From positions 2,567 through 66,566 of the forward strand of contig MKUE01000105.1 in assembly GCA_001897675.1 (NCBI GenBank): a stretch of 64,000 nucleotides of DNA. Reading direction: 5' to 3'. The position numbers were made by a program, and so were the translations under genes. Below the pieces are notes generated by a model that saw only the letters and a list, made by a program, of their open reading frames with translations, was not told where the DNA came from and searched no databases. Positions 1 to 64,000 of this stretch are shown here, piece after piece; within the stretch, counting starts at the first letter, position 1, and the number at the start of each line of letters is the position of its first letter. This stretch comes from Thiobacillus sp. 65-1059 (GTDB lineage Bacteria; Pseudomonadota; Gammaproteobacteria; Burkholderiales; Thiobacillaceae).

Positions 1-795
1 AACCAGGACGTGGAGCAGGCGCGCAGCAATCAGGCGCTGACCCGGGCTCAGATTCCCAGCCTGGAAACCAGCCTGGCGGAGGCGGAACATCGCCTGGCCA
101 TTCTGCTGGGGATGGCGCCGGGCACGCTGCACGCGCGCCTCGCCGATGCCGCCGGCGTGCCTGCGATGCCGGCCCGGATTGCCGTCGGCATCCCCGCCGA
201 CACCCTGCGCCAGCGTCCCGACGTGCGGGTGGCCGAGCGCAGGCTGGCGGCGCAAACCGCCCGCGTCGGCGCGGCCGAAGCGGCGCGCTATCCGGGCTTC
301 AGTCTCGCCGGCTCGATCGGCCTCGAAGCGCTGACCCTGGGCGCGCTCGGCAACGGCGGAGCCGGCACCGCGTCGCTGTTCGCCGGGGTGACCGCGCCGC
401 TCTTCGACGCCGGGCGCCTGCGCACCCAGGTGGAGATCCAGGACGCGCTGCGCGAGCAGGCGCAGGTGGCCTACGAACAGACGGTGCTCAACGCGCTGGA
501 AGAGGTGGAAAACGCGCTGGTCGCCCTCGCCCGCAACCGGGAACGCGAGCAGGCCCTGACGGAGTCCGCGGCGGCTGCGCGCAATGCGGCGCTGCTGGCG
601 CGGCAACGCTACAGCGCCGGCCTGATCGATTTCCAGTCGGTGCTCGATACCGAACGCAGCGTGCTGTCGGTAGAGGACAGCCTGGCCAGCACCCGCGCCG
701 ACGGCGTGCTGGCGCTCATTCGTTTGTACAAGGCGCTGGGCGGCGGCTGGTCGCCGTCCGGCGCAATCCCTCCAGCCGGCAAGGATGCGCCATGA
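1..795 (+). CDS. Efflux outer-membrane factor lipoprotein, NodT/TolC family (3' part only; gene begins upstream of window)
   Basis: Frame 1 is open from base 1 (NQDVEQARSNQ...). The C-terminal OMF-repeat sequence (QRYSAGLIDFQSVLDTERSVL...LIRLYKALGGGW) is typical of NodT-type OMFs. The stop overlaps the next start (ATGA at 792-795). Confidence 0.85.
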   Translation, partial: NQDVEQARSNQALTRAQIPSLETSLAEAEHRLAILLGMAPGTLHARLADAAGVPAMPARIAVGIPADTLRQRPDVRVAERRLAAQTARVGAAEAARYPGFSLAGSIGLEALTLGALGNGGAGTASLFAGVTAPLFDAGRLRTQVEIQDALREQAQVAYEQTVLNALEEVENALVALARNREREQALTESAAAARNAALLARQRYSAGLIDFQSVLDTERSVLSVEDSLASTRADGVLALIRLYKALGGGWSPSGAIPPAGKDAP

Positions 796-2083
796 ACCCC
801 TCCGACACTCCGCAAGCCAACCCGGCCGAAGCCCTGAAAAACCTCCTCGCCGCCCGGCCTGCCGGGCGGTTCCCGCGCCGCCGGCTGTGGCTGGCCGGCG
901 CGGCGCTGGTGCTGATCGCGGCGGCGGGCCTGCTGGCTTACGGGCCCGCCGAGCAGGCGGCCGGGCCCCGTTACAAAACCGAGCCGGCCAGCGTCGGCGT
1001 TCTGGTGGTCAAGGTTTCCGCCACCGGCAACCTGCAGCCCACCAATCAGGTGGACGTGGGCAGCGAACTGTCCGGCATCGTCGACAAGGTGCTGGTCGAC
1101 GACAACGACCGGGTGAAGAAGGGACAGGTTCTGGCCCGCCTGGACCTGTCCAAGCTGAACGACGCGGTGGCGAAATCGCGCGCCAACCTGGACTCGGCGC
1201 TGGCGCAGGTGCTGCAGGCGCAGGCCACGGTGGCGGAAGCGCACGCCGCGCTGGCGCGCTTCCGGCAGGTGGCGCAGCTGTCCGGCGGCAAGGTGCCGTC
1301 CAGAAGCGAAATGGACAGCGCCGAGGCAAATCTGAAACGGGCCGAGGCCAATGAAGCCAGCGCCCGTGCGAGCGTCACCCAGGCCCGCGCCACGCTGCAG
1401 TCGGATCAGACCAACCTGGCCAAGGCCAGCATCCGTTCGCCCATCGACGGCGTGGTGCTGACCCGCAAGGTGGAGCCGGGCCAGACGGTGGCCGCCTCCT
1501 TCCAGGCCCCGGTGCTGTTCACCCTCGCCGAGGACCTCGCCAAGATGGAGCTGCAGGTGGACGTGGACGAAGCCGACGTCGGCCAGGTGAAAGTCGGCCA
1601 GAAAGCCAGCTTCAGCGTCGATGCCTGGCCTGGCCGCCGCTACGCCGCCGTCATCACCCGGGTGAGCTACGGTTCCCAGGTCAAGGACGGCGTGGTGTCC
1701 TACCTGGCCGTGCTCGAAGTGGGCAACGACGACCTCAGCCTGCGTCCCGGCATGACCGGCACCGCAGAGATCACCACCCTGACCCGGGAGCGTGCCCTGC
1801 TGGTGCCGAACGCGGCGCTGCGCTTCACTCCTGCGGCGGCCGCTGCAGTGCAGAAAAAATCCGGCAGCGCTCTGACGGGCATCCTGATGCCGCGTCCGCC
1901 CAGGCAGACGCCGAAGGCCCAGGCGGCCGATGGCGGCACGCCGCGGGTGTGGACGCTGCGCGACGGCCAGGCCGTGCCGCTGGAAGTGAAAACCGGCGCC
2001 AGCAACGGCCGGGTGACCGAGATCGTCGGCGGCGAACTGCGCGCCGGCATGGAGGTGATCACCGAGGCGGCGGACAGGCAGCC

Positions 2084-2087
<4 letters not shown>
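792..2087 (+). CDS. Efflux periplasmic adaptor subunit, HlyD/MacA family
   Basis: 431 aa with an N-terminal membrane anchor (RRRLWLAGAALVLIAAAGLL), a coiled-coil hairpin (AVAKSRANLDSALAQVLQAQATVAEAHAAL...) and barrel domains. ATGA overlaps on both sides couple it to the OMF and ABC ATPase genes. Confidence 0.9.
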
Positions 2088-2787
<700 letters not shown>

Positions 2788-2788
<1 letters not shown>

Positions 2789-3990
2789 TGCTGTGGAACA
2801 CGCTGCTGCTCGCCCTGCGCGCCATCCGGCGCAACTTGATGCGCTCCTTCCTGACCATCCTCGGCATCGTCATCGGCGTGGCAGCCGTCATCACCATGGT
2901 CACGCTGGGCAACGGCGCCACCCAGTCGGTGTCCGACCAGATCTCCAGCATGGGCAGCAACCTGCTCATGCTGCGTCCAGGCCAGCGTTTCGGCCCCGGC
3001 GCCGAGGGCGCGCCCAACTTCAAGCTCGCCGATGCCGAGGCCATCCGCAACCAGATCGGTTCCGCGCAGGCGGTCGCCCCGGTGGTCAGCAAGACGGTGA
3101 CCGCCGTGTACCAGGCGCGCAACTGGTCCACCGTGGTCACCGGCAGCAGCAACGACTATTTCCGGGCCGGCAACTGGGAGCTGTCCGCCGGCCGCAGCTT
3201 CAGCGAGGCCGAGGAGCGCTCGGGCAAGGCGGTGTGCGTCATCGGCGAAACGGTACGCGACAAGCTGTTCGGCCGGCAGAATCCGGTGGGCAGCGAGATC
3301 CGCATCAAGCAGTTCGCCTGCGAGGTGATCGGCCTGCTCAAGCCCAAGGGCCAGTCGGCCATGGGCTCCGACCAGGACGACACCGTGGTGATGCCGCTGC
3401 GTACCGTGCAGCGCCGCCTCACCGGCAGCCAGGACGTCAATCGCCTGACGGTCTCGGTGCGGGAGGGCGCCTCCATCGACGCGGTCAAGGACCAGCTCAC
3501 CCTGCTGCTGCGCGAGCGGCGCAAGGTCGGCGGCAACGAGGAAGACGACTTCCGCGTCATGGACACCCGGCAGATCGCCGAGGCGCTCACCGGCACCACC
3601 CGGGTCCTCACCATGCTGCTCGGGGCGGTGGCGGCGGTGAGCCTGCTGGTGGGCGGCATCGGCATCATGAACATCATGCTGGTGTCGGTGACCGAGCGCA
3701 CCCGCGAGATCGGCATCCGCCTCGCCATCGGCGCGCTGGAAAGGGAGGTGCTGCTGCAGTTCCTCATCGAGGCGGTGGTGTTGTCGAGCCTCGGCGGCCT
3801 GATCGGCATCGCGCTGGCCACCGGCGCCTCCATCGCCCTGGCCGGCGCGATGGGCGTGCCCTATCTGTTCGACCCCGGCATCAACCTGCTGTCCTTCTTG
3901 TTTTCCGCCGCCATCGGCGTGATCTTCGGCTTCTTCCCGGCGCGCCGGGCGGCCGGCCTCAACCCGATCGATGCCTTGCGGCACGAATGA
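2788..3990 (+). CDS. ABC transporter permease, MacB/FtsX family
   Basis: 400 aa with an N-terminal TM, a large periplasmic domain and a C-terminal FtsX-type TM bundle (ERTREIGIRLAIGA...FFPARRAAGLNPIDALRHE). TGATG overlap with the ATPase gene. Confidence 0.92.
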
Positions 3991-4098
3991 GCGCAAGCGG
4001 GTCGACAGCGAAATACCGGAGGGATCCGGGTTTGCCATGATGCGCGAGTGAACGGCCGGTCTCGATTGGCCTAAGATGAAGCATCGCCCATTGGATAC

Positions 4099-6693
4099 AT
4101 GCCCGATCCCTTGAAAGATGCTCTCGCGAATCTCAAGGACGCGTTCTATCGGCGCCGGCATCTTTGGGCGGCCATTTTCAGCCTGTCGCTATTCTTGTCG
4201 GCACTGGGGATGCTGCATCGGGAACTGGCGGATATCCATCTCGCGGAAATACGCCTGGCCCTTGATCGGGTGCCCGTCAGCGGCTTGCTGCTGGCGGGGC
4301 TGGGCACGCTCGGCAGCTACCTCGCCCTGACCGGGTACGACATGCTGGCTCTGCGCCACCTGGGCCGCGCGTTGCCCTATCCGCGCGTGGCACTGAACGC
4401 CTTCATCGCCACGACGGTGGGACATAACCTGGGCATGGCCATGCTCTCCGCCGGAGCGGTGCGCTTGCGCCTTTACACGGCCGCAGGACTCGCGGCCACC
4501 GAGGTGGCGGGGCTGGTGGCCTTGATTGGACTGACCTTCGCTGTGGGCGTGACGTTTGCCGCCGGGCTGGCGCTGCTCCTTGAACCGGCGGAGAGCGGGC
4601 GGCTGCTGCACCTGTCCGCGGACGGCGCAGGCAGCATCGGCGCCCTGCTGCTTGCCCTGGTTGCCCTTTATCTGGGCTTCGGTCTATTGCGCCGCGCCCC
4701 CATCCGGCTGGGCAGCTGGCAGTGGCATCTGCCTGGCGCCGGCATCGCTCTGGGCCAACTGGTCCTGGCCGCGGCCGACCTGGGGTGCGCCGCCGCCGCC
4801 CTTTTCTGGCTTTTGCCCGCGCAAGCGGCGGTGTCGTTTCCCGCGTTTCTGGGCGTGTACGTTCTGGCGGTGGTGGCGGGCATCGTCAGCCATGTGCCGG
4901 CCGGGCTCGGGGTGTTTGAAACGGTGCTGCTGCTGGCCCTGCCGGCGGTGCCGCAGGAGGATTTGCTGGCAGCCATTCTGGCCTACCGTGCGATCTACTA
5001 TCTGGCCCCGCTGGCGGCGGCGGCGCTGCTGGTTGCCGGAAAGCTGGTGCAGTTGCGCCGTGCCGCGCTTGCCCAGGGGCTGGATTCGATGCGCCAGGTT
5101 TTCGGCTGGATGGCGCCGGTGACGGTCAGCAGCGCAACCTTCATCGCCGGGGCGCTGCTGCTGTTGTCCGGCAGCACGCCCGCACTCCCCGAGCGGCTGT
5201 CCCTGCTGCAGGACTTCGTGCCCCTGCCGCTGCTGGAGGTTTCGCATCTGCTGGGCAGCCTGGCCGGCCTGGGCCTCGTCATCCTGGCGCGGGCGCTGCA
5301 CCGCCGGGTCGACGCCGCCTACCACCTGGCCTTCTGGCTGCTGGCGCTCGGCGCGCTGGCCTCCCTGGTCAAGGGCCTGGATTACGAGGAGGCGCTACTT
5401 TCCATGCTGGTCCTGGGCATGCTCTGGCTGGGGCGTGACGCCTTCAATCGGCCCGCCTCCCTCTTTGCCCGGCGTTTCTCGCCGGGCTGGATGCTTTCGG
5501 TCGCACTGCTGCTGGCCGCCACCGTTTGGCTGGGGCTGTTCTCCTTCAAGCATGTCGATTATTCCCATGAGCTGTGGTGGCAGTTCGCCCTGCAAGGCGA
5601 TGCCCCGCGCTTCCTGCGCGCGTCCCTGCTGCTGGTCTTGGCGGGGGGCGGCCTGGCGCTGCTGCATCTGCTGCGGCCGGCGCCGCCCGAACCCGGCAGG
5701 CCGAGCGGACAGGATCTGGCACACGCTGCCCGCATCGTCGCCGCCGCCCCGCAGAGCGACGCCGCCCTTGCCCTGCTGGGCGACAAGCGCCTGCTGTTCA
5801 GCCCGGCCGGAGAGGCGTTCATCATGTATCAGGTGCGCGGCCAGAGCTGGATCGCCATGGGCGATCCGGTCGGGCCGGAGAGCGCGCGCGAAGCGCTGGT
5901 CTGGCGGTTCCGCGAGATGGCGGATCGCCACGGCGGACGCACCGTTTTCTACCAGGTCGATGCGGAAAACCTGCCCCTCTACCTGGATCTGGGCCTGACC
6001 GCCATGAAACTGGGCGAGGAAGGCATGGTTTCCCTCGCCGGATTCTCGCTGGAGGGAGCGGCGCGCAAGGAACTGCGCCAGTCCCATCGACGCGCCCAGC
6101 GGGACGGGCTCAGCTTCGAGGTCGTGCCGCCTGCGGCGGTGCCGGCGCTGCTGGACGAACTCCGGCGGGTTTCTGATAGCTGGCTGGCAGAGAAGCACAC
6201 CCGGGAAAAGGGCTTCGCCCTGGGCTATTTCCAGCCCGCTTACCTCGCCCACTTTCCCTGTGCGCTGGTGCGCCTGGACGGGCACGTCGTGGCCTTCGCC
6301 AATGTCCTGGCATCCGCCGGGCGGCAGGAACTGTCCATCGATCTCATGCGTCGTCTGCCCGCGGCGCCCAAGGGCGTCATGGACTATCTTTTTATCGAAC
6401 TCATGCTGTGGGGCAGCCGCGAGGGCTACGCCCATTTCAATCTGGGCATGGCTCCCCTGTCCGGCCTGGAGTCCCATCCCCTTGCCCCGTTGTGGCACCG
6501 CCTGGGGACATTGATTTTCCGGCAGGGGGAGTACTTCTACAACTTCGAGGGCTTGCGTGCCTACAAGGAAAAATTCTCGCCGGCCTGGCGCCCGAAGTAC
6601 CTCGCCGTGCCCGGCGGGCTGGCTTTGCCGACCGTCCTGCTGGACGTGGCGGCCCTGATTGCCGGAGGCATCAGGGGCGTGTTTAGCCGTTGA
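4099..6693 (+). CDS. mprF: Aminoacyl-phosphatidylglycerol synthase/flippase, MprF family (Lys- vs Ala-PG specificity not decidable from sequence)
   Basis: 864 aa. The N-terminal ~530 aa are strongly hydrophobic and multi-TM. The cytoplasmic C-terminal synthase domain carries FYQVDAENLPLYLDLGL, EKGFALGYF, FNLGMAPLSG and YNFEGLRAYKEKFSP. Confidence 0.9.
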   Translation: MPDPLKDALANLKDAFYRRRHLWAAIFSLSLFLSALGMLHRELADIHLAEIRLALDRVPVSGLLLAGLGTLGSYLALTGYDMLALRHLGRALPYPRVALNAFIATTVGHNLGMAMLSAGAVRLRLYTAAGLAATEVAGLVALIGLTFAVGVTFAAGLALLLEPAESGRLLHLSADGAGSIGALLLALVALYLGFGLLRRAPIRLGSWQWHLPGAGIALGQLVLAAADLGCAAAALFWLLPAQAAVSFPAFLGVYVLAVVAGIVSHVPAGLGVFETVLLLALPAVPQEDLLAAILAYRAIYYLAPLAAAALLVAGKLVQLRRAALAQGLDSMRQVFGWMAPVTVSSATFIAGALLLLSGSTPALPERLSLLQDFVPLPLLEVSHLLGSLAGLGLVILARALHRRVDAAYHLAFWLLALGALASLVKGLDYEEALLSMLVLGMLWLGRDAFNRPASLFARRFSPGWMLSVALLLAATVWLGLFSFKHVDYSHELWWQFALQGDAPRFLRASLLLVLAGGGLALLHLLRPAPPEPGRPSGQDLAHAARIVAAAPQSDAALALLGDKRLLFSPAGEAFIMYQVRGQSWIAMGDPVGPESAREALVWRFREMADRHGGRTVFYQVDAENLPLYLDLGLTAMKLGEEGMVSLAGFSLEGAARKELRQSHRRAQRDGLSFEVVPPAAVPALLDELRRVSDSWLAEKHTREKGFALGYFQPAYLAHFPCALVRLDGHVVAFANVLASAGRQELSIDLMRRLPAAPKGVMDYLFIELMLWGSREGYAHFNLGMAPLSGLESHPLAPLWHRLGTLIFRQGEYFYNFEGLRAYKEKFSPAWRPKYLAVPGGLALPTVLLDVAALIAGGIRGVFSR

Positions 6694-6704
6694 CGGGAGC
6701 TTGA

Positions 6705-8108
6705 ATGAACAGCCAGCCGCAGCGCCTGTTTCGCCGGATCATCCGCATCGCATTCCTGCTGCTCTTGTCCGGTTCCGGCTGGGCGGCGGGCAACATCGCC
6801 GAATCCACCCTGGGGTTCGGCCGCTTTGGCAAAGTCTCGCTCTATTCCCCGTCCGCGGAGCCGGATCGGGTCGTGCTGTTCATCTCCGGCGACGGCGGCT
6901 GGAATCTGGGCGTGATCGACATGGCCCGTGAATTGGCCGGACTCGATGCCCTGGTCGTGGGAATCGATATCCGACATTACCTGGCCTCCGTGGAAGCGGG
7001 CCAGCAGAAGTGCGCCTACCCGGCGGGGGATTTCGAGGCCCTGGGCCAGTTCGTGCAGAAAAAACTGGGCTATCGGCAGTTCCACCGCCCCGTGCTGGTG
7101 GGCTATTCCTCGGGCGCCACCCTGGCCTATGCCACCCTGGCCCAGGCTCCGGCCGGCACCTTCTCGGGCGCGGTCAGCCTGGGGTTCTGCCCCGATCTGA
7201 TGCTGCGCAAGCCCATGTGCAAGGGAGCCGGCCTCAGCTACAAAATCGATCCTGGACTGGGGCAGGTGTTCGATCCGGTTGCCCGTCTGGCCGACCCGTG
7301 GGTGGTTCTCCACGGCGACCAGGATCAGGTCTGCGCGCCGGCAGCAACGGCGGCTTACGTGGCGAAAGTGGCGGGCGGCAGCCTGGTCCGCCTCCCCAGG
7401 GTGGGTCACGGCTTCTCCGTGCCGCGCAACTGGATGCCCCAGTTCAAGGCCGCGTTCGCGGCCTTCTCGCAGTCAGCGCCCGGTGTGCCTCTCCGGGCGG
7501 CGAAAGGGGTGGGTTATTTGCCGCTGGTGGAAGTCGCCGCCGGCCGGCCCGGCGACACGCTGGCGATTCTGCTCACAGGAGATGGCGGCTGGGCTGGCCT
7601 GGACCGGGGGCTCGCGGCCGCCCTGGCGGAAAGGGGCGTGGCGGTGATCGGCTGGGACTCCCTGCGGTATTACTGGAAGCCGCGCACGCCGGATGCGGCG
7701 GCCAGGGATCTGGCCAGCGTGATGGAATATTACCGGACCGCGCTGAAGCGGCAGCGGATTATCCTGATCGGCTATTCCTTCGGGGCGGAAGTGCTGCCGT
7801 TTCTGGCAAGCCGCTTGCCGGCGGAACTGAAGGCGCACATCGAGAAAATTGTCCTGCTGGGGCCGGGCCCGCGGGCGCATTTTGAATTCAAGCTCGCCGA
7901 CTGGCTGGGCGGTGCCGAGGGCGGCCAGGAGGTGTCCAGTGAAATTGCCCGGCTTGGCGGCCTGTCCGTGGAGTGCGTGCATGGCGCGGAAGAGCGCGAC
8001 AGCCTGTGCAGCAAGCTCGATACCGGGATGGCCAGAAGCGTGACGCTGCCAGGCGGCCACCATTTTGATGGCGACTATGCGGGCTTGGCCAGGCTGATCC
8101 GAGAGTGA
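6705..8108 (+). CDS. acvB: AcvB/VirJ-family secreted aminoacyl-PG hydrolase-like protein (two alpha/beta-hydrolase-like repeats)
   Basis: 467 aa with a signal peptide (RIAFLLLLSGSGWA). Two repeats each carry SGDGGW/TGDGGW and a GYSxGA nucleophile elbow (GYSSGA, GYSFGA). It lies 11 nt downstream of mprF, as in lpiA-acvB type operons. Confidence 0.8.
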   Translation: MNSQPQRLFRRIIRIAFLLLLSGSGWAAGNIAESTLGFGRFGKVSLYSPSAEPDRVVLFISGDGGWNLGVIDMARELAGLDALVVGIDIRHYLASVEAGQQKCAYPAGDFEALGQFVQKKLGYRQFHRPVLVGYSSGATLAYATLAQAPAGTFSGAVSLGFCPDLMLRKPMCKGAGLSYKIDPGLGQVFDPVARLADPWVVLHGDQDQVCAPAATAAYVAKVAGGSLVRLPRVGHGFSVPRNWMPQFKAAFAAFSQSAPGVPLRAAKGVGYLPLVEVAAGRPGDTLAILLTGDGGWAGLDRGLAAALAERGVAVIGWDSLRYYWKPRTPDAAARDLASVMEYYRTALKRQRIILIGYSFGAEVLPFLASRLPAELKAHIEKIVLLGPGPRAHFEFKLADWLGGAEGGQEVSSEIARLGGLSVECVHGAEERDSLCSKLDTGMARSVTLPGGHHFDGDYAGLARLIRE

Positions 8109-8132
8109 TTTCTGCCGCTGCCTTTAAGCTCG

Positions 8133-8158
8133 ATTCAGGCCGTGGATGCCGCCTGAAT
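8133..8158 (+). terminator. Hairpin between convergent acvB and gpsA (weak intrinsic terminator candidate)
   Basis: ATTCAGGC (8133-8140) pairs with GCCTGAAT (8151-8158) around a 10-nt loop, followed by GTTTCTG on the + strand. Confidence 0.4.
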
Positions 8159-8167
8159 GTTTCTGCC

Positions 8168-9163
8168 TCAGAACTCGGCCTTGATTTCCCGGTTCAGCAG
8201 GGCATCGACTGCCTGCGCGGCAGGCAGGCCGTCGAACAGCATCCGGCAGACGGCGCGGGTGATCGGCATGTCGACGCCCCGTTCGGTTGCGAGCGCGTCG
8301 GCCTCGCGTGCGGTGGTGACGCCTTCGGCGACGTGGCCGAGTTCGGCGAGGATGGCGGCGAGTGGCTGGCCGCGCGCGAGCCGCAGGCCGACCTGGCGGT
8401 TGCGCGAGAGGTCGCCGGTGGTGGTGAGGATGAGGTCGCCGAGGCCGGACAGCCCCATGAAGGTTTCGAAGCGGCCGCCGAGTCCGACGCCGAGCCGGGT
8501 CATTTCGGCCAGCCCGCGGGTGATGAGGGCGGCGCGGGCGTTGTGGCCGAGCTGCAGGCCGTCGCAGATGCCGGCGGCAATGGCCATGACGTTCTTCAGT
8601 GCGCCGCCGATTTCGACGCCGACGACGTCGTCATGCGCGTAGAGCCGCAGGCGCGGGCCGGACAGTATTGCCGACAGGCGTTGCGCCAGCGCGGTGTCGT
8701 CGGCAGCCAGCGTCAGCGCGGTGGGGTAGCCTTGCGCGACTTCCTGGGCGAAGCTGGGGCCGGACAGCACGGCGGTTTGCGTGTGCCCGGGCAGCAGTTC
8801 GGCGATGAGCTGGTGCGGTAGCTTGCGGCTGCCGGGCTCGAATCCCTTGCATATCCAGACCAGCGGCGGCAGTCCGGGCTGCCGGGCGAGCGCGGCCAGC
8901 GTGGGGCGCAGGCCGCCGCTGGGGACGGCGACGACGAGGAGTTCGGCGTCCCCGACAACGGCGCTGAAATCCGGGCTGAAGCGCAGCGTGTCCGGCAGCG
9001 GACAGCCCGGCAGATAGCGCGCATTGACGCGGCTCGCCTGCATGGCATCGAGCTCGGCCGCGTTGCGTCCCCACAGGGTGACGCGGTGGTGCGGCGCCCA
9101 GCTGGCCGCCAGCGCGGTGCCCCAGGCGCCCGCGCCGAGTACCGACAGTCTCATCGTCCCCAT
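8168..9163 (-). CDS. gpsA: NAD(P)H-dependent glycerol-3-phosphate dehydrogenase
   Basis: 331 aa with an N-terminal Rossmann motif (VLGAGAWGTALA), a conserved GpsA core (GPSFAQEVA, GALKNVMAIAAG) and a C-terminal MPITRAV motif. An alternative start at ATG 9154 would make an ATGA overlap with the upstream stop. Confidence 0.93.
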   Translation of the reverse strand: MGTMRLSVLGAGAWGTALAASWAPHHRVTLWGRNAAELDAMQASRVNARYLPGCPLPDTLRFSPDFSAVVGDAELLVVAVPSGGLRPTLAALARQPGLPPLVWICKGFEPGSRKLPHQLIAELLPGHTQTAVLSGPSFAQEVAQGYPTALTLAADDTALAQRLSAILSGPRLRLYAHDDVVGVEIGGALKNVMAIAAGICDGLQLGHNARAALITRGLAEMTRLGVGLGGRFETFMGLSGLGDLILTTTGDLSRNRQVGLRLARGQPLAAILAELGHVAEGVTTAREADALATERGVDMPITRAVCRMLFDGLPAAQAVDALLNREIKAEF

Positions 9164-9609
9164 GCCTCGTGCACCGGCAGCCAGCCGCTGAGGCCGCCGG
9201 CGTGTTTCACCGGCAGCCAGCCGTAGCTGTCCATGTCGCCGGTGACTTCGAGCAGGACGCCGCGCGCGGCACGGAACACGATCTCGGCGTCGGCGCGCGG
9301 CTGTTGCCGGACGATGCTGGATTCAGCCTTGACCATGACGGTTCTTGCGCCGCCGAGGGCGGCTTTCTCGATCCACGCCAGCCGGCCGCTGTGGTCGCGC
9401 ACCTTGACCCAGGCCTCGGTGTCGACGATGACTTCAAGCGGCAGGCCGCTGCCGGCGACGGCGACTTTGCCGGCAGCGGCCGAAGGCGCGTCGTACAGCA
9501 GGGCGGCGCGCCCGGTGCTGCGGTATTCAAGCGCAGCGGCGGGGTGCGCCAGGGCCAGCAGCAGGCCGGCCGCGGGCAGCCAGCCGGGGGGGCGCAGTCG
9601 CAATTTCAA
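9151..9609 (-). CDS. Secreted SH3 domain-containing protein
   Basis: The ORF-track 229-aa version overlaps secB, so I trimmed it to TTG 9609, which overlaps the secB stop (CATTGA); TTG 9603 is an alternative. Signal-like N-terminus KLRLRPPGWLPAAGLLLALAHPAAA followed by two SH3b-like halves (...LPLEVIVDTEAWVKVRD..., ...LLEVTGDMDSYGWLPVKH...). No clear SD, so the start is uncertain. Confidence 0.6.
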   Translation of the reverse strand: MKLRLRPPGWLPAAGLLLALAHPAAALEYRSTGRAALLYDAPSAAAGKVAVAGSGLPLEVIVDTEAWVKVRDHSGRLAWIEKAALGGARTVMVKAESSIVRQQPRADAEIVFRAARGVLLEVTGDMDSYGWLPVKHAGGLSGWLPVHEAWGR

Positions 9610-10064
9610 TGCGTCTGCGCGGGGGCAGCCTGTTGCTGCTGCAGCTGCTGTTGCTGCAGGTACAGCGTCTCGAAGTTGACCGGGTTCAGCAGCAGCGGCG
9701 GGAAGCCGGCGCGGATCACCACGTCGGACACGGTCTCGCGCAGATAGGGGAAGACGATGTTGGGGCAGCCGATGCCGAGCACCATCGGCAGCTGGTCCTG
9801 CGGCACGTTCTGGATGCGGAAGATGCCGCCCTGGCAGCATTCGACCAGGAACATGGTCTTGTCGCCGATCTTGGCGGTGACGGTGACGGTGATGCTGGTG
9901 TGGTACAGGTCCTGGTCCAGCGCATGGCTTTCGGTCGACATGTTGACGTCGATCTGCGGCGCTTCGCGTTCCAGGTAGATGGCGGGGGCGTTGGGCACCT
10001 CCACCGACAGATCCTTGACGAAGAGTTTTTCGATATTGAATACGGGTTGTTGTTCGTCGGCCAT
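9606..10064 (-). CDS. secB: Protein-export chaperone SecB (with Q-rich C-terminal tail)
   Basis: 152 aa. MADEQQPVFNIEKLFVKDLSVEVPNAP...NIVFPYLRETVSDVVIRAGFPPLLLNPVNFE is collinear with SecB. The tail LQQQQLQQQQAAPAQTH is unusual. Confidence 0.95.
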   Translation of the reverse strand: MADEQQPVFNIEKLFVKDLSVEVPNAPAIYLEREAPQIDVNMSTESHALDQDLYHTSITVTVTAKIGDKTMFLVECCQGGIFRIQNVPQDQLPMVLGIGCPNIVFPYLRETVSDVVIRAGFPPLLLNPVNFETLYLQQQQLQQQQAAPAQTH

Positions 10065-10080
10065 GATGTCTCCCTGGATA

Positions 10081-10104
10081 AGAAAACCGGAGCCTGCGCT
10101 CCGG
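10081..10104 (-). terminator. Rho-independent terminator after trxC
   Basis: On the minus strand: CCGGAGC-GCAG-GCTCCGG followed by TTTTCT, 24 nt past the trxC stop. Confidence 0.6.
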
Positions 10105-10128
10105 GGATGCTGCGCATTTTACACGCGC

Positions 10129-10557
10129 TTATTGAATGCCTTGCGACGCCAGCCAGCGCTTCAATGCGAACGCATCCATCGCCCCCGAGGTGCGCGCCGC
10201 CTCGGCGCCGTTCCTGAACAGGATCAGGCTGGGAATGCCGCGGATGTGGTGACGCATCGACACCTGCGGGTGGGCCTCGGTGTCGACCTTGGCGAAGCGC
10301 ACGCGCGTGCCCATCTCGGCCGCGACTTGCTGGAATACCGGCGCCATCATCTTGCAGGGGCCGCACCAGTCGGCCCAGAAATCGACCAATACCGGCAGGC
10401 CGGCACGGGCGACGAAGCGGTCGAAGCTGTCGGCGCTCAGGTCGACCGGCTGGCCGGGCAGCAGCGGCGAGCCGCACTTGCCACATTTCGGTGCGTCGGC
10501 CAGGCGGTCGTCCGGCACGCGGTTGACGGCGAGGCAGTGGGGGCAGGCGAGTTCCAT
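10129..10557 (-). CDS. trxC: Thioredoxin 2 (zinc-finger N-terminal extension)
   Basis: 142 aa with an N-terminal CPHC...CGKC zinc-finger pair followed by a thioredoxin fold with WCGPC. Confidence 0.9.
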   Translation of the reverse strand: MELACPHCLAVNRVPDDRLADAPKCGKCGSPLLPGQPVDLSADSFDRFVARAGLPVLVDFWADWCGPCKMMAPVFQQVAAEMGTRVRFAKVDTEAHPQVSMRHHIRGIPSLILFRNGAEAARTSGAMDAFALKRWLASQGIQ

Positions 10558-10564
10558 CGGGGTT

Positions 10565-10593
10565 CCTTGAAGCGAAGGGTCTTCGCTTCAAGG
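10565..10593 (-). promoter_or_regulatory. Perfect 13-bp stem / 3-nt loop hairpin in the grxC-trxC spacer, overlapping the trxC Shine-Dalgarno
   Basis: CCTTGAAGCGAAG (10565-10577) and CTTCGCTTCAAGG (10581-10593) are exact reverse complements. On the minus strand the 3' arm ends ...CAAGG, followed by AACCCCG and the ATG. There is no U-tract. Confidence 0.6.
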
Positions 10594-10626
10594 TGGGGGC
10601 GTGCGCCGGAAACTCAAGCGTGCGCG

Positions 10627-10890
10627 TCAGGCACGGGCGAGCAGGGGCACCAGTTCGCCCGCCGCGTCCAGCGCTGAGGTGTCGTCGAAGCCGCCGACGT
10701 GGGTGTCGCCGATGAACACCTGCGGCACGGTGCGGCGGCCGCCGGAGCGTGCGATCATTTCGTCCTGCCTGGCCGGGTCGAGGTCGATGCGGATCTTCTC
10801 GATTTCAGTCACGCCGCGGCTTTTGAGCAGGCGCTCGGCGGCCACGCAATAGGGACAGACGGCGGTGCAATACATCACGACTTTAGCCAT
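10627..10890 (-). CDS. grxC: Glutaredoxin 3
   Basis: 87 aa with the CPYC active site (MYCTAVCPYCVAAERLL) and TVPQVFIGDTHVGGFDD. Confidence 0.93.
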   Translation of the reverse strand: MAKVVMYCTAVCPYCVAAERLLKSRGVTEIEKIRIDLDPARQDEMIARSGGRRTVPQVFIGDTHVGGFDDTSALDAAGELVPLLARA

Positions 10891-10899
10891 GGGGGTTCC

Positions 10900-11316
10900 T
10901 TATTTCTTGGTGACGGGCAGGTTGGCGCGTTCCCACGCCATGATGCCGCCCGCCAGGTTATACACGGTTTCGAAGCCGGCTTTTTTCAGCATGCCGCAGG
11001 CGCGCGCCGAGCGCTGGCCGCTGCGGCAGGCGACCAGGATCGGCTTGCTCTTGAATTTGTCGAGTTCCTGCAGGCGGCCGGCCAGCTGGCCGAGCGGAAT
11101 GTGCCTGGCTTTCGGAATGTGGCCGGCTGCGTATTCCTTGTCCTCGCGCACGTCGAGCACCAGCGCGTCGTCGTTGTACAGCCGGGTGGCTTTCAACGTG
11201 TCGGCCTGCTCCACGCCGGACAGCTTGCCGCCGATGAAGGACCAGGCCAGCATGGCGCCCGACACCAGCGCCAGCGCCACCAGCATCCAGTTGTCCTGCA
11301 GGAATTGCATATCCAT
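10900..11316 (-). CDS. Membrane-anchored rhodanese-domain sulfurtransferase
   Basis: 138 aa with an N-terminal TM (WMLVALALVSGAMLAWSFI), a rhodanese fold and a catalytic loop CRSGQRS. GGAGG SD 6 nt upstream of the ATG. Confidence 0.88.
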   Translation of the reverse strand: MDMQFLQDNWMLVALALVSGAMLAWSFIGGKLSGVEQADTLKATRLYNDDALVLDVREDKEYAAGHIPKARHIPLGQLAGRLQELDKFKSKPILVACRSGQRSARACGMLKKAGFETVYNLAGGIMAWERANLPVTKK

Positions 11317-11328
11317 GAATGCCTCCGC

Positions 11329-11547
11329 TTACAGGCCGCAGCCCGGTTTGACCCCGGCTTTTTTCAGCATGATGTCCAGCGGGCAGAAACGGGTGAGGCC
11401 GGACTGGAACAGGTTGAAGCCGACGAAGGCGGTGAACCACAGCCACGACAGCCGGGTCATGTCGACGCTGCCGGAAAAATGCGCCAGCGCCAGCGACAGC
11501 ATGATGAAAAATCCGGCAATGATGCGGACCATACGTTCAACGGTCAT
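11329..11547 (-). CDS. DUF2892 (YgaP C-terminal-like) small membrane protein
   Basis: 72 aa. The pattern ERMVRIIAGFFIML...GFNLFQSGLTRFCPL matches the YgaP-type TM hairpin. An AGGAG SD sits inside the 3' end of the RND gene and the start overlaps the RND stop by 11 nt. Confidence 0.8.
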   Translation of the reverse strand: MTVERMVRIIAGFFIMLSLALAHFSGSVDMTRLSWLWFTAFVGFNLFQSGLTRFCPLDIMLKKAGVKPGCGL

Positions 11548-14500
11548 GAGATAACTCCTGGTTCAAAGAAGAGAATTTACGGTAATTGGCGGCGTAATAC
11601 AGCACCGGGATCACCACCAGCGTGAGCAGGGTGGAGACGAAAATACCGAAAATCAGGGACACCGCGAGGCCGCTGAAAATCGGGTCGTCGAGGATGAAGA
11701 AGGCGCCCATCATGGCCGCCAGCCCGGTCAGCACGATCGGCTTGGCGCGGGTGGCGCCGGCCTGGATGACCGCTTCCTGGAAGTCCATTCCGCCGCGCAC
11801 CTGCTCGTTGACGAAATCGACCAGCAGGATGGAGTTGCGCACGATGATGCCGGCCAGCGCGATCATCCCGATCATCGAGGTGGCGGTGAACTGCGCGCCG
11901 AGCAGGGCGTGGCCGGGCATCACGCCGATGATGGTGAGCGGGATCGGCGCCATGATGACGAGCGGCGTCAGATAGCTCTTGAACTGCGCCACCACCAGGA
12001 TGTAGATCAGGATCAGCCCGACGGCATAGGCGATGCCCATGTCGCGGAAGGTTTCGTAGGTCACCTGCCATTCGCCGTCCCATTTCAGGCTGAATCCGGC
12101 GTAGGGATCGGCCGGCTGGCGGACGAAATACTCGGCCAGCGTGCCGCCCTGTTCCAGCGCCTTGTCCTTCAATTCCGCGCGCATGCCGAACAGGCCGTAC
12201 AGCGGCGAATCCAGCTTGCCGCCGGCGTCGCCGAAGACGAATACCACCGGCAGCAGATCCTTGTGGTAGATGGTCTTTTCGCGCGCGCTCGGCATCACTT
12301 CCACCAACTCGGACAACGGGATCAAATGGCCGCCGCTGCCGCGCACGCTCAGTTTCAGCAGTTCGTCGATGCCGCTCAGGCGCTCCGGCGGCAGCGTGAT
12401 GCGCACCGGAATCTCGTACTTGGCGCCGCTGCCGTGGATGGGGGTGACGTTCTCGCCCGCCAGCCCCATCCGCATCGCCGCGACGATATCCTTCTGCGCC
12501 ACGCCCGCCATCGCCGCCTTGTTCTGCATGACGCGCAGCACGAAGCGCTGGGCGTCGTCCTCCACCGTGTCGTCGATCGCCACGATGCCCTCGGACTGCT
12601 CGAATACCTTGCGCACCTGCTTGGCGACCTGGATCTGCGCGTCGTAATCGGGGCCGTAGATTTCGGCGACGATCGGCGACATCACCGGCGGGCCGGGCGG
12701 CACTTCGACCACCTTGACGTCGGCGCCGTGCTTTCTGGCGACCGCCTCGACCGCGGGGCGGATCGCCTGCGCGATCTCGTGGCTCTTGCGGTCGCGCGCG
12801 TGCTTGTCAACCAGGTTCACCTGCAGGTCGCCGACCTCGGGGCCGGAACGCAGGTAATACTGTCGCACCAGGCCGTTGAAATTGATCGGCGCCGCGGTGC
12901 CGGCGTAGGCCTGGTAGTCGGTGACTTCGGGCACCTGCGCGACGACCGTGCCCATTTCGCTCAACACCTGCGCGGTTTTCTCCAGCGGCGTGCCGACCGG
13001 CATGTCGACGATGATCTGGAATTCCGACTTGTTGTCGAACGGCAGCATTTTCAAAATCACCAGCTGCACCGCCGGCAGCGCGACCGACAGCAGGATGGCG
13101 AGGCCGATGCCCAGCCACAGCTTGCGGCGCGCGCCGCGGCCTTCGACGCCGCGCAGGAAGGGGGTCAGCCGGGTGCGGAACAGCCCGAGCAGCCTGGGTT
13201 CGCCGCCGTGGCCGGCGTGCGCGCCCTGCTTGATGAGCTTGAGCGCCAGCCAGGGGGTGACGACGAAAGCGATCGCCAGCGAGATCAGCATGCCGATCGA
13301 GGCGTTGATCGGGATCGGGCTCATGTACGGCCCCATCAGGCCGGAGACGAAGGCCATCGGCAAAAGCGCGGCGATGACGGTGAGGGTGGCGAGGATGGTC
13401 GGGCCGCCGACTTCGTCGACCGCGCGCGGAATGATCGCTGTGAGGCCGTCGTGGTCGAGCCCCATGCGGCGGTGGATGTTTTCCACCACCACGATGGCGT
13501 CGTCGACCAGGATGCCGATCGAGAAGATCAGCGCGAACAGCGACACCCGGTTGAGCGTGAAGCCCCAGGCCCACGAGGCGAACAGCGTGGCGGCCAGCGT
13601 CAACAGCACCGCTGCGCCGACGATCAGCGCCTCGCGGCGGCCGAGCGCGAACAGCACCAGCAGCACCACCGAGGCGGTGGCGAAGATCAGCTTCTGGATC
13701 AGCTTCTTGGCCTTGTCGTCGGCGGTGGCGCCGTAGTTGCGGGTGACGCTGGCTTCGATGCCTTCGGGCAGCACGCTGTTGCGCAGGGCGTCGACGCGGG
13801 CAATCACCTTTTCCGCGACGTCGACCGCGTTTTCGCCCGGCTTTTTGGAAATGGCGAGCGTCACCGCCGGATAGGTCTGGCCCTTGTCGGCCTGGTGCGT
13901 GCCGCCTGCGCCGGGGCCGTGCCAGACGTAGCGGGTGGGCTGGTCGGGGCCGGCAACGACGCTGGCAATGTCGCTCATGTAGACCGGGCGGCCTTGCGCG
14001 ACGCCGATCACCAGCTGCCTGACGTCCTCGGCGCCGGTGAGGAAGGTGCCGGTCTGCACCAGGATTTCCTGGTTGTTGGATACCAGCGTGCCGGACGGCT
14101 GCGCCGCGTTGGCGACCTGCAGGGCGTCGCGGATGTCCTGCGGCGAGATGCCGAATGCCGCCATGCGGTCGGGATCCATCATCACCCGCACCGCGCGGCC
14201 GGGGCCGCCGACGGTGACGACCTCGCGGGTGCCGGCGATGCGCTTCAGCTCGATTTCCGCGGCGTGCGCCGCCTGCTCCAGTTCGTAGGCGCCGCGCGTC
14301 TCGTCGCGCGTCCACAGGGTGACGGTGACGATCGGCACGTCGTCGATGCCGAGTGGCTTGATGATGGGTTCGCCGACCCCGAGTTCGGGCGAGACCCAGT
14401 CGCGGTTGGCCTGGATGGCGTCGTACAGCCGCACCAGCGCCTGGGTGCGGTCCTGGCCGACGAGGTACTGCACGGTCAGCACCGCCATCCCGGGCTTGGA

Positions 14501-14758
14501 CACGGAATAAATGTGTTCGATGCCGGCGATCTGCGACAGCACCTGCTCGGCGGGGGTGGCGACCAGCGCCTCCACGTCCTTCGCCGAGGCGCCGGGGAAG
14601 GGGATGAACACGTTGGCCATGGTCACGTTGATCTGCGGCTCTTCCTCGCGCGGCGTGACCAGGATGGCGAACAGCCCCAGCAGGGCCGCGATCAGCGCGA
14701 TCAGCGGGGTGAGCTGGGATGTGAGGAAAAAACGGGCGACGCGTCCGGAGAGTCCCAT
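11537..14758 (-). CDS. RND efflux transporter permease (AcrB/AcrD/AcrF superfamily)
   Basis: About 1073 aa with 12-TM RND topology and two large periplasmic loops. N-terminus MGLSGRVARFFLTSQLTPLIALIAALLG...REEEPQI. I prefer ATG 14758 (AGGA SD 6 nt upstream) over the track's GTG 14764. Confidence 0.92.
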   Translation of the reverse strand: MGLSGRVARFFLTSQLTPLIALIAALLGLFAILVTPREEEPQINVTMANVFIPFPGASAKDVEALVATPAEQVLSQIAGIEHIYSVSKPGMAVLTVQYLVGQDRTQALVRLYDAIQANRDWVSPELGVGEPIIKPLGIDDVPIVTVTLWTRDETRGAYELEQAAHAAEIELKRIAGTREVVTVGGPGRAVRVMMDPDRMAAFGISPQDIRDALQVANAAQPSGTLVSNNQEILVQTGTFLTGAEDVRQLVIGVAQGRPVYMSDIASVVAGPDQPTRYVWHGPGAGGTHQADKGQTYPAVTLAISKKPGENAVDVAEKVIARVDALRNSVLPEGIEASVTRNYGATADDKAKKLIQKLIFATASVVLLVLFALGRREALIVGAAVLLTLAATLFASWAWGFTLNRVSLFALIFSIGILVDDAIVVVENIHRRMGLDHDGLTAIIPRAVDEVGGPTILATLTVIAALLPMAFVSGLMGPYMSPIPINASIGMLISLAIAFVVTPWLALKLIKQGAHAGHGGEPRLLGLFRTRLTPFLRGVEGRGARRKLWLGIGLAILLSVALPAVQLVILKMLPFDNKSEFQIIVDMPVGTPLEKTAQVLSEMGTVVAQVPEVTDYQAYAGTAAPINFNGLVRQYYLRSGPEVGDLQVNLVDKHARDRKSHEIAQAIRPAVEAVARKHGADVKVVEVPPGPPVMSPIVAEIYGPDYDAQIQVAKQVRKVFEQSEGIVAIDDTVEDDAQRFVLRVMQNKAAMAGVAQKDIVAAMRMGLAGENVTPIHGSGAKYEIPVRITLPPERLSGIDELLKLSVRGSGGHLIPLSELVEVMPSAREKTIYHKDLLPVVFVFGDAGGKLDSPLYGLFGMRAELKDKALEQGGTLAEYFVRQPADPYAGFSLKWDGEWQVTYETFRDMGIAYAVGLILIYILVVAQFKSYLTPLVIMAPIPLTIIGVMPGHALLGAQFTATSMIGMIALAGIIVRNSILLVDFVNEQVRGGMDFQEAVIQAGATRAKPIVLTGLAAMMGAFFILDDPIFSGLAVSLIFGIFVSTLLTLVVIPVLYYAANYRKFSSLNQELSHDR

Positions 14759-14770
14759 GCGCACTCCTGC

Positions 14771-15811
14771 TTATTTGGCGGACGGGTTGGCGGCGCTTTT
14801 GGCGTAAATCCCCGCCTTCACCGGTTCGAGCGCAATGATGTCGCCCGGGTTGAGGCCGGCCAGCACCTCCACCTGCCCGCGCGCCTGGGGCGTGCCCAGG
14901 CGAACCTGCCGCAGGCTCACCTTGTCCCGGTTCACCACGTAGACCGCGGTGATTTCGGAGCGGCGCACCACGGCGCTGGCCGGGATGCTGAGCTTGCGCG
15001 CGCTGGCCACCGAAAAATGCGCCCGCGCGAACATGCCAGGGATGACGCCTTCCAGGCCGGCCGGCAGGTCGATGCGCACCTTGACGGTGTGGGTGGCGGC
15101 ATCGGCCGACGGCAGCACGGTGACGCCGGCGGCGTCGATCCATTTGTCGAGCGAAGGAATTTCAATCGCGACACGCGGCGCGGCCTTCACCTCGGCCAGC
15201 TTGTACTGCGGAATGTTGGCGACCACCCGCATGTCCTTGGGGTCGAAACCGGTCATCAAGGGCTTTCCGGGCGTCACGGTTTCCCCCACCTCGACGTGGC
15301 GGGCGGCGACCACCCCGGAAAATGGCGCAGTAATCACGGTGTAGCCGCTTACTGCTGCGGATTGCCCTGCCCCGGCGCGGGCAGCGCGGGCGGCCGCTTC
15401 GGCCGCGCGGAATTCGGCGGTGGCGCGGTCGAGTGCGGCCTGGCTGATGAATTTCTGCTGGAACAGCTGCTGCTGGCGCTCGTAATTGGCGCGTGCGTTG
15501 GCCAGCGTGGCGGCGGCCTGCGCCACTTGCGCCTGGCTGCCCGCCACGGCGGAGGACAACTCCTGCGCCGACAGCCGCACGATCACCGAGCCCGCCTTGA
15601 CGTAATCGCCGGCATCGAAATTGACCGCTGCCACGCGTCCCGACACCTGGGCGGCGACGGTCGATTGCTTGACGGCTTCAACCGTGGCTTCGGTGGAGTA
15701 GCCGCTGTCGGTCATCTGGTATTGCACCGGGGCAACGGCGAAAGGCAGGGCGGCCCAGGCGGCGGGAGAGGCAAGGATGACGCAGGCAAGTAGACGAGCG
15801 GGGTTCAGCAC
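14771..15811 (-). CDS. RND efflux periplasmic adaptor subunit
   Basis: Trimmed to GTG 15811 (GGAG SD about 8 nt upstream). This gives the signal/anchor LNPARLLACVILASPAAWA, a coiled coil (AVAGSQAQVAQAAATLANARANYERQQQLF) and barrel domains. The track's longer 407-aa N-terminus has no support. Confidence 0.85.
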   Translation of the reverse strand: MLNPARLLACVILASPAAWAALPFAVAPVQYQMTDSGYSTEATVEAVKQSTVAAQVSGRVAAVNFDAGDYVKAGSVIVRLSAQELSSAVAGSQAQVAQAAATLANARANYERQQQLFQQKFISQAALDRATAEFRAAEAAARAARAGAGQSAAVSGYTVITAPFSGVVAARHVEVGETVTPGKPLMTGFDPKDMRVVANIPQYKLAEVKAAPRVAIEIPSLDKWIDAAGVTVLPSADAATHTVKVRIDLPAGLEGVIPGMFARAHFSVASARKLSIPASAVVRRSEITAVYVVNRDKVSLRQVRLGTPQARGQVEVLAGLNPGDIIALEPVKAGIYAKSAANPSAK

Positions 15812-15838
15812 AGATGCGACTCCGTGAAACGGTCCATT

Positions 15839-15867
15839 AGAATAATCTAATTTACCATTCGATTCAA
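15839..15867 (-). promoter_or_regulatory. Candidate sigma70 promoter of the RND operon with an overlapping inverted-repeat operator
   Basis: Minus strand: TTGAAT (15867-15862), 17-nt spacer, TATTCT (15844-15839). The inverted repeat ATTAGA-N4-TCTAAT (15836-15851) overlaps the -10 element. The segment is AT-rich in an otherwise GC-rich region. Confidence 0.5.
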
Positions 15868-15987
15868 TAATTTGGGCAATGTTTCCCGCCCGGGCGGTAG
15901 GATTGCGGCAGGTTTCAAGTATGCCCCACATGGGGGCGCCTATCCACCGCCGCCGCGCGCAGGACGGCGGATGCAATGCCGCACCAT

Positions 15988-16023
15988 AAAACAAAAGCCC
16001 GGCACGTCTGCGCGTGGCCGGGC
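15988..16023 (-). terminator. Rho-independent terminator after the ArsR-family gene
   Basis: Minus strand: GCCCGGCCAC...GTGCCGGGC stem (one bulge) followed by TTTTGTTTTA, about 20 nt past the regulator stop. Confidence 0.55.
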
Positions 16024-16043
16024 CCGGGATGTCGACTCGCTGG

Positions 16044-16373
16044 TTACTTGGTGAAACCGCAGAAAACGTCGCGCATCATCCCCAGAAGCTTCAGCGTGCG
16101 GGTGTCGCCGACGCGATAAAACACCCGGTTGGCGTCCTTGCGGGTGCGCAATACGCCCTTGTCGCGCAGGATGGCCAGGTGCTGCGAGATATTGCTTTGC
16201 GAGGTGCCGACGTGGTCGACGATGTCCTGCACGCTGACCTCCTTGTCGCCCAGGACGCAAAGGATTTTCAGACGCAGCGGATGCGACATGGCTTTCATCG
16301 CACGCGAAGCCTGTTCGATGTGCTCGTCCTTGTCCATGAGGTCCACTTCGTCCCAATCGGCTGCCATATTCAT
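16044..16373 (-). CDS. ArsR/SmtB-family transcriptional regulator, two-Cys SqrR/BigR/YgaV-like
   Basis: Trimmed to ATG 16373 (ATG 16367 is also possible). wHTH core SHPLRLKILCVLGDKEVSVQDIVDHVGTSQSNISQHLAILRDKGVL. It has only two Cys, C39 and C105, counted from the 16373 start. Confidence 0.85.
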   Translation of the reverse strand: MNMAADWDEVDLMDKDEHIEQASRAMKAMSHPLRLKILCVLGDKEVSVQDIVDHVGTSQSNISQHLAILRDKGVLRTRKDANRVFYRVGDTRTLKLLGMMRDVFCGFTK

Positions 16374-16449
16374 TACCTCGATCCTGTTCGTGTAGTACCC
16401 TGACGCGGCGCGGTTTTTTGCTGAAACCCGCGTGATACCGCATTTTGAA

Positions 16450-16461
16450 GCAACATGTTGC
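16450..16461. promoter_or_regulatory. Perfect 12-bp palindrome GCAACATGTTGC in the arsR-gpmI divergent region
   Basis: Read directly from the sequence. It sits in an AT-rich stretch about 77-88 nt upstream of the regulator ATG and about 76 nt upstream of gpmI. Confidence 0.4.
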
Positions 16462-16536
16462 ATTGCGTATAGATTAGCAATCACGCATATATTAAAATAA
16501 TCCCATGAAAACAAGTCAGGTTATACAAATTTTTTC

Positions 16537-18078
16537 ATGAAGACCTCGCCGGTTCTCCTTCTCATCCTCGACGGTTTCGGTTGCCGCGCGGAGCGCGCGG
16601 ACAATGCGATCGCGCAAGCCAGCAAACCCAACTGGGACCGGCTCTGGAAGCATAACCCGCACACCCTGATCCACGCTTCCGAGTCCGAAGTGGGGCTGCC
16701 CAAGGGGCAAATGGGGAATTCCGAGGTGGGGCATCTCAACATCGGCGCGGGACGCGTGGTGTATCAGGAGTTCACCCGCATCGACCACGCCATCGAGTCC
16801 GGTTATTTCTACACCAACCCGGCGCTGCTGAATGCGGTGCATCGGGTGCGCGACCAGGACAAGACCCTGCATGTGCTGGGCCTGCTGTCGGACGGCGGCG
16901 TGCATAGCCACGAGTCGCACTTCCACGCCTTGCTGGAACTGGCGGCGCGCGAAGGACTGCGCAAGGTGTGCCTGCATGTGTTTCTGGATGGCCGCGACAC
17001 GCCGCCGAAAAGCGCCGAGACCTACCTGCGCCGCCTGATCGCAAAAACCGAACAGGCTGGCGTCGGCCACATCGCGTCGATGATCGGTCGCTACTATGCG
17101 ATGGACCGCGACCGCCGCTGGCAACGGGTCAAAGCTGCGTACGACTTGCTGACGCAGGGGCGTGCCGAGTTTCGCGCCGACGATCCGCTGGCCGGGCTGG
17201 AGGCCGCATACGCGCGCGGCGAGACCGATGAGTTCATCAAGGCCACCGCGATCCTGCCGCCGGATGCCGGGCCGGTGAAGATGGAAGACGGCGATGCGGT
17301 GATCTTTCTCAACTTCCGCTCCGACCGCGCGCGGCAGCTGTCGCGGCCGTTCATCGAATCCGATTTCAGCGAATTCGAACGCGAAGTCACGCCGCGCCTG
17401 GCCACCTACTGCACGTTGACCGGCTACAGCGACGACTTCGATGTGTCGGTCGCATTTCCGCCCGAGCGCATCAAGAATGGCCTGGGCGAATACGTCGCCA
17501 ACCTCGGCCTGCGCCAGCTGCGCATTGCCGAAACCGAAAAATATCCGCACGTCACTTTCTTTTTCAACGGCGGCGAGGAAATTTCCTTTCCCGGCGAAGA
17601 TCGCGTGCTGGTGCCGTCTCCCGACGTTGCAACCTACGACCTCAAACCCGAAATGAGCGCTTTCGAGGTCACCGACAAACTGCTCGCGGCAATCAACGGC
17701 AAACAGTACGACGTCATCGTCTGCAACTACGCCAACCCCGACATGGTGGGGCATACCGGTGATCTGCAGGCGGCGATCAAGGCCATCGAAACCGTCGACA
17801 CCTGCCTGGGCCGGGTGGTGGAGGCACAGCTGGCGCGCGGCGGCGAAGTGCTGGTGACGGCCGACCACGGCAACGCCGAGCTGATGCGCGACGCCGAAAC
17901 CGGGCAGGCGCATACCGCGCACACCATGAATCTGGTGCCGCTCATCTATATCGGGCGGCGCCGCGCCACGCTGGCCGAAACCGGCGCGCTCGAAGACGTC
18001 AGCCCGACCCTGCTGAAAATGATGGGATTGCCGCAACCCCCTGAAATGACGGGCGAAGCCCTGCTTCAATTTGAGTAA
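16537..18078 (+). CDS. gpmI: 2,3-bisphosphoglycerate-independent phosphoglycerate mutase
   Basis: 513 aa. LLILDGFG, MGNSEVGHLNIGAGR and ADHGNAE motifs; full-length collinearity with iPGM. Confidence 0.96.
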   Translation: MKTSPVLLLILDGFGCRAERADNAIAQASKPNWDRLWKHNPHTLIHASESEVGLPKGQMGNSEVGHLNIGAGRVVYQEFTRIDHAIESGYFYTNPALLNAVHRVRDQDKTLHVLGLLSDGGVHSHESHFHALLELAAREGLRKVCLHVFLDGRDTPPKSAETYLRRLIAKTEQAGVGHIASMIGRYYAMDRDRRWQRVKAAYDLLTQGRAEFRADDPLAGLEAAYARGETDEFIKATAILPPDAGPVKMEDGDAVIFLNFRSDRARQLSRPFIESDFSEFEREVTPRLATYCTLTGYSDDFDVSVAFPPERIKNGLGEYVANLGLRQLRIAETEKYPHVTFFFNGGEEISFPGEDRVLVPSPDVATYDLKPEMSAFEVTDKLLAAINGKQYDVIVCNYANPDMVGHTGDLQAAIKAIETVDTCLGRVVEAQLARGGEVLVTADHGNAELMRDAETGQAHTAHTMNLVPLIYIGRRRATLAETGALEDVSPTLLKMMGLPQPPEMTGEALLQFE

Positions 18079-18107
18079 GCCCGCCCGCTTCGGGTAAGCT
18101 CGGCAGG

Positions 18108-19358
18108 GTGAACTTCAAACAATCCCTCGCCCTGCTGGCGCTGCTGGGACCGCTGGGCGCCGGCGCCAACCAGGTCGAACGCAAGCAATCCGAGCTCGAC
18201 GCGCTCAAGCAACGTCTGCACACCCTGCAGACGGAGTTTCGCAACACGCAGGCGCACCGCCAGGAAGCAGCCGACGAACTGCGCCAGTCCGAACGCGCCA
18301 TCAGCAGCGCGGTGCGTCAGTTGCGCGAACTGGACAGCGAGCGCCAGCGCACCGATAGCGATCTGCAGACGCTGACGCAGCAGGCCGAAGCCGTTGCGGC
18401 GCGCATTCGCCAGCAACAGGCCGGCCTGGGCCGGGCGCTCAAGGCCGCCTACCAGCGCGGACAGGGTGATGCGCTCAAACTCATGCTCAACGGCACGGAC
18501 CCCAACCAGACCGCGCGCGACCTGCGCTATCTGACGCATCTGTCGCGTGCCCAGCATGCCCAGATCGAAACGCTGCGCGCCGATCTCGCACAACTGGCGG
18601 CGCTGCAACAGCAGACCGCGCAAAAAACGACCGAGTTGACGCAGTTGCAGGCGGCGCGCGAGGCCGAGCAAAGGAAGCTGCTGGCCGACAGGCGCGCCCG
18701 CGAGGCGGTGCTGCAGAACCTGTCGGCTCAAATCCGGCAGCAGCGGCGTGAAATTTCCAACCTGAAACGCGACGAGCGCAGCCTGACCCAATTGGTGGAG
18801 CGTCTCGGCCGCCTGATGGCGCAGCAGGCGGCGCGCGAGGCGGCGCGCGCCCGTGCTGCGCAGCAGGCGCAGAAATCCCCGAAGGCCGAGACGGAGACGG
18901 TCGGCCAGCCGCGCCGCGCAGTGGCCGTGAATGCCGAAACGCCGGTGGCGTTTCGCTCGGAACGGCCTTTCTCCGGGCTGAAAGGCTTGCTGCGCCTGCC
19001 GGTTGCGGGGGAACTCATGAACCGCTTCGGGGCTCCGAGGGAGGAGGGCGGAGTGAGCTGGAAAGGCCTGTTCATCCGTGCCGCGCAAGGGTCGGCAGTA
19101 AAGGCGATCGCTGCCGGACAGGTGGTGTTTGCCGAGTGGCTGCGCGGCTTCGGCAACCTCATTATTGTCGACCATGGCGAGGGCTATATGAGCCTGTACA
19201 GCAATAATGAAAGTCTGTATAAGCAGGTTGGCGAACGGGTTCAGCCCGGCGACGCGATCGCCGCGGTCGGCAATAGCGGCGGCCAGCCCGACCCCGGCCT
19301 GTATTTCGAAATGCGGCATCAAAGCCGCCCTGTTAATCCCCTTCTATGGGTGAAGTGA
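18108..19358 (+). CDS. envC: Murein hydrolase activator EnvC-like (coiled coil + LytM/M23 domain)
   Basis: 416 aa with a GTG start, a signal peptide, a long Q/A/R-rich coiled coil and a C-terminal M23 domain (GNLIIVDHGEGYMSLY...LYFEMRH). The gpmI-envC-ctp order is conserved. Confidence 0.88.
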   Translation: MNFKQSLALLALLGPLGAGANQVERKQSELDALKQRLHTLQTEFRNTQAHRQEAADELRQSERAISSAVRQLRELDSERQRTDSDLQTLTQQAEAVAARIRQQQAGLGRALKAAYQRGQGDALKLMLNGTDPNQTARDLRYLTHLSRAQHAQIETLRADLAQLAALQQQTAQKTTELTQLQAAREAEQRKLLADRRAREAVLQNLSAQIRQQRREISNLKRDERSLTQLVERLGRLMAQQAAREAARARAAQQAQKSPKAETETVGQPRRAVAVNAETPVAFRSERPFSGLKGLLRLPVAGELMNRFGAPREEGGVSWKGLFIRAAQGSAVKAIAAGQVVFAEWLRGFGNLIIVDHGEGYMSLYSNNESLYKQVGERVQPGDAIAAVGNSGGQPDPGLYFEMRHQSRPVNPLLWVK

Positions 19359-19359
19359 G

Positions 19360-20766
19360 ATGACGCACAAGGCAAAATTCGTACTCGTCGGCCTGGTCGG
19401 CGTACTGGCGGGGGCGGCGCTGACGGTGAACCTGTCGGCGATCGCCAACAAGGACGCGGAGACGGCGCTGCCGGTCGAGGAGTTGCGTGCCTTTACCGAT
19501 GTGTTCGCCCGCATCAAGAGCGATTACGTCGAGCCGGTGGAAGACAAGAAGCTGATCACCGAGGCGATCAACGGCATGCTGACCGGACTGGATCCGCATT
19601 CCGCGTATCTGGACGCCGAAGGCTTCAAGGATCTGCAGGTGGGCACGCAGGGCGAATTCGGTGGCCTGGGCATCGAAGTCGGCATGGAAGACGGCTTCGT
19701 CAAGGTCGTTTCGCCGATCGAGGACACGCCGGCCTTCAAGGCCGGGGTCAAGCCCGGCGATCTGATCATCAAGCTCGACGATACCCCGGTGAAGGGCATG
19801 ACCCTGAACGATGCGGTCAAGCGCATGCGCGGCAAGCCGGGGGCGACCATCAGGCTCACCATCGCGCGCAAGGGCGTCGACAAGCCCATCGTGCTGACGC
19901 TGACGCGCGCGATCATCAAGATTCGCAGCGTCAAATCCAAGCTGCTGGAAAACGGCTACGGCTATGTGCGCGTGACGCAGTTCCAGGAGCACACTGGCGA
20001 GTTGCTGGCCGAGTCCCTGAGCAAGCTGTACAAGGACAACAAGGCGCCGCTCAAGGGACTGATCCTCGATCTGCGCAACGACCCGGGCGGTTTGCTCAAT
20101 GGCGCGGTGGCGGTGACGGCGGCTTTCGTCAAGCCCGACAGCCTGGTGGTGTATACCGAGGGCCGTACCGACGACGCCAAGATGCGGTTGACCGCCAGCC
20201 GTGAAAACTATCTGCGCCCGATGCAGATCGATTATCTGAAAAACCTGCCGGATGGCGTGAAACAGGTGCCGATGGTGGTGCTGGTGAACAGCGGATCGGC
20301 CTCGGCATCCGAAATCGTGGCGGGCGCCCTGCAGGATCACAAGCGCGCCGTCGTCATGGGCACCCGCACCTTCGGCAAGGGCTCGGTGCAGACCATCCTG
20401 CCGATCGGCAATGGCACCGCGATCAAGCTCACCACCGCGCGCTACTTCACGCCGAACGGGCGCTCCATCCAGGCCAAGGGCATCGAGCCGGATATCGTGG
20501 TGGAAGATCCGGCGATGCCATCGGCGGATGAGGGACTGGAAATTCGCGAGGCCGATCTCGACAAGCACCTGAGCAATCCGAACGGCGGGGAGTCGGCCCC
20601 AGCGAGCAAGCCGGCCGACAGCATCAAGGCGCCGCCGGCCGAGCAGCCGGGCAAGGACAAAAAACCGCTGACGCTGGAGCCGGGCGAGATCGTGTCGAAG
20701 AACGATTTCCAGGTGAATCAGGCGCTCAATCTGCTGAAAGGCCTGCAGATCCTGCAGGGACGCTGA
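19360..20766 (+). CDS. ctpA: Carboxy-terminal processing protease, S41 family
   Basis: 468 aa with a PDZ domain (GGLGIEV...GDLIIKLD) and an S41 catalytic region (NSGSASASEIVAGALQD...GTRTFGKGSVQ). Confidence 0.93.
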   Translation: MTHKAKFVLVGLVGVLAGAALTVNLSAIANKDAETALPVEELRAFTDVFARIKSDYVEPVEDKKLITEAINGMLTGLDPHSAYLDAEGFKDLQVGTQGEFGGLGIEVGMEDGFVKVVSPIEDTPAFKAGVKPGDLIIKLDDTPVKGMTLNDAVKRMRGKPGATIRLTIARKGVDKPIVLTLTRAIIKIRSVKSKLLENGYGYVRVTQFQEHTGELLAESLSKLYKDNKAPLKGLILDLRNDPGGLLNGAVAVTAAFVKPDSLVVYTEGRTDDAKMRLTASRENYLRPMQIDYLKNLPDGVKQVPMVVLVNSGSASASEIVAGALQDHKRAVVMGTRTFGKGSVQTILPIGNGTAIKLTTARYFTPNGRSIQAKGIEPDIVVEDPAMPSADEGLEIREADLDKHLSNPNGGESAPASKPADSIKAPPAEQPGKDKKPLTLEPGEIVSKNDFQVNQALNLLKGLQILQGR

Positions 20767-20850
20767 GCCAAAACGCGCTGCAGCTGCCGGGGCGGCGGCA
20801 GCGCGGGCGACGCGGTATATACTGTGCCTATCTAGCCTGTCGGGGGTGCC

Positions 20851-21246
20851 ATGCGTCCGTGTGACCTCGAGAAAAACCGCGAAATCGTCTTCCACCCCGT
20901 GCCCGCGGGCCAGGTGGAACGCGCCCTGTCCTTGCTGGAAGGCCTGGAAGGCTTGCAGGCGACGGCGGGGGCGGGGGGCGACCGCCTGCTGGTGAGCTAC
21001 CACATCTGCGAATACACCTTGGAAGGGCTCGAAACCGCCCTGGCGAGCCAGGGGTTCCATCTCGACAACAGCCTGCTCAGCAAGCTCAAGCGCGCGCTGG
21101 CCTACTTTTGCGAGGGCGTGCAGCGGCGCAATGTCGCGGCCAACGAACCGGACATCAAATCGCAGCAGGCTTTCATGAAAGTCTACGAACGCCATCTGCA
21201 TGGCGATTGCGACGCGACGCCCGAGGAATGGCGCGGCTATAAATAG
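20851..21246 (+). CDS. Hypothetical 131-aa cytoplasmic protein (Cys/His-containing)
   Basis: The codon usage looks like its neighbours, and it ends 14 nt before moeB on the same strand. I could assign no family from memory. It has a beta-alpha-beta-like N-terminal half. Confidence 0.55.
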   Translation: MRPCDLEKNREIVFHPVPAGQVERALSLLEGLEGLQATAGAGGDRLLVSYHICEYTLEGLETALASQGFHLDNSLLSKLKRALAYFCEGVQRRNVAANEPDIKSQQAFMKVYERHLHGDCDATPEEWRGYK

Positions 21247-21260
21247 CCGCGTCGCCGTGC

Positions 21261-22031
21261 ATGGACCTGAACGACGATCAACTGCTGCGCTACAGCCGGC
21301 ATATTCTGTTGCCGCAAGTCGGCGTGGCCGGACAGGCGCGCATCTCCGAAGCCTCGGTGCTGATCGTCGGTGCCGGGGGGCTGGGGTGCCCGGTGGCGCT
21401 CTATCTGGGCGCAGCCGGCGTCGGCCGGTTGCTGCTGGCCGACGGCGACAGCGTCGATCTCACCAACCTGCAGCGTCAGATCGGCCACGCCAGCGCAGCG
21501 ATCGGGCAGAACAAGGCCGATTCGCTCGCGCGCAGCGTGCTGGCCATCAACCCCGAAATCGACGTGCAGCCGATTCGTCAAACGCTCGTCGGCAATGCCC
21601 TGCACGAGGCGGTGGCGGCGGTGGATCTGGTGGTCGACGCATCGGACAACTTCGCTACCCGGCATGCCGTCAACCGTGCCTGTGTGCTGCTCGGCAAGCC
21701 GTTGGTGTCGGGCGCCGCGATCGGGTTTTCGGGACAGCTGGCCGTCTTCGACCCGCGCCGCGCCGGCAGCCCCTGTTATCACTGCCTGTTTCCCGATCAC
21801 GCGGATGAGCCCGAATTACGCTGTGCTGAGGCGGGGGTGTTTGCGCCGCTGGTTGGTGTGATCGGGGCGATGCAAGCGCTGGAGGCGCTGAAATATCTGG
21901 CCCAGGTGGGCGAGCTGCTGGTGGGCAGACTGTTGTTGTGGGACGGCCTGCGCGCCGACGCCCGCGTGATGAAGGTGCCGCGCGACCCGGCCTGCCTGGT
22001 GTGCGGCCAGGCAGCCGTTCAGGCAGAGTGA
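21261..22031 (+). CDS. moeB: Molybdopterin-synthase adenylyltransferase, MoeB/ThiF/HesA family
   Basis: 256 aa. YSRHILLPQVG..., nucleotide loop VGAGGLGCP, and CxxC pairs (CYHC, CLVC). Confidence 0.88.
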   Translation: MDLNDDQLLRYSRHILLPQVGVAGQARISEASVLIVGAGGLGCPVALYLGAAGVGRLLLADGDSVDLTNLQRQIGHASAAIGQNKADSLARSVLAINPEIDVQPIRQTLVGNALHEAVAAVDLVVDASDNFATRHAVNRACVLLGKPLVSGAAIGFSGQLAVFDPRRAGSPCYHCLFPDHADEPELRCAEAGVFAPLVGVIGAMQALEALKYLAQVGELLVGRLLLWDGLRADARVMKVPRDPACLVCGQAAVQAE

Positions 22032-22603
22032 GCGTCGAGCAGGCGCGACAGCAGTAGATCGATGTCGCCGCCCGGCGCGCGGGTAAACCCGCTCTTGGCA
22101 AACTGGTGCCAGCGTCCCACCACCACGCATTGCAGCAGATTGGCCAGCGGCGCGCTGCGTTCGGCCAGTTCGTCGCCGGCCAGCCGCAGGCATTGCCGCA
22201 ACTGGGCTTCGATGCGGTCATGCAGTTGATTGATGCGTTTTTGCAGGCGCTCGTTTTCATGCACCAGTGCGTCGCCGATCAGCACCCGCGTCATGCCGGG
22301 ATTCTTCGCCGCAAAATTCAGCAGCATGCCGAGGATGGCCTTGACCTGCGCTGCCGGCGAGGGGATGTCGGCCGTGATGCGCGCGATCAGCCCGAACAGC
22401 GTCTGTTCGATGAACTCGATCAAGCCCTCATACATCTGCGCCTTGCTGGAAAAATGGCGGTATAGCGCCGCTTCCGACACGCCGACGCGTGCGGCGAGAG
22501 CGGCCGTGGTGATTTTCTCGGGCTGCGGTTCCTGCAGCATCGCGGCCAGCGTCTGCAGAATCTGCACGCGGCGCTCGCCGGGTTTTCTGACTTCCCCTTC
22601 CAT
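22019..22603 (-). CDS. slmA: Nucleoid occlusion factor SlmA (TetR family)
   Basis: Trimmed to ATG 22603 (GGGGAG SD 6 nt upstream). 194 aa: RRVQILQTLAAMLQEP..EKITTAALAARVGVSEAALYRHFSSKAQMYEGLIEFIE. The 3' end overlaps moeB convergently by 13 nt. Confidence 0.85.
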   Translation of the reverse strand: MEGEVRKPGERRVQILQTLAAMLQEPQPEKITTAALAARVGVSEAALYRHFSSKAQMYEGLIEFIEQTLFGLIARITADIPSPAAQVKAILGMLLNFAAKNPGMTRVLIGDALVHENERLQKRINQLHDRIEAQLRQCLRLAGDELAERSAPLANLLQCVVVGRWHQFAKSGFTRAPGGDIDLLLSRLLDAHSA

Positions 22604-22936
22604 CAGGCACTCCCCTGTTTTTATTCGGGGATGATTATCGCCGATGTCGGGTTGAATGGCGCCTGTGCTCCCTTTGGCGCTATCTGCCAAGCCGCGTAAG
22701 CACTGCCAGTTTCCATCAAGCGAACAGTACTCCGAATATCCCCCGTGGCTGATGGGCTTGGAGTTGTTGTGTCGCCGGATTCTGCCGGTCTTGCTCACGG
22801 CAAACCTGCGAGACGGCTCCTGAAACGGAAGGAGTGTTCAACCCGCAGCGGCGAGGATGACGGCCACGCAGGCCCCTTTACTCAATGCCAGGTTTCCGGA
22901 CGGAACCGCCCGGAAACTGTTTATGCCCTGGGCGAT

Positions 22937-23437
22937 TCAGGGCTTGGCTTCGGCAGTCGGTGCACTTGCTGCAGCTGTGGAAATCATCCCGGCAGTTGCC
23001 TGTGGCTGGGCCTTGTCCGGCGACGGCGCGTCAACCGTGACGTTGCCCCCCATCAACACAGTGATCATGGTTGGGTAGTCATATGCCGCGCCACTGGCAA
23101 TATCGACCCCGGCACCAATCACACCGCCAAAGAGAATGTTACCGAATGCCATGCCCTTGGTAGATGATTTAACACTTGCCAGACCGGGCGCCTGATCCCC
23201 TTTCTCGCAATTGATCAGGAGGTCTTCGTAGCTGCGACTTACGACCACGGAACCAGGGCTGGTCACATACCAACTGCCCTTGTTGTTGGAGAGTTTGCAA
23301 TTGGCACTCGCGACAGGCACCCCTTCTTTGCTACGGGTCTCTACCGTGAGGCTCTGGTTGGTGCCAGAGACAATCGATGCACAGCCCGGGCCAAGCATGG
23401 CTGCCGATATCAAAACGACTAAATTGGTCTTGTTCAA
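22937..23437 (-). CDS. Putative lipoprotein in a low-GC islet (Gly-zipper-like GNILFGGVIGAGVD motif)
   Basis: TTG start at 23437 with a GGGGAG SD 5 nt upstream. Signal NKTNLVVLISAAMLGPG-C followed by a Ser/Thr-rich beta region. Local GC is about 50-55% by hand count. Confidence 0.65.
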   Translation of the reverse strand: MNKTNLVVLISAAMLGPGCASIVSGTNQSLTVETRSKEGVPVASANCKLSNNKGSWYVTSPGSVVVSRSYEDLLINCEKGDQAPGLASVKSSTKGMAFGNILFGGVIGAGVDIASGAAYDYPTMITVLMGGNVTVDAPSPDKAQPQATAGMISTAAASAPTAEAKP

Positions 23438-23654
23438 GTTATCTCCCCTCTGTGATTTTTGTGATGTGCCGGATTCCCGGTCACCAACGGATAGTACATA
23501 AGAACCGGGCGGAAGCAATGAGTCCTTTGCTAGGGAGGCCTGAATAACTGCTTTAAGCCCCGCTACACGTAGGTGCGCACAGGGGAAAAAACCGGGTTAA
23601 GGTTTTAAGGGGGATCGAGGCTGGTTTGCATATGGGCGAGAACGGACAAGTAGG

Positions 23655-23684
23655 CAAACAAAAAGCCCGGTTTTATGCGGGCTT
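23655..23684 (-). terminator. Rho-independent terminator downstream of the tRNA
   Basis: Minus strand: AAGCCCG-CATAAAAC-CGGGCTT followed by TTTGTTTG. Confidence 0.6.
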
Positions 23685-23717
23685 ATGGATGTGGCTGGAT
23701 GCTGTTGGATGTTGTGA

Positions 23718-23794
<77 letters not shown>

Positions 23795-23828
23795 GAAAAC
23801 GTAAAGCCCCGCGTGGGCGGGGCAGGGT

Positions 23829-25745
<1,917 letters not shown>

Positions 25746-25858
25746 AGGCTTGTCTCCGCTCAGGTTCTGCCCGCGCAAAACACGCGCGCAGAAAAAATCG
25801 TTTAAAAAACCGGCAATTATACCGTAAGCCGGGGCTTTGTCTTGGCGTTTCTGACAAG

Positions 25859-27553
25859 CTAGGATCGTGCCAGTTCGGCCAGTTCCTGCCGCTCGCTGGC
25901 ACTCAAACTGCCCAACGGCCGCGCGGCAAGTTCCTGCCAGCGGCGGCGCTGCCAGTCATCGCGCAGTTGTTTGACTGCGCCGTCGAACTCTGCGTTCCAG
26001 TCCCAGCTATCGTCTTTGTCAAGCAGATCCGTCAGCAGTTCGTCGACGAGAGCTTCCAGCGCGCTGCCCTTGGCGGTTTCGCAGAGCGTCTGCGGTTTGA
26101 GCGGGCCAAGCTCGTGGAGCCAGGCCATCAATTCGCCCATGCGGCTGCTTAGCGGATCGTTCGCGTCCAGCCAGCAGGGGTCGACTTCGGCCGCACGCTG
26201 CGGGTTCATCAGCAGCGTGCGAGCCAGACTGCGTATGCGCGAGGGTGCCGGACGGCGTTGCGGGCGCGGGGGGATGCGCAGGGGCGCGGGCCTGATCCCC
26301 ATGAGGCCGAGCTCGTCGGCCTGCAAATGCGCCAGATCGGCGATTTGTCGACGAATCAGGCTGGCCAGCAGCGGCGCGGCAATTTTTTCCAGCAGCGGTT
26401 TCGCATCCTTGATCAGCGCGGCGCGGCCTTCCTGGCTATCGAGCTTGCGGTCGCGCGCCAGTTCGCGAACCAGAAACGCCGAGAGCGGCACGGCGTCGGT
26501 GTCCAGCAAGTGCAAAAAGGCGGCCTGGCCGCGGGCGCGGATATAGCTGTCGGGGTCCTCGCCTTCGGGCAGGAACAGGAAGCTGACTTCCTTGCCGTCT
26601 TGCAGTGCCTCCAGCGAGTTTTCCAGTGCGCGCCAGGCGGCCTTGCGCCCGGCCTTGTCGCCATCAAAGGCATAGATCAGGCGATCGGTGTGGCGCAGCA
26701 GGGTGCGCACATGAATCGGCGTGGTGGCGGTGCCCAGCGCGGCCACGGCAAACTCCACGCCGTGCTGGGCCAGTGCGACGACGTCCATGTAGCCTTCGAC
26801 CACGATGGCGCGGCCGGCAGTCTTGATCGCGGCGCGCGCTTCGAACAGGCCGTAAAGCTCCGAGCCTTTGTGGAATAGCGGGGTTTCCGGCGAATTGAGG
26901 TATTTCGGCTCCCCCTGGCCGAGTACCCGGCCGCCGAAGCCGACTATCCGGCCCTTGGCGTTCTTGATGGGGAACATGATGCGGTCGCGGAAGCGGTCGT
27001 AGCGTCGATTGTCGCCATCGACGACCAAACCGGAAGCGGCGAGGGCGTCCGCCGTGTAATCGGCGAAAACCTGCTTCAGCGGCGACCATGCATCCGGTGC
27101 GTAGCCGATGCCGTAGCGGGCGGCGATGGCGCCGGTCAGTCCGCGCTGTTTCAAGTAGTCGATGGCATGCGGCGCCTGCTTCAGCTGCCTTTTATAGAAC
27201 TGCGCGGCCTGCTCCAGTGCGTCCCACAGCGCCGGCGGCGGCTTGGGCCGGTCGGGTTCGCCGGATTCGGGCACCGGCAGGCCCACGTCCTGGGCCAGCG
27301 CCCCGACTGCGTCGGGAAAGCTCATGTGCTCGTATTCCATCAGGAAACCGAGCGCGGTGCCGTGTGCGCCGCAGCCGAAGCAGTGGTAGAACTGTTTGGT
27401 CGGGCTGACCGTGAAGGAAGGGGTTTTTTCGCTGTGAAAGGGACAGCAGGCCTGGTAGTTCTGCCCGGCCTTTTTCAGCGGCACGCGCCGATCGATGACG
27501 TCGACGATGTCGACGCGGGCAAGCAGGGTGTCGATGAAATCGCGCGGGATCAT
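25859..27553 (-). CDS. dnaG: DNA primase
   Basis: 564 aa with a zinc-binding [15 protein letters not shown]...[10 protein letters not shown], a TOPRIM domain (IVVEGYMDV) and a C-terminal helicase-interaction region. Confidence 0.96.
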
Positions 27554-27593
27554 GGTTGCTGCATGATAAACCCGGGCGGGCGCCGGGTGGCGC

Positions 27594-28040
27594 TCAGCCC
27601 GCGAGGCGGGTTTTGATCAGCGCGGAAACCTGGCCCATGTCGGCACGGCCGGCGAGGCGGGGCTTCAACAGTCCCATGACCTTGCCCATATCACGGGCAG
27701 AGGCCGCACCGGATTCGGCAATGGCCGCCACGACCTCGGCCTCGACCTCTGCGACCGAGAGCTGCTCGGGCAGGTAGTCTTGCAAGACAACGAGTTCGGC
27801 CTGCTCCGCCGCCACCAGGTCATCCCTGCCGGCAGCCTGAAACTGGCTGATCGAATCCTTGCGCTGCTTGATGAGTTTTTCGACGATGCTGCTGACCGCC
27901 GCATCGTCCAGTTCGACGCGTTCGTCAACTTCCTTCTGCTTGATCGCAGCGAGCAGCAGGCGAATCGTACCGAGGCGCGCCGCTTCCTTGGCGCGCATGG
28001 CTGCTTTCATGTCGTCAGTAATGCGTGCCTTGAGCGACAT
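27594..28040 (-). CDS. GatB/YqeY domain-containing protein
   Basis: Trimmed to ATG 28040. MSLKARITDDMKAAMRAKEAARLGTIRLLLAAIKQKEVDERV... is the typical YqeY N-terminus, and it occupies the usual slot between rpsU and dnaG. Confidence 0.88.
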   Translation of the reverse strand: MSLKARITDDMKAAMRAKEAARLGTIRLLLAAIKQKEVDERVELDDAAVSSIVEKLIKQRKDSISQFQAAGRDDLVAAEQAELVVLQDYLPEQLSVAEVEAEVVAAIAESGAASARDMGKVMGLLKPRLAGRADMGQVSALIKTRLAG

Positions 28041-28069
28041 GGAGGACGTGATTCTGCGTGAATGCAGAG

Positions 28070-28282
28070 TCAATACATCTTGGGAGGGAGTTGCTGGCTG
28101 CGCAGGCGCTTGCTCTGGCGCTTGACGGCAGCGGCGAGTTTGCGCTTGCGCTCGGCGGTGGGCTTCTCGTAGAACTCGCGGGCGCGCAGTTCGGTCAGAA
28201 GGCCGACTTTTTCGATGGAACGCTTGAAGCGGCGCAGGGCGACATCAAACGGCTCGTTTTCTTTGACTTTGACGTGGGGCAT
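28070..28282 (-). CDS. rpsU: 30S ribosomal protein S21
   Basis: 70 aa: [55 protein letters not shown].... The track's 178-aa ORF is an unsupported 5' extension. Confidence 0.97.
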
Positions 28283-28379
28283 CTGAAGTTGGCTTCCGGG
28301 AAAGCTTCCTGTGAACTGGAAAAACGAGAATAATAGCAAGCCCGCGAGCTTTTTTCCAGTCCCCCGCTTTACACCTCCT

Positions 28380-29387
28380 ATGCTGGTGCTTGGTGTCGAA
28401 TCCTCCTGCGATGAAACCGGTGTCGCGCTGTATGACAGCGCGCACGGCTTGCTGGCGCATGCGCTGTATTCGCAGATCGCAATGCATAACGAATACGGCG
28501 GGGTGGTGCCTGAACTGGCGTCGCGCGACCATATCCGGCGCGTGTTGCCGCTGACCCGCCAGGTGCTGGCGGAGGGCGGCCGCACGCTGGCCGACCTCGA
28601 CGGCATTGCCTACACCCAGGGGCCCGGACTGGCGGGCGCCTTGCTGGTGGGGGCAGGGATGGCGCGCGCGCTGGCCTTCGCGCTGGATATCCCCGCGGTC
28701 GGCGTGCACCATCTGGAAGGCCACATGCTGTCGCCGCTGATTTCCGATACGCCGCCGGAATTCCCCTTCGTCGCCTTGCTGGTGTCGGGCGGGCACACGC
28801 AGTTGATGCTGGTGTCCGGCGTCGGGCGCTACACCCTGCTGGGCGAAACGCTGGACGATGCGGCTGGCGAGGCCTTCGACAAGACCGCGCAACTCCTTGG
28901 CCTGGGCTATCCGGGCGGCCCCGCGCTGTCGAGCCTGGCGGCAACCGGCGATGCCGGCCATTTCAGCCTGCCGCGGCCGATGCTCAATTCGGGCGATTTC
29001 GATTTCAGCTTTTCCGGCCTGAAGACGGCGGTGCTGACGCTGGTGCGCAAGCAGGGTCTGGAACAGGCGGCGGACATCGCGGCGGCCTTCCAGGTCGCGG
29101 CGGTGGAGGTGCTGGTGGGCAAGAGCCTGGCAGCTTGCGCGCGCAGTGGTGCGACGCGGCTGGTGGTGGCGGGAGGGGTGGGCGCCAACGCCCATTTACG
29201 CGAGCGGCTCACGCGCGAAGCGGCCGCACGCGGTGTCACCGTGTTCTACCCGCGATTGGAGTTCTGCACCGACAACGGCGCGATGATCGCCTTCGCCGGC
29301 GCGCAGCGGCTGGCACATGCGGGCAGCGGCGATCTGACGTTTGCGGTCAAGCCGCGCTGGGAACTGGCTGCGCTCGACGCGGTGTGA
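28380..29387 (+). CDS. tsaD: tRNA N6-adenosine threonylcarbamoyltransferase
   Basis: Trimmed to ATG 28380. [19 protein letters not shown]..., HHLEGH, and [10 protein letters not shown] near the C-terminus. Divergent from rpsU, as is usual. Confidence 0.95.
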
Positions 29388-29388
29388 A

Positions 29389-30189
29389 CTACTGCCGGAA
29401 CATGGGGTAGGCCTCACGCAAGGCCTTCATCCATTTTTCGCTTCCGGTGAGCTGCGCGATCTGTTCGGGGAACAGCAAAAAACCCGCCAGCACCGCCATC
29501 AGGCAGACCAGGATCACCGTGCCGAAAATGCTTTCCGGCCGCAATACGCCCCAGTAGCGACTGACCAGGAATAGCGTGTCTTTCCTGTGTTCCGACATCG
29601 ACACCCAGCGGCGCAGCAGCTTGACCGCGAGGTAGGCCGCATAGCCTCCGGCCAGCGAGGCAAACACGATGCGGAACAGGGCGAACACGTCGAGCCCGCC
29701 GCCGAGATACTGGTGGTACAGCCAGGACACGAAACCCAGCGACAGCGAGGCCAGAATCGCGATGGCGACGTTGATGAACAGGCGCCGTCGCTCGCGTGCA
29801 AGGTCGCGCTGCCGCTCGATGAAGAAGCCGTCGACTTCCTGCTTGAAGTATTCGACCTTTTCCTGCACCAGGGCGGAGATTTCCGTTTTGGCGCGGACGA
29901 TGCGCTCGTCCATCAGCGTGCCGAGCTTTTCGCCGGCGTAATCGACCAGCTCGCGCACGTCGTCCTTGGTGAACTGCCGCTGTTCGTGCAGTTCGTCGGA
30001 AATCTTGTCGAGCTTGGCGTCGATTTCCTGGCTGGCCTGCCAGATGACGTCCTTCAGTTCGGTGCCGGCCTGCGAGACGCCGACCTTCACCACATCCGCG
30101 AGGCGCTCGCCGGCGTGGTCGATCGCCTCGCGCGACACTTCGGCGAGGCTCTCCTTTGCGTGATCGATGGTTTTGTCGAACAGGGCCAT
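29389..30189 (-). CDS. Hypothetical membrane protein (N-terminal helical repeat region + 3-4 TM segments)
   Basis: 266 aa. It carries an internal repeat, TIDHAKESLAEVS / AIDHAGERLADVV, then a charged helical region, then hydrophobic segments (FINVAIAILASLSLGFVSWL, IVFASLAGGYAAYLAV, GTVILVCLMAVLAGFLLF). I recognise no family. Confidence 0.6.
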   Translation of the reverse strand: MALFDKTIDHAKESLAEVSREAIDHAGERLADVVKVGVSQAGTELKDVIWQASQEIDAKLDKISDELHEQRQFTKDDVRELVDYAGEKLGTLMDERIVRAKTEISALVQEKVEYFKQEVDGFFIERQRDLARERRRLFINVAIAILASLSLGFVSWLYHQYLGGGLDVFALFRIVFASLAGGYAAYLAVKLLRRWVSMSEHRKDTLFLVSRYWGVLRPESIFGTVILVCLMAVLAGFLLFPEQIAQLTGSEKWMKALREAYPMFRQ

Positions 30190-30205
30190 GTCAGGTGAGC
30201 CGTGC

Positions 30206-30808
30206 CTATTTGCTGGCGCCGATGCGGGCTTCCTGGCCAGTCGCCAGCTTGATGAGGTTGTTCTTGTGACGATAGACCAGCAGCAGGGCGATCACCAGCA
30301 CGCTCATGGCCACGTCGTCCCAGCCCATCAGCAGCCCCGCGTAGACCGGAGCGAGCGCGGCGGTGGTCAGCGCGGCGAGCGAGGAAATGCGGAACACCCC
30401 TGCCATGAGCAGCCAGGTGGCGAGGCACGCCAGCCCAAGCCAGGGATTGAGGCCGACGAGTACGCCGAGCGCGGTGGCTACGCCCTTGCCGCCCTGGAAA
30501 CGGAAAAACACGGGGAACAGGTGGCCGATGAACACCGCCAGCGCGCACAGCAGGGCAATGTCCTCGCCGAGGCCGAACTGCGGCGCCAGCATGCGCGCCA
30601 GCATCACCGCCACCCAGCCTTTGAGGGCGTCGCCGAGCAGCGTCAGTGCGGCTGCGGCTTTGCGCCCGGTGCGCAGCACATTGGTGGCGCCGGGGTTACC
30701 CGATCCGAAGCTGCGCGGGTCGGGCAGGCGCATGGCGCGGCTGACGATCACGGCAAACGATAACGAGCCCAGCAGGTAGGCGACAGCAATAAACAACAGC
30801 GTGGTCAT
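30206..30808 (-). CDS. plsY: Glycerol-3-phosphate acyltransferase PlsY
   Basis: Trimmed to ATG 30808. [24 protein letters not shown]...[12 protein letters not shown]...GGKGVAT motifs. Confidence 0.93.
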
Positions 30809-30859
30809 AAACAAGTCAGTAAAATGGCGCGTTTGGGTTGGGCCCACGGGGGCTGCGCG

Positions 30860-31222
30860 ATGGATATTTTATTTTTGCGGGACTTCCGTCTCGAACTGAT
30901 TATCGGCATATACGAGTGGGAACGCAAAGTGCCGCAACCGGTGCGGCTCGATCTGGAGATCGGCCTGCCCCACAGCAAGGCCGGCGGCACCGACAACGTG
31001 GCCGACACCATCGACTACGGTGCGGTGGCCCGGCGGGTGAAGGAATACCTGCACAACGCGCCGCAACCCATCACCCTGGTCGAATCGGTCGCCGAGCACG
31101 TCGCCGCCATCGTGCGCGATGAATTCGGCGCGCCGTGGGTGAAGGTGTCGGTGACCAAATTCGCCATCGTGCCGGGGATCAAGGAACTCGGCATCACCAT
31201 CGAGCGCGGTATGCGCCTGTGA
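30860..31222 (+). CDS. folB: Dihydroneopterin aldolase
   Basis: Trimmed to ATG 30860. [35 protein letters not shown]...DTIDYGAV. Divergent from plsY, as in E. coli. Confidence 0.9.
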
Positions 31223-31956
31223 GCCTGGAGCACATGGCCGCGATGGCGGCCATCCTGCTGGCGGCGTATCTCATCCGCGGCATCACCGGCTTCGGCTCGG
31301 GGCTGATTGCGGTGCCCTTGCTGGCGCTGTTTCTGCCGTTGCAGTTTGTCGTGCCTTTGATCCTGCTGCTGGATTTCACCGCATCGATCGTGATCGGGGG
31401 AGTTAATTTCAAGCGCGTGCATTGGAATGAAATCGGCATCCTGATTCCGTTCGGCATCGTCGGTGTGGTGCTGGGCACCAGCCTGCTGGTCAAGCTGCCG
31501 CCGGAGCCCATGCTGATTGCGCTGGCCGGATTCGTCTTCATTTTTGCCGTGCGCAGCGTGCTCGCCATCCGCGGCGACAGACCGGCTTCGCGCGCCTGGG
31601 CGGCGCCGGCCGCGCTCACAGGCGGCACCGTGGGGGCCTTGTTCGGCACCGGCGGGCCACCGTACGTGATTTACCTGACCCACCGCATCCGCGATAAAAG
31701 CGATTTGCGCGCGACTTTTTCGGCGCTGTTCTTTACCGAGGGGCTGACGCGTATCGCCAGCTTTCTGGTCGCCGGGCTATTGATGACGGCCAAGGTGTGG
31801 ACCGCGTATTTGGCCGCACTGCCGCTGGTGCTGGGTGCGTTGTATCTGGGCGGACGCGTGCACGTGGGCCTGAGCCAGACGCAGATGACGCGGCTGGTCG
31901 GCTTGCTGTTGCTGGTGTCGAGCATATCGTTGTTATTCAAGGCCCTGAACGCATGA
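31219..31956 (+). CDS. TauE/SafE-family anion (sulfite-type) exporter
   Basis: About 245 aa and multi-TM. The two halves carry GITGFGSGLI and GALFGTGGPPY motifs. GTG 31219 makes a GTGA overlap with the folB stop; ATG 31234 is an alternative. Confidence 0.8.
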   Translation: MSLEHMAAMAAILLAAYLIRGITGFGSGLIAVPLLALFLPLQFVVPLILLLDFTASIVIGGVNFKRVHWNEIGILIPFGIVGVVLGTSLLVKLPPEPMLIALAGFVFIFAVRSVLAIRGDRPASRAWAAPAALTGGTVGALFGTGGPPYVIYLTHRIRDKSDLRATFSALFFTEGLTRIASFLVAGLLMTAKVWTAYLAALPLVLGALYLGGRVHVGLSQTQMTRLVGLLLLVSSISLLFKALNA

Positions 31957-32909
31957 GTGAAGCCGAATCGCTGCATTTTCAATCCGTCTCGTTCACCGGG
32001 CTGGCGCCGGGTGCGCGCCTGATCGTGCTGGGTGCGGTGCACGGCAATGAAACCTGCGGCACGCAGGCGATCCGCCAGGTGATTGCGGAGATCGAGTCCG
32101 GCCGACTGGGTATTGCCAAGGGCAGCGTGACGTTCGTGCCGGTCACCAATCCGCTGGCCTATGCCCGCCAGCGGCGCATGGGCGACCGCAATCTCAACCG
32201 CAACCTTGCGCCCACCGACACGCCGCTTGAGTTCGAGGACCGCATCGCCAACTGGCTGTGCCCCCTGCTGGCGCAGCACGACGTGCTGCTCGACCTGCAT
32301 TCGTTCCACACGGCGGGCGAGCCCTTCGTGATGCTGGGACCGCAAGACAATGACGGCGCGCTGGAGCCGTTTGCGCGCGCGGCCGAGGAAACGGCGCTGG
32401 CATTGCGCCTGGGCGTGCGTCGCTTCGTCGATGGCTGGCTCGACACCTACGCGGCAGGCGTCGCGCGCCGCCTAGCGGCGGGGGTGTCGGCACGCGAAGC
32501 CGACGTGCATTACGGCGTCGGCACCACCGAATACATGCGGGCCCAGGGCGGCATCGCGCTCACGCTCGAGTGCGGCCAGCACGACGATCCCGCCGCGCCC
32601 GCCGTGGCCTATCGTGCACTGCATAACACGCTGGCGCACCTGGGCCTGACCGCGGCGGGGGATCCGGCGCCGGCGACGGACACCGAAACGTTGCGCCTGT
32701 ACCGGGTCATCGACCGCGCCCATCCTGGCGACGCATTTGCACGTGGCTGGTCGAGTTTCGACCGCGTGCATGCCGGCGAAACGATCGGCACGCGCCACGA
32801 CGGCACGCCGGTGACGGCGGATCGCGATGGCTGCATCGTGTTTCCCAACCCCGGCGCGCTGCCGGGGCAGGAGTGGTTTTATCTGGCGAGCCCGAGCCTG
32901 CGGGTGTGA
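31953..32909 (+). CDS. Succinylglutamate desuccinylase/aspartoacylase (AstE/AspA, M14-like) family zinc hydrolase
   Basis: Trimmed to ATG 31953 (ATGA overlap with the tauE stop). Metal-site pattern GAVHGNETCG...DLHS. 318 aa. Confidence 0.8.
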   Translation: MSEAESLHFQSVSFTGLAPGARLIVLGAVHGNETCGTQAIRQVIAEIESGRLGIAKGSVTFVPVTNPLAYARQRRMGDRNLNRNLAPTDTPLEFEDRIANWLCPLLAQHDVLLDLHSFHTAGEPFVMLGPQDNDGALEPFARAAEETALALRLGVRRFVDGWLDTYAAGVARRLAAGVSAREADVHYGVGTTEYMRAQGGIALTLECGQHDDPAAPAVAYRALHNTLAHLGLTAAGDPAPATDTETLRLYRVIDRAHPGDAFARGWSSFDRVHAGETIGTRHDGTPVTADRDGCIVFPNPGALPGQEWFYLASPSLRV

Positions 32910-32912
32910 GGG

Positions 32913-33803
32913 TCAGCCGCGCGGATGATGCTGTGCATGCAACTGCTTCAGCCGTTCGCGCGCCACATGGGTGTAAATCTGCGTGGTGGAAATGTCGCTG
33001 TGCCCGAGCAGCATCTGCACTACCCGCAGGTCGGCGCCGTGGTTCAGCAGATGGGTGGCGAATGCGTGGCGCAGCGTGTGTGGCGACAGCGGGCGCGTGA
33101 TTCCGGCAAGGCGGGCGCGGCGCTTGATGAGGTACCAGAACGCCTGCCGCGTCATGCCGCCGCCACGCGCGGTGATGAACATCGCATCGCTCAGCTGCTT
33201 TCCCTGCAATTGCGGGCGGGCGTCCGACAGATAGCGCCGCAGCCACAGCACCGCTTCCTCCCCCAGCGGCACCAGCCGGTCCTTGTTGCCCTTGCCGGTC
33301 ACGCGCAGCACGCCGTCGCCGAGATTGACCGCGGCCAGCTTCAGCCCCACCAGTTCCGACACCCGCAAGCCGGTGGCGTACAGGGTTTCCAGCATCGCGC
33401 GGTCGCGTAGTCCCGGCGGCGTGTCGGGAGCGGTGCTGTCGAGCAGACGCGCCACATCGGCCTCGGTCAGTGTCCTGGGCAGCGCGCGCGACAGCTTGGG
33501 GCTGTCCAGATTGAGCGTGGGGTCGGTGGCGATCAGGCGCTCGCGCAACAGATAACGATAAAACCGCTTCAGCGCCGAGGTGTAGCGGGCTGCGCTGCGG
33601 GGCTGGGTGCGGCGGGCGAAACGCCATGCCAGATAGGCTTCGAGATCGCCCGCCACGGCGGCATCGAGTCCACGGGCGCGTTCCTTCTCCAGCCAGGCGG
33701 CAAAGCTTTCCAGGTCGCGCCGGTAGGCTGCCAGCGTCAGGTTCGCCAGCCCGTCTTCCAGCCACAGGTGATCGCAAAACCGCTCAATCAGTATGCCGCT
33801 CAT
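32913..33803 (-). CDS. xerD: Site-specific tyrosine recombinase XerD
   Basis: 296 aa. FCDHLWLEDGLANLTLAAYRRDL, catalytic ATGLRVSEL...HTLRHAFATHLLNHGADLRVVQMLLGHSDISTTQIYTHV. Confidence 0.93.
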   Translation of the reverse strand: MSGILIERFCDHLWLEDGLANLTLAAYRRDLESFAAWLEKERARGLDAAVAGDLEAYLAWRFARRTQPRSAARYTSALKRFYRYLLRERLIATDPTLNLDSPKLSRALPRTLTEADVARLLDSTAPDTPPGLRDRAMLETLYATGLRVSELVGLKLAAVNLGDGVLRVTGKGNKDRLVPLGEEAVLWLRRYLSDARPQLQGKQLSDAMFITARGGGMTRQAFWYLIKRRARLAGITRPLSPHTLRHAFATHLLNHGADLRVVQMLLGHSDISTTQIYTHVARERLKQLHAQHHPRG

Positions 33804-34263
33804 GCGCCAGCAGCCAGGTTTTCACGTCCAGCGGCGTACCGCCGGACGAATGCATGAAGCCGCCCAGGCCGTGTGCCGCCACCACGCGATGGCAGGGGAT
33901 GAGGATGGGCAGGGGGTTAGATCCGCATGCCTGGCCCACCGCGCGTGCGGCGGTGCCGAGCCGTTTTGCCAGTGCGCCATAGGTGGTCGGCTGTCCGGGC
34001 GGAATGCCCAGCAGTGCGTGCCACACCCGCAACTGGAACGGCGTGCCCTGCGGCACGAAGAGCAAATCGAAGGCGTGGGCGGGGTCGTTCCAGTAGGCAT
34101 CCAGTTCGCGGGCCAGCTGCTGGGTGCGGCCGTCCCGCCGCGCAGAGGCCGGCGTGTCTGCCGGCAAAAAATCCAGCCGCGTCAGCGCGTCGCCGGTGAA
34201 GCCGGCGCCGAGGCGGCACATCGGGGCAGGAAGAATGGCGTCGTAGGCATGCATGAACACCAT
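33784..34263 (-). CDS. ogt: Methylated-DNA--protein-cysteine methyltransferase
   Basis: 159 aa with the active site IPCHRVV and TYGALAKRLG. It overlaps the xerD start by 20 nt. Confidence 0.9.
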   Translation of the reverse strand: MVFMHAYDAILPAPMCRLGAGFTGDALTRLDFLPADTPASARRDGRTQQLARELDAYWNDPAHAFDLLFVPQGTPFQLRVWHALLGIPPGQPTTYGALAKRLGTAARAVGQACGSNPLPILIPCHRVVAAHGLGGFMHSSGGTPLDVKTWLLAHERHTD

Positions 34264-34290
34264 TCTAGCCGAGGCTTGCGCGCGCCCTGG

Positions 34291-34785
34291 CTAGAACAGC
34301 GGTACCAGCTTGTAGCCCTGGGTTTGCCAGCCGATCAGCGAAATGAAGCCGTCGCCCACCAGTTGCATGCCGGGCAGGATCGTCGCGTTGTCCACATTGA
34401 ACACGCGGGTGGCGACGGCGCACACTTCATGCCTGACGCCGAGGTCGTTCAGTGCCTGGACGTGGCTGGCGATGGCCTGGAGGCTGTCGCCGTGCTCCAG
34501 TTCGAGTTCGCCATCCGGCGCCGTGGTCAGGAAGCGGACCGTGGGGCCGATGTAGACGATCACGAAATCGGGCTTTACCCCTTGCCGCAGCATGCCGGCA
34601 TGGGTGCCCTTGATGATGTCGAGATAGAACGCGGTTTTTTTGGGATCGGCAAAGTCGATCAGGAACACGCCTTTGCCTTGTTCGACGCCCTGCAGGGCGC
34701 GACTGTCGTTGATGGGGGACGCCAGGGCGAAGCCGCTGAAGGCCAGCAGCATCAGGGTGGCAAGACGGATGAGGGTGCGTTTCAT
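34291..34785 (-). CDS. Secreted DsrE/DsrF-like family protein
   Basis: 164 aa with a signal peptide MKRTLIRLATLMLLAFSGFALA. DsrE-like fold pattern (KGVFLIDFADP..., VIVYIGPTV, single Cys in RHEVCAVA). Confidence 0.7.
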   Translation of the reverse strand: MKRTLIRLATLMLLAFSGFALASPINDSRALQGVEQGKGVFLIDFADPKKTAFYLDIIKGTHAGMLRQGVKPDFVIVYIGPTVRFLTTAPDGELELEHGDSLQAIASHVQALNDLGVRHEVCAVATRVFNVDNATILPGMQLVGDGFISLIGWQTQGYKLVPLF

Positions 34786-34829
34786 GAGGGTGAAGGACTC
34801 CGTGGGATGAAGCGGGATCGCGCCGATCG

Positions 34830-35090
34830 CTATTCGCGCGGGCCGGCGCTGGCTTGGCGGACGGCGTCGAGATCGACCAGGCTGCAGCTAGTCTTGCGGC
34901 AGGCCAGGCAATCGTCCGTGCCGGGAACGTGCTCGAAGGCGCAGGTGCGCGCTTTCAGCATGGCCCAATCGGCTGTGGCGTAAGCATGCGAGGGCAGATT
35001 GGGCGGGTAGTACACGCAGCCGAAACAATAGGTTTCGACCGCCCGGCTGGGGGTGTCCGACATGGGAATGGTTTCCTTTCCGGGTTTCAT
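34830..35090 (-). CDS. Small Cys-rich protein (CxxC...C...CxxC...C), unknown family
   Basis: 86 aa from ATG 35090 (ATGA overlap with the TetR stop); ATG 35063 with an AGGA SD is an alternative. Cys pattern YCFGC...TCAF...DCLAC...SCS. Confidence 0.55.
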   Translation of the reverse strand: MKPGKETIPMSDTPSRAVETYCFGCVYYPPNLPSHAYATADWAMLKARTCAFEHVPGTDDCLACRKTSCSLVDLDAVRQASAGPRE

Positions 35091-35674
35091 GACGCCGCCA
35101 CCGCCCGCCAGGCGCAGGCCCATACTTCGTCCAGGTAGGTCGGCAAGGGATGCGGCAGGATGCCGTCCAGGCGCGCGGTAATCATCCGGATGGGGCCGCC
35201 GAACAGGCAGGTGGAGGCGACCATGGCATCCATTTGGCGGATTTCCCCGCGTGCCATGCCGCGACTGAGCATCTCGCGCATTCGGGCAAACGGGCGCGAG
35301 GAGCAGACCGGCGGTTCGTCGGGCAAGAATTCCCGATGCCGCGCATACAACATGAAGGCCATTGCCTGGGGCTGCGTCTCGGTCAGCTCGAACAGGCGCG
35401 TCACCAGCTCGCGAGCCCGATCATGGCTGCTGTCCGTCTGACGTTCGATTTCGTCGATGAGTTGCAGCATGCGGGCGGTTAGCGTCGCGTACAGCGCACG
35501 GGCCAGTCCTTCCTTGTCGCCGAAATGGTGATAGATCGAGCCGATGCTTACGCCGGCCGTGCGGCTGATGTCGTGTACCGAAGTCGCGAAATACCCCCTG
35601 TCGGTGAAGAGGTGGAGGGCGGCATCCAGAACCAGGGTGCGAGTGTCTTCGCGCTGAGCGGCGATTTCCGGCAT
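35087..35674 (-). CDS. TetR/AcrR-family transcriptional regulator
   Basis: 195 aa with an N-terminal HTH (LVLDAALHLFTDRGYFATSVHDISRTAGVSIGSIYHHFGDKEGL). Confidence 0.9.
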   Translation of the reverse strand: MPEIAAQREDTRTLVLDAALHLFTDRGYFATSVHDISRTAGVSIGSIYHHFGDKEGLARALYATLTARMLQLIDEIERQTDSSHDRARELVTRLFELTETQPQAMAFMLYARHREFLPDEPPVCSSRPFARMREMLSRGMARGEIRQMDAMVASTCLFGGPIRMITARLDGILPHPLPTYLDEVWACAWRAVAAS

Positions 35675-35685
35675 GATGAGCCAAC

Positions 35686-35705
35686 TAGAACGAACGTTCG
35701 TTCTA
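35686..35705. promoter_or_regulatory. Perfect 20-bp palindrome TAGAACGAACGTTCGTTCTA, candidate TetR operator
   Basis: Read directly. It ends 11 nt upstream of the TetR ATG, with TTAAAT immediately upstream on the minus strand. Confidence 0.65.
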
Positions 35706-35771
35706 ATTTAAGGCGAGGAGCGCGCGGAGTCAAGCCCCTCTGCCTTGCAGGCCCGGGCAAGGTCAAGCAAG

Positions 35772-35814
35772 CACCAACAAAAATGCCCGCATGAAGCGGG
35801 CATTTTTGTTGGTG
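35772..35814. terminator. Bidirectional rho-independent terminator after rplS
   Basis: 19-bp perfect inverted repeat CACCAACAAAAATGCCCGC / GCGGGCATTTTTGTTGGTG with a 5-nt loop. The A/T runs lie inside the arms. Confidence 0.8.
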
Positions 35815-35825
35815 CAGAAGGATGC

Positions 35826-36209
35826 TTATTCGGCAGCCGTGGCAGTTGCCTTGCGGCTGGGCAGCTTTTCCTTGATGCGGGCGGATTTGCCGGAACGCTC
35901 GCGCAGGTAGTACAGCTTGGCGCGGCGCACGTCGCCGCGGCGCTTGACTTCGATACCGGCGACCAGCGGCGAATAGGTCTGGAAAGTGCGCTCGACGCCT
36001 TCGCCCGCGGAGATCTTGCGCACGGTGAAGGCGGAGTTGAGGCCGCGGTTGCGCTTGGCGATGACCACGCCTTCGTAGGCCTGCAGACGCTCGCGGGTGC
36101 CTTCCTTCACTTTCACCTGGACGACGACGGTGTCGCCGGGGGCAAACACGGGGATGGTTTTGCCCAGGCGCGCGATTTCTTCCTGTTCGAGTTGCTCGAT
36201 GATGTTCAT
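35826..36209 (-). CDS. rplS: 50S ribosomal protein L19
   Basis: 127 aa: [65 protein letters not shown].... The track's 198-aa ORF is a 5' over-extension. Confidence 0.97.
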
Positions 36210-36283
36210 GACATTTCCTTGCTTCTGGCGTGAGAGGTGCACCGCTGCGGGTGGACGTCGCGCCGTTTCATATTGGCCCGGGG

Positions 36284-37048
36284 TTAGCGGGCCGCTTCGT
36301 TCTGCTGCGCACCGGAGGGGTGCGCAGCGAGAATATCCTGTTCCTGCTTCGACAGCACGCGCCTGGCCAGCAGGTCGGGGCGATGCGCTGCCGTGATCGT
36401 CAGGCTTTGCTGCAGCCGCCATTGTGCAATCGCGGCGTGGTTACCACTTCTCAACACGTCCGGCACCGCCATGCCCTGCCACACCTCGGGCCGGGTGTAG
36501 TGCGGGCAGTCGAGCAGGCCATTGGCGAAGGAGTCCTCCGCCGCCGAATCCGCATCGTTCAGCGCGCCCGGCAGTTGCCGGATGAGGGCGTCCATCAGTG
36601 CGAGCGCGGGGAGTTCGCCGCCCGACAGCACGAAGTCGCCGAGCGAGAGTTCCTCGTCCACGCGGCGCTGCAACAGCCGCTCGTCGATGCCCTCATAACG
36701 CCCGCACAGCAATACCAGCGCAGGCTTTTCCTTCAGTTCCATCACCCGCCGATGCGTCAACGGGCGGCCGCGGGGTGAAAAATGCACCACCCACGGGGTC
36801 GAATTTTCGCTGCCAAGATCCTGCTGCACCGCGTTCAGCGTGCGGTCCAGCGGATCGGCCAGCATCAGCATCCCGGGGCCGCCGCCGTAAGGGCGGTCGT
36901 CCACCGTGCGGTGCGGATCGCCGGTGAAATCGCGCGGATTCCAGGCCTTGAACCGGTACAGTCCGCGATCCAGCGCCCGCCGGGTGATGCCGTAATCCAG
37001 CACGGCATCGAACATCTCGGGGAAGAGCGTGACCGCGTCGAAGCGCAT
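36284..37048 (-). CDS. trmD: tRNA (guanine37-N1)-methyltransferase
   Basis: 254 aa. [13 protein letters not shown]...[13 protein letters not shown]...[13 protein letters not shown]...[14 protein letters not shown]. Confidence 0.96.
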
Positions 37049-37548
37049 CAGTAGTCTTCGCCCCAGTCCACCTCGATCGTCCCGCCGGCCAGGTCCACCT
37101 TGCCGACAAAGGCCGCCACGAACGGAATCAGGTGCTCGCGCGCGCCCTTGACGACCAGCAGGTCGTTCGCGCCGCCTTCCATCAGGCTGTCGACCTTGCC
37201 TAGTTCGGCGCCTTCGCGGTTGACCACGGTCAGGCCGATCAGGTCGGACCAGTAGAACTCGTTTTCTTCCGGCGGCGGCAGATCGCGTTTCGCCACCGAG
37301 ATTTCCTGTCCGCGCAGGGCGTAGGCCGCGTCGCGATCGTCGATGCCGGCCAGTTTTGCGACCAGGGCCTTGCCGTGGTCCTGGACGGCCTCGACGCTGT
37401 AATGCGCCTGCTGCTCGCCGCGCCCGAGGCGCCAGGACGCGAAATCCATCAGCGTGCCCGGGTCTTCGCTGTAGGGCTGGACCTTGATCCAGCCCTTGAT
37501 GCCGAACGGGGCGGCGATGCGCCCCATAACGACCCAGTCGTTATTCAA
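37048..37548 (-). CDS. rimM: Ribosome maturation factor RimM
   Basis: 166 aa. [18 protein letters not shown]...; PRC-barrel C-terminus. TGATG 1-nt overlap with trmD. Confidence 0.93.
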
Positions 37549-37584
37549 AGCGAACAGCCGCCCCAGGCTTCTTGCTCAGCCAAA

Positions 37585-37839
37585 TCAGGCAGCGGCAGCG
37601 GGCTTGTTCTGCTTGACCAGACGGGCGACGGTGTCGGACATCTGCGCGCCGTTGCTCACCCAATAGCCGATGCGTTCCTGGTCCAGGCGCACGGCTTCGG
37701 CACCCGCGGCGGCCACCGGATTGTAGAAGCCGACGCGCTCGATGAAGCGACCATCACGGCGGCAGCGCGAATCGGCCACCACGACGTTGTAGAAGGGACG
37801 GTTTTTGGCGCCGCCGCGCGAAAGACGAATAACGACCAT
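37585..37839 (-). CDS. rpsP: 30S ribosomal protein S16
   Basis: 84 aa: [41 protein letters not shown].... Confidence 0.97.
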
Positions 37840-37913
37840 GATTCAACCCACCGGGTAAACGGAGAAAACCGCGAATTATACTCAAAAACCACGGGCTTGC
37901 CAGTGGGCAGGCT

Positions 37914-39257
<1,344 letters not shown>

Positions 39258-39324
39258 GGCTTCCTTGTTGCCGTTATGGACGGCATGGATAATGGGGCTG
39301 GCTGAATCATTTCCATTTTAACGA

Positions 39325-40107
39325 ATGTCCCCGCTATTGCTGGTTACTTTGTGTGTAAGCGCGCTGTACGGCTGGGTCGCCTGGCGCCTGCAGCGCACGC
39401 CGCGCGCCGTATCGGTGCGCCGGTTGCTGCCGCTGGCCCTGCTGGCCCACGGCGCGCTGATTTATCATTCGGTGCTGGGGCAGGGCGACATCCGGCTGGG
39501 GTTCGGCAACTCCCTGTCGACGATTTTGTGGCTCACTGCGCTGGCCTACTGGCTGGCCAGCCAGGGTGCGCCGCTGGCGCGTCTGCAGTCCTGGGTCAGC
39601 GGGCTGGCGGCAGTGTCCGTGCTGATCATGGCGCTGTTCACCGCCACCCACGCCATTCCCAATTCGCAGGCGCTGGCCTTGCGCGCGCACCTGGTGGTGT
39701 CTTTTCTCGCCTATGGCTTGCTGGCCGTGGCCGCATTGCACGCGGTGCTGATGACCATGCTGGAAAAACAACTGCATCGCGGCTCGCTGCAAAACGGCGC
39801 GCCGCCCCTGCTGACGCTGGAGGCCATGTTGTTCAGGACCATCGGCGTCGGGTTTGCGCTGCTGACCCTGGCGCTGTTCAGCGGGGTGTTTTTTTCGGAA
39901 GAGCTGTTTGGCACGGCTTTGCAGTTCTCGCACAAAACCGTGTTCGCCATCCTGTCATGGCTGGTGTTCGGCGGCCTGCTGCTGGGGCGGCATTTCCGCG
40001 GCTGGCGCGGGCGCACCGCCCTGATCTGGACGATCACCGGTTTCACCCTGCTGCTGCTGGCCTATCTGGGCACCCAGTTCGTGCTGGAAGTGGTGCTCCG
40101 GCGTTGA
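39325..40107 (+). CDS. Cytochrome c assembly family (CcsA/YpjD-like) inner membrane protein
   Basis: 260 aa with about 8 TM segments. It is divergent from ffh and followed by a yfjD-like gene, as in E. coli. Confidence 0.8.
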   Translation: MSPLLLVTLCVSALYGWVAWRLQRTPRAVSVRRLLPLALLAHGALIYHSVLGQGDIRLGFGNSLSTILWLTALAYWLASQGAPLARLQSWVSGLAAVSVLIMALFTATHAIPNSQALALRAHLVVSFLAYGLLAVAALHAVLMTMLEKQLHRGSLQNGAPPLLTLEAMLFRTIGVGFALLTLALFSGVFFSEELFGTALQFSHKTVFAILSWLVFGGLLLGRHFRGWRGRTALIWTITGFTLLLLAYLGTQFVLEVVLRR

Positions 40108-40118
40108 GGCGGTGTTGA

Positions 40119-41417
40119 TTGGATAGTATTTCCACCAGCACGCTTTTTGCCGTGCTTGCCGTTCTGCTGCTCACTTCGGCATTTTTTTCCGCGTCCGAGA
40201 CGGCGATGATGGCGATCAACCGCTATCGCCTGCGCCACGCCGCCGAGTCCGGCGTGCGCGGCGCGATGCGGGCGCAGGCGCTGCTGGACCAGACCGACAA
40301 GCTCCTGGGCGTGATCCTGCTGGGCAACAATCTGGTCAATTCCGCCTCGGGCACGCTGTCTGCCGTGCTGGCCATTCGCCTGTTCGGCGACGGCGAAATG
40401 GTGCTGTTCGTGGCGACGCTGCTGCTCACCTTCCTGATTCTGGTGTTCAGCGAAGTCACGCCGAAGGTGGTCGGGGCGTCCTTTCCCGAACGCGTCGCCT
40501 ACCCGGCGACGCTGCTGCTCACGCCGCTGTTGACGCTGGCGTACCCGGTGGTGTGGTTCGTCAACCTGTTCGTGCAGGGCATCCTGAAACTGTTGCACAT
40601 CAGGCAGCCCGACCCGGGGCAGGGCAACAGCCTGGGGCTGCAGGAGCTGCGCACCATCGTGCTGGAATCGTCCGGCAGATTGCCGCGCGAGCACCGCCGG
40701 ATCCTGATGAACCTGCTGGAACTGGAAGACATCACGGTGGATGACGTGATGACGCCGCGCAACCAGATCGAGGCGATCGACATCGAGGACGACCCCGAAC
40801 GGCTGCGCCAGCAGATTTCCACCAGCCATCACACGCGGCTGGTGGTGCAGCAGGGCTCGCCCGACAATCTGCTCGGCGTGCTGCATGTGCGCCGGGTACT
40901 GCATGCGCTGACCGGCGACGAGCTTGATCCCGAGACGCTGAAGGAAAACCTGGAAGCGCCTTACTTCGTTCCGGCGGGCACCCCCTTGTTCACCCAGCTG
41001 CGCAATTTCCAGAGCGGCCGTCGCCGGCTGGCGCTGGTGGTCGACGAATACGGCGAACTGCAGGGGCTGGTGACGCTGGAAGATCTGCTGGAAGAAATGG
41101 TCGGCGAATTCACCACCCAGGCGCCATCGGATATGGGTTACCTGCGGCAGGAAGACGACGGCTGCTGGCTGGCCGAAGGCACCGTGCTGCTGCGCCATCT
41201 GAACCGCAAGCTGGGCTTGTCGTTGCCGCTGGACGGCCCGAAGACGCTGAACGGCCTGCTGCTGGAGCAATTCGAGGATATTCCCGAAGCCGGGGTGAGC
41301 CTCAAGCTGGGCGACGTGCCGGTGGAAATCGTGCAGACCCAGGACCGGGTGGTGAAAATGGCGCGTATCTACCTGCCGGCGCCGAATGACGTGCCGTCTG
41401 AAAACGCCTCAACTTAG
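40119..41417 (+). CDS. HlyC/CorC-family transporter (DUF21 + CBS pair + CorC_HlyC), YfjD-like
   Basis: 432 aa with a TTG start. MDSISTSTLFAVLAVLLLTSAFFSASETAMMAINRYRLRH parallels the E. coli YfjD N-terminus. CBS region and C-terminal transporter-associated domain present. Confidence 0.88.
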   Translation: MDSISTSTLFAVLAVLLLTSAFFSASETAMMAINRYRLRHAAESGVRGAMRAQALLDQTDKLLGVILLGNNLVNSASGTLSAVLAIRLFGDGEMVLFVATLLLTFLILVFSEVTPKVVGASFPERVAYPATLLLTPLLTLAYPVVWFVNLFVQGILKLLHIRQPDPGQGNSLGLQELRTIVLESSGRLPREHRRILMNLLELEDITVDDVMTPRNQIEAIDIEDDPERLRQQISTSHHTRLVVQQGSPDNLLGVLHVRRVLHALTGDELDPETLKENLEAPYFVPAGTPLFTQLRNFQSGRRRLALVVDEYGELQGLVTLEDLLEEMVGEFTTQAPSDMGYLRQEDDGCWLAEGTVLLRHLNRKLGLSLPLDGPKTLNGLLLEQFEDIPEAGVSLKLGDVPVEIVQTQDRVVKMARIYLPAPNDVPSENAST

Positions 41418-41517
41418 CCGAAAAATCGCCGTTAAGGCCTGTGATTCCCCATCCGCCGCCGGCTCGGCGCGTCGATGCGGGCAATATTTTGACGCTGGAC
41501 TTGTCTGGAACCGAGCT

Positions 41518-43233
41518 ATGGCCGCAGTGACAAACACCAACAATCTAACCGGGCTGGCGCGTGCCATGGTCAACCATGGCTGGCTGTCCGAGGGCGACGC
41601 CGAAGGCGTGTGGAAAAGCGCCAGCCAATCCGGCGAATCGTTCGTGACCGAACTCATCAAGGAACGGCGTTTCAAGGCCGATCAGATAGCCGAATTTGCC
41701 GCCGGTTCATTTGGCTATCCTTACCTGGATTTGAATGCCATGGATGCCGACAGCCTGCCGCAGGGGCTGCTCGATCCCAAGCTAGTGCAGAAACGGCGCG
41801 TGGTCGCGCTGTATCAGCGCGGCAACAAACTGTATGTGGCGACGTCCGACCCCACCCATCTGCAGGCGCTGGACGAGGTGAAGTTCCAGACCGGGCAGGC
41901 GGTGGAGCCGGTGGTGGTGGAAGACGACAAGCTCGGCAAGCTGATCGAGAAGGCGGGCGAAGCCGCCGACAGCACGCTGGCCGTGCTGAATGCGGAAGAC
42001 CTCAATCTCGACTTTGCCGACGAGGAAAGCGCCGCCGCCCAGCAGGACACCGGCGGCATCGAAATCGACGATGCGCCGGTGGTGCGCTACCTGCAGAAAA
42101 TCATGCTCGATGCGATCAATCTGGGCGCATCCGACATCCATTTCGAGCCTTACGAAAAGTATTACCGTATCCGCTACCGGCGCGACGGCGTGCTGTCCGA
42201 GGTGGCGCAGCCGCCGATGGCGATCAAGGACAAGGTGGCATCGCGCATCAAGGTGCTGTCGCGGCTGGATATTTCGGAGAAGCGCGTGCCGCAAGACGGC
42301 CGCATGAAAATGGTGCTGTCGAAAAACCGTGCCATCGATTTCCGGGTCAGCACCCTGCCGACGCTGTATGGCGAAAAAATCGTCATGCGTATTCTCGACC
42401 CCACCAGCGCCCAGCTGGGCGTGGATGCGCTGGGCTACGAGCCGTGGCAGAAAGAAATCCTGCTGGATGCGGTGCAGCGCCCTTACGGCATGGTACTGGT
42501 GACCGGGCCGACCGGTTCCGGCAAGACGGTGTCGCTCTACACCTGCCTGAACATTCTCAACAAGCCCGACGTCAACATCTCGACCGCGGAAGATCCGGCG
42601 GAAATCCAGTTGCCCGGCATCAACCAGGTCAACGTCAACGACAAGGCAGGACTGACTTTCTCGGCCGCGCTGAAATCCTTCCTGCGGCAGGACCCCGACG
42701 TCATCATGGTCGGCGAAATCCGCGATCTGGAAACGGCCGATATCGCCATCAAGGCTGCGCAAACCGGCCACATGGTGATGTCCACGCTGCACACCAACGA
42801 TGCCCCCGGCACGCTGACCCGTTTGCTGAACATGGGGGTGGCGCCGTTCAACGTCGCCTCCTCGGTGATCCTGATCACCGCCCAGCGGCTGGCGCGGCGT
42901 TTGTGCGCGTGCAAGCAACCCGTCGATATCCCGCAGGAGGCCCTGCTGGCGGCCGGCTTCACCGAAGCGCAACTGGACGGCAACTGGAAACCCTACAAAC
43001 CGGTGGGCTGCGATATCTGCGGCGGTACCGGCTACAAGGGGCGGCTGGGCATCTATCAGGTGATGCCGATCACCGACGCCATGACCCGCATCATTCTCAA
43101 GGGCGGGGACGAAACCGACATTGCCGACCAGGCCCGGCGCGAAGGCGTGCTCGACCTGCGCCAGGCCGGGTTGTTGAAAGTGAAAGCCGGCCTCACCTCG
43201 CTGGAAGAGGTCGAGGCCGTCACCAATATCTAA
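41518..43233 (+). CDS. pilB: Type IV pilus assembly ATPase PilB
   Basis: Trimmed to ATG 41518 (571 aa). N-terminal MshEN-like domain, Walker A GPTGSGKT, Asp/His boxes, and a tetracysteine CACK...CDICGGTG. Confidence 0.94.
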   Translation: MAAVTNTNNLTGLARAMVNHGWLSEGDAEGVWKSASQSGESFVTELIKERRFKADQIAEFAAGSFGYPYLDLNAMDADSLPQGLLDPKLVQKRRVVALYQRGNKLYVATSDPTHLQALDEVKFQTGQAVEPVVVEDDKLGKLIEKAGEAADSTLAVLNAEDLNLDFADEESAAAQQDTGGIEIDDAPVVRYLQKIMLDAINLGASDIHFEPYEKYYRIRYRRDGVLSEVAQPPMAIKDKVASRIKVLSRLDISEKRVPQDGRMKMVLSKNRAIDFRVSTLPTLYGEKIVMRILDPTSAQLGVDALGYEPWQKEILLDAVQRPYGMVLVTGPTGSGKTVSLYTCLNILNKPDVNISTAEDPAEIQLPGINQVNVNDKAGLTFSAALKSFLRQDPDVIMVGEIRDLETADIAIKAAQTGHMVMSTLHTNDAPGTLTRLLNMGVAPFNVASSVILITAQRLARRLCACKQPVDIPQEALLAAGFTEAQLDGNWKPYKPVGCDICGGTGYKGRLGIYQVMPITDAMTRIILKGGDETDIADQARREGVLDLRQAGLLKVKAGLTSLEEVEAVTNI

Positions 43234-43245
43234 GGAACTCCCTCT

Positions 43246-44466
43246 ATGGCTACAGCGGCAAAGGCAATCAAGGATGCCACTTTCCTGTGGGAAGGCATGG
43301 ACAAGCGCGGCAAGAAAGTCAAAGGCCAGTTGCAGGCCGGCGGCGAAGCCGTGGTCAATTCCATGCTGCGCAAGCAGGGAATCACCGTCACCAAGGTCAG
43401 GAAGCAGAGCACCCTGTTTTCCGGCAGCAAGCGCATCACCGACAAGGATGTCACGCTGTTCACCCGCCAGCTGGCGACCATGATGAAAGCCGGGGTGCCG
43501 TTGCTGCAATCGTTCGAAATCGTGGCGCGCGGGCATTCCAATCCATCGATGCAGCGCCTGCTGCTGGAAATCAAGGCGGACATCGAAAAGGGCAGCAGCC
43601 TCACCCAGGCATTCGGTCGCCATCCGCTGTACTTCGATGCGCTGTTCTGCAACCTGGTGGGGGCCGGCGAATCGGCGGGTATTCTGGACGGCGTGCTCGA
43701 ACGGCTGGCGGTCTACAAGGAAAAAATCCTCGCCATCAAGAGCAAGATCAAGTCGGCGCTGTTCTACCCCGTTTCCATTATCGTGGTGGCGTTTGTCATC
43801 ACCGCCGTGATCATGATTTTCGTGATCCCGGCGTTCAAGGACTTGTTCAGCAGCTTTGGCGCCGACCTGCCGGGGCCGACCCTGGTGGTGATGGCGATCT
43901 CGGATTTCTTCGTCCAGTGGTGGTGGGCGATTTTCGGCGCCGTCGGCGGCAGCATCTACGCCTTGCTGCAGGCATGGAAACGCTCGCGCAAGGTGCAGAT
44001 GTTCATGGATCGGTTGATGCTCAAATTGCCGATTTTTGGCGCAGTGATCGAAAAAGCCACCATCGCGCGCTGGACGCGCACCCTGGCCACCATGTTCGCC
44101 GCCGGCGTGCCGCTGGTCGAGGCGCTGGAATCGGTGGGCGGGGCGTCGGGCAACCAGGTGTTCGTCGAGGCGACCAATAAAATCCGTGGCGAAGTATCGA
44201 CCGGCACGGCGCTGACGGTGGCGATGCAGAACTCCGGCCGGTTTCCCAATATGGTGCTGCAGATGGCCGCCATCGGCGAAGAGTCCGGGGCGCTCGATTC
44301 CATGCTGGGCAAGGTGGCCGATTTCTACGAGGCCGAAGTGGATGACGCGGTCGAAGCGCTGTCCAGCCTGATGGAACCGATCATCATGGTGGTGCTGGGC
44401 ACGCTGATCGGCGGCATGGTGATCGCCATGTACCTGCCGATCTTCAAGATGGGTTCGGTCGTCTGA
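43246..44466 (+). CDS. pilC: Type IV pilus inner-membrane platform protein PilC (GspF family)
   Basis: 406 aa with two GspF repeats (LATMMKAGVPLLQSFEI, LATMFAAGVPLVEALES). Confidence 0.94.
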   Translation: MATAAKAIKDATFLWEGMDKRGKKVKGQLQAGGEAVVNSMLRKQGITVTKVRKQSTLFSGSKRITDKDVTLFTRQLATMMKAGVPLLQSFEIVARGHSNPSMQRLLLEIKADIEKGSSLTQAFGRHPLYFDALFCNLVGAGESAGILDGVLERLAVYKEKILAIKSKIKSALFYPVSIIVVAFVITAVIMIFVIPAFKDLFSSFGADLPGPTLVVMAISDFFVQWWWAIFGAVGGSIYALLQAWKRSRKVQMFMDRLMLKLPIFGAVIEKATIARWTRTLATMFAAGVPLVEALESVGGASGNQVFVEATNKIRGEVSTGTALTVAMQNSGRFPNMVLQMAAIGEESGALDSMLGKVADFYEAEVDDAVEALSSLMEPIIMVVLGTLIGGMVIAMYLPIFKMGSVV

Positions 44467-45317
44467 TGGCCTTGCTGCATGCCGAGCCAGCCCTGTTCAC
44501 CGGGCTGGTTTTTTTGTTCGGCCTGCTGGTCGGCAGCTTTCTCAACGTCGCCATCCACCGGCTGCCCAGAATGATGGAGGCCGAATGGCATGCGCAGTGC
44601 GCCGAGTTGCGCGGCGAGGCCTTGCCCGATGCGCCGCGCTACAACCTGTGGTTGCCGCGTTCGGCCTGTCCGCAGTGCGGCCATCGGATCACGGCGCTGG
44701 AAAACATTCCGCTGCTGTCGTGGCTGTGGCTGCGCGGCCGCTGCTCGGCCTGCCGCGCGCCGATCGGCGCGCGCTATCCGCTGGTGGAACTGCTTACCGC
44801 GCTGCTGTCGGCGGCGGTCGCCTGGAAATGGGGCGCGAGCGTGCAAACCGCGGGTGCGCTGCTGATGGTGTGGATGCTGATCGCGCTGGCTTTCATCGAC
44901 CTCGACACGACCCTGCTGCCCGACAGTCTCACCCTGCCGCTGCTGTGGCTGGGGCTGCTGTTCAATCTGGGCGGGCATTTCAGCAGCCTGCCGGATGCGG
45001 TCGTCGGCGCCATGGCCGGCTATCTGGTGTTGTGGCTGGTGTACTGGCTGTTCAAGCTCGCCACCGGCAAGGACGGGATGGGTTACGGCGATTTCAAGCT
45101 GCTGGCGGCCATCGGCGCCTGGCTGGGATGGCAGATGCTGCCGGTCACGCTGTTGCTGTCCTCCGTCGTCGGTGCGGCGGTCGGCATCGCGATGATCGTG
45201 CTGGTGAAGCATGACCGGCGCGTGCCGATTCCGTTCGGTCCGTATCTGGCCGGGGGCGGGCTGGTGGCGCTGTTCTTCGGCGCGGACTTGACGCAGGCCT
45301 ACCTCGGGCAATTCTGA
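44466..45317 (+). CDS. pilD: Prepilin peptidase / N-methyltransferase (A24 family)
   Basis: 283 aa with N-terminal Cys pairs (CPQC...CSAC) and catalytic Asp contexts (FIDLDT, GMGYGDFKLLAAIGAWLG). TGATG overlaps on both sides. Confidence 0.93.
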   Translation: MALLHAEPALFTGLVFLFGLLVGSFLNVAIHRLPRMMEAEWHAQCAELRGEALPDAPRYNLWLPRSACPQCGHRITALENIPLLSWLWLRGRCSACRAPIGARYPLVELLTALLSAAVAWKWGASVQTAGALLMVWMLIALAFIDLDTTLLPDSLTLPLLWLGLLFNLGGHFSSLPDAVVGAMAGYLVLWLVYWLFKLATGKDGMGYGDFKLLAAIGAWLGWQMLPVTLLLSSVVGAAVGIAMIVLVKHDRRVPIPFGPYLAGGGLVALFFGADLTQAYLGQF

Positions 45318-45922
45318 TGTTCACGGTTGGCCTCACCGGCGGCATCGGTTCGGGAAAATCGACCGTTGCCGATTGCTTCGCCGCACATGGGGTGCCGGTG
45401 ATCGATACGGATGTCATTGCCCGCGATCTGACCGCGCCTGGCGGCGCGGCGCTGGAGGCGATCCGCTCGGCTTTCGGCGAAACGGTGATGCGGGCGGACG
45501 GCGGCCTGGATCGCGCCGCCCTGCGTCGGCGCGTCTTCGCCGATGCCGGCGACCGGCGCCGCCTCGAAGCCATTCTGCACCCGCGCATTCGGCGTGCGGT
45601 GGAGCAGGCGCGCGCGGCACTCACCGCCTCCTATGCCCTGATCGTGATCCCCCTGTTGGTGGAAACCGGCGGTTACCGCGACCTGCTGAACCGCGTGCTG
45701 GTGGTCGATTGCCCCGAAGAGCTGCAGGTGGCGCGGGTGATGGCGCGCAGCGGGCTCGCCCATGACGAGGTGACAGCCATACTCGCAGCGCAGGCCGGGC
45801 GCGCCGAGCGCCTGGCGGCGGCGGACGATGTGATCGTCAACACGGCTTCGCCCGAGGCGTTGCGCAGCCAGGTGACGGCGCTGCACCGGCGTTATCAAAC
45901 GCTCGCAAGTGCGTCGCCTTGA
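45317..45922 (+). CDS. coaE: Dephospho-CoA kinase
   Basis: 201 aa. VGLTGGIGSGKST P-loop. It follows pilD, as is common. Confidence 0.93.
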   Translation: MFTVGLTGGIGSGKSTVADCFAAHGVPVIDTDVIARDLTAPGGAALEAIRSAFGETVMRADGGLDRAALRRRVFADAGDRRRLEAILHPRIRRAVEQARAALTASYALIVIPLLVETGGYRDLLNRVLVVDCPEELQVARVMARSGLAHDEVTAILAAQAGRAERLAAADDVIVNTASPEALRSQVTALHRRYQTLASASP

Positions 45923-45973
45923 TTTTCCATCCGGATCGGCGACAATCGGCCGATTGAAACCAACGCGTGCGGC

Positions 45974-46729
45974 GTGATCCATTACGAATATCCCCTCAGC
46001 GAACGCATCCGCACCCTGCTGCGGCTGGAAGATTTGTTCGATCGCTTCGATGCCTATGCCGCATCGTCCGACCGGCACGCGCATCATGCGGCCCTGCTGA
46101 CGCTGTTTGAAATGGCGGAAGTGGCGGCGCGCGCCGACCTCAAATCCGACCTGTTGCAGGAACTGGACCGGCAAAAAGCCGTGCTGGCGGCGCTGCGCGG
46201 CAATCCCCGCGTCAAGGACAGCACCCTGGAAAGCGTGCTGGCGGCGATCGAGGCCGCCCACCATGGCATGTATCAACTGCCAGGCAAGGTGGGCCAGCAT
46301 CTGCGCGAAGACGACTGGCTGATGGCCGTCAAACAGCGTGCGGCCATTCCGGGCGGGATGTGCGAATTCGATCTGCCGTCCTACCACCACTGGCTGCACC
46401 AGCCGGCCGCGGAGCGGGCAGGCCAGCTGCGACGCTGGCTGGCGCCGTTCTCGTCGATTCGCGCGGCGGTCGACATCGTGCTCGGTTTGCTGCGCGACAG
46501 CGGTCAGCCCGAGCGGCAGCACGTCGAGCACGGGCATTACCAGCGCATGCTGGAATCGCGCAACCCGCAGCTGATCCGTGTCACCCTGATCGACACCCTG
46601 CCGTGCGTACCCGAGATTTCGGCCAACAAGTACATGCTCAACATCCGCTTCGTGCATGCCGGGGCAGGACAGATGCGCACCTGCACCCATCAGCCGATCG
46701 ACTTCGATCTGACTTTCTGCACCCTATGA
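45974..46729 (+). CDS. zapD: Cell division protein ZapD
   Basis: 251 aa with a GTG start. [21 protein letters not shown] parallels the ZapD N-terminus. coaE-zapD-yacG order. Confidence 0.88.
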
Positions 46730-46929
46730 AACCGTCCCCCAAGCCGCCTGTCGTGACCTGCCCGACCTGTGGCGCCGCAGTCAGCTGGACGGCGGCGAGC
46801 CGCTGGAAGCCGTTCTGCAGCGAACGCTGCAAGATGATCGACCTGGGGCAGTGGGCGACCGAAAAATACCGGGTGCCCGCCGAGGAGCCGGAGCCGGAGC
46901 CGGAGGACGGGGCGCCGCCAACGCAGTGA
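46726..46929 (+). CDS. yacG: DNA gyrase inhibitor YacG (zinc finger)
   Basis: 67 aa with CPTCG...[26 protein letters not shown] overlap with the zapD stop. The track's longer ORF (46360..) is off target. Confidence 0.9.
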
Positions 46930-46947
46930 CGCATCCCCCCGTTGCGG

Positions 46948-47604
46948 TCATTTCTTGTAAGTCTTGACGCCGGATTCGGTCCCCAGCAGCAGCACGTCCG
47001 CGCCGCGCCGCGCAAACAGGCCGTTGGTGACCACGCCGACGATGTGGTTGAGCGCCGCTTCCAGCGACACCGGGTCGACGATCGACATGCCGTGCACGTC
47101 GAGAATGAGGTTGCCGTTGTCGGTGGTGAAGCCCTCGCGCAGGCGCGGCTGGCCGCCGAGCTTCACCAGCTCGCGCGCCACGTAGGAACGCGCCATCGGG
47201 ATCACTTCGACCGGCAGCGGGAATTTGCCGAGCACTCCGACCAGCTTGCTTTCGTCGGCAATGCAGATGAACTGCTTGCTGCATGCGGCGACGATCTTTT
47301 CGCGCGTCAGCGCGCCGCCGCCGCCCTTGATCATGGCGAAATGCTCGGTGATTTCGTCGGCGCCGTCGACGTAGATTTCGAGTTCGCCGACGCTGTTGAG
47401 GTCGAGCACCTGGATGCCGTGGCTTTTCAGGCGTGCGGCCGTCGCTTCCGAGCTGGCCACCGCGCCGTCGATGCGGCCCTTGACGTCGGCCAGCGCGTCG
47501 ATGAAATAGTTGGCGGTCGAGCCGGTCCCCACCCCGATGATGCCGCCGCGGGCATACTCCACCGCGGCACGCGCCACGGCTTGCTTCATTTCGTCTTGTG
47601 TCAT
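46948..47604 (-). CDS. rpiA: Ribose-5-phosphate isomerase A
   Basis: Trimmed to ATG 47604 (218 aa). [35 protein letters not shown]. Confidence 0.95.
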
Positions 47605-47680
47605 GATGTTTTCGTCATTTGGTCGCAGCCCGCTAAGATAGCGGCATCTCCCCCTTTTTTCAAACCTCGCACCCGCCGCC

Positions 47681-49198
47681 ATGAGCCAACCCGTCGATTA
47701 CCTCGAACGCATCCTGACCTCGCGCGTCTACGACGTGTCGGTGGAGTCGCCGCTCGAGGTGGCCCACAACCTGTCGCACCGCCTCAACAACCGGATCCTG
47801 TTGAAGCGGGAAGACCTGCAGCCGGTGTTTTCTTTCAAGTGCCGCGGCGCCTACAACAAGATGGCGAAGCTTACGCAGGCCCAGCTGGCGCGCGGCGTGG
47901 TGGCGGCATCGGCCGGCAACCACGCGCAGGGGGTGGCGCTGGCGGCGCAAAAACTTGGCGTGACGGCGACCATCGTGATGCCGGCGACCACGCCCAAAAT
48001 CAAGGTCGATGCGGTGGCGGCGCGCGGCGCGCAGGTGATTCTGCACGGCGACAACTACGATGAAGCCTGCGATCACGCCACCCGGCTTGCCAAGGAGGCC
48101 AAGGCCACCTTCGTCCATCCCTATGACGACCCCGATGTGATCGCCGGGCAGGGCACGGTGGCGATGGAACTGCTGCGCCAGCATCCCGGCCCGATCCATT
48201 CGGTCTATATCCCGGTCGGCGGCGGCGGCCTGATTGCCGGCATGGCGGCGTACATCAAGCGGCTGCGGCCGGAAATCAGGATCGTCGGCGTCGAACCCGA
48301 AGACGCCGACGCGATGGCGCGCTCGCTGTGCAAGAGCAAGCGCATCACGCTGCCGCGCGTGGGTATTTTTGCCGACGGCGTGGCGGTAAAAAAGGTCGGC
48401 AAGGAAACCTTCCGGCTGTCGCAGCTGTATGTCGACGAAATCATCCGCGTCAACAACGACGCCATCTGCGCGGCGATCAAGGACGTCTTCGAAGACACCC
48501 GCTCGATTCTGGAACCGGCCGGCGCCCTGTCTGTCGCCGGGCTGAAAGCGACGATCGCGGGCGATAAGCTCAAGGGTAAAACGCTGGTCGCGGTGGCCTC
48601 CGGCGCCAACATGAACTTCGACCGCCTGCGCCACATCGCCGAGCGCGCCGAGCTGGGCGAAAAGCGCGAGGCGGTGCTGGCGGTCACCATCCCGGAGACG
48701 CCGGGCAGCTTCAAGACCTTTTGCGGCCTGCTGGGCGCGCGCAACATCACCGAATTCAACTACCGCTATTCCGACCCCAGGGTGGCACGGGTGTTTGTCG
48801 GCCTGTCGGTGCCGGGAGCGGGCGAGAGCGCGCGCGTGGTCGAACTGCTGCAGCGCCACGGCCTGGAGGCGATCGACCTCACCGACAACGAAATGGCCAA
48901 GCTGCACGTCCGCCATCTGGTCGGCGGTCGCGCGCCCGAAGCCGTCAACGAAGTGCTGTACCGATTCGAGTTTCCCGAGCGTCCCGGCGCGCTGATGCAG
49001 TTCCTGCAGAGCATGAGCCGCGGCTGGAACATCAGCCTGTTCCACTACCGCAACCACGGTGCCGACTACGGCCGCGTGCTGGTCGGCATCCAGGTGCCGG
49101 AAAAGGAAAAACCCGGCTTCCAGAGGTTTCTGGACGGGCTGGGCTACCGCTACTGGGACGAGTCCCGCAACCCGGCCTACAAACTGTTTCTCGCCTGA
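47681..49198 (+). CDS. ilvA: Biosynthetic threonine ammonia-lyase (two ACT-like regulatory domains)
   Basis: 505 aa. PLP site [18 protein letters not shown], and a C-terminal duplicated regulatory domain. Confidence 0.95.
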
Positions 49199-49201
49199 GG
49201 C

Positions 49202-49390
49202 TTATTTCTTCAGGCCGCCGCTGTTGATGCCGAGCAGGCGGTAGGCCGGGCAGAACCTGAAGAGCCCGGTCGCCAGCGGCAGCACGCCAATCCAGGCCCA
49301 TGCCGGGCCGCCCATGAGCGCCCAGGCGATGAGGGCGATACCGGCAAGAATGCGGATGATGCGGTCGATATTGCCGACGTTGGCTGTCAT
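49202..49390 (-). CDS. DUF2892 (YgaP-like) small membrane protein, second copy
   Basis: 62 aa from ATG 49390 (AAGGAA SD 6 nt upstream). NIDRIIRILAGIALIAWAL...TGLFRFCPAYRLLG is the same family pattern as 11329-11547. Confidence 0.75.
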   Translation of the reverse strand: MTANVGNIDRIIRILAGIALIAWALMGGPAWAWIGVLPLATGLFRFCPAYRLLGINSGGLKK

Positions 49391-49526
49391 GGCGGTTTCC
49401 TTGGAAGGGGAATACGAAGCCCTCACTATAGCGCGCGCCCTGCGCTTGGGGTAATGCGGCGCCCCGGCCGTTCCATGGTGAATTCAGCTCAGGCAACGCG
49501 CGGCGGCCGCATGTTACCCTCGCGGC

Positions 49527-51488
49527 ATGATTCGGATCGGGTTTTTTCTGCTGCTGGCCTTGTCCGCAGCGCCCGCCTGGGCCGCGCCGGGCGACGCCGC
49601 CGTGCTGAAGGCGCAGCAGGCGTTTGCCGCGCGCAAGCTGGCGAATCTGGAGCATGCCGCACGCGGCGTGCCGGCCGGCCATGTGCTGGCGCCTTATGTC
49701 GAATACTGGCGCCTGATGCTGACGAGCCGTACCGACGATGCGCGCATCGCCGATTTCCTGGCGCGCTATCCGGGCAGCCGCATGGCCGAAGCGCTGCGCG
49801 CCGACTGGCTGAAGTCGCTGGGCGCGCGCGCAGCGTGGCCGCTGTATCTGGCCGAATACCCGCGCCTCGTCAGGCCCGATATCGCGCATCAATGCTATGC
49901 CTACCGTGCCGAATCGGCGCAGGGCAATCGCAGTCACCAGCGCGAGGCGGTGACCCTGTGGTTCACCGGGCGCGACATGCCGTCGGTGTGCACGCCTTTG
50001 TTCGAGCAGCTGATCGAGGCCGGGCTGATCCGCGAGGAAGAGGTCTGGCGCCGCCTGCGGCTGACGCTGGAAGCCGGCAATCCGAGCGTCGCCCGGGTCG
50101 TGGCCAATGCCCTGCCCGAAGCCCAGCGACCGGCCGCCGCGCTGATCGATCTGGCCAGCCGCGATCCCGCGCGTTTGCTCGATGCCGACAAGCTCGACTT
50201 CAGCCGCCGGGGCGACCGCGAAATCGCGCTTTACGCGCTTGACCAGCTGGCCAAACGCAGCTCCGGGCAGGCGGAACAGGCGTTGCGCAGGCTGGCGGCG
50301 CGCCTTGGCGCGGAGGAGCAGCGCACCGCCTGGGCGCGCCTTGCCACCTGGGCTGCGCGCCGCCACGAGGCAAGCGCGCTGCCCTGGTTTCAGCAGGCCG
50401 GCGCCATGGCGGCCAACGATTTCCAGCGCGAATGGTGGGCGCGCGCCGCATTGCGCGCGGCAGACTGGCAGGCGGTGCTGCGCGCGATCGACAGCATGGG
50501 CGAGGCCGCCCGTACGCAGCCGATCTGGCGCTACTGGCGCGCGCGCGCCTTGCAGGCCAGCGGTCAGCGTGCGGCGGCGACCCCGGTTTTCCTGGAGTTG
50601 TCGCGCGAGTTTCACTACTACGGCCAGCTGGCGCAGGAAGAGCTCGGGCCGGTGATGCAGGCGCCGCCCGTCAACAACGCCAAGATGAGCGGCGATGACC
50701 TTGCCGCGGTCGCCCGCCAGCCCGGTATCGCGCGCGCGCTGGCCTTGCAGGAACTGGGTTTGCGCAGCGATGCCGGGCAGGAATGGAACTGGTCGATCCG
50801 CGAATTTTCCGACGCGCAGCTGCTCGCTGCGGCCGAGTTGGCGCGCCGCATGGAGTGGTACGACCGGGCGATCAACACCGCCGAGCGCACCCGCGAACTG
50901 CACGATTTCGAATTGCGTTTTCTCGCCCCCTACCGCGAACTGGCGCAGCAGGCCGCGCGTGAAAACCAGATCGACGAAGCCTGGGTGTTCGGCCTGATGC
51001 GGCAGGAAAGCCGCTTCATCAACGTCGCGCGCTCCAGTGTCGGCGCATCCGGCCTGATGCAGATCATGCCGGCCACGGCGCGCTGGATTGCACAGCGCCT
51101 CGGGATCAAGCGCTTTCATCCGAACGAGATGCAGAATCCGGCGAAAAACATTCAGTTCGGCGCGTACTACCTGAAGCATGTGCAAACCAGCCTGGACGGT
51201 TCGCCGGTGCTCGCCACCGCGGCCTACAATGCCGGACCGAGCCGTGCGCAGCGCTGGCGCGACACCCGGCCGATGGAGGCCGCGGTCTACATCGAGTCCA
51301 TCCCGTTTGCCGAAACCCGCGATTACGTCAAAAAAGTGATGAGCAACGCCATCTATTATGCGGAGCGTTTCGGCCAGCCTTCGGTGCTGCTGAAAGAGCG
51401 GCTGGGCACGGTGCCGCCGCGCAAAACCCCGGCAATGCCCGCCGCCGATCCGGACGCCCCGCTGGAAGTCGAACCGGCGGACGATTAG
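49527..51488 (+). CDS. slt: Soluble lytic murein transglycosylase (Slt70-like)
   Basis: 653 aa with a signal peptide, a superhelical U-domain and a C-terminal SLT catalytic domain (GLMRQESRF...ASGLMQIMPATA...AAYNAGP). Confidence 0.92.
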   Translation: MIRIGFFLLLALSAAPAWAAPGDAAVLKAQQAFAARKLANLEHAARGVPAGHVLAPYVEYWRLMLTSRTDDARIADFLARYPGSRMAEALRADWLKSLGARAAWPLYLAEYPRLVRPDIAHQCYAYRAESAQGNRSHQREAVTLWFTGRDMPSVCTPLFEQLIEAGLIREEEVWRRLRLTLEAGNPSVARVVANALPEAQRPAAALIDLASRDPARLLDADKLDFSRRGDREIALYALDQLAKRSSGQAEQALRRLAARLGAEEQRTAWARLATWAARRHEASALPWFQQAGAMAANDFQREWWARAALRAADWQAVLRAIDSMGEAARTQPIWRYWRARALQASGQRAAATPVFLELSREFHYYGQLAQEELGPVMQAPPVNNAKMSGDDLAAVARQPGIARALALQELGLRSDAGQEWNWSIREFSDAQLLAAAELARRMEWYDRAINTAERTRELHDFELRFLAPYRELAQQAARENQIDEAWVFGLMRQESRFINVARSSVGASGLMQIMPATARWIAQRLGIKRFHPNEMQNPAKNIQFGAYYLKHVQTSLDGSPVLATAAYNAGPSRAQRWRDTRPMEAAVYIESIPFAETRDYVKKVMSNAIYYAERFGQPSVLLKERLGTVPPRKTPAMPAADPDAPLEVEPADD

Positions 51489-51527
51489 AATCCGCATCGC
51501 CTTAAATATACTGAAACGAATCCCATC

Positions 51528-52565
51528 ATGAAGATTGAACGCATCTGCATCCTCGGCGGGTCCGGCTTTGTCGGCACCCATCTCGTCAGCCAGCTCGCCG
51601 CACGCGGCCTGGCCGTGCGCGTGCTGAGCCGCCGCCGCGAAATGGCCAAGGAACTGATTTTGCTGCCGACGGTGGAGGTGGTCGAGGCCGACGTGCACGA
51701 TCAGCAGGAACTCATCCGCCACTTCCGCGGCATGGACGCCGTCATCAACCTGGTCGGCATCCTGCATGAAAGCAAGGTCGGCCGCGTCGATCTGCCGAGC
51801 GCGCGCCGCGGCGACTTCCAGCAGGTCCACATCGAGCTGCCGCGCAAGATCATCCACGCCTGTGGCGAGTCGGGTGTGCGCCGCCTGCTGCACATGAGCG
51901 CGCTCGGCGCCAACCCGAACTCGCGCTCGGCCTACCAGCGTTCCAAGGGCATTGCCGAAGCGCTGGTGCGCGAGGCCGGGCGGCACCATGTCGAGCACGA
52001 AAACTGGTATCTGAACGGCCCCAAGTTCATCCACGGCTACGGCCTCGACGTCACGATTTTCCGGCCGTCGGTGATCTTCGGCCGCGGCGACTCCTTCCTG
52101 TCGATGTTTGCCGGGCTGTTGAAGGCGTTTCCGCTGCTGCCGCTCGCCAACGCGGAGGCGCGCTTCGCCCCGGTCCATGTCGAGGACGTCGCACGCGCGT
52201 ATGCCGACAGCCTCGACAATCCGGCGACCTACGGCCAGACCTACGACTTGTGCGGTCCCAAGACCTACGCCCTGCAGGAACTGGTGAATTATGTCGGCGA
52301 AGTGATCGGCAAGCGGCGCAGCGTCGTTCCACTGGGCAAATGGCTGTCGTATTTCCAGGCCTGGGCGCTCGAATTCAAGCCCGGCAAAAAGCTGATGACG
52401 CGCGACAACTACTACGCCATGACGACGGACAACGTCTGCAGCGGCGGCTGGCCATCCGCGTTCGCGTTCCCGCCGGCGGCGCTCGAAGCCATCGCCCCCG
52501 AATACCTGCGGGCCGACACGCCGCGCGCGCGCTACGACGCGTACCGGGAAAACGCCCGCCGCTAG
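51528..52565 (+). CDS. NAD(P)-binding SDR family protein, complex I NDUFA9-like
   Basis: 345 aa. ILGGSGFVGTHL Rossmann motif and an atypical-SDR layout. Confidence 0.8.
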   Translation: MKIERICILGGSGFVGTHLVSQLAARGLAVRVLSRRREMAKELILLPTVEVVEADVHDQQELIRHFRGMDAVINLVGILHESKVGRVDLPSARRGDFQQVHIELPRKIIHACGESGVRRLLHMSALGANPNSRSAYQRSKGIAEALVREAGRHHVEHENWYLNGPKFIHGYGLDVTIFRPSVIFGRGDSFLSMFAGLLKAFPLLPLANAEARFAPVHVEDVARAYADSLDNPATYGQTYDLCGPKTYALQELVNYVGEVIGKRRSVVPLGKWLSYFQAWALEFKPGKKLMTRDNYYAMTTDNVCSGGWPSAFAFPPAALEAIAPEYLRADTPRARYDAYRENARR

Positions 52566-52580
52566 GCCCGCCGCGCCGCC

Positions 52581-54212
52581 ATGAAAACCTACATCGTCGG
52601 CGGCGCAGTGCGGGATCGGTTGCTGGGTCTGCCGCTGGCCGACCGCGACTACGTCGTCGTCGGCGCCACGCCCGACGACATGATCGCGCTGGGCTACCAG
52701 CCGGTCGGCAAGGATTTCCCCGTCTTCCTGCATCCGCAAACCCACGAGGAATACGCCCTGGCGCGCACCGAGCGCAAATCCGGGCGTGGCTACAAGGGAT
52801 TCAAGGTGTACGCCGCGCCGGACGTCACCCTGGAAGAGGATCTGCGCCGCCGCGACCTCACCATCAACGCGATGGCCGAGGACGAGGCCGGCACGCTGAT
52901 CGACCCCCATGGCGGGCAGGACGATCTGGCCGCGCGCGTCTTCCGCCATGTGAGCGAGACGTTTGCCGAGGACCCGGTGCGCATCCTGCGGGTGGCGCGC
53001 TTTGCCGCCCGTTTCACCGGCTTCGTCGTGGCGCCGGAAACCAACGCGCTGATGCGGCGGATGGTGGACAACGGCGAAGTCGATGCGCTGGTGCCCGAGC
53101 GGGTGTGGCAGGAAGTCGCGCGCGGCCTGATGGAAGCGCAGCCGTCGCGCATGTTCCAGGTGCTGCGCGACTGCGGCGCGCTGGCCCGCCTCTTCCCCGA
53201 AATCGACCGCCTGTTCGGGGTGCCGCAGCCGCCCGCGCATCATCCCGAAGTCGATACCGGCGTGCATGTCATGCGGGTGGTCGACTGGGCGGCGCGCCAG
53301 GGTTTCAGCCTGGCGGTGCGCTTCGCGGCATTGACCCACGATCTCGGCAAGGGCACGACGCCGCCCGAGTGTTGGCCCAAGCATCATGGCCACGAAGCCA
53401 GGAGCGCAGACCTGGTGCGTGCGCTGAGCGAGCGCATCCGCGTGCCGGTCGACTGCCGCGAGCTTGCCGTCGCGGTGGCGCGCGAACACGGCAACGTCCA
53501 CCGGGCGCTGGAATTGCGTCCCGGCACGGTCGTCGAACTGCTGGAACGCGTCGATGCCTTCCGCCGCCCGGAGCGTTTCGAGGCGTTTCTGCAGGCCTGC
53601 GAATGCGATTTCCGCGGCCGTCCCGGCTACGAGGACAAGGCGTTTCCCGCGCCAGGGCATCTGCGGCAGGCGCTGCAGGCGGCGCAGACCATCGATGCCG
53701 CCGAGGTGGCGCGCAATGCCGACCCTGCGCGGATCCGCGACGCGATCTTTCAGGCACGGACGCGGGCGGTGACAGCCTGGCGCGCTCGCGCGGCAGAGCC
53801 GCGGTGGGAACACTTCCCGCACCAGGCCGACATGGGGGTGCGCGGCGTCGGCCCCACCCTGGCGGCCGCGTTCGAACAGGCAGCACTGGCGATGACCGCC
53901 GTGGTGACCGACCCGGCCCGCGTGGCGCCCGACGAAGCGGTGGAAATCCGCTGCGAGGCGCCGGACGAAGAACTGCTGCTGGCCGACTGGCTGAACGCGC
54001 TGATCCTCGAGATGGCGGCGCGCCGCATGCTGTTCAGCCGCTTCGAAGTCAGTCTGCACGGGCATGGCCTGCATGCCACCGCATGGGGCGAGCCGGTCGA
54101 TCCGGACAAGCACCAGCCGGCCGTCGAGATCAAGGGCGCCACCTATACTGAGTTGAAAGCGGGGAGGGACGAATCCGGGCGATGGCTGGCCCAGTGCGTA
54201 GTGGACGTGTGA
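52581..54212 (+). CDS. cca: Multifunctional CCA-adding enzyme (nucleotidyltransferase + HD domain) fused in frame to a C-terminal archease domain
   Basis: 543 aa with no internal stop. Residues 1 to about 405 are collinear with E. coli Cca ([42 protein letters not shown]). Residues from about 406 to 543 carry archease signatures ([16 protein letters not shown]..., [11 protein letters not shown]). Confidence 0.88.
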
Positions 54213-54213
54213 A

Positions 54214-55644
54214 ATGAACCTCGCTCTGTTCAAGCAGGTGTCGGATGTCGAATGGCGCGTCGCGCCGTTCGGGAAAATGCGCGTGCCGGCGGTGGTCTAT
54301 GCCGACCAGGCGCTGGTGCGCGAAATGGACGAGAAAGTCTTCGCGCAGCTTGTCAACGTCGCCACCCTGCCGGGTATTGTTGATGCCGCCTACGCCATGC
54401 CCGACGCGCACTGGGGCTATGGCTTCCCGATCGGCGGCGTGGCGGCGTTCGATGCCGACGCGGGCGGGGTGGTTTCCGCCGGCGGGGTGGGCTTCGACAT
54501 TTCCTGCGGCGTGCGCACCCTGCACACCGGATTGAAAGCCGCGGATATCGCGCCGCTCAAGCAGCGGCTGGCCGAGCGCCTGTTCGCCCGGATTCCGGCG
54601 GGGCTCGGCAGCACCGGCCAATTGCGCCTCGATGCCGGCGAGATGGACGCGATGCTGCGCGGCGGCGCGCGCTGGGCGGTCGAGCGCGGCTACGGCAGCG
54701 AGGCCGACCTCGACCGCATCGAGGAGCGCGGCTGCATGGCCGGCGCCGAACCCGGCAACGTGTCCGAGCACGCCAAGCGCCGCCAGCGCGACGAAATCGG
54801 CACCCTCGGCTCCGGCAACCATTACCTCGAATTGCAGGAAATCGCCGAAATCTACGACAGCAAGGCGGCCGACCGTTTCCGCCTGCGCCAGGGCGAGGTG
54901 GTGGTCAGCATCCACTGCGGCTCGCGCGGGCTGGGGCATCAGATCGGCACCGAATTCCTCAGGCAGATGGTGATCGCCGCGCCGGGCCACGGCATCGAGC
55001 TGCCCGACCGCGAACTCGCCTGCGCGCCGATCCTTTCTCCCCTCGGCCAGGCCTACCTCGGCGCCATGCGCGCAGCGGTCAACTGCGCCCTGGCCAATCG
55101 CCAGGTCATCACCCAGCTTGCCCGCAAGGTGTTCGCCGACATCGTGCCGGGAACCCATCTCACCCTGATCTACGACGTGTCGCACAACACCTGCAAGCAG
55201 GAGACGCACACGGTCGGCGGCCAGACACGCCGCCTCTATGTGCACCGCAAGGGCGCGACGCGCGCCTTTGGCCCCGGCCACCCGGCGCTGCCGGGCGAGC
55301 TGCGCGACATCGGCCAGCCGGTGCTGATCGGCGGCAGCATGGGCACCGCGTCCTACATCCTGGCCGGCACCGAAACCGGCGTGACGCGCGCCTTCAGTTC
55401 CGCCTGCCATGGCGCCGGGCGCGCCATGAGCCGCCACCAGGCCGCCCGTCAGTGGCACGGCCGGACACTGGTGGACGAACTCGCCGGCCGGGGCATCCTG
55501 ATCCGCAGTCCGTCGCTGCGCGGTGTGGCGGAAGAGGCTCCGGGCGCCTACAAGGACGTCAGCGCCGTGGTGGAGGCGGCCGATCGCGCCGGGCTGGCGC
55601 GCAAGGTGGCGAAGCTGAAGCCGCTGGTGTGCATCAAGGGCTGA
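54214..55644 (+). CDS. rtcB: RNA 3'-phosphate/2',3'-cyclic phosphate ligase RtcB (long, archaeal/metazoan-like type)
   Basis: 476 aa. MPDAHWGYGFPIGGV, GFDISCGVR, GSGNHYLE, HCGSRGLGHQ, and the SSACHGAGR nucleophile-His motif. It starts 1 nt after the cca-archease stop. Confidence 0.95.
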   Translation: MNLALFKQVSDVEWRVAPFGKMRVPAVVYADQALVREMDEKVFAQLVNVATLPGIVDAAYAMPDAHWGYGFPIGGVAAFDADAGGVVSAGGVGFDISCGVRTLHTGLKAADIAPLKQRLAERLFARIPAGLGSTGQLRLDAGEMDAMLRGGARWAVERGYGSEADLDRIEERGCMAGAEPGNVSEHAKRRQRDEIGTLGSGNHYLELQEIAEIYDSKAADRFRLRQGEVVVSIHCGSRGLGHQIGTEFLRQMVIAAPGHGIELPDRELACAPILSPLGQAYLGAMRAAVNCALANRQVITQLARKVFADIVPGTHLTLIYDVSHNTCKQETHTVGGQTRRLYVHRKGATRAFGPGHPALPGELRDIGQPVLIGGSMGTASYILAGTETGVTRAFSSACHGAGRAMSRHQAARQWHGRTLVDELAGRGILIRSPSLRGVAEEAPGAYKDVSAVVEAADRAGLARKVAKLKPLVCIKG

Positions 55645-55731
55645 ACGGGTTGGGCGAACGATGGCAAGGCGCGTGCCGGAACTGCGCTCCGCAGGCGCCG
55701 TCATATCCTCGAGCGCAGCGGTGTTTGCCTG

Positions 55732-55767
55732 CGTGCCGGATTGAGTGCCCGTGCCGGGTTGATGGCG
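55732..55767. repeat. Tandem 18-bp direct repeat (CGTGCCGGATTGAGTGCC / CGTGCCGGGTTGATGGCG) upstream of fpr
   Basis: 14 of 18 positions are identical by eye. A third CGTGCCGGA core occurs at about 55672-55680. Confidence 0.6.
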
Positions 55768-55791
55768 CAAGCAGGAGTCCACGGAAAAATC

Positions 55792-56538
55792 ATGCCCTAC
55801 AGCGAACAAACGGTACGGTCGGTGCGCCCATGGTCGAACCGGACCTTCAGCTTCACGCTCAGCCGCCCGCAGGATTTCGCGTTCGAAAACGGTGAATTCG
55901 TCACTCTCGGGTTGAAGCGCGAAGGTAAGCTGGTGGCGCGCGCCTATTCCATCGTCTCCACCCCCGACCGCGACTATCTGGAATTCCTCAGCATCCATAT
56001 GCCGGACGGCCCGCTGACCAGCCAGCTGGTTCGCATCCGGCCCGGCGACAGCGTGTGGGTCAACAGCAAGGCGACCGGCTCGCTCACGCTCAACCACGTG
56101 CTGCCCGGGCGCACGCTGTACATGCTCGCCAGCGGCACCGGACTGGCGCCGTTCATGAGCCTGATCCGCGACCCCGAACTCTATGCGCGCTATGAGCACG
56201 TGGTGCTGGTGCATTCGGTGCGCACGGCGGCCGAACTGGCCTACCGCGACGAGATCGAGGCGCTGGCCGATGCCAAGCTGCATTACGTGCCGACCGTGAC
56301 GCGCGAGCCTTTCCCCACCCCCCAGCGCGGCAGCGACCTGTTCCGATCCGGCGAGCTGTCGCAGCGTCTCGGCCTGCCCGCGCCGGACCCCGCGCAGGAC
56401 CGGGTGATGGTCTGCGGCAACCCGGACATGACGCGCGAACTGACCCGCCACCTCAAGGACGCGGGCTGGACGCCGACCAATCACCGCGGGATCGGCAACT
56501 TCACCACCGAACTCGCGTTCGTCGTCCACCACGAATAA
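55792..56538 (+). CDS. fpr: Ferredoxin--NADP(+) reductase
   Basis: Trimmed to ATG 55792 (248 aa). RAYSIVS FAD motif, MLASGTGLAPF NADP motif, and a C-terminal ...ELAFVVHHE. Confidence 0.9.
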   Translation: MPYSEQTVRSVRPWSNRTFSFTLSRPQDFAFENGEFVTLGLKREGKLVARAYSIVSTPDRDYLEFLSIHMPDGPLTSQLVRIRPGDSVWVNSKATGSLTLNHVLPGRTLYMLASGTGLAPFMSLIRDPELYARYEHVVLVHSVRTAAELAYRDEIEALADAKLHYVPTVTREPFPTPQRGSDLFRSGELSQRLGLPAPDPAQDRVMVCGNPDMTRELTRHLKDAGWTPTNHRGIGNFTTELAFVVHHE

Positions 56539-56580
56539 GCCGGCGTCCCCGCCCGGCGGGTTCGGGAACCGCGCCGGCGC

Positions 56581-58596
56581 TTAGCGGCTGCCGGTCCGCT
56601 CCCGCAACTCGGTCTGGGCCGAAGCGGGGATGCCGGGCGTTCGCTGTGCGGGCGGAAGCTGTTCTTCGTCGCGATACAGGCCATGACGAAACACGTGCGC
56701 CGCATGCTGATAGAACGCGGTCGCTTCCTGCTGCAGCGCCGGGTCGGCGCGCGGTGCCACGGGGAGGTTCTGCGCATCGACGGCGAAGACTTCCGCCTTG
56801 CGCCGGGGCTGCAACACGGCGAGGCGGCCGTTTTTCAGATAGCCCAGCGTCTGGTAGTTGGCGACGAAGGCGCGGTCGCCCGCTGGCGGGGCATGCAGGA
56901 TATCCCGCCCGAAGAACTTGCTGTAGTAGCGCATCCCGAGCATGCCCAGCAGCGTGGGCGCAATGTCGATCTGCGACATGAGCCGGTCCACCCGCTGCGG
57001 CTTGAGGTGCTTGGGCGCATAGAAAAACAGCGGAATCCGGTACTTGTCCACCGGGATGTTCACCGTGCCGCGCGCATTGGCGCCATGGTCTGCGGTGACG
57101 ACGAACAGCGTGTCGTCGAACCAGTCCTGCTTGCGCGCCTCGGCGAGCAGATGGCCGATGGCGTAGTCGGCATACTTCACCGCGCCCTCGCGCCCGCTGC
57201 CGGAGGGGATGTCGATACGGCCCGCCGGGTAAGTGTAGGGGCGATGGTTGCTGGTGGTCATGACGTGCACGAAGAACGGCCGCGAACCCTCGCCGCGCTG
57301 CGCCGAACGATGGATATGGCCGAGAGTGTCGAGCACGTGGTCGAACAGGAACTCGTCAGCGACGCCCCAGATATTGGCGAAACCAATGCGTTCGGCGGGA
57401 ATGTCGGTGCGATCGATGGTGCGGTAGTCGTTGCGGTCGAAGAAGGCGTTCATGTTGTCGAAATAGCCGTAGCCGCCGTAGGCGAAGCGCACTTCGTAGT
57501 TGAAGTCCTCGAGCACGCTGCCGAGCGAGAACAGTTCCTCATTCCTGGGGCGCCGCACGATCGACTGGCCAGGCGTCGGCGGCAACGCCAGTGCCAGCGC
57601 CTCCAGGCCGCGCACGGTGCGGTTGCCGGTGGCGTAAACGTTCGAGAACCACAGGCCTTCCCGCGCCAGCCGGTCCAGGTTCGGCGTCAGGCCGCGCGGG
57701 TTGCCATAAGCGCCGAGAAATTCCGCGCCCATGCTTTCGATGCTGATCAGCACGACGTTGAGGCGTTGCGGCGCCGCGGCTGGCGGGATCAGCCGCTCCA
57801 CCCCGCCGGCAGGCTGTTTCTCTAGCCACGCGCCGCCGTCCTGCGCCAGCGTGCGGCGCACGATGGAGAAAGCCTGCTGCGGCGGCAGCGCGGCATAGAA
57901 ACGTTCGAAATCCAGCTCGTTGCGGCGGTTGGCGGCGAAGAAGGAATAGATGCCATTGCCGGCCAGTTCGTTGACGTGATCGCTGGCGCTGCGGTTCTTG
58001 AGATCGCCATCGAGGCCAGCGGCCAGCCCCGCCACGGCGACCGCCCAGGCGCCGAGCCAGAGCAGACGGGAACGCCAGGGCCAGGGCGCGCGGGCTGCGG
58101 CATAGATGCGGCGCATGAAAGGCAGCCACCACAGCACCGCCAGGACCGCGAGTCCGGCAAGGACTTTCCCGACCGGATAGCTCTCGCGGATGTTGCCGAT
58201 GACCTCGTGCGAATAGAGCAGATAATCGACGGCAATGAAATTGAAGCGGGCGCCGAACTCTTCCCAGAAGAACCATTCCGACACCGCGGTCAGCAGCAAC
58301 ACGAACGTCAGCGCGATCAGCAGCACCATGCCGGCTGCGCGCATCACATGCCAGCGCGCGAAGCGGTCCGGCATCAGCGCCAGCAGCAGGGCCACCGGCG
58401 CTGCGAAATACGCGGCCGCCGTCAGATCGAACAGCAGGCCGAAGCCGAAAATCTGTACATAGGAAGCGATGCCCGGTGGAATGCTCACCTCCGGCCGCGT
58501 CATCAGGACAATGCGGGTCGCCATGGCGAACACGATCAGGGTCAGGGCGAGGGCGAAAGCAGGGAGCAGGCGCTGCGGGGGGGAGGCGATCGGCAT
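56581..58596 (-). CDS. LTA synthase / phosphoglycerol-transferase-like membrane sulfatase-family protein
   Basis: About 671 aa with 5 N-terminal TM helices and an extracytoplasmic alkaline-phosphatase/sulfatase domain (VVLISIESMGAEF..., VVTADHGA). The start is uncertain: ATG 58596, 58629 or the track's 58665, none with a clear SD. Confidence 0.8.
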   Translation of the reverse strand: MPIASPPQRLLPAFALALTLIVFAMATRIVLMTRPEVSIPPGIASYVQIFGFGLLFDLTAAAYFAAPVALLLALMPDRFARWHVMRAAGMVLLIALTFVLLLTAVSEWFFWEEFGARFNFIAVDYLLYSHEVIGNIRESYPVGKVLAGLAVLAVLWWLPFMRRIYAAARAPWPWRSRLLWLGAWAVAVAGLAAGLDGDLKNRSASDHVNELAGNGIYSFFAANRRNELDFERFYAALPPQQAFSIVRRTLAQDGGAWLEKQPAGGVERLIPPAAAPQRLNVVLISIESMGAEFLGAYGNPRGLTPNLDRLAREGLWFSNVYATGNRTVRGLEALALALPPTPGQSIVRRPRNEELFSLGSVLEDFNYEVRFAYGGYGYFDNMNAFFDRNDYRTIDRTDIPAERIGFANIWGVADEFLFDHVLDTLGHIHRSAQRGEGSRPFFVHVMTTSNHRPYTYPAGRIDIPSGSGREGAVKYADYAIGHLLAEARKQDWFDDTLFVVTADHGANARGTVNIPVDKYRIPLFFYAPKHLKPQRVDRLMSQIDIAPTLLGMLGMRYYSKFFGRDILHAPPAGDRAFVANYQTLGYLKNGRLAVLQPRRKAEVFAVDAQNLPVAPRADPALQQEATAFYQHAAHVFRHGLYRDEEQLPPAQRTPGIPASAQTELRERTGSR

Positions 58597-58825
58597 GGGC
58601 GTGGAACTGTTCCGGACAGGGGGAGGCATCGTATGCCAAGTCGGCGCGGCGCTCCAGCCGGACACAGCGGAATCAGGGCCGATCCGCGAGAAACGCCTCG
58701 CTGCAGCCGGTCAACCATCGCGCATGCCGGCAACGTCCCCGCCAGCATGCGGCTCCAGGTGCGCAGGCCGGAGCCCGCGCCCAGGCATTGAAACCGGGCC
58801 AGGGAAGCCCGGGCCCGGTTGCGAT

Positions 58826-59200
58826 TCAGCCGCGGTCGCGGCGGCGGTGCTCGCGATGTTCGCGATAACGATCGTCGTGGCGCCAGTCGTCGCGGCGACG
58901 ATCCCAGTCGCGGTGCCCATCCCGGCCGGACCGGTAATCGCGGTAGTGGTGGACATGCTGGACGCGATGGCGTGGGGGCAGCACGATGGTGCGGCCGGGA
59001 TGGTAGGGCGTGTGCGTCCAGTAGCGGCTGCCGCCGGACTCGTACAGCACGCGGAAGCCGTCGTGATGAGGGCTGCCAAACGAGACGACGAACCGGGGTT
59101 CGACCGTTATCACGCGGTCGTGGCCATGCTTGCCGCCATGGGCGAAGCTGGCGCCGGAGGCGGTCAGGAGGGCGGTTGCAATCAGCAGGGTACGTAGCAT
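58826..59200 (-). CDS. Small secreted His/Arg/Asp-rich protein, unknown family
   Basis: 124 aa with an AAGGAG SD 7 nt upstream and a signal peptide MLRTLLIATALLTASGASFA. The mature part has many His and a highly charged tail (...HHYRDYRSGRDGHRDWDRRRDDWRHDDRYREHREHRRRDRG). Confidence 0.7.
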   Translation of the reverse strand: MLRTLLIATALLTASGASFAHGGKHGHDRVITVEPRFVVSFGSPHHDGFRVLYESGGSRYWTHTPYHPGRTIVLPPRHRVQHVHHYRDYRSGRDGHRDWDRRRDDWRHDDRYREHREHRRRDRG

Positions 59201-59249
59201 GGTTCTACTCCTTTCAAGCTCGGAATGCGGCGGCAGGCGCAGCGCGGCG

Positions 59250-59852
59250 TCAATCGTTCCAGCCGTTGCGGCTGTTGTTCCAGCGCCCGCCGCGCTGATC
59301 CTCGGCCACGGAAAAACTCACATTCAGGGTCAGCCAGTTGCCCGGGTCGTAAGGCAGGCGGGTGCTGTATTCGCGATCCTGGAAGCGGTAGCGCACGTCG
59401 TAGCCGCTGATCACCTGACGGTAGTCGTCGTGGGTGCGGCAGCGCTCCACCTGGCGCGGTCGCGATTCGTAGCGATTGCCGCCGTCGTTCCAGCGGTCGC
59501 CCACCACCGCGCCGGTGGCTGCGCCGACCGCGGCGGCGGCGACCTTGCCGTTGCCCTTGCCGGCCGTGGCGCCGAGCAGGCCGCCGGCGATGGCGCCGAG
59601 CACGGCGCCTCCCGTATTGCTGCCGTCGCGGACGCTGCGCGTGTCATAGCCGACGGTTTCGGTCCAGCATTCGCGGCGCGGCTCGTTGATGGTGTCGTAG
59701 ACCGGGGTGCTGGCCAGGACTTTGGCGCGGGCGGTGAAGCCGTCGCCGTTGCCGCGGCCGTGACCGGCCTGTGCGGCGCCGCTGACCGCGAGCAGGGCGG
59801 CAAGCAGAACGCGCCTATGTGCTTGGGTGCGCTTCAGGGGGCGTGTATTCAT
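59250..59852 (-). CDS. YcfJ-like glycine-zipper (2TM) secreted/outer-membrane-associated protein
   Basis: 200 aa with a GAGGAG SD and a signal peptide. STPVYDTINEPRRECWTETV, GAVLGAIAGGLLGATAG and ERCRTHDDYRQVISGYDVRYRF parallel E. coli YcfJ as I remember it. Confidence 0.75.
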   Translation of the reverse strand: MNTRPLKRTQAHRRVLLAALLAVSGAAQAGHGRGNGDGFTARAKVLASTPVYDTINEPRRECWTETVGYDTRSVRDGSNTGGAVLGAIAGGLLGATAGKGNGKVAAAAVGAATGAVVGDRWNDGGNRYESRPRQVERCRTHDDYRQVISGYDVRYRFQDREYSTRLPYDPGNWLTLNVSFSVAEDQRGGRWNNSRNGWND

Positions 59853-59890
59853 CGTGACTCTCCTCGTTCAACAGTGTGTTCAGTGCAAAT

Positions 59891-60175
59891 TCAGCGACGG
59901 CCGCGGGGACGGCTGTCCGGCCCGGGACGTTCCTGCTGGCGGCGTTCGTAGCCGTAGCCGTAGCCTTGCGGTTCGTTGCGTTCGGCCTCGCGTCTCGGCG
60001 CGCGGCGCTGATCGGGCTTGCGGGCGTCGCGCCGATCCTGGCGCGCTTCGTCGCCGCGGTCGCGCTGGGCCACGATGTAGGCGTCATCCAGGTAATCCGG
60101 TGCCGCGTGAACAGGGATGGCCAGAGCCAGCCCCAGTGCAGCCAGTCCGATAATCCAGGTTTGCCGTGTGTCCAT
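59891..60175 (-). CDS. Small secreted, highly charged low-complexity protein (GYGYGY, R/D/E/Q-rich)
   Basis: 94 aa from ATG 60175 (GGAG SD 6 nt upstream) with a signal peptide MDTRQTWIIGLAALGLALAIPVHA. The remainder of the track's 319-aa ORF is antisense to ompR and was rejected. Confidence 0.6.
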   Translation of the reverse strand: MDTRQTWIIGLAALGLALAIPVHAAPDYLDDAYIVAQRDRGDEARQDRRDARKPDQRRAPRREAERNEPQGYGYGYERRQQERPGPDSRPRGRR

Positions 60176-60269
60176 CGTGATCTCCATTTCCGTGGCCGCG
60201 TTGTTTCGCTGCCACGCTTCGCAGTTTGGTTGAGGAAGGTAAGCGCACTGTTTCACGCCAGGGCGATTT

Positions 60270-60285
60270 TGTAACAGTGTGTAAC
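60270..60285 (-). promoter_or_regulatory. OmpR-type direct repeat (GTTACA-N4-GTTACA on the minus strand) in the divergent intergenic region
   Basis: The + strand reads TGTAACAGTGTGTAAC, giving two identical hexamers 10 bp apart. The site is 44-59 nt upstream of the ompR-like ATG and about 95-110 nt upstream of the small secreted protein gene. Confidence 0.5.
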
Positions 60286-60328
60286 CGGGATGGGAATAGC
60301 CTGCCATCCCCGCTGCTATAGTTGCCGC

Positions 60329-61042
60329 ATGCAAAAAAGCACCATTTATGTCACCGACGACGATCCCGGCATCCGCGAACTGGTGGCCGAATACCTGAGC
60401 AGCCATGGCTACGCGGTCGAGACGGCGGAGGATGCGGCCTCGCTTGACCGCCTGCTGGGCGCCCGGCTGCCCGAACTGCTGGTGCTCGACTGGATGATGC
60501 CGGGCGAGGATGGTCTGTCGGTGGCGCGGCGGCTGCGCGCGCAGCCGGGGTTTCCGCCCATCATCATGCTGTCGGCCAAGGGCGAGGACATCGACCGCAT
60601 CGTCGGCCTCGAGGTCGGCGCCGACGATTACCTGCCCAAGCCGTTCAATCCGCGCGAACTGCTGGCGCGCATCCGCGCGGTGTTGCGGCGGCAGGGCGGT
60701 GCGGCCGTGCCGGCGCCGGCCGAGACGGGCAGGGCGGTGCGCTTCGGCCCGTTCAGCGTCAACCTCGATGCGCGCACCCTTAGCCGTGACGGCACCGAAA
60801 TCCCGCTGACCGGCGGCGAGTACGAACTGTTGGAAATCTTCGTCACCCACGCCAGCCGCGCGCTGTCGCGCGACTGGCTGATGGATCAGTTGCGCGGCTT
60901 CGAGCGCGACCCGTTCGACCGCAGCATCGACGTGCGGGTGAATCGCCTGCGCAAGAAAATCGAGGACGATCCCGCCAACCCGGCCTACATCCGCACCCAG
61001 CGCGGGCAGGGCTACCTGTTCGTGCCGCAGGGCAAGGGGTGA
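60329..61042 (+). CDS. ompR: OmpR-family response regulator
   Basis: Trimmed to ATG 60329 (237 aa). It is closely collinear with E. coli OmpR (LVLDWMMPGEDGLSVARRLR, SAKGEDIDRIVGLEVGADDYLPKPFNPRELLARIRAVLRRQ, GQGYLFVP). Confidence 0.9.
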   Translation: MQKSTIYVTDDDPGIRELVAEYLSSHGYAVETAEDAASLDRLLGARLPELLVLDWMMPGEDGLSVARRLRAQPGFPPIIMLSAKGEDIDRIVGLEVGADDYLPKPFNPRELLARIRAVLRRQGGAAVPAPAETGRAVRFGPFSVNLDARTLSRDGTEIPLTGGEYELLEIFVTHASRALSRDWLMDQLRGFERDPFDRSIDVRVNRLRKKIEDDPANPAYIRTQRGQGYLFVPQGKG

Positions 61043-62334
61043 AGCCTATTGCCCGCTCGTTGTACGCCCGCACCGCGCTGACGCTGGCGCTCGCTTTCAT
61101 CGTGTTCCAGGCGGCGGCGTTCTGGGTGGTGTATCGCACCCTGATCGTGCCGGTGGCGGAGCGCTCGGCCGACGACCTGGCCGGATTGATCGTGCTGTCG
61201 GCGCAGACCTGGGTGGAGTTGCCGCCGCCGACGCGTGCCGCGTTCGAGCGCGAACTGGCACGACGCCATGGCCTGCGCCTGACCACCGCTGCCACCGCCG
61301 CCGCCGCAGAGGCCCCGCAATTCGCCTTCCGCGCGCAGATCGAAGCCGCATTGAGCCGCCGGGTGGGCGGCCCCATCGTGCTGCGCGGGGTGCCGGGGAC
61401 GGCGGCGGCGTGGCTGGATATTCCGCTGGGCGGACACGATCTGCACGCCGGATTCTTCCCCGACCGCTATGCCGTCAAGCCGCCGCTGGCGGCCATCGCG
61501 GTGATTGCGGTGGGCGCGTTTCTCAGCCTGCTGACCGCCCTGTTTCTGGTGCGCCGCCTCACCGTGCCGCTGGCGCGCGCGGCGCAGGCGGCCAGCCAGG
61601 TTGGCGCGGGCGAACTGCCCGAGCCCTTGCCGGAAACCGGCCCGGCCGAGCTGGCCGAACTGGCCCGCCGCTTCAACCGGATGGCGGCCGAGGTGCGCGA
61701 CTTGCTGGATAACCGCACCACCTTGCTGGCGGGGATTTCGCACGACCTGCGCACCCCGATGACGCGGCTTCAGCTCAACCTGGAAATGCTGCGCGATGCC
61801 CCCAGCGCGGCGCGCATCGACCGCGCGGTGGCCGATCTGGCCGACATGAACCGGCTGATTACGGGCTACCTGGAGCTGGCGCGCACCACGCAGGCCGAAA
61901 TGAAAGTGCGTTTCGACCTTGCGGGTTTGCTGGAAGAGGTCGCGGCCGATGCCGGCCTGTCGTGGCAGGGCGCCGTGCCGTGCGAGATCGAGGCCGGCCG
62001 GCTCGCAATGCGGCAAATCGTCACCAACCTGGTCCAGAATGCGCAGCGTTATGGCGGCGGCACGCCGGTCGAACTGGCGCTGGAGTGCACCGGCAAACAG
62101 GCGCGGGTGATCGTGCGCGATGCCGGCGCGGGGATTCCCGACGATCAGCTGGAAAAAGTGTTCAGGCCGTTTTACCGGCTCGAGGCATCGCGTTCGCAGG
62201 CTACCGGCGGAACCGGGCTGGGGCTGGCGATCGTGCGGCAGCTGGCGGAAACCAATGGATGGACCGTGTCTCTCAAGAACCGTGCGGCGGGCGGCCTGGA
62301 GGCGACGCTGGAAATCCGCCGGGGCGTCAGATGA
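61039..62334 (+). CDS. envZ: EnvZ-like sensor histidine kinase (2 TM, HAMP, HisKA, HATPase_c)
   Basis: 431 aa. GTGA overlap with the ompR stop, H-box GISHDLRTPMTRL, N-box VTNLVQNAQRYG, and G-boxes RDAGAGIP / GTGLGLAIV. Confidence 0.88.
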   Translation: MKPIARSLYARTALTLALAFIVFQAAAFWVVYRTLIVPVAERSADDLAGLIVLSAQTWVELPPPTRAAFERELARRHGLRLTTAATAAAAEAPQFAFRAQIEAALSRRVGGPIVLRGVPGTAAAWLDIPLGGHDLHAGFFPDRYAVKPPLAAIAVIAVGAFLSLLTALFLVRRLTVPLARAAQAASQVGAGELPEPLPETGPAELAELARRFNRMAAEVRDLLDNRTTLLAGISHDLRTPMTRLQLNLEMLRDAPSAARIDRAVADLADMNRLITGYLELARTTQAEMKVRFDLAGLLEEVAADAGLSWQGAVPCEIEAGRLAMRQIVTNLVQNAQRYGGGTPVELALECTGKQARVIVRDAGAGIPDDQLEKVFRPFYRLEASRSQATGGTGLGLAIVRQLAETNGWTVSLKNRAAGGLEATLEIRRGVR

Positions 62335-62482
62335 AGTGTGCGGTGGCGCGCCGCAGTATCCGGAATTCGATGAACAGCAGCGTCAGGCTGAACATCGACA
62401 TGCGGCGGGTGCTGCCGCTGAAAAACCCCAGCGGCGAGCACGACAGGCCGACGCTTACGCTGGTGGCCTTGCCCAGCTGCAT
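62327..62482 (-). CDS. Small ORF B (51 aa), paralogue of sORF A; unknown family
   Basis: MQLGKATSVSVGLSCSPLGFFSGSTRRMSMFSLTLLFIEFRILRRATAHFI. Its start overlaps the sORF A stop (TGATG). About 45% identity to A over the 30-aa core. Its 3' end overlaps envZ convergently by 8 nt. Confidence 0.5.
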   Translation of the reverse strand: MQLGKATSVSVGLSCSPLGFFSGSTRRMSMFSLTLLFIEFRILRRATAHFI

Positions 62483-62634
62483 CAGGCGGCCGACTGCCGG
62501 GCAAACAGGGAAAACTGCACGAACAGCAGCGACAGGCTGGTGAGGCTCATGCGCTCGGTCTGGCCGTGGAACCAGGCAAAGGGCGAGGAGCTGAGTTCGA
62601 GAACCAACTGCTTGTGGCCGAATTGCAGTTTCAT
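62482..62634 (-). CDS. Small ORF A (50 aa), unknown family
   Basis: MKLQFGHKQLVLELSSSPFAWFHGQTERMSLTSLSLLFVQFSLFARQSAA, with a canonical AAGGAG SD 6 nt upstream of the ATG. Confidence 0.55.
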   Translation of the reverse strand: MKLQFGHKQLVLELSSSPFAWFHGQTERMSLTSLSLLFVQFSLFARQSAA

Positions 62635-62906
62635 GATGCGCTCCTTGGTGAAGGGTTTGCCTGAATGCCTGCAATGCCTGTGCCACCTGGCATGCCGCGG
62701 CGCGGGCCGGGAAACCGCCAATAAAACAAGCCGTTGCAAACCATTCTCCGCACATGCGGGCGGGCGGCATGGCGCCGGTTGACGGAAAATCGTCAATCCG
62801 TGTCGAGGCGGCCAACAGTCGACACCCGCCGGGGGGAAGACGGCATCAGGGTAGAATCCGGCTTTCGATTTGGGCGGGGCGCATCCTGCGTGCCGCGTCT
62901 TCTTGC

Positions 62907-64000
<1,094 letters not shown>

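Follow-up and report, generated by a model that had tools for sequence, protein, structure and literature searches.

Tetrasulfide-based release from DNA has been established for a subgroup of two-Cys ArsR-family regulators comprising BigR, SqrR, HlyU, and YgaV (PMC12423496; PMC10054925), the characterized members of which react with persulfides and not with H2O2 (PMC10054925). Two-Cys ArsR regulators, SqrR included, were reported in 2025 to be co-located with RND genes (PMC12423496). In Azospira suillum PS, an operon with the order MFP-SQR-RND-hypothetical (Dsui_3443-3440; MFP, periplasmic adaptor) was strongly induced by H2S, with expression values, taken as log2, of ∼1 to 4 rising to ∼9 to 10.5, and was also picked out by Bar-seq fitness data (PMC5358917). 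Deletion of the whole Azospira operon left the rate of H2S oxidation unchanged, and the authors suggested that the H2S-induced RND genes export metal sulfides (PMC5358917).

Here, a cluster at positions 10129 to 16373 of a 64-kb stretch of DNA from Thiobacillus sp. 65-1059 (the whole stretch is referred to as the window) was analyzed. Every gene of the cluster is on the minus strand (Table 1), the SecB and GpsA genes lie downstream of trxC, and the RND protein is 100% identical to a Thiobacillus sp. 65-1059 protein. The nine genes of the preliminary description, their spacers, the 11-nt RND/DUF2892 overlap, C39 and C105 of the regulator, and a palindrome at 15836 to 15851 were all re-found in place.

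TABLE 1 Features of the Thiobacillus sp. 65-1059 cluster
Feature	Position	Strand	Characteristics
ArsR-family regulator, BigR/SqrR/HlyU/YgaV two-Cys type	16044..16373	-	109 aa; C39, C105; Pfam HTH_5 5e-13
Terminator-like hairpin and U tract after arsR	~15988..16025	-	G+C-rich stem of ~12 bp, then UUUUGUUUU; z-score -0.8
Predicted pump-operon promoter with overlapping palindrome	15836..15867	-	From sequence
Periplasmic adaptor (MFP)	14771..15811	-	346 aa; TIGR01730 205 bits (cutoff 95); Pfam HlyD_D23
RND permease	11537..14758	-	1073 aa, no Cys; ACR_tran 498 bits
DUF2892/YgaP-like two-helix membrane protein	11329..11547	-	72 aa; PF11127 9e-14
YibN-type membrane-anchored rhodanese	10900..11316	-	138 aa; active site CRSGQR
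Glutaredoxin 3 (Grx3, grxC)	10627..10890	-	87 aa; TIGR02181 109 bits (cutoff 90); E. coli synteny
Perfect 13-bp hairpin; 3' arm contains the trxC AAGGA ribosome-binding site	10565..10593	-	Fold -29.8 kcal/mol; z = -5.5
Thioredoxin 2 (Trx2, trxC)	10129..10557	-	142 aa; NF008229 TrxC equivalog 156 bits (cutoff 125)
Intrinsic-terminator-like hairpin after trxC	10087..10104	-	CCGGAGC-GCAG-GCUCCGG + UUUUCUU; z = -2.6

The genes are closely packed. With the RND start at ATG 14758, as in the 1073-aa NCBI protein, the MFP/RND spacer is 12 nt; the RND and DUF2892 genes overlap by 11 nt (ATGACCGTTGA), with CAGGAG upstream; and spacers of 12, 9, and 69 nt separate DUF2892 from rhodanese, rhodanese from grxC, and grxC from trxC, respectively. 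The adaptor has a GTG start with GGAG 8 nt upstream and a signal peptide ending in AWA, and the T. denitrificans adaptor also has 346 aa. Trx2 has a zinc ribbon (two CxxC) and WCGPC, and the hairpin at its ribosome-binding site also occurs in T. thioparus (L084). As described earlier, a terminator follows trxC; it is the strongest terminator-like site on the minus strand, and weaker 5-bp matches occur earlier (10619 to 10635, 11482 to 11495, and 13063 to 13079). The call of a terminator after arsR follows from shape and not from statistics, since its z-score is only −0.8.

The regulator contains exactly two Cys residues, 66 residues apart. phmmer searches of PDB returned BigR (3e-17), HlyU (5e-16), YgaV (2e-15), and SqrR (5e-13). 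No gaps occurred in the alignments to BigR and HlyU, and that to YgaV (36% identity by BLASTP) had one gap of one residue; all three placed both Cys in register. Thus, the proposed correspondence to the sensing pair held for BigR, HlyU, and YgaV, with SqrR a significant match. The score against the NCBIfam BigR equivalog was 76 bits, below the cutoff of 155. Neither a Cys in helix alpha3 nor a His-rich alpha5 site is present in the regulator sequence. These results suggest that the regulator belongs to the persulfide-sensing two-Cys ArsR type, with its chemistry assigned by homology. A regulator of this type adjoins the pump in 13 scanned loci and in T. denitrificans, an Rrf2 regulator takes the place of ArsR in T. 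thioparus, and nine Burkholderiales loci have another ArsR subtype; lineages may therefore differ in their inducing signal.

The predicted pump promoter has a −35 element (TTGAAT, 15862 to 15867), a 17-nt spacer, and a −10 element (TATTCT, 15839 to 15844), hexamers that are kept in six Thiobacillus-lineage loci. The palindrome, ATTAGA-TTAT-TCTAAT, overlaps the −10 element. ATTAGA-N4-TCTAAT had a single match in the window at ≤2 mismatches; by chance, 0.18 matches would be expected, and one or more turned up in 15 of 100 shuffles, so the palindrome is weak on its own. ATTAG-N6-CTAAT occurs in three of four ArsR-type loci of the Thiobacillus lineage, and the loci with Rrf2 in place of ArsR have an altered palindrome, either ATCAGT-TTAT-ACTGAT (L086) or the hybrid ATTAGATTATACTGAT (T. 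thioparus L084). The ATTAG-type palindrome was not found in T. denitrificans or in other clades. The candidate operator has only a TAAATTAG half-site in common with the HlyU operator and differs from that of SqrR, which is reportedly ATTC-N8-GAAT. Since the terminator-like hairpin lies between arsR and the pump genes, what points to control of the pump by ArsR is adjacency and the putative operator.

Scores against RND models were 456 and 356 bits for multidrug-type models and 236 bits for CusA/CzcA, and TM4 carries the motif VDDAIVVVEN. The RND protein scored ∼170 to 217 bits against solved pumps (best solved relative, 217 bits) and falls in a clade of its own, the representatives of which, at ∼37 to 69% identity, still score >700 bits. 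By these similarities, the module is part of a widespread beta- and gammaproteobacterial clade of hydrophobe/amphiphile-type RND pumps. There is no outer-membrane-factor (OMF) gene within the cluster, as had been stated, and the sole OMF-like ORF of the window (10 to 795, plus strand, partial) belongs to a separate MacB-type system. This absence is not unusual: the E. coli acrAB operon likewise lacks an OMF gene, and an OMF gene lies directly downstream in seven related loci.

A survey of the module covered 80 related loci of other species (RND identity, 52 to 71%), 55 of which had both flanks complete. Recurrent neighbors were two-Cys ArsR, type I SQR, Trx2, rhodanese, and sometimes an OMF; the repeated presence of type I SQR, Trx2, rhodanese, and thiol-based regulators upholds the sulfur link proposed earlier. 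A type I SQR that scores 536 bits against the A. ferrooxidans enzyme is encoded within the module or next to it, and in Sulfuritalea the order is MFP-SQR-RND-DUF2892, with an RND protein 72% identical to that of the window and, in Sulfuritalea hydrogenivorans, a DUF2892 protein confirmed by Pfam. No SQR gene was found in the 64-kb window. Zinc-ribbon Trx2 occurs in seven other loci; a Trx2-type gene directly follows DUF2892 in L023, L030, L041, and L078 and directly follows RND in L049. Cytochrome bd genes are near the module in two loci, and about one-third of the complete loci have neither a sulfur-linked neighbor nor DUF2892. Because the module is often beside sulfide-oxidizing genes, it may expel reactive sulfur.

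The SQR and Trx2 neighbors could instead reflect general redox stress, in which case the module would be a general pump for hydrophobic compounds or electrophile stress, with regulators that sense oxidants, quinones, or other electrophiles and with no specific sulfur export. The variation in regulators (BigR-type ArsR, a C-x4-C ArsR subtype, and Rrf2) is consistent with such a pump, as are the multidrug-type proton-relay motif of the RND protein, the many host organisms that are ordinary heterotrophs, and the Aromatoleum module, which adjoins DsbB, a flavodoxin-like quinone reductase, and pirin without SQR. However, several lineages have a type I SQR embedded in the module (between adaptor and RND or between RND and DUF2892), an operon with a matching architecture is strongly H2S induced, and characterized subgroup members, which react with persulfides, do not react with H2O2 (PMC10054925). 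These points argue against a general pump, which we consider possible but unlikely.

A frequent companion of the pump was DUF2892, which lies directly after RND or directly before the adaptor in 44 of 80 loci across Beta- and Gammaproteobacteria; the pairing, present in many genomes, is thus not confined to this one. In 27 loci, a gap of −4 to +80 nt separates RND from DUF2892, and in 12, DUF2892 lies directly ahead of the MFP gene. The window protein has C55, within an F-C-P motif, and C70; C55 is invariant across all DUF2892 sequences from the 44 loci, and Cys is in register in the alignment to the C-terminal domain of YgaP. DUF2892 distances correlated with those of RND (r = 0.68, compared with 0.87 for RND-MFP), and mean identity was 54% for DUF2892 versus 39% for the adaptor. 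A search for RND-DUF2892 gene fusions found none. From these gene-level patterns, the ∼70-aa DUF2892 protein with its invariant Cys is the usual third component of the pump. The coupling of RND to DUF2892 had been called a system not yet described; ArsR/RND co-location and the H2S-induced operon were already published, and a DUF2892 partner of RND pumps, for which the literature searched held no description, appears to be undescribed.

The preliminary description had read the cluster as a single reactive-sulfur operon from adaptor to trxC, with a pump that separates a persulfide sensor from a YgaP split in two and swapped in order, the halves of which would form a membrane sulfurtransferase. 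The alignment of DUF2892 with the YgaP membrane domain, the 12-nt DUF2892/rhodanese spacing, the lack of a strong terminator ahead of the one after trxC, and the rhodaneses near the module in other clades (L029, L034, L072, and L079) are in keeping with this. The two genes are also adjacent in five other Thiobacillus-lineage loci, which retain MFP-RND-DUF2892 and, in the four with long enough contigs, continue as Rhd-GrxC-TrxC-SecB. However, the rhodanese shares 37% identity with E. coli YibN (8e-19) but only 31% with YgaP (3e-10), and it bears an N-terminal membrane anchor. In E. coli, gpsA-secB-grxC-yibN is opposite gpmM-envC; in Gallionella, Sideroxydans, and a related MAG, gpmI is divergent from ArsR-MFP-RND-DUF2892, which is followed further on by Rhd-(GrxC)-SecB-SH3-GpsA, and the rhodanese of the window is 51% identical to the Gallionella orthologue at the same position. 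On similarity and synteny, then, the rhodanese is the YibN orthologue of an ancient yibN-grxC-secB-gpsA block and outside the pump module; the closer YibN match and the ancestral synteny opposite gpmI-envC argue against its being half of a split YgaP. Only in Thiobacillus do the DUF2892 and rhodanese genes lie so close together: they are parted by a ∼600-aa ORF in Gallionella-type loci L007 and L010 and by a ∼190-nt intergenic gap, in which a short 76-aa ORF was called, in Sideroxydans L065. DUF2892 goes with the pump (34 of 55 complete loci) and not with rhodanese (6 of 55), and where it precedes the adaptor it is remote from any rhodanese. We therefore judge the split-YgaP operon to be quite improbable.

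Efflux of metals or metal sulfides, in line with the proposal made for the Azospira RND genes (PMC5358917), would fit the frequent control of metal efflux by ArsR-family proteins and the weak similarity of the adaptor to CzcB/CusB-type adaptors, but it is very improbable given a regulator with a persulfide-type Cys pair and no metal-binding motifs and an RND protein that scores as multidrug type over CusA/CzcA, has the hydrophobe-pump DD pair, and lacks Cys.

The locus is probably a three-layered composite, best explained as an RND efflux module, derepressed by reactive sulfur, that was inserted among housekeeping genes. The oldest layer would be the yibN(rhodanese)-grxC-secB-SH3-gpsA block, divergent from gpmI-envC as in E. 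coli. The second, arsR and MFP-RND-DUF2892, would have been inserted between gpmI and yibN in a lineage including Thiobacillus and Gallionellaceae. The third would be the Trx2 gene, gained by Thiobacillus alone between grxC and secB; the Gallionella and Sideroxydans loci have no trxC there. In the proposed working, a reduced ArsR dimer on ATTAG-N6-CTAAT over the −10 element would block the pump promoter, and persulfides or polysulfides would bridge C39 and C105 and take the repressor off DNA, by homology to BigR, SqrR, and HlyU. One tightly coupled transcript would then yield MFP, RND, and DUF2892, and read-through into yibN-grxC-trxC is possible though unproven. The pump would partner an outer-membrane channel encoded elsewhere and may clear the periplasm and inner membrane of sulfane-sulfur compounds (candidates are polysulfides, S8, and organic polysulfanes from SQR and other sulfur-oxidizing enzymes) or of other hydrophobic compounds that arise from sulfide stress. 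DUF2892 may be a small accessory membrane subunit with its Cys near the cytoplasmic face.

Compared with known systems, the regulator shares with BigR (Xylella/Agrobacterium), SqrR (Rhodobacter capsulatus), HlyU (Vibrio), and YgaV (E. coli) the winged-helix fold family, the Cys positions and their spacing, the lack of a metal site, and a palindrome over the −10 element of the adjoining promoter. SqrR itself and several relatives likewise adjoin RND genes. The putative target here is the pump operon, whereas the known targets are blh/pdo, sqr, or toxin genes. As in E. coli ygaV-ygaP, DUF2892 and rhodanese functions come after a two-Cys ArsR of the same subgroup, with the DUF2892 Cys conserved; however, YgaP is one polypeptide, rhodanese then DUF2892, while DUF2892 in the window is free-standing and tied to an RND pump, and the rhodanese close to it is YibN-like.

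The pump resembles E. coli AcrAB-TolC with AcrZ in its adaptor-RND operon without an outer-membrane gene and in its TM4 Asp-Asp proton relay, and, as with AcrZ, YajC-AcrB, and MmpS-MmpL, a very small membrane protein is genetically tied to it. AcrZ is a single-helix protein unrelated to the two-helix DUF2892 protein with its invariant Cys; unlike AcrZ, DUF2892, a putative partner of the pump, is encoded in the pump operon. The window RND is also distant from solved pumps, as its scores indicate. The E. coli yibN block matches in the order and orientation of rhodanese, Grx3, SecB, GpsA, GpmI, and EnvC and in the membrane anchor of YibN. Thiobacillus differs by the pump module at the divergent point, an extra Trx2 gene between grxC and secB, an SH3-domain gene between secB and gpsA, and a rhodanese that retains its catalytic Cys. 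Finally, the Azospira operon has the gene order of Sulfuritalea, orthology resting on that order, and both share the adaptor/RND/small-protein module with the window; they carry a type I SQR between adaptor and RND and no adjacent ArsR, whereas the window has ArsR and no SQR.

Re-reading of the gene junctions on the minus strand gave the spacing reported in the preliminary description: 12 nt between the adaptor (MFP) and RND genes, an 11-nt overlap of the RND and DUF2892 genes, and gaps of 12 nt, 9 nt, and 69 nt for DUF2892/rhodanese, rhodanese/grxC, and grxC/trxC, respectively. A palindrome, ATTAGA-TTAT-TCTAAT, was found at 15836-15851, the regulator contains two Cys residues in total (C39 and C105), and the best terminator-like site is the one 3' of trxC, at 10087-10104. 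With spacers, Cys count, palindrome, and terminator all in agreement, the observation was confirmed. The hairpin and U tract 3' of arsR are also terminator-shaped, with a folding energy that is unexceptional for such G+C-rich sequence. A separate envelope cluster occupies window positions 10-8108 on the plus strand.

Genes of the RND module, the adjoining housekeeping block, and the separate envelope cluster
Feature	Position	Strand	Basis or remark
ArsR	16044-16373	-	HTH_5
Periplasmic adaptor (MFP)	14771-15811	-	GTG start
RND permease, 1073 aa	11537-14758	-	ACR_tran
DUF2892/YgaP-like TM protein, 72 aa	11329-11547	-	ORF + family scans
Rhodanese	10900-11316	-	ORF + family scans
Glutaredoxin 3	10627-10890	-	ORF + family scans
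Thioredoxin 2	10129-10557	-	ORF + family scans
SecB	9606-10064	-	ORF + family scans
SH3-domain protein (SH3_4, SH3_3)	within ORF 9151-9840	-	between secB and gpsA
GpsA	8168-9163	-	ORF + family scans
gpmI	16537-18078	opposite to pump genes	
EnvC-like gene	18108-19358	opposite to pump genes	
Partial outer-membrane factor	10-795	+	part of MacB-type system
Adaptor of separate envelope cluster	792-2087	+	
MacB-type permease	2788-3990	+	
MprF-like lysyl-phosphatidylglycerol synthase	4099-6693	+	
VirJ/AcvB-like hydrolase	6705-8108	+	

The RND and DUF2892 genes were then sought in other genomes. Homologue searches with these two proteins gave only Thiobacillus sequences (≥88% identity), and a wider set was obtained by a representative search and by a genome scan queried with an alignment of clade members, which retrieved 80 loci (52 to 71% identity) from Beta- and Gammaproteobacteria. 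ORFs were called in these loci, profiles were made from the window proteins, and every neighbor was clustered; the DUF2892 profile was built on trimmed domains, excluding off-frame ORFs within the 3' end of the RND gene. The adaptor gene is adjacent in 69 loci (T. denitrificans included), and DUF2892 belongs to the module in 44 of 80 loci, or in 34 of the 55 for which both flanks are available. It lies downstream of RND with a gap of −4 to +80 nt in 27 loci, 6 loci have an ATGA overlap at the RND/DUF2892 junction, an SQR gene stands between the two genes in 3, and in a further arrangement (12 loci) DUF2892 is directly upstream of the adaptor gene. The adjacency, which the preliminary description had proposed to survey, thus extends well beyond one genome. 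The Cys that follows the second DUF2892 helix is invariant in 45/45 sequences (T. denitrificans included), mean pairwise identity is higher for DUF2892 (54%) than for the adaptor (39%), and the distance matrices of DUF2892 and RND correlate with r = 0.68, compared with r = 0.87 for RND and adaptor. Together, the locus counts, the invariant Cys, and the tracking distances demonstrate that the pairing is a conserved module and not a quirk of a single genome.

The window DUF2892 protein matches PF11127 (9e-14), and its Cys aligns with the F-C motif of YgaP. An AlphaFold model shows two long helices at low confidence (mean pLDDT of just 63). By the positive-inside rule, the residues flanking the two helices (R5 and R8; R53, K62, K63, and K67) would place the Cys on the cytoplasmic face. 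The RND protein has no Cys at all, and its small partner has two, the family-invariant C55 and the frequent C70. Neither a DUF2892 nor a rhodanese domain was fused to RND in eight long RND representatives. We infer that DUF2892 is a subunit of the pump.

The permease itself aligns with ACR_tran over residues 12 to 1058 (498 bits), as a full-length 12-TM permease. It matches the Thiobacillus sp. 65-1059 protein at 100% identity and the T. denitrificans ATCC 25259 protein at ∼90%. Representatives of its clade (∼37 to 69% identity) score 700 to 1,575 bits, and the best score to a solved pump is just 217 bits; the best NCBIfam model, RND_permease_2, gives 456 bits versus a curated subfamily cutoff of 1,250. 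As judged from these scores, the window RND is in a divergent clade of its own. A metal-export pump was considered and rejected, with two results speaking against it: an Asp-Asp pair is present in TM4 (VDDAIVVVEN), with Asp invariant or near-invariant in the alignment of clade members (A1), and scores to multidrug-type models (456 and 356 bits) exceed that to CusA/CzcA (236 bits). The adaptor matches TIGR01730 with 205 bits. No outer-membrane factor gene is in the cluster. An OEP-family gene directly follows the module in seven related loci. The pump is presumably tripartite; the missing gene in the Thiobacillus cluster is unremarkable, and the outer-membrane channel would be supplied from elsewhere.

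Next, the setting of the module was examined. In E. coli K-12, gpsA-secB-grxC-yibN and gpmM-envC occupy opposite strands, and the window arrangement is equal, with the gene order of the yibN-grxC-secB-gpsA block and its divergent gpmI-envC neighbors both present. The rhodanese is 37% identical to YibN (8e-19) and 31% identical to YgaP (3e-10), and its N terminus is a YibN-like hydrophobic anchor. The synteny with E. coli, the anchor, and the identity to YibN indicate that rhodanese-grxC-secB-gpsA is an ancient housekeeping block. The DUF2892 and rhodanese genes had previously been taken for a split YgaP, with the RND pump inserted between it and the regulator. This interpretation is wrong: the rhodanese is nearer to YibN and syntenic with yibN, and whereas YgaP carries rhodanese and DUF2892 in one polypeptide, the window encodes them in two separate genes in reversed order. 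What is new in the lineage is arsR-MFP-RND-DUF2892, inserted at the divergent point, and trxC, inserted between grxC and secB. The ORF of the SH3-domain protein overlaps secB, and its 5' end is probably over-extended; this gene is kept in Thiobacillus and Gallionellaceae and is missing from the E. coli block.

The insertion is at the same place in Gallionella, Sideroxydans, and a related MAG (gpmI, 61% identical; rhodanese, 51%), and these loci are without trxC. Between DUF2892 and the rhodanese gene, the two Gallionella-type loci (L007 and L010) have an ORF of ∼600 aa, and the Sideroxydans locus (L065) has a ∼190-nt intergenic gap with only a short called ORF. MFP-RND-DUF2892 is kept in five other Thiobacillus-lineage loci, where the spacing of RND and DUF2892 varies between an 11-nt overlap and a 19-nt gap, and Rhd-GrxC-TrxC-SecB continues in the four whose contigs reach far enough.

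The regulator was identified as an ArsR winged helix-turn-helix protein by Pfam HTH_5 (5e-13) and NCBIfam HTH_metalloreg (86 bits; cutoff, 55). Its top phmmer matches among solved structures are BigR, HlyU, YgaV, and SqrR (3e-17 to 5e-13). The phmmer alignments place C39 and C105 on the sensing Cys residues of BigR and HlyU without any gap and on those of YgaV with a single one-residue gap, and MAFFT columns confirmed the register. The pair occupies the two positions conserved in the subgroup, in helix alpha2 and at the C-terminal end of alpha5. The metal or metalloid sites sought (CxC in alpha3; His/Asp/Glu in alpha5) were not found in this ArsR: alpha3 is without Cys, and alpha5, TRTLKLLGMMRDVFC, has no His on direct reading of the sequence. 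The score to the BigR equivalog NF040642 (76 bits) is under the cutoff of 155, so the protein belongs to the two-Cys subgroup without being a strict BigR orthologue. In this subgroup, persulfide donors produce a tetrasulfide between the two Cys residues, and DNA binding is lost (PMC12423496, PMC10054925). By analogy with its subgroup, the window ArsR would undergo the same chemistry.

An ArsR gene adjoins the adaptor gene in 23 loci, and the BigR-type Cys pair is found in 14 of these regulators (T. denitrificans counted). The other nine, all from Burkholderiales, form a second subtype in which the first Cys is missing and a C-x4-C motif is near the C terminus; this subtype may be a different thiol switch. 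In these loci (L015, L019, L024, L025, L030, L034, L041, L043, and L071), arsR is divergent from the adaptor gene, the first sensing Cys is replaced by Asn or Ser, and the C-x4-C motif reads LCDLVCG. In T. thioparus (L084:1295-1780) and a Thiobacillus MAG (L086:1174-1659), an Rrf2-family regulator of 161 aa takes the place of ArsR. Both Rrf2 loci have a multicopper oxidase as a neighbor instead of gpmI.

Alignment of six Thiobacillus-lineage loci upstream of the adaptor gene revealed a conserved promoter (TTGAAT and TATTCT or close variants, separated by 17 nt) in which the −10 element is overlain by the palindrome. Three of the four ArsR loci carry ATTAG-N6-CTAAT at this position, and in the remaining one, T. 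denitrificans, the palindrome is degenerate. In the Rrf2 loci it becomes ATCAGT-TTAT-ACTGAT (L086) or a hybrid, ATTAGATTATACTGAT (T. thioparus L084). The strongest evidence at hand for the palindrome as the operator is that its half-sites switch when the regulator does. The published operator of HlyU has the TAAATTAG half-site in common with the window palindrome (PMC10054925). The window ArsR would repress the pump promoter. No second copy occurs within the window at ≤2 mismatches, including upstream of arsR, and autoregulation of arsR is unsupported. In other clades a single match to the palindrome was found (L022), probably by chance.

Genes linked to sulfur recur around the module. At least eight loci encode, inside the module or next to it, a flavoprotein of 424 to 428 aa that is a type I sulfide:quinone reductase, with a score of 536 bits against that of A. 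ferrooxidans. The window thioredoxin 2 (TrxC equivalog NF008229, 156 bits versus a cutoff of 125; PF21352, 2.7e-14) has Cys at positions 5, 8, 25, 28, 65, and 68, which make up an N-terminal zinc ribbon (2× CxxC) and the WCGPC active site. Seven other loci also have Trx2-type thioredoxins with both features beside the module: in four the gene immediately follows DUF2892, in one it immediately follows RND, and in two it is 1.2 to 1.6 kb downstream. This placement makes Trx2 an apparent satellite of the module and offers a possible explanation for the insertion of trxC in Thiobacillus. Rhodanese and cytochrome bd genes are occasional neighbors. The cytochrome bd oxidase, which is sulfide insensitive, is encoded directly beside the module in two loci (L047:10288-12566 and L079:12178-13746), with cydA recognized by eye. 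Other recurrent neighbors (MFS transporter, glutamine synthetase, LysR regulator, AI-2E transporter, and histidine kinases) were deemed unrelated.

A perfect 13-bp hairpin lies just 5' of trxC (10565-10593, minus strand; −29.8 kcal/mol, z = −5.5), and its 3' arm holds the trxC ribosome-binding site, AAGGA, 8 nt before the ATG. The hairpin, which may control trxC translation, is also present in T. thioparus (L084:7190-7218) and is missing from T. denitrificans, L085, and L086.

To our knowledge, the disposal of sulfane sulfur (persulfides, polysulfides, and elemental sulfur) is poorly understood, in that sensors and oxidizing enzymes are known and we know of no characterized exporter across the Gram-negative envelope. 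The pump family described here is widespread and strongly conserved, and its members recur in association with persulfide-type sensors, SQR, Trx2, and rhodanese. A link of the module to reactive sulfur is reasonable; it brings together the anatomy, synteny, Cys register, three-gene conservation, recurrent sulfur-linked neighbors, and promoter conservation observed in these genomes with the published persulfide chemistry of the regulator subgroup (PMC12423496, PMC10054925) and H2S induction of an operon of the same order (PMC5358917). Sulfane sulfur would then be the candidate substrate of the pump. It is conceivable, if rather unlikely, that the module is the missing Gram-negative exporter of zero-valent sulfur, in which polysulfide or S8 that type I SQR and other sulfur-oxidizing enzymes form at the periplasmic face would be expelled across the outer membrane, with DUF2892 as a Cys-dependent accessory subunit through which pump activity would be tied either to the persulfide state of the cytoplasm or to a sulfur relay via rhodanese and Trx2. 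Since the sulfur wiring is recurrent and H2S very strongly induces at least one operon built in the same way, the question of export is directly testable in culturable hosts such as T. denitrificans, Azospira, Sulfuritalea, and Aromatoleum. Free-standing DUF2892 proteins gain a first functional context, in which they may serve RND pumps as small partners.

Two published systems bear on this module. Two-Cys ArsR regulators, R. capsulatus SqrR among them, are often encoded beside RND transporter genes, for which a role in sulfur-compound transport was suggested (PMC12423496). The view that this is not a described system therefore holds only in part: the ArsR-RND association was already published, and DUF2892 is mentioned in only five papers found by our literature search, with its pairing with RND described in none of them. 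What is novel is that a distinct RND clade has a conserved, free-standing DUF2892 protein as its partner and, in a looser sense, Trx2. The two-Cys ArsR Tbd_2395 of T. denitrificans is listed as "alone" in Table S1 of the same study (PMC12423496); adaptor-RND-DUF2892 begins 460 nt downstream on the same strand (L003, CP000116, 2468373-2470204).

The second parallel is the Azospira suillum PS operon Dsui_3440-3443, which encodes a hypothetical protein, an RND pump, SQR, and an adaptor and was flagged by Bar-seq fitness data (PMC5358917). With H2S, its expression rose from ∼1–4 to ∼9–10.5 (values read as log2), its deletion left the rate of H2S oxidation unchanged, and a separate DUF2892 gene, Dsui_0042, was induced ∼10-fold (PMC5358917). 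Azospira was not among the best 120 matches of the Rhodocyclaceae RND profile search, and Sulfuritalea, which has the same gene order, stood in for it in the comparison. Sulfuritalea hydrogenivorans has exactly adaptor-SQR-RND-DUF2892, with an RND that shares 72% identity with the window protein. Given this gene order and identity, the H2S-induced Azospira operon is very probably the same module, by gene order rather than by sequence.

Follow-up and report, generated by a model that had tools for sequence, protein, structure and literature searches.

How does archease, which usually exists by itself as a small protein (about 140-180 aa), come to be the last domain of a 543-aa protein that begins as a CCA-adding enzyme, and does the union of the two serve any purpose of its own? 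The question is raised by a locus of Thiobacillus sp. 65-1059, in which a cca gene runs in frame into an archease domain and is followed at once by rtcB. The window referred to below is the whole stretch of DNA that was analysed (64,000 nucleotides, or 64 kb), and the features of the locus are collected in Table 1.

Table 1. Features of the fused locus, with positions given in the numbering of the window.
Feature	Position	Strand	Basis
Fused cca::archease ORF	52581..54212	+	543 codons plus TGA; without internal stop; four Pfam domains in one protein
Cca module, residues 1-403	52581..53789	+	NF008137, PF01743, PF12627, PF01966, motif positions
Linker, residues ~402-408 (RAAEPR before W409)	53784..53804	+	blastn break, junction sequences, variability
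Archease module, residues 409-543	53805..54209	+	PF01951, alignments to 4n2p and 8btx, dN/dS
TGA-A-ATG junction	54210..54216	+	Fusion stop 1 nt before rtcB start, read from sequence
rtcB, 476 aa, long archaeal/eukaryal-type RNA 3'-phosphate ligase	54214..55644	+	PF01139, 563 bits
Segment absent from layout-C relatives (406-aa cca, e.g. L002)	53864..56463		blastn

Reality of the fused gene

A first-pass annotation, made from the sequence alone, had described an uninterrupted ORF of 543 codons encoding Cca and archease, followed by a long-type RtcB. Reading of the sequence and profile matches from Pfam and NCBIfam agree with it on both points, and all the motifs that it quoted could be located (GGAVRD at residue 7, HHPE at 220, THDLGK at 252 and CVVDV at the C-terminus of the fused protein, and CHGAGR at 398 of RtcB). 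The product is identical to GenBank OJW47056.1, which is encoded on a 1.39-Mb contig.

The worry that a stop codon had been lost, or a frameshift introduced, in the assembly of the window has nothing in its favour beyond its prior possibility and the fact that many of the related sequences belong to metagenome-assembled genomes, and the repeated, independent finding of the fused ORF refutes it. PolyA_pol, PolyA_pol_RNAbd, HD and Archease are united in one protein in about 63 clusters (90% identity) from ENA, JGI, NCBI and Logan, whose identity to the window protein is 76-96%, and the fused ORF is intact in 11 independently assembled loci (76-97% identity), with no stop between the modules in any of them (11/11). 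The regions flanking the junction are, moreover, under purifying selection at the codon level. Among the 11 fused genes, which have a mean synonymous divergence of about 0.6, dN/dS is 0.155 for Cca and 0.176 for archease, as against 0.51 for the linker; that is, both modules are under purifying selection and the linker is relaxed. An assembly artefact is virtually excluded, and the Cca-archease fusion is genuine and maintained by selection.

The Cca module

Within the N-terminal module, the NCBIfam equivalog NF008137, 'multifunctional CCA addition/repair protein', matches residues 1-403 with 647.5 bits (cut-off, 451), and model positions 1-406 of 409 are covered. Pfam recognises PolyA_pol (PF01743), PolyA_pol_RNAbd (PF12627) and HD (PF01966), the module being composed of a class II nucleotidyltransferase head, an RNA-binding body and an HD phosphohydrolase domain. 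The motifs of the head (GGAVRD at 7-12, DRD at 21-23 and RRDLTINA at 90-97, with RRD at 90-92) and those of the HD domain (HHPE at 220 and THDLGK at 252, with HD at 253-254) are invariant among 24 fused homologs.

Compared with the E. coli-type multifunctional Cca described by NF008137, the window enzyme is collinear over 403 of the 409 model positions, scores above the equivalog cut-off, retains the head and HD motifs and occupies the betaproteobacterial epimerase-cca position, an adjacency that is kept across the Betaproteobacteria loci examined (Paraburkholderia, Burkholderia and others). It differs in the 135-aa archease that follows its usual C-terminal helix, whereas close relatives carry Cca in its normal form of 404-411 aa. 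The Pfam scan of genes called in the 64-kb window revealed neither a second PolyA_pol-family protein nor a second archease. In agreement with the earlier view, the conserved epimerase-cca position and the absence of a second copy within the window suggest that this is probably the main cca of the cell. Judged by profiles and motifs, the window Cca is an ordinary CCA-adding enzyme of the E. coli type, for which CCA addition and 2',3'-cyclic phosphodiesterase/phosphatase activity are predicted.

The archease module and its linker

The archease profile match on which the first-pass annotation had staked its reading of residues ~406-543 extends over the whole of PF01951 (residues 409-543 on model positions 1-136 of 136; E 1.2e-39; 136 bits against a cut-off of 25). 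The module aligns end to end with the archease of P. horikoshii (4n2p, 93 bits), as well as with human archease (8btx), and carries the motifs WEHFPHQAD at 409, EIKGATY at 516 and CVVDV at the C-terminus. Its metal- and phosphate-binding tip is intact, consisting of D417 (in HQAD), K518 (in EIKGATY), D542 and the free carboxylate of V543, directly after which the ORF ends, leaving the C-terminus of archease free. These four residues align with D51, K156, D178 and I179 of human archease and are invariant in the fused homologs. In the human protein, D51, D178 and the C-terminal carboxylate of I179 constitute the Mn site, while K156 contacts phosphate; in the structure of the RTCB-archease complex, this carboxylate of archease itself binds a catalytic Mn2+ (PMC10944509). 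By analogy, the archease module would stimulate the guanylylation and the turnover of RtcB. The linker that joins it to Cca has about 7 residues and varies in both sequence and length among the fused homologs.

RtcB, the junction and the genomic context

The window RtcB keeps the metal-ligand and nucleotidyl-histidine motifs of its family (GFDISCG at 93, GSGNHY at 199, SIHCGSRG at 232, VSHN at 322 and CHGAGR at 398). Its best solved relatives are TTHA1785 from T. thermophilus (507 bits) and PH1602, the RtcB from P. horikoshii (496 bits), and the model for E. coli-type RtcB, PRK09588, gives 168 bits against a cut-off of 407. Archease is required for multiple turnover by T. thermophilus RtcB (PMC4604427), and similarity to this enzyme suggests that the window RtcB has the same dependence.

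Whether rtcB always follows the fusion, a question left by the first-pass annotation, can be answered for the loci at hand, since in each of the 11 Cca::archease loci examined it lies directly 3' of the fusion. Translational coupling of the two genes had been proposed as well. The 1-nt TGAAATG junction is indeed present, but such tight spacing is not particular to the fusion: a 1-nt gap between archease and rtcB occurs in the fused loci L004, L005, L010 and L017 and also in the unfused L009, while in other fused loci the gap amounts to 10 or ~40 nt and contains a GGAG-like motif.

Upstream of the fusion, Pfam identifies Slt and an NAD-dependent epimerase/NmrA-type SDR. Among the remaining GC3 gene calls in the 64-kb window, the Pfam scan found no RtcA (RTC-cyclase) and no RtcR or Sigma54_activat, which accords with the earlier statement that rtcA, rtcR and a sigma54 regulator are missing; a TetR-family protein and an OmpR-type two-component pair were the sole regulators seen in the window. 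A scan for consensus promoters and terminators between 49000 and 57000 gave nothing above shuffled expectation, and transcription units were for this reason delimited by spacing alone. Since the archease-rtcB pair would ride on the transcript of what is probably the housekeeping cca, with no RtcR or sigma54 control nearby, it is probably expressed constitutively.

Comparison with known systems

From the perspective of gene order, the locus resembles the archease-rtcB operon known from archaea and from some bacteria, such as P. horikoshii and T. thermophilus (Desai et al. 2014, 2015), in which archease also stands immediately 5' of a long-type RtcB. The metal-binding tip of archease and the metal and histidine motifs of RtcB are kept, and the window RtcB is most similar to the archease-dependent enzyme from T. 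thermophilus. In contrast to the stand-alone protein of ~140 aa found there, archease is here the C-terminal domain of Cca and would be driven from the cca transcript. With E. coli rtcBA and its sigma54 activator RtcR, the locus shares an RtcB-family ligase, joining 3'-phosphate or 2',3'-cyclic-phosphate ends to 5'-OH ends; it differs in that neither rtcA nor rtcR is present in the window, RtcB is of the long type and archease is present. E. coli is not known to carry archease.

Regarding the human RTCB-archease complex (PDB 8ODO and 8ODP; Gerber et al. 2024), the equivalents of D417, K518, D542 and V543 are conserved, and human archease is likewise extended at its N-terminus, where tens of residues precede the first strand, showing this end of the protein to be permissive. 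Here, the N-terminal extension, known from sequence, is a whole 45-kDa enzyme attached via ~7 residues. No description or characterisation of a Cca-archease fusion was found in the literature searched, the RNA-repair survey of Burroughs & Aravind 2016 lying outside that search, in line with the earlier remark that no characterised case was known. The fusion is an uncharacterised, lineage-restricted variant of the known archease-RtcB pair.

Distribution, birth and loss of the fusion

Phyletic mapping, which had been suggested at the first pass, placed the fusion in 8 of 26 Thiobacillus-clade species representatives (GTDB), all in a subgroup of Thiobacillus; archease was found beside cca in none of the 54 other betaproteobacterial cca loci examined. 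Its relatives display the genes in several layouts. In layout A (L006, L009, L019, L020 and L027), the order is cca, a lipoprotein gene (orfX, without a Pfam match even at E = 1), archease and rtcB. Relative to this layout, the window shows an in-frame gap of ~0.6 kb that removes the lipoprotein gene: the blastn alignments with L006 and L009 break at window positions 53788/53800, and 11 nt at 53789-53799 occupy the place of ~600 bp comprising the cca stop, orfX and the archease start codon.

The likely ancestor would thus have been arranged as in layout A, and an in-frame deletion of ~0.6 kb would have taken out the lipoprotein gene together with the stop of cca and the start of archease. The product of such an event was probably tolerated because archease needs a free C-terminus yet accepts N-terminal extensions. 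The direction from layout A to the fused state is suggested by parsimony. A single origin of the fusion is unsupported: the backbone of the Cca tree has bootstrap values of 7-43%, and in the tree of archease plus rtcB an unfused layout-A clade is nested among the fused lineages, beside the window lineage, with 75% bootstrap. This nesting and the poor resolution of the trees mean that several independent fusion events, or recombination, may have taken place.

Once formed, the fusion appears to have persisted under purifying selection, archease-rtcB being dispensable and lost repeatedly. In two groups of the window's nearest relatives, archease-rtcB is lost or degraded and cca is kept, each time with a new stop in the linker. 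In layout C, a 2.6-kb deletion has removed rtcB entirely, along with the greater part of archease and of an FNR-like gene; in L002, blastn alignment proceeds to 53863 and resumes at 56464. A decayed archease remnant of 64 nt, with 73% identity, is left after the new TAG stop (z = 8.8; score reached by 0 of 2000 shuffles). The second route consists of a TAG in the linker together with three internal deletions, again with cca retained. In genomes where cca is directly followed by fnr, a search found no remnants of archease or rtcB. The genus offers dated intermediates of the probable birth of a fusion by deletion of an intervening gene, of its upkeep through purifying selection on both halves and drift in the linker, and of its undoing by a new linker stop and decay of the genes downstream.

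Other fusions of archease and of Cca

To find independent Cca::archease fusions, 1.84 billion representative proteins were searched with residues 215-543 as a balanced query, the best 150 matches being examined. Among these, 11 of the 47 archease-containing proteins have a different N-terminal partner (at least 100 aa), and archease forms the C-terminal domain of every one of the 11; it reaches the very C-terminus in 43 of the 47, mostly ending in (V/I/L)DV. This single polarity can be attributed to the role of the C-terminal carboxylate of archease in binding a catalytic Mn2+. The partners, some ten enzymes (NAPRTase, PRTases, a HAD hydrolase, Pcm, Cmk, a SAM-methyltransferase, LigT, dienelactone hydrolase and a CrtO-like protein), are mostly unrelated to RNA. 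Fusion in one polarity to many enzymes indicates that capture by an upstream gene is a general habit of archease and is not specific to Cca.

Like the Cca fusion, these proteins have the partner at the N-terminus, a C-terminal archease ending in ...DV, a junction a few residues before (W/Y)EHF.H.AD and rtcB downstream where checked, as is the case directly 3' of NAPRTase::archease. They are rare, with 1-5 members per 90% cluster, unlike the Cca fusion with its ~63 clusters and 8 species. No independent Cca::archease fusion was found among the best 150 matches; the Thiobacillus fusion itself is not listed there as a representative of its own, so that distant Cca::archease fusions may yet exist. 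Two candidates, P0350 (548 aa) and P0349 (541 aa), were rejected, one having a duplicated Cca C-terminal tail and the other probably a frameshifted tail. A LigT-type phosphoesterase::archease (P0337) and a Cca::RlaP (P0318) do exist in other lineages, and these pairings with RNA-end enzymes hint at some functional link, so that the association with Cca may be non-random.

Function of the fused protein

The 543-aa protein is probably a lineage-restricted by-product of a deletion, with two working modules, a CCA-adding enzyme and an archease, on one chain, and RtcB activated by the archease tip. RtcB would be made from the same transcript, judging from the spacing. By analogy with the human complex, the tip (D417, K518, D542 and the carboxylate of V543) would insert into the RtcB active site, bring a third Mn2+ and promote the guanylylation of RtcB on its histidine, upon which RtcB would seal 3'-phosphate or 2',3'-cyclic-phosphate ends to 5'-OH ends, repeatedly. 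Most likely, the fusion confers no more than obligatory co-expression, and a dedicated Cca-RtcB repair complex is unneeded as an explanation. Retention in many species and in ~63 clusters, far more than for the other archease fusions, leaves room for a selective benefit.

The first-pass annotation had gone further and proposed a physically coupled module for tRNA end healing, CCA repair and ligase activation, which could act as a constitutive hub against ribotoxins or stress cleavage. Spelled out as a purpose-built hub, this reading would have archease, held by the tRNA-binding Cca, deliver RtcB activation where tRNAs are damaged, and would couple end healing by the HD domain, rebuilding of CCA and ligation in one complex. 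All three activities are encoded within ~3 kb with their catalytic residues intact, purifying selection maintains the fusion in 8 or more species, the LigT-type and RlaP fusions occur elsewhere and no inducible RtcR control is present in the 64-kb window. Both the targeting and the coupling are nevertheless unlikely, for the proposal sits poorly with the finding of the fusion only in part of one genus, with the unrelated lipoprotein gene that separates cca and archease in sister genomes, with the discarding of archease-rtcB, cca being kept, in two sets of nearest relatives, and with the mostly non-RNA partners of archease elsewhere. The chemistry also speaks against it: the Cca HD domain removes the 2',3'-cyclic or 3' phosphate, which is the group that RtcB requires, and at any one RNA end the two activities would therefore work against each other. 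A functional tether, by which archease on tRNA-bound Cca directs RtcB activation to broken tRNAs or gates trimming and CCA re-addition versus re-ligation, is doubtful too; if true, it would represent a constitutive tRNA-repair complex without known counterpart. Equally doubtful is a wider version, in which the frequent capture of archease by upstream enzymes serves generally to tie RtcB activation to housekeeping gene expression.

A different role, in which archease acts on Cca itself, instead of or besides RtcB, as a chaperone or specificity factor tuning its activity or solubility, would have a precedent in the tRNA m5C methyltransferase from Pyrococcus, on which archease was reported to act in 2007, as far as the accounts citing that report go (PMC3973293, PMC4275035), and the many enzyme::archease fusions could mirror a general chaperone function. 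This role is improbable in view of the position of rtcB, 3' of all 11 Cca::archease loci and of the NAPRTase fusion, of the joint decay of archease and rtcB while Cca persists unchanged, and of the residues kept in the fused domain, which are those contacting RTCB, Mn2+ and GTP. Release of an additional free archease from an internal start, e.g. the GTG at V397, which would make the fusion in part an annotator's rendering of overlapping genes, seems similarly remote. RefSeq WP_296639696.1 (147 aa), from a near-identical genome, corresponds to residues 397-543 of a fused ORF read from that GTG, and V397 is invariant among 24 fused proteins; however, unfused Cca tails such as AVAAWR also keep this valine, so that its conservation is explained by Cca. 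No obvious Shine-Dalgarno sequence is seen by eye upstream of the GTG, a start at the next methionine, M418, would lose the essential D417 motif, and none of the 11 loci has a stop codon between the modules.

The fusion alone does not establish a new RNA-repair pathway. If both halves work, it represents a natural case of an archease active while tethered to a 45-kDa enzyme, and a ready means of testing whether, as the structural model has it, nothing but the tip and the C-terminal carboxylate of archease matters. An AlphaFold2 model based on a 24-sequence alignment of fused proteins (mean pLDDT 61.8, below 50 in the archease part) is too poor for judging a clash on docking with RtcB.

Annotation in public databases

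The fused protein is labelled in GenBank as a CCA enzyme only, and RefSeq cuts a 147-aa 'archease' from the fused ORF. Free archeases are labelled as CCA-adding enzymes by JGI, possibly through transfer of the name from the fused protein.

The fused gene and its neighbourhood

A single polypeptide with an intact CCA-adding enzyme (Cca) and an intact archease is encoded in the window by one uninterrupted 543-codon ORF, and an intact long-type RtcB gene (476 codons) starts 1 nt downstream, at a junction reading TGA-A-ATG. Residues 1-403 match NF008137, the NCBIfam equivalog model of multifunctional CCA enzymes of the E. coli type, with 647.5 bits (cut-off 451 bits; 406 of 409 model positions covered) and contain the Pfam domains PolyA_pol, PolyA_pol_RNAbd and HD. 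Residues 409-543 cover the Pfam Archease model from end to end (positions 1-136 of 136, E = 1.2e-39), and the following gene encodes RtcB (PF01139, 563 bits). The first-pass annotation, made from the sequence alone, had named these three proteins; the profile matches bear it out, every motif that it quoted lies where it was placed, and the uninterrupted ORF and 1-nt gap can be read directly in the window. On the opposite strand, a 1733-codon frame lies antisense to slt, the epimerase gene and the fused gene; it was rejected as a gene, being open through high G+C.

Gene calling by GC3 content gave 48 genes in the window, and those around and beyond the locus were scanned with Pfam. The setting is ordinary core chromosome (rpoD, dnaG, tsaD, trmD, rimM, ffh, pilBCD, coaE, zapD, rpiA, ilvA, slt). 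In line with what had been noted for the immediate vicinity, the scanned genes of the 64-kb window include no RtcA, RtcR or sigma54 activator, nor do they include a second PolyA_pol-family gene or a second archease. Among known systems, the archease-rtcB operon comes closest (PMC3973293, PMC4604427), and this locus differs from it by the fusion of archease to Cca. An E. coli-type Rtc system can be excluded: rtcA and rtcR are missing, and the model of the E. coli-type RtcB gives the window RtcB 168 bits where 407 is the cut-off.

The FNR-like flavoprotein gene behind rtcB is probably just the original neighbour of cca, since it directly adjoins cca in genomes without archease-rtcB. The flavoprotein PYROXD1 protects human RTCB, so that a redox link between the FNR-like protein and RtcB is conceivable by analogy. 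The sulfatase-family gene that comes next is confined at this position to the window lineage and the relatives nearest to it (L002, L010, L093); because it is absent from the corresponding position in L004, L005, L006 and L009, it is either a lineage-specific insertion or a gene lost elsewhere.

Recurrence and annotation of the fusion

The Cca-archease fusion is not an artefact, but a real, conserved and uncharacterised protein. Clustering at 90% identity gives about 63 clusters with the four-domain architecture (ENA, JGI, NCBI, Logan), 76-96% identical to the query, and the matches with a named source come from Thiobacillus or Hydrogenophilales. When GTDB species were scanned with one genome each, eight of them (L010-L017) proved to have the fused gene. 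The ORF is intact in all 11 fused loci read (541-548 codons, ending in QCV(V/I)DV) and rtcB follows it in each; the rtcB genes of L013 and L016 were not cleanly recovered, possibly owing to assembly frameshifts. These clusters and intact loci exclude the lost stop or frameshift that the first-pass annotation had singled out for checking.

Fusion sequences have already been deposited publicly, with Cca as their only annotation. The window protein is exactly GenBank OJW47056.1, which lies on a 1.39-Mb contig and is described solely as multifunctional CCA enzyme. The 147-aa RefSeq 'archease' WP_296639696.1 (P0400) corresponds to residues 397-543 of the fused ORF OJW94253.1 (P0399), read from an internal GTG, both being on one 230,797-bp contig. 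Many free 140-aa archeases in JGI carry the name 'tRNA nucleotidyltransferase (CCA-adding enzyme)', perhaps because it was carried over from the fused protein. The literature searched, the coverage of which is incomplete, yielded no account of a Cca-archease fusion and none of archease in Thiobacillus.

Conservation of both halves and of RtcB

Both halves are under purifying selection: across 11 fused genes, dN/dS amounts to 0.155 in the Cca part and 0.176 in the archease part, against 0.51 in the linker. The latter varies in sequence and length (about 2-8 residues from 'AWR' to 'WEHF') between conserved flanks. An alignment of the archease domain with P. horikoshii archease (4n2p) runs from end to end, and human archease can be aligned with it as well. 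In the human RTCB-archease complex, archease binds a third Mn2+ through D51, D178 and the terminal carboxylate of I179, its K156 touches the phosphate, and D51A and K156A abolish guanylylation (PMC10944509). The equivalents in the fusion, respectively D417, D542, the V543 carboxylate and K518, are invariant across fused homologs, and the ORF ends right after V543. The window RtcB has the full set of metal-ligand and histidine motifs, and its nearest solved relative is T. thermophilus TTHA1785 (507 bits); T. thermophilus RtcB requires archease for multiple turnover (Desai et al., PMC4604427). Judged by sequence, both halves of the fusion look functional.

Origin and decay of the fusion

Throughout Thiobacillus, the locus has the conserved gene order zapD - yacG - rpiA - ilvA - slt - epimerase - cca, and from the epimerase gene onwards it takes one of four layouts (see table). 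In layout A, the product of orfX, the gene between cca and archease, is a conserved lipoprotein, with a signal peptide and an LVGC lipobox and without a Pfam match even at E = 1; its AT-richer flanks suggest that it may have its own promoter. According to blastn, the window and layout A are collinear save for about 600 bp present in A. These extend from the end of cca, with its last codons and stop, through orfX to the archease start (ATG, 'MIAAR'); in their place the window has 11 nt (53789-53799). As archease is free-standing in layout A as well as in Sulfuricella and most other relatives, the simplest reading is that the fusion arose from an in-frame deletion that took out an unrelated gene. 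Given the weak backbone of the Cca tree (bootstrap 7-43%) and the archease+rtcB tree, in which the layout-A clade and the window lineage are sister groups (bootstrap 75%), several independent fusions, or allele exchange via homologous recombination, are possible.

Features and gene layouts discussed in the text
Feature	Locus	Coordinates	Strand	Description
Fused cca::archease gene	window	52581-54212		543 codons
rtcB	window	54214-55644		476 codons
FNR-like flavoprotein gene (fnr)	window	55741-56538		FAD_binding_6 + NAD_binding_1; after rtcB
Sulfatase-family membrane protein gene	window	56581-58665	minus	between fnr and glycine-zipper genes
Antisense frame (rejected)	window	49032-54233	minus	1733 codons
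Layout A	L006, L009, L019, L020, L027			cca (409 aa) - orfX (138-154 aa) - archease (140 aa) - rtcB - fnr
Layout B	window, L004, L005, L010-L017			cca::archease - rtcB - fnr
Layout C	L001-L003			cca (406 aa), then convergent sulfatase gene directly
Layout D	several species			cca - fnr, without archease or rtcB
orfX	L006	4491-4955		also in L019, L020, L027
orfX	L009	4492-4908
Decayed archease-rtcB module	L093	5180-5850		counterpart of window 53790-55740; also in L094, L095
Archease-rtcB region, Sulfuricella sp. T08	L008	3079-7845		S24 peptidase (LexA/UmuD-like) gene, dinB-like gene, archease-rtcB, DUF72 gene
Other archease fusion	L090	4001-5764		rtcB downstream
Other archease fusion	L092	4001-5089		rtcB downstream
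Cca::RlaP fusion (P0318)	L091	5001-7019		672 aa; PolyA_pol + RNA-binding + HD + RlaP

Among Cca-only proteins, the nearest ones (404-406 aa, 93-95% identical) resemble the window protein more than most fused homologs do. In L002, one such locus, the DNA aligns to the window through 53863, about 65 nt inside archease, and resumes at 56464; a new TAG stands at the linker proline codon and is followed by the degenerate remnant of an archease (64 nt with 73% identity, z = 8.8; score reached by 0 of 2000 shuffles). This remnant marks these 'normal' cca genes as derivatives of the fused form, produced by a 2.6-kb deletion. In L093-L095, which are 96% identical to the window, a change of the linker TGG to TAG ('AAER*WEHF') gives a 407-aa Cca, and three internal deletions (equivalent to window 54005-54563, 54669-55282 and 55387-55520) leave an archease fragment of 85 aa and an RtcB fragment of 54 aa; the module has here decayed a second time, independently. 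By these two routes, archease-rtcB was lost or degraded among the nearest relatives of the window, with Cca back to its usual length in both cases. The fusion is useful as a natural test of archease tethering, and it clearly illustrates how a fusion is born and decays.

Specificity of the pairing with Cca

Three lines of comparative evidence speak against a special pairing of archease with Cca. Archease is absent from the vicinity of cca in all 54 other betaproteobacterial loci compared, although the epimerase-cca adjacency is widely conserved. In Sulfuricella, archease-rtcB is placed after a dinB-like polymerase gene; the neighbourhood in Sulfuricella sp. T08 is SOS-like and unrelated to cca. 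When residues 215-543 were searched against 1.84 billion representative proteins, archease was present in 47 of the best 150 matches; 11 of these 47 have an N-terminal stretch of 100 residues or more from another protein (P0290, P0258, P0322, P0268, P0328, P0340, P0374, P0337, P0345, P0348, P0339). The ten identified partners are NAPRTase, two PRTases, a HAD hydrolase, Pcm, cytidylate kinase (Cmk), a SAM methyltransferase, a LigT-type 2H phosphoesterase, a dienelactone hydrolase and a CrtO-like protein. Within these 150 matches, archease is C-terminal in all 11 fusions, never N-terminal, and reaches the last residue in 43 of the 47, usually as (V/I/L)DV. In the proteobacterial subfamily concerned, archease frequently sits at the C-terminus of unrelated enzymes. 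Both fused loci checked have rtcB downstream: NAPRTase::archease is followed directly by rtcB, and methyltransferase::archease by a truncated one. Nor is the tight 1-nt coupling a feature of the fusion, as it also occurs in the unfused L009 and other fused loci have gaps of 10 nt or about 40 nt with a GGAG-like motif. The varied partners, the variable gap and the absence of archease from the other cca loci compared, taken with the requirement of the structure for a free archease C-terminus, point to archease-rtcB travelling as a pair in which archease readily fuses to whichever gene lies upstream.

Functional interpretation

The fusion probably holds two independent functions on one chain, made by deletion and without special coupling. 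By analogy with the human complex, the archease tip would enter RtcB and promote guanylylation; the archease-rtcB pair would be expressed with the presumed housekeeping cca and not under RtcR control, and rtcB translation might be coupled to termination of the fusion. The tRNA-repair hub put forward in the first-pass annotation, a physically coupled module for end healing, CCA repair and ligase activation, is improbable: RtcB depends on the very terminal phosphate that is taken off by the HD domain of Cca, which argues against cooperation on a single RNA end, and the comparative evidence counts against a purpose-built repair machine. Smaller weight is given to an action of archease on Cca itself, and likewise to the production of additional free archease from an internal start, for which the start annotated by RefSeq at GTG V397 speaks.

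A functional link of archease or Cca to RNA-end enzymes is possible, in view of the LigT::archease protein (P0337) and of a fusion of Cca to RlaP (PF10127, 'RNA repair pathway DNA polymerase beta family'). The latter gene has no rtcB within 5 kb, and a MYG1-like exonuclease gene lies about 0.6 kb downstream of it.
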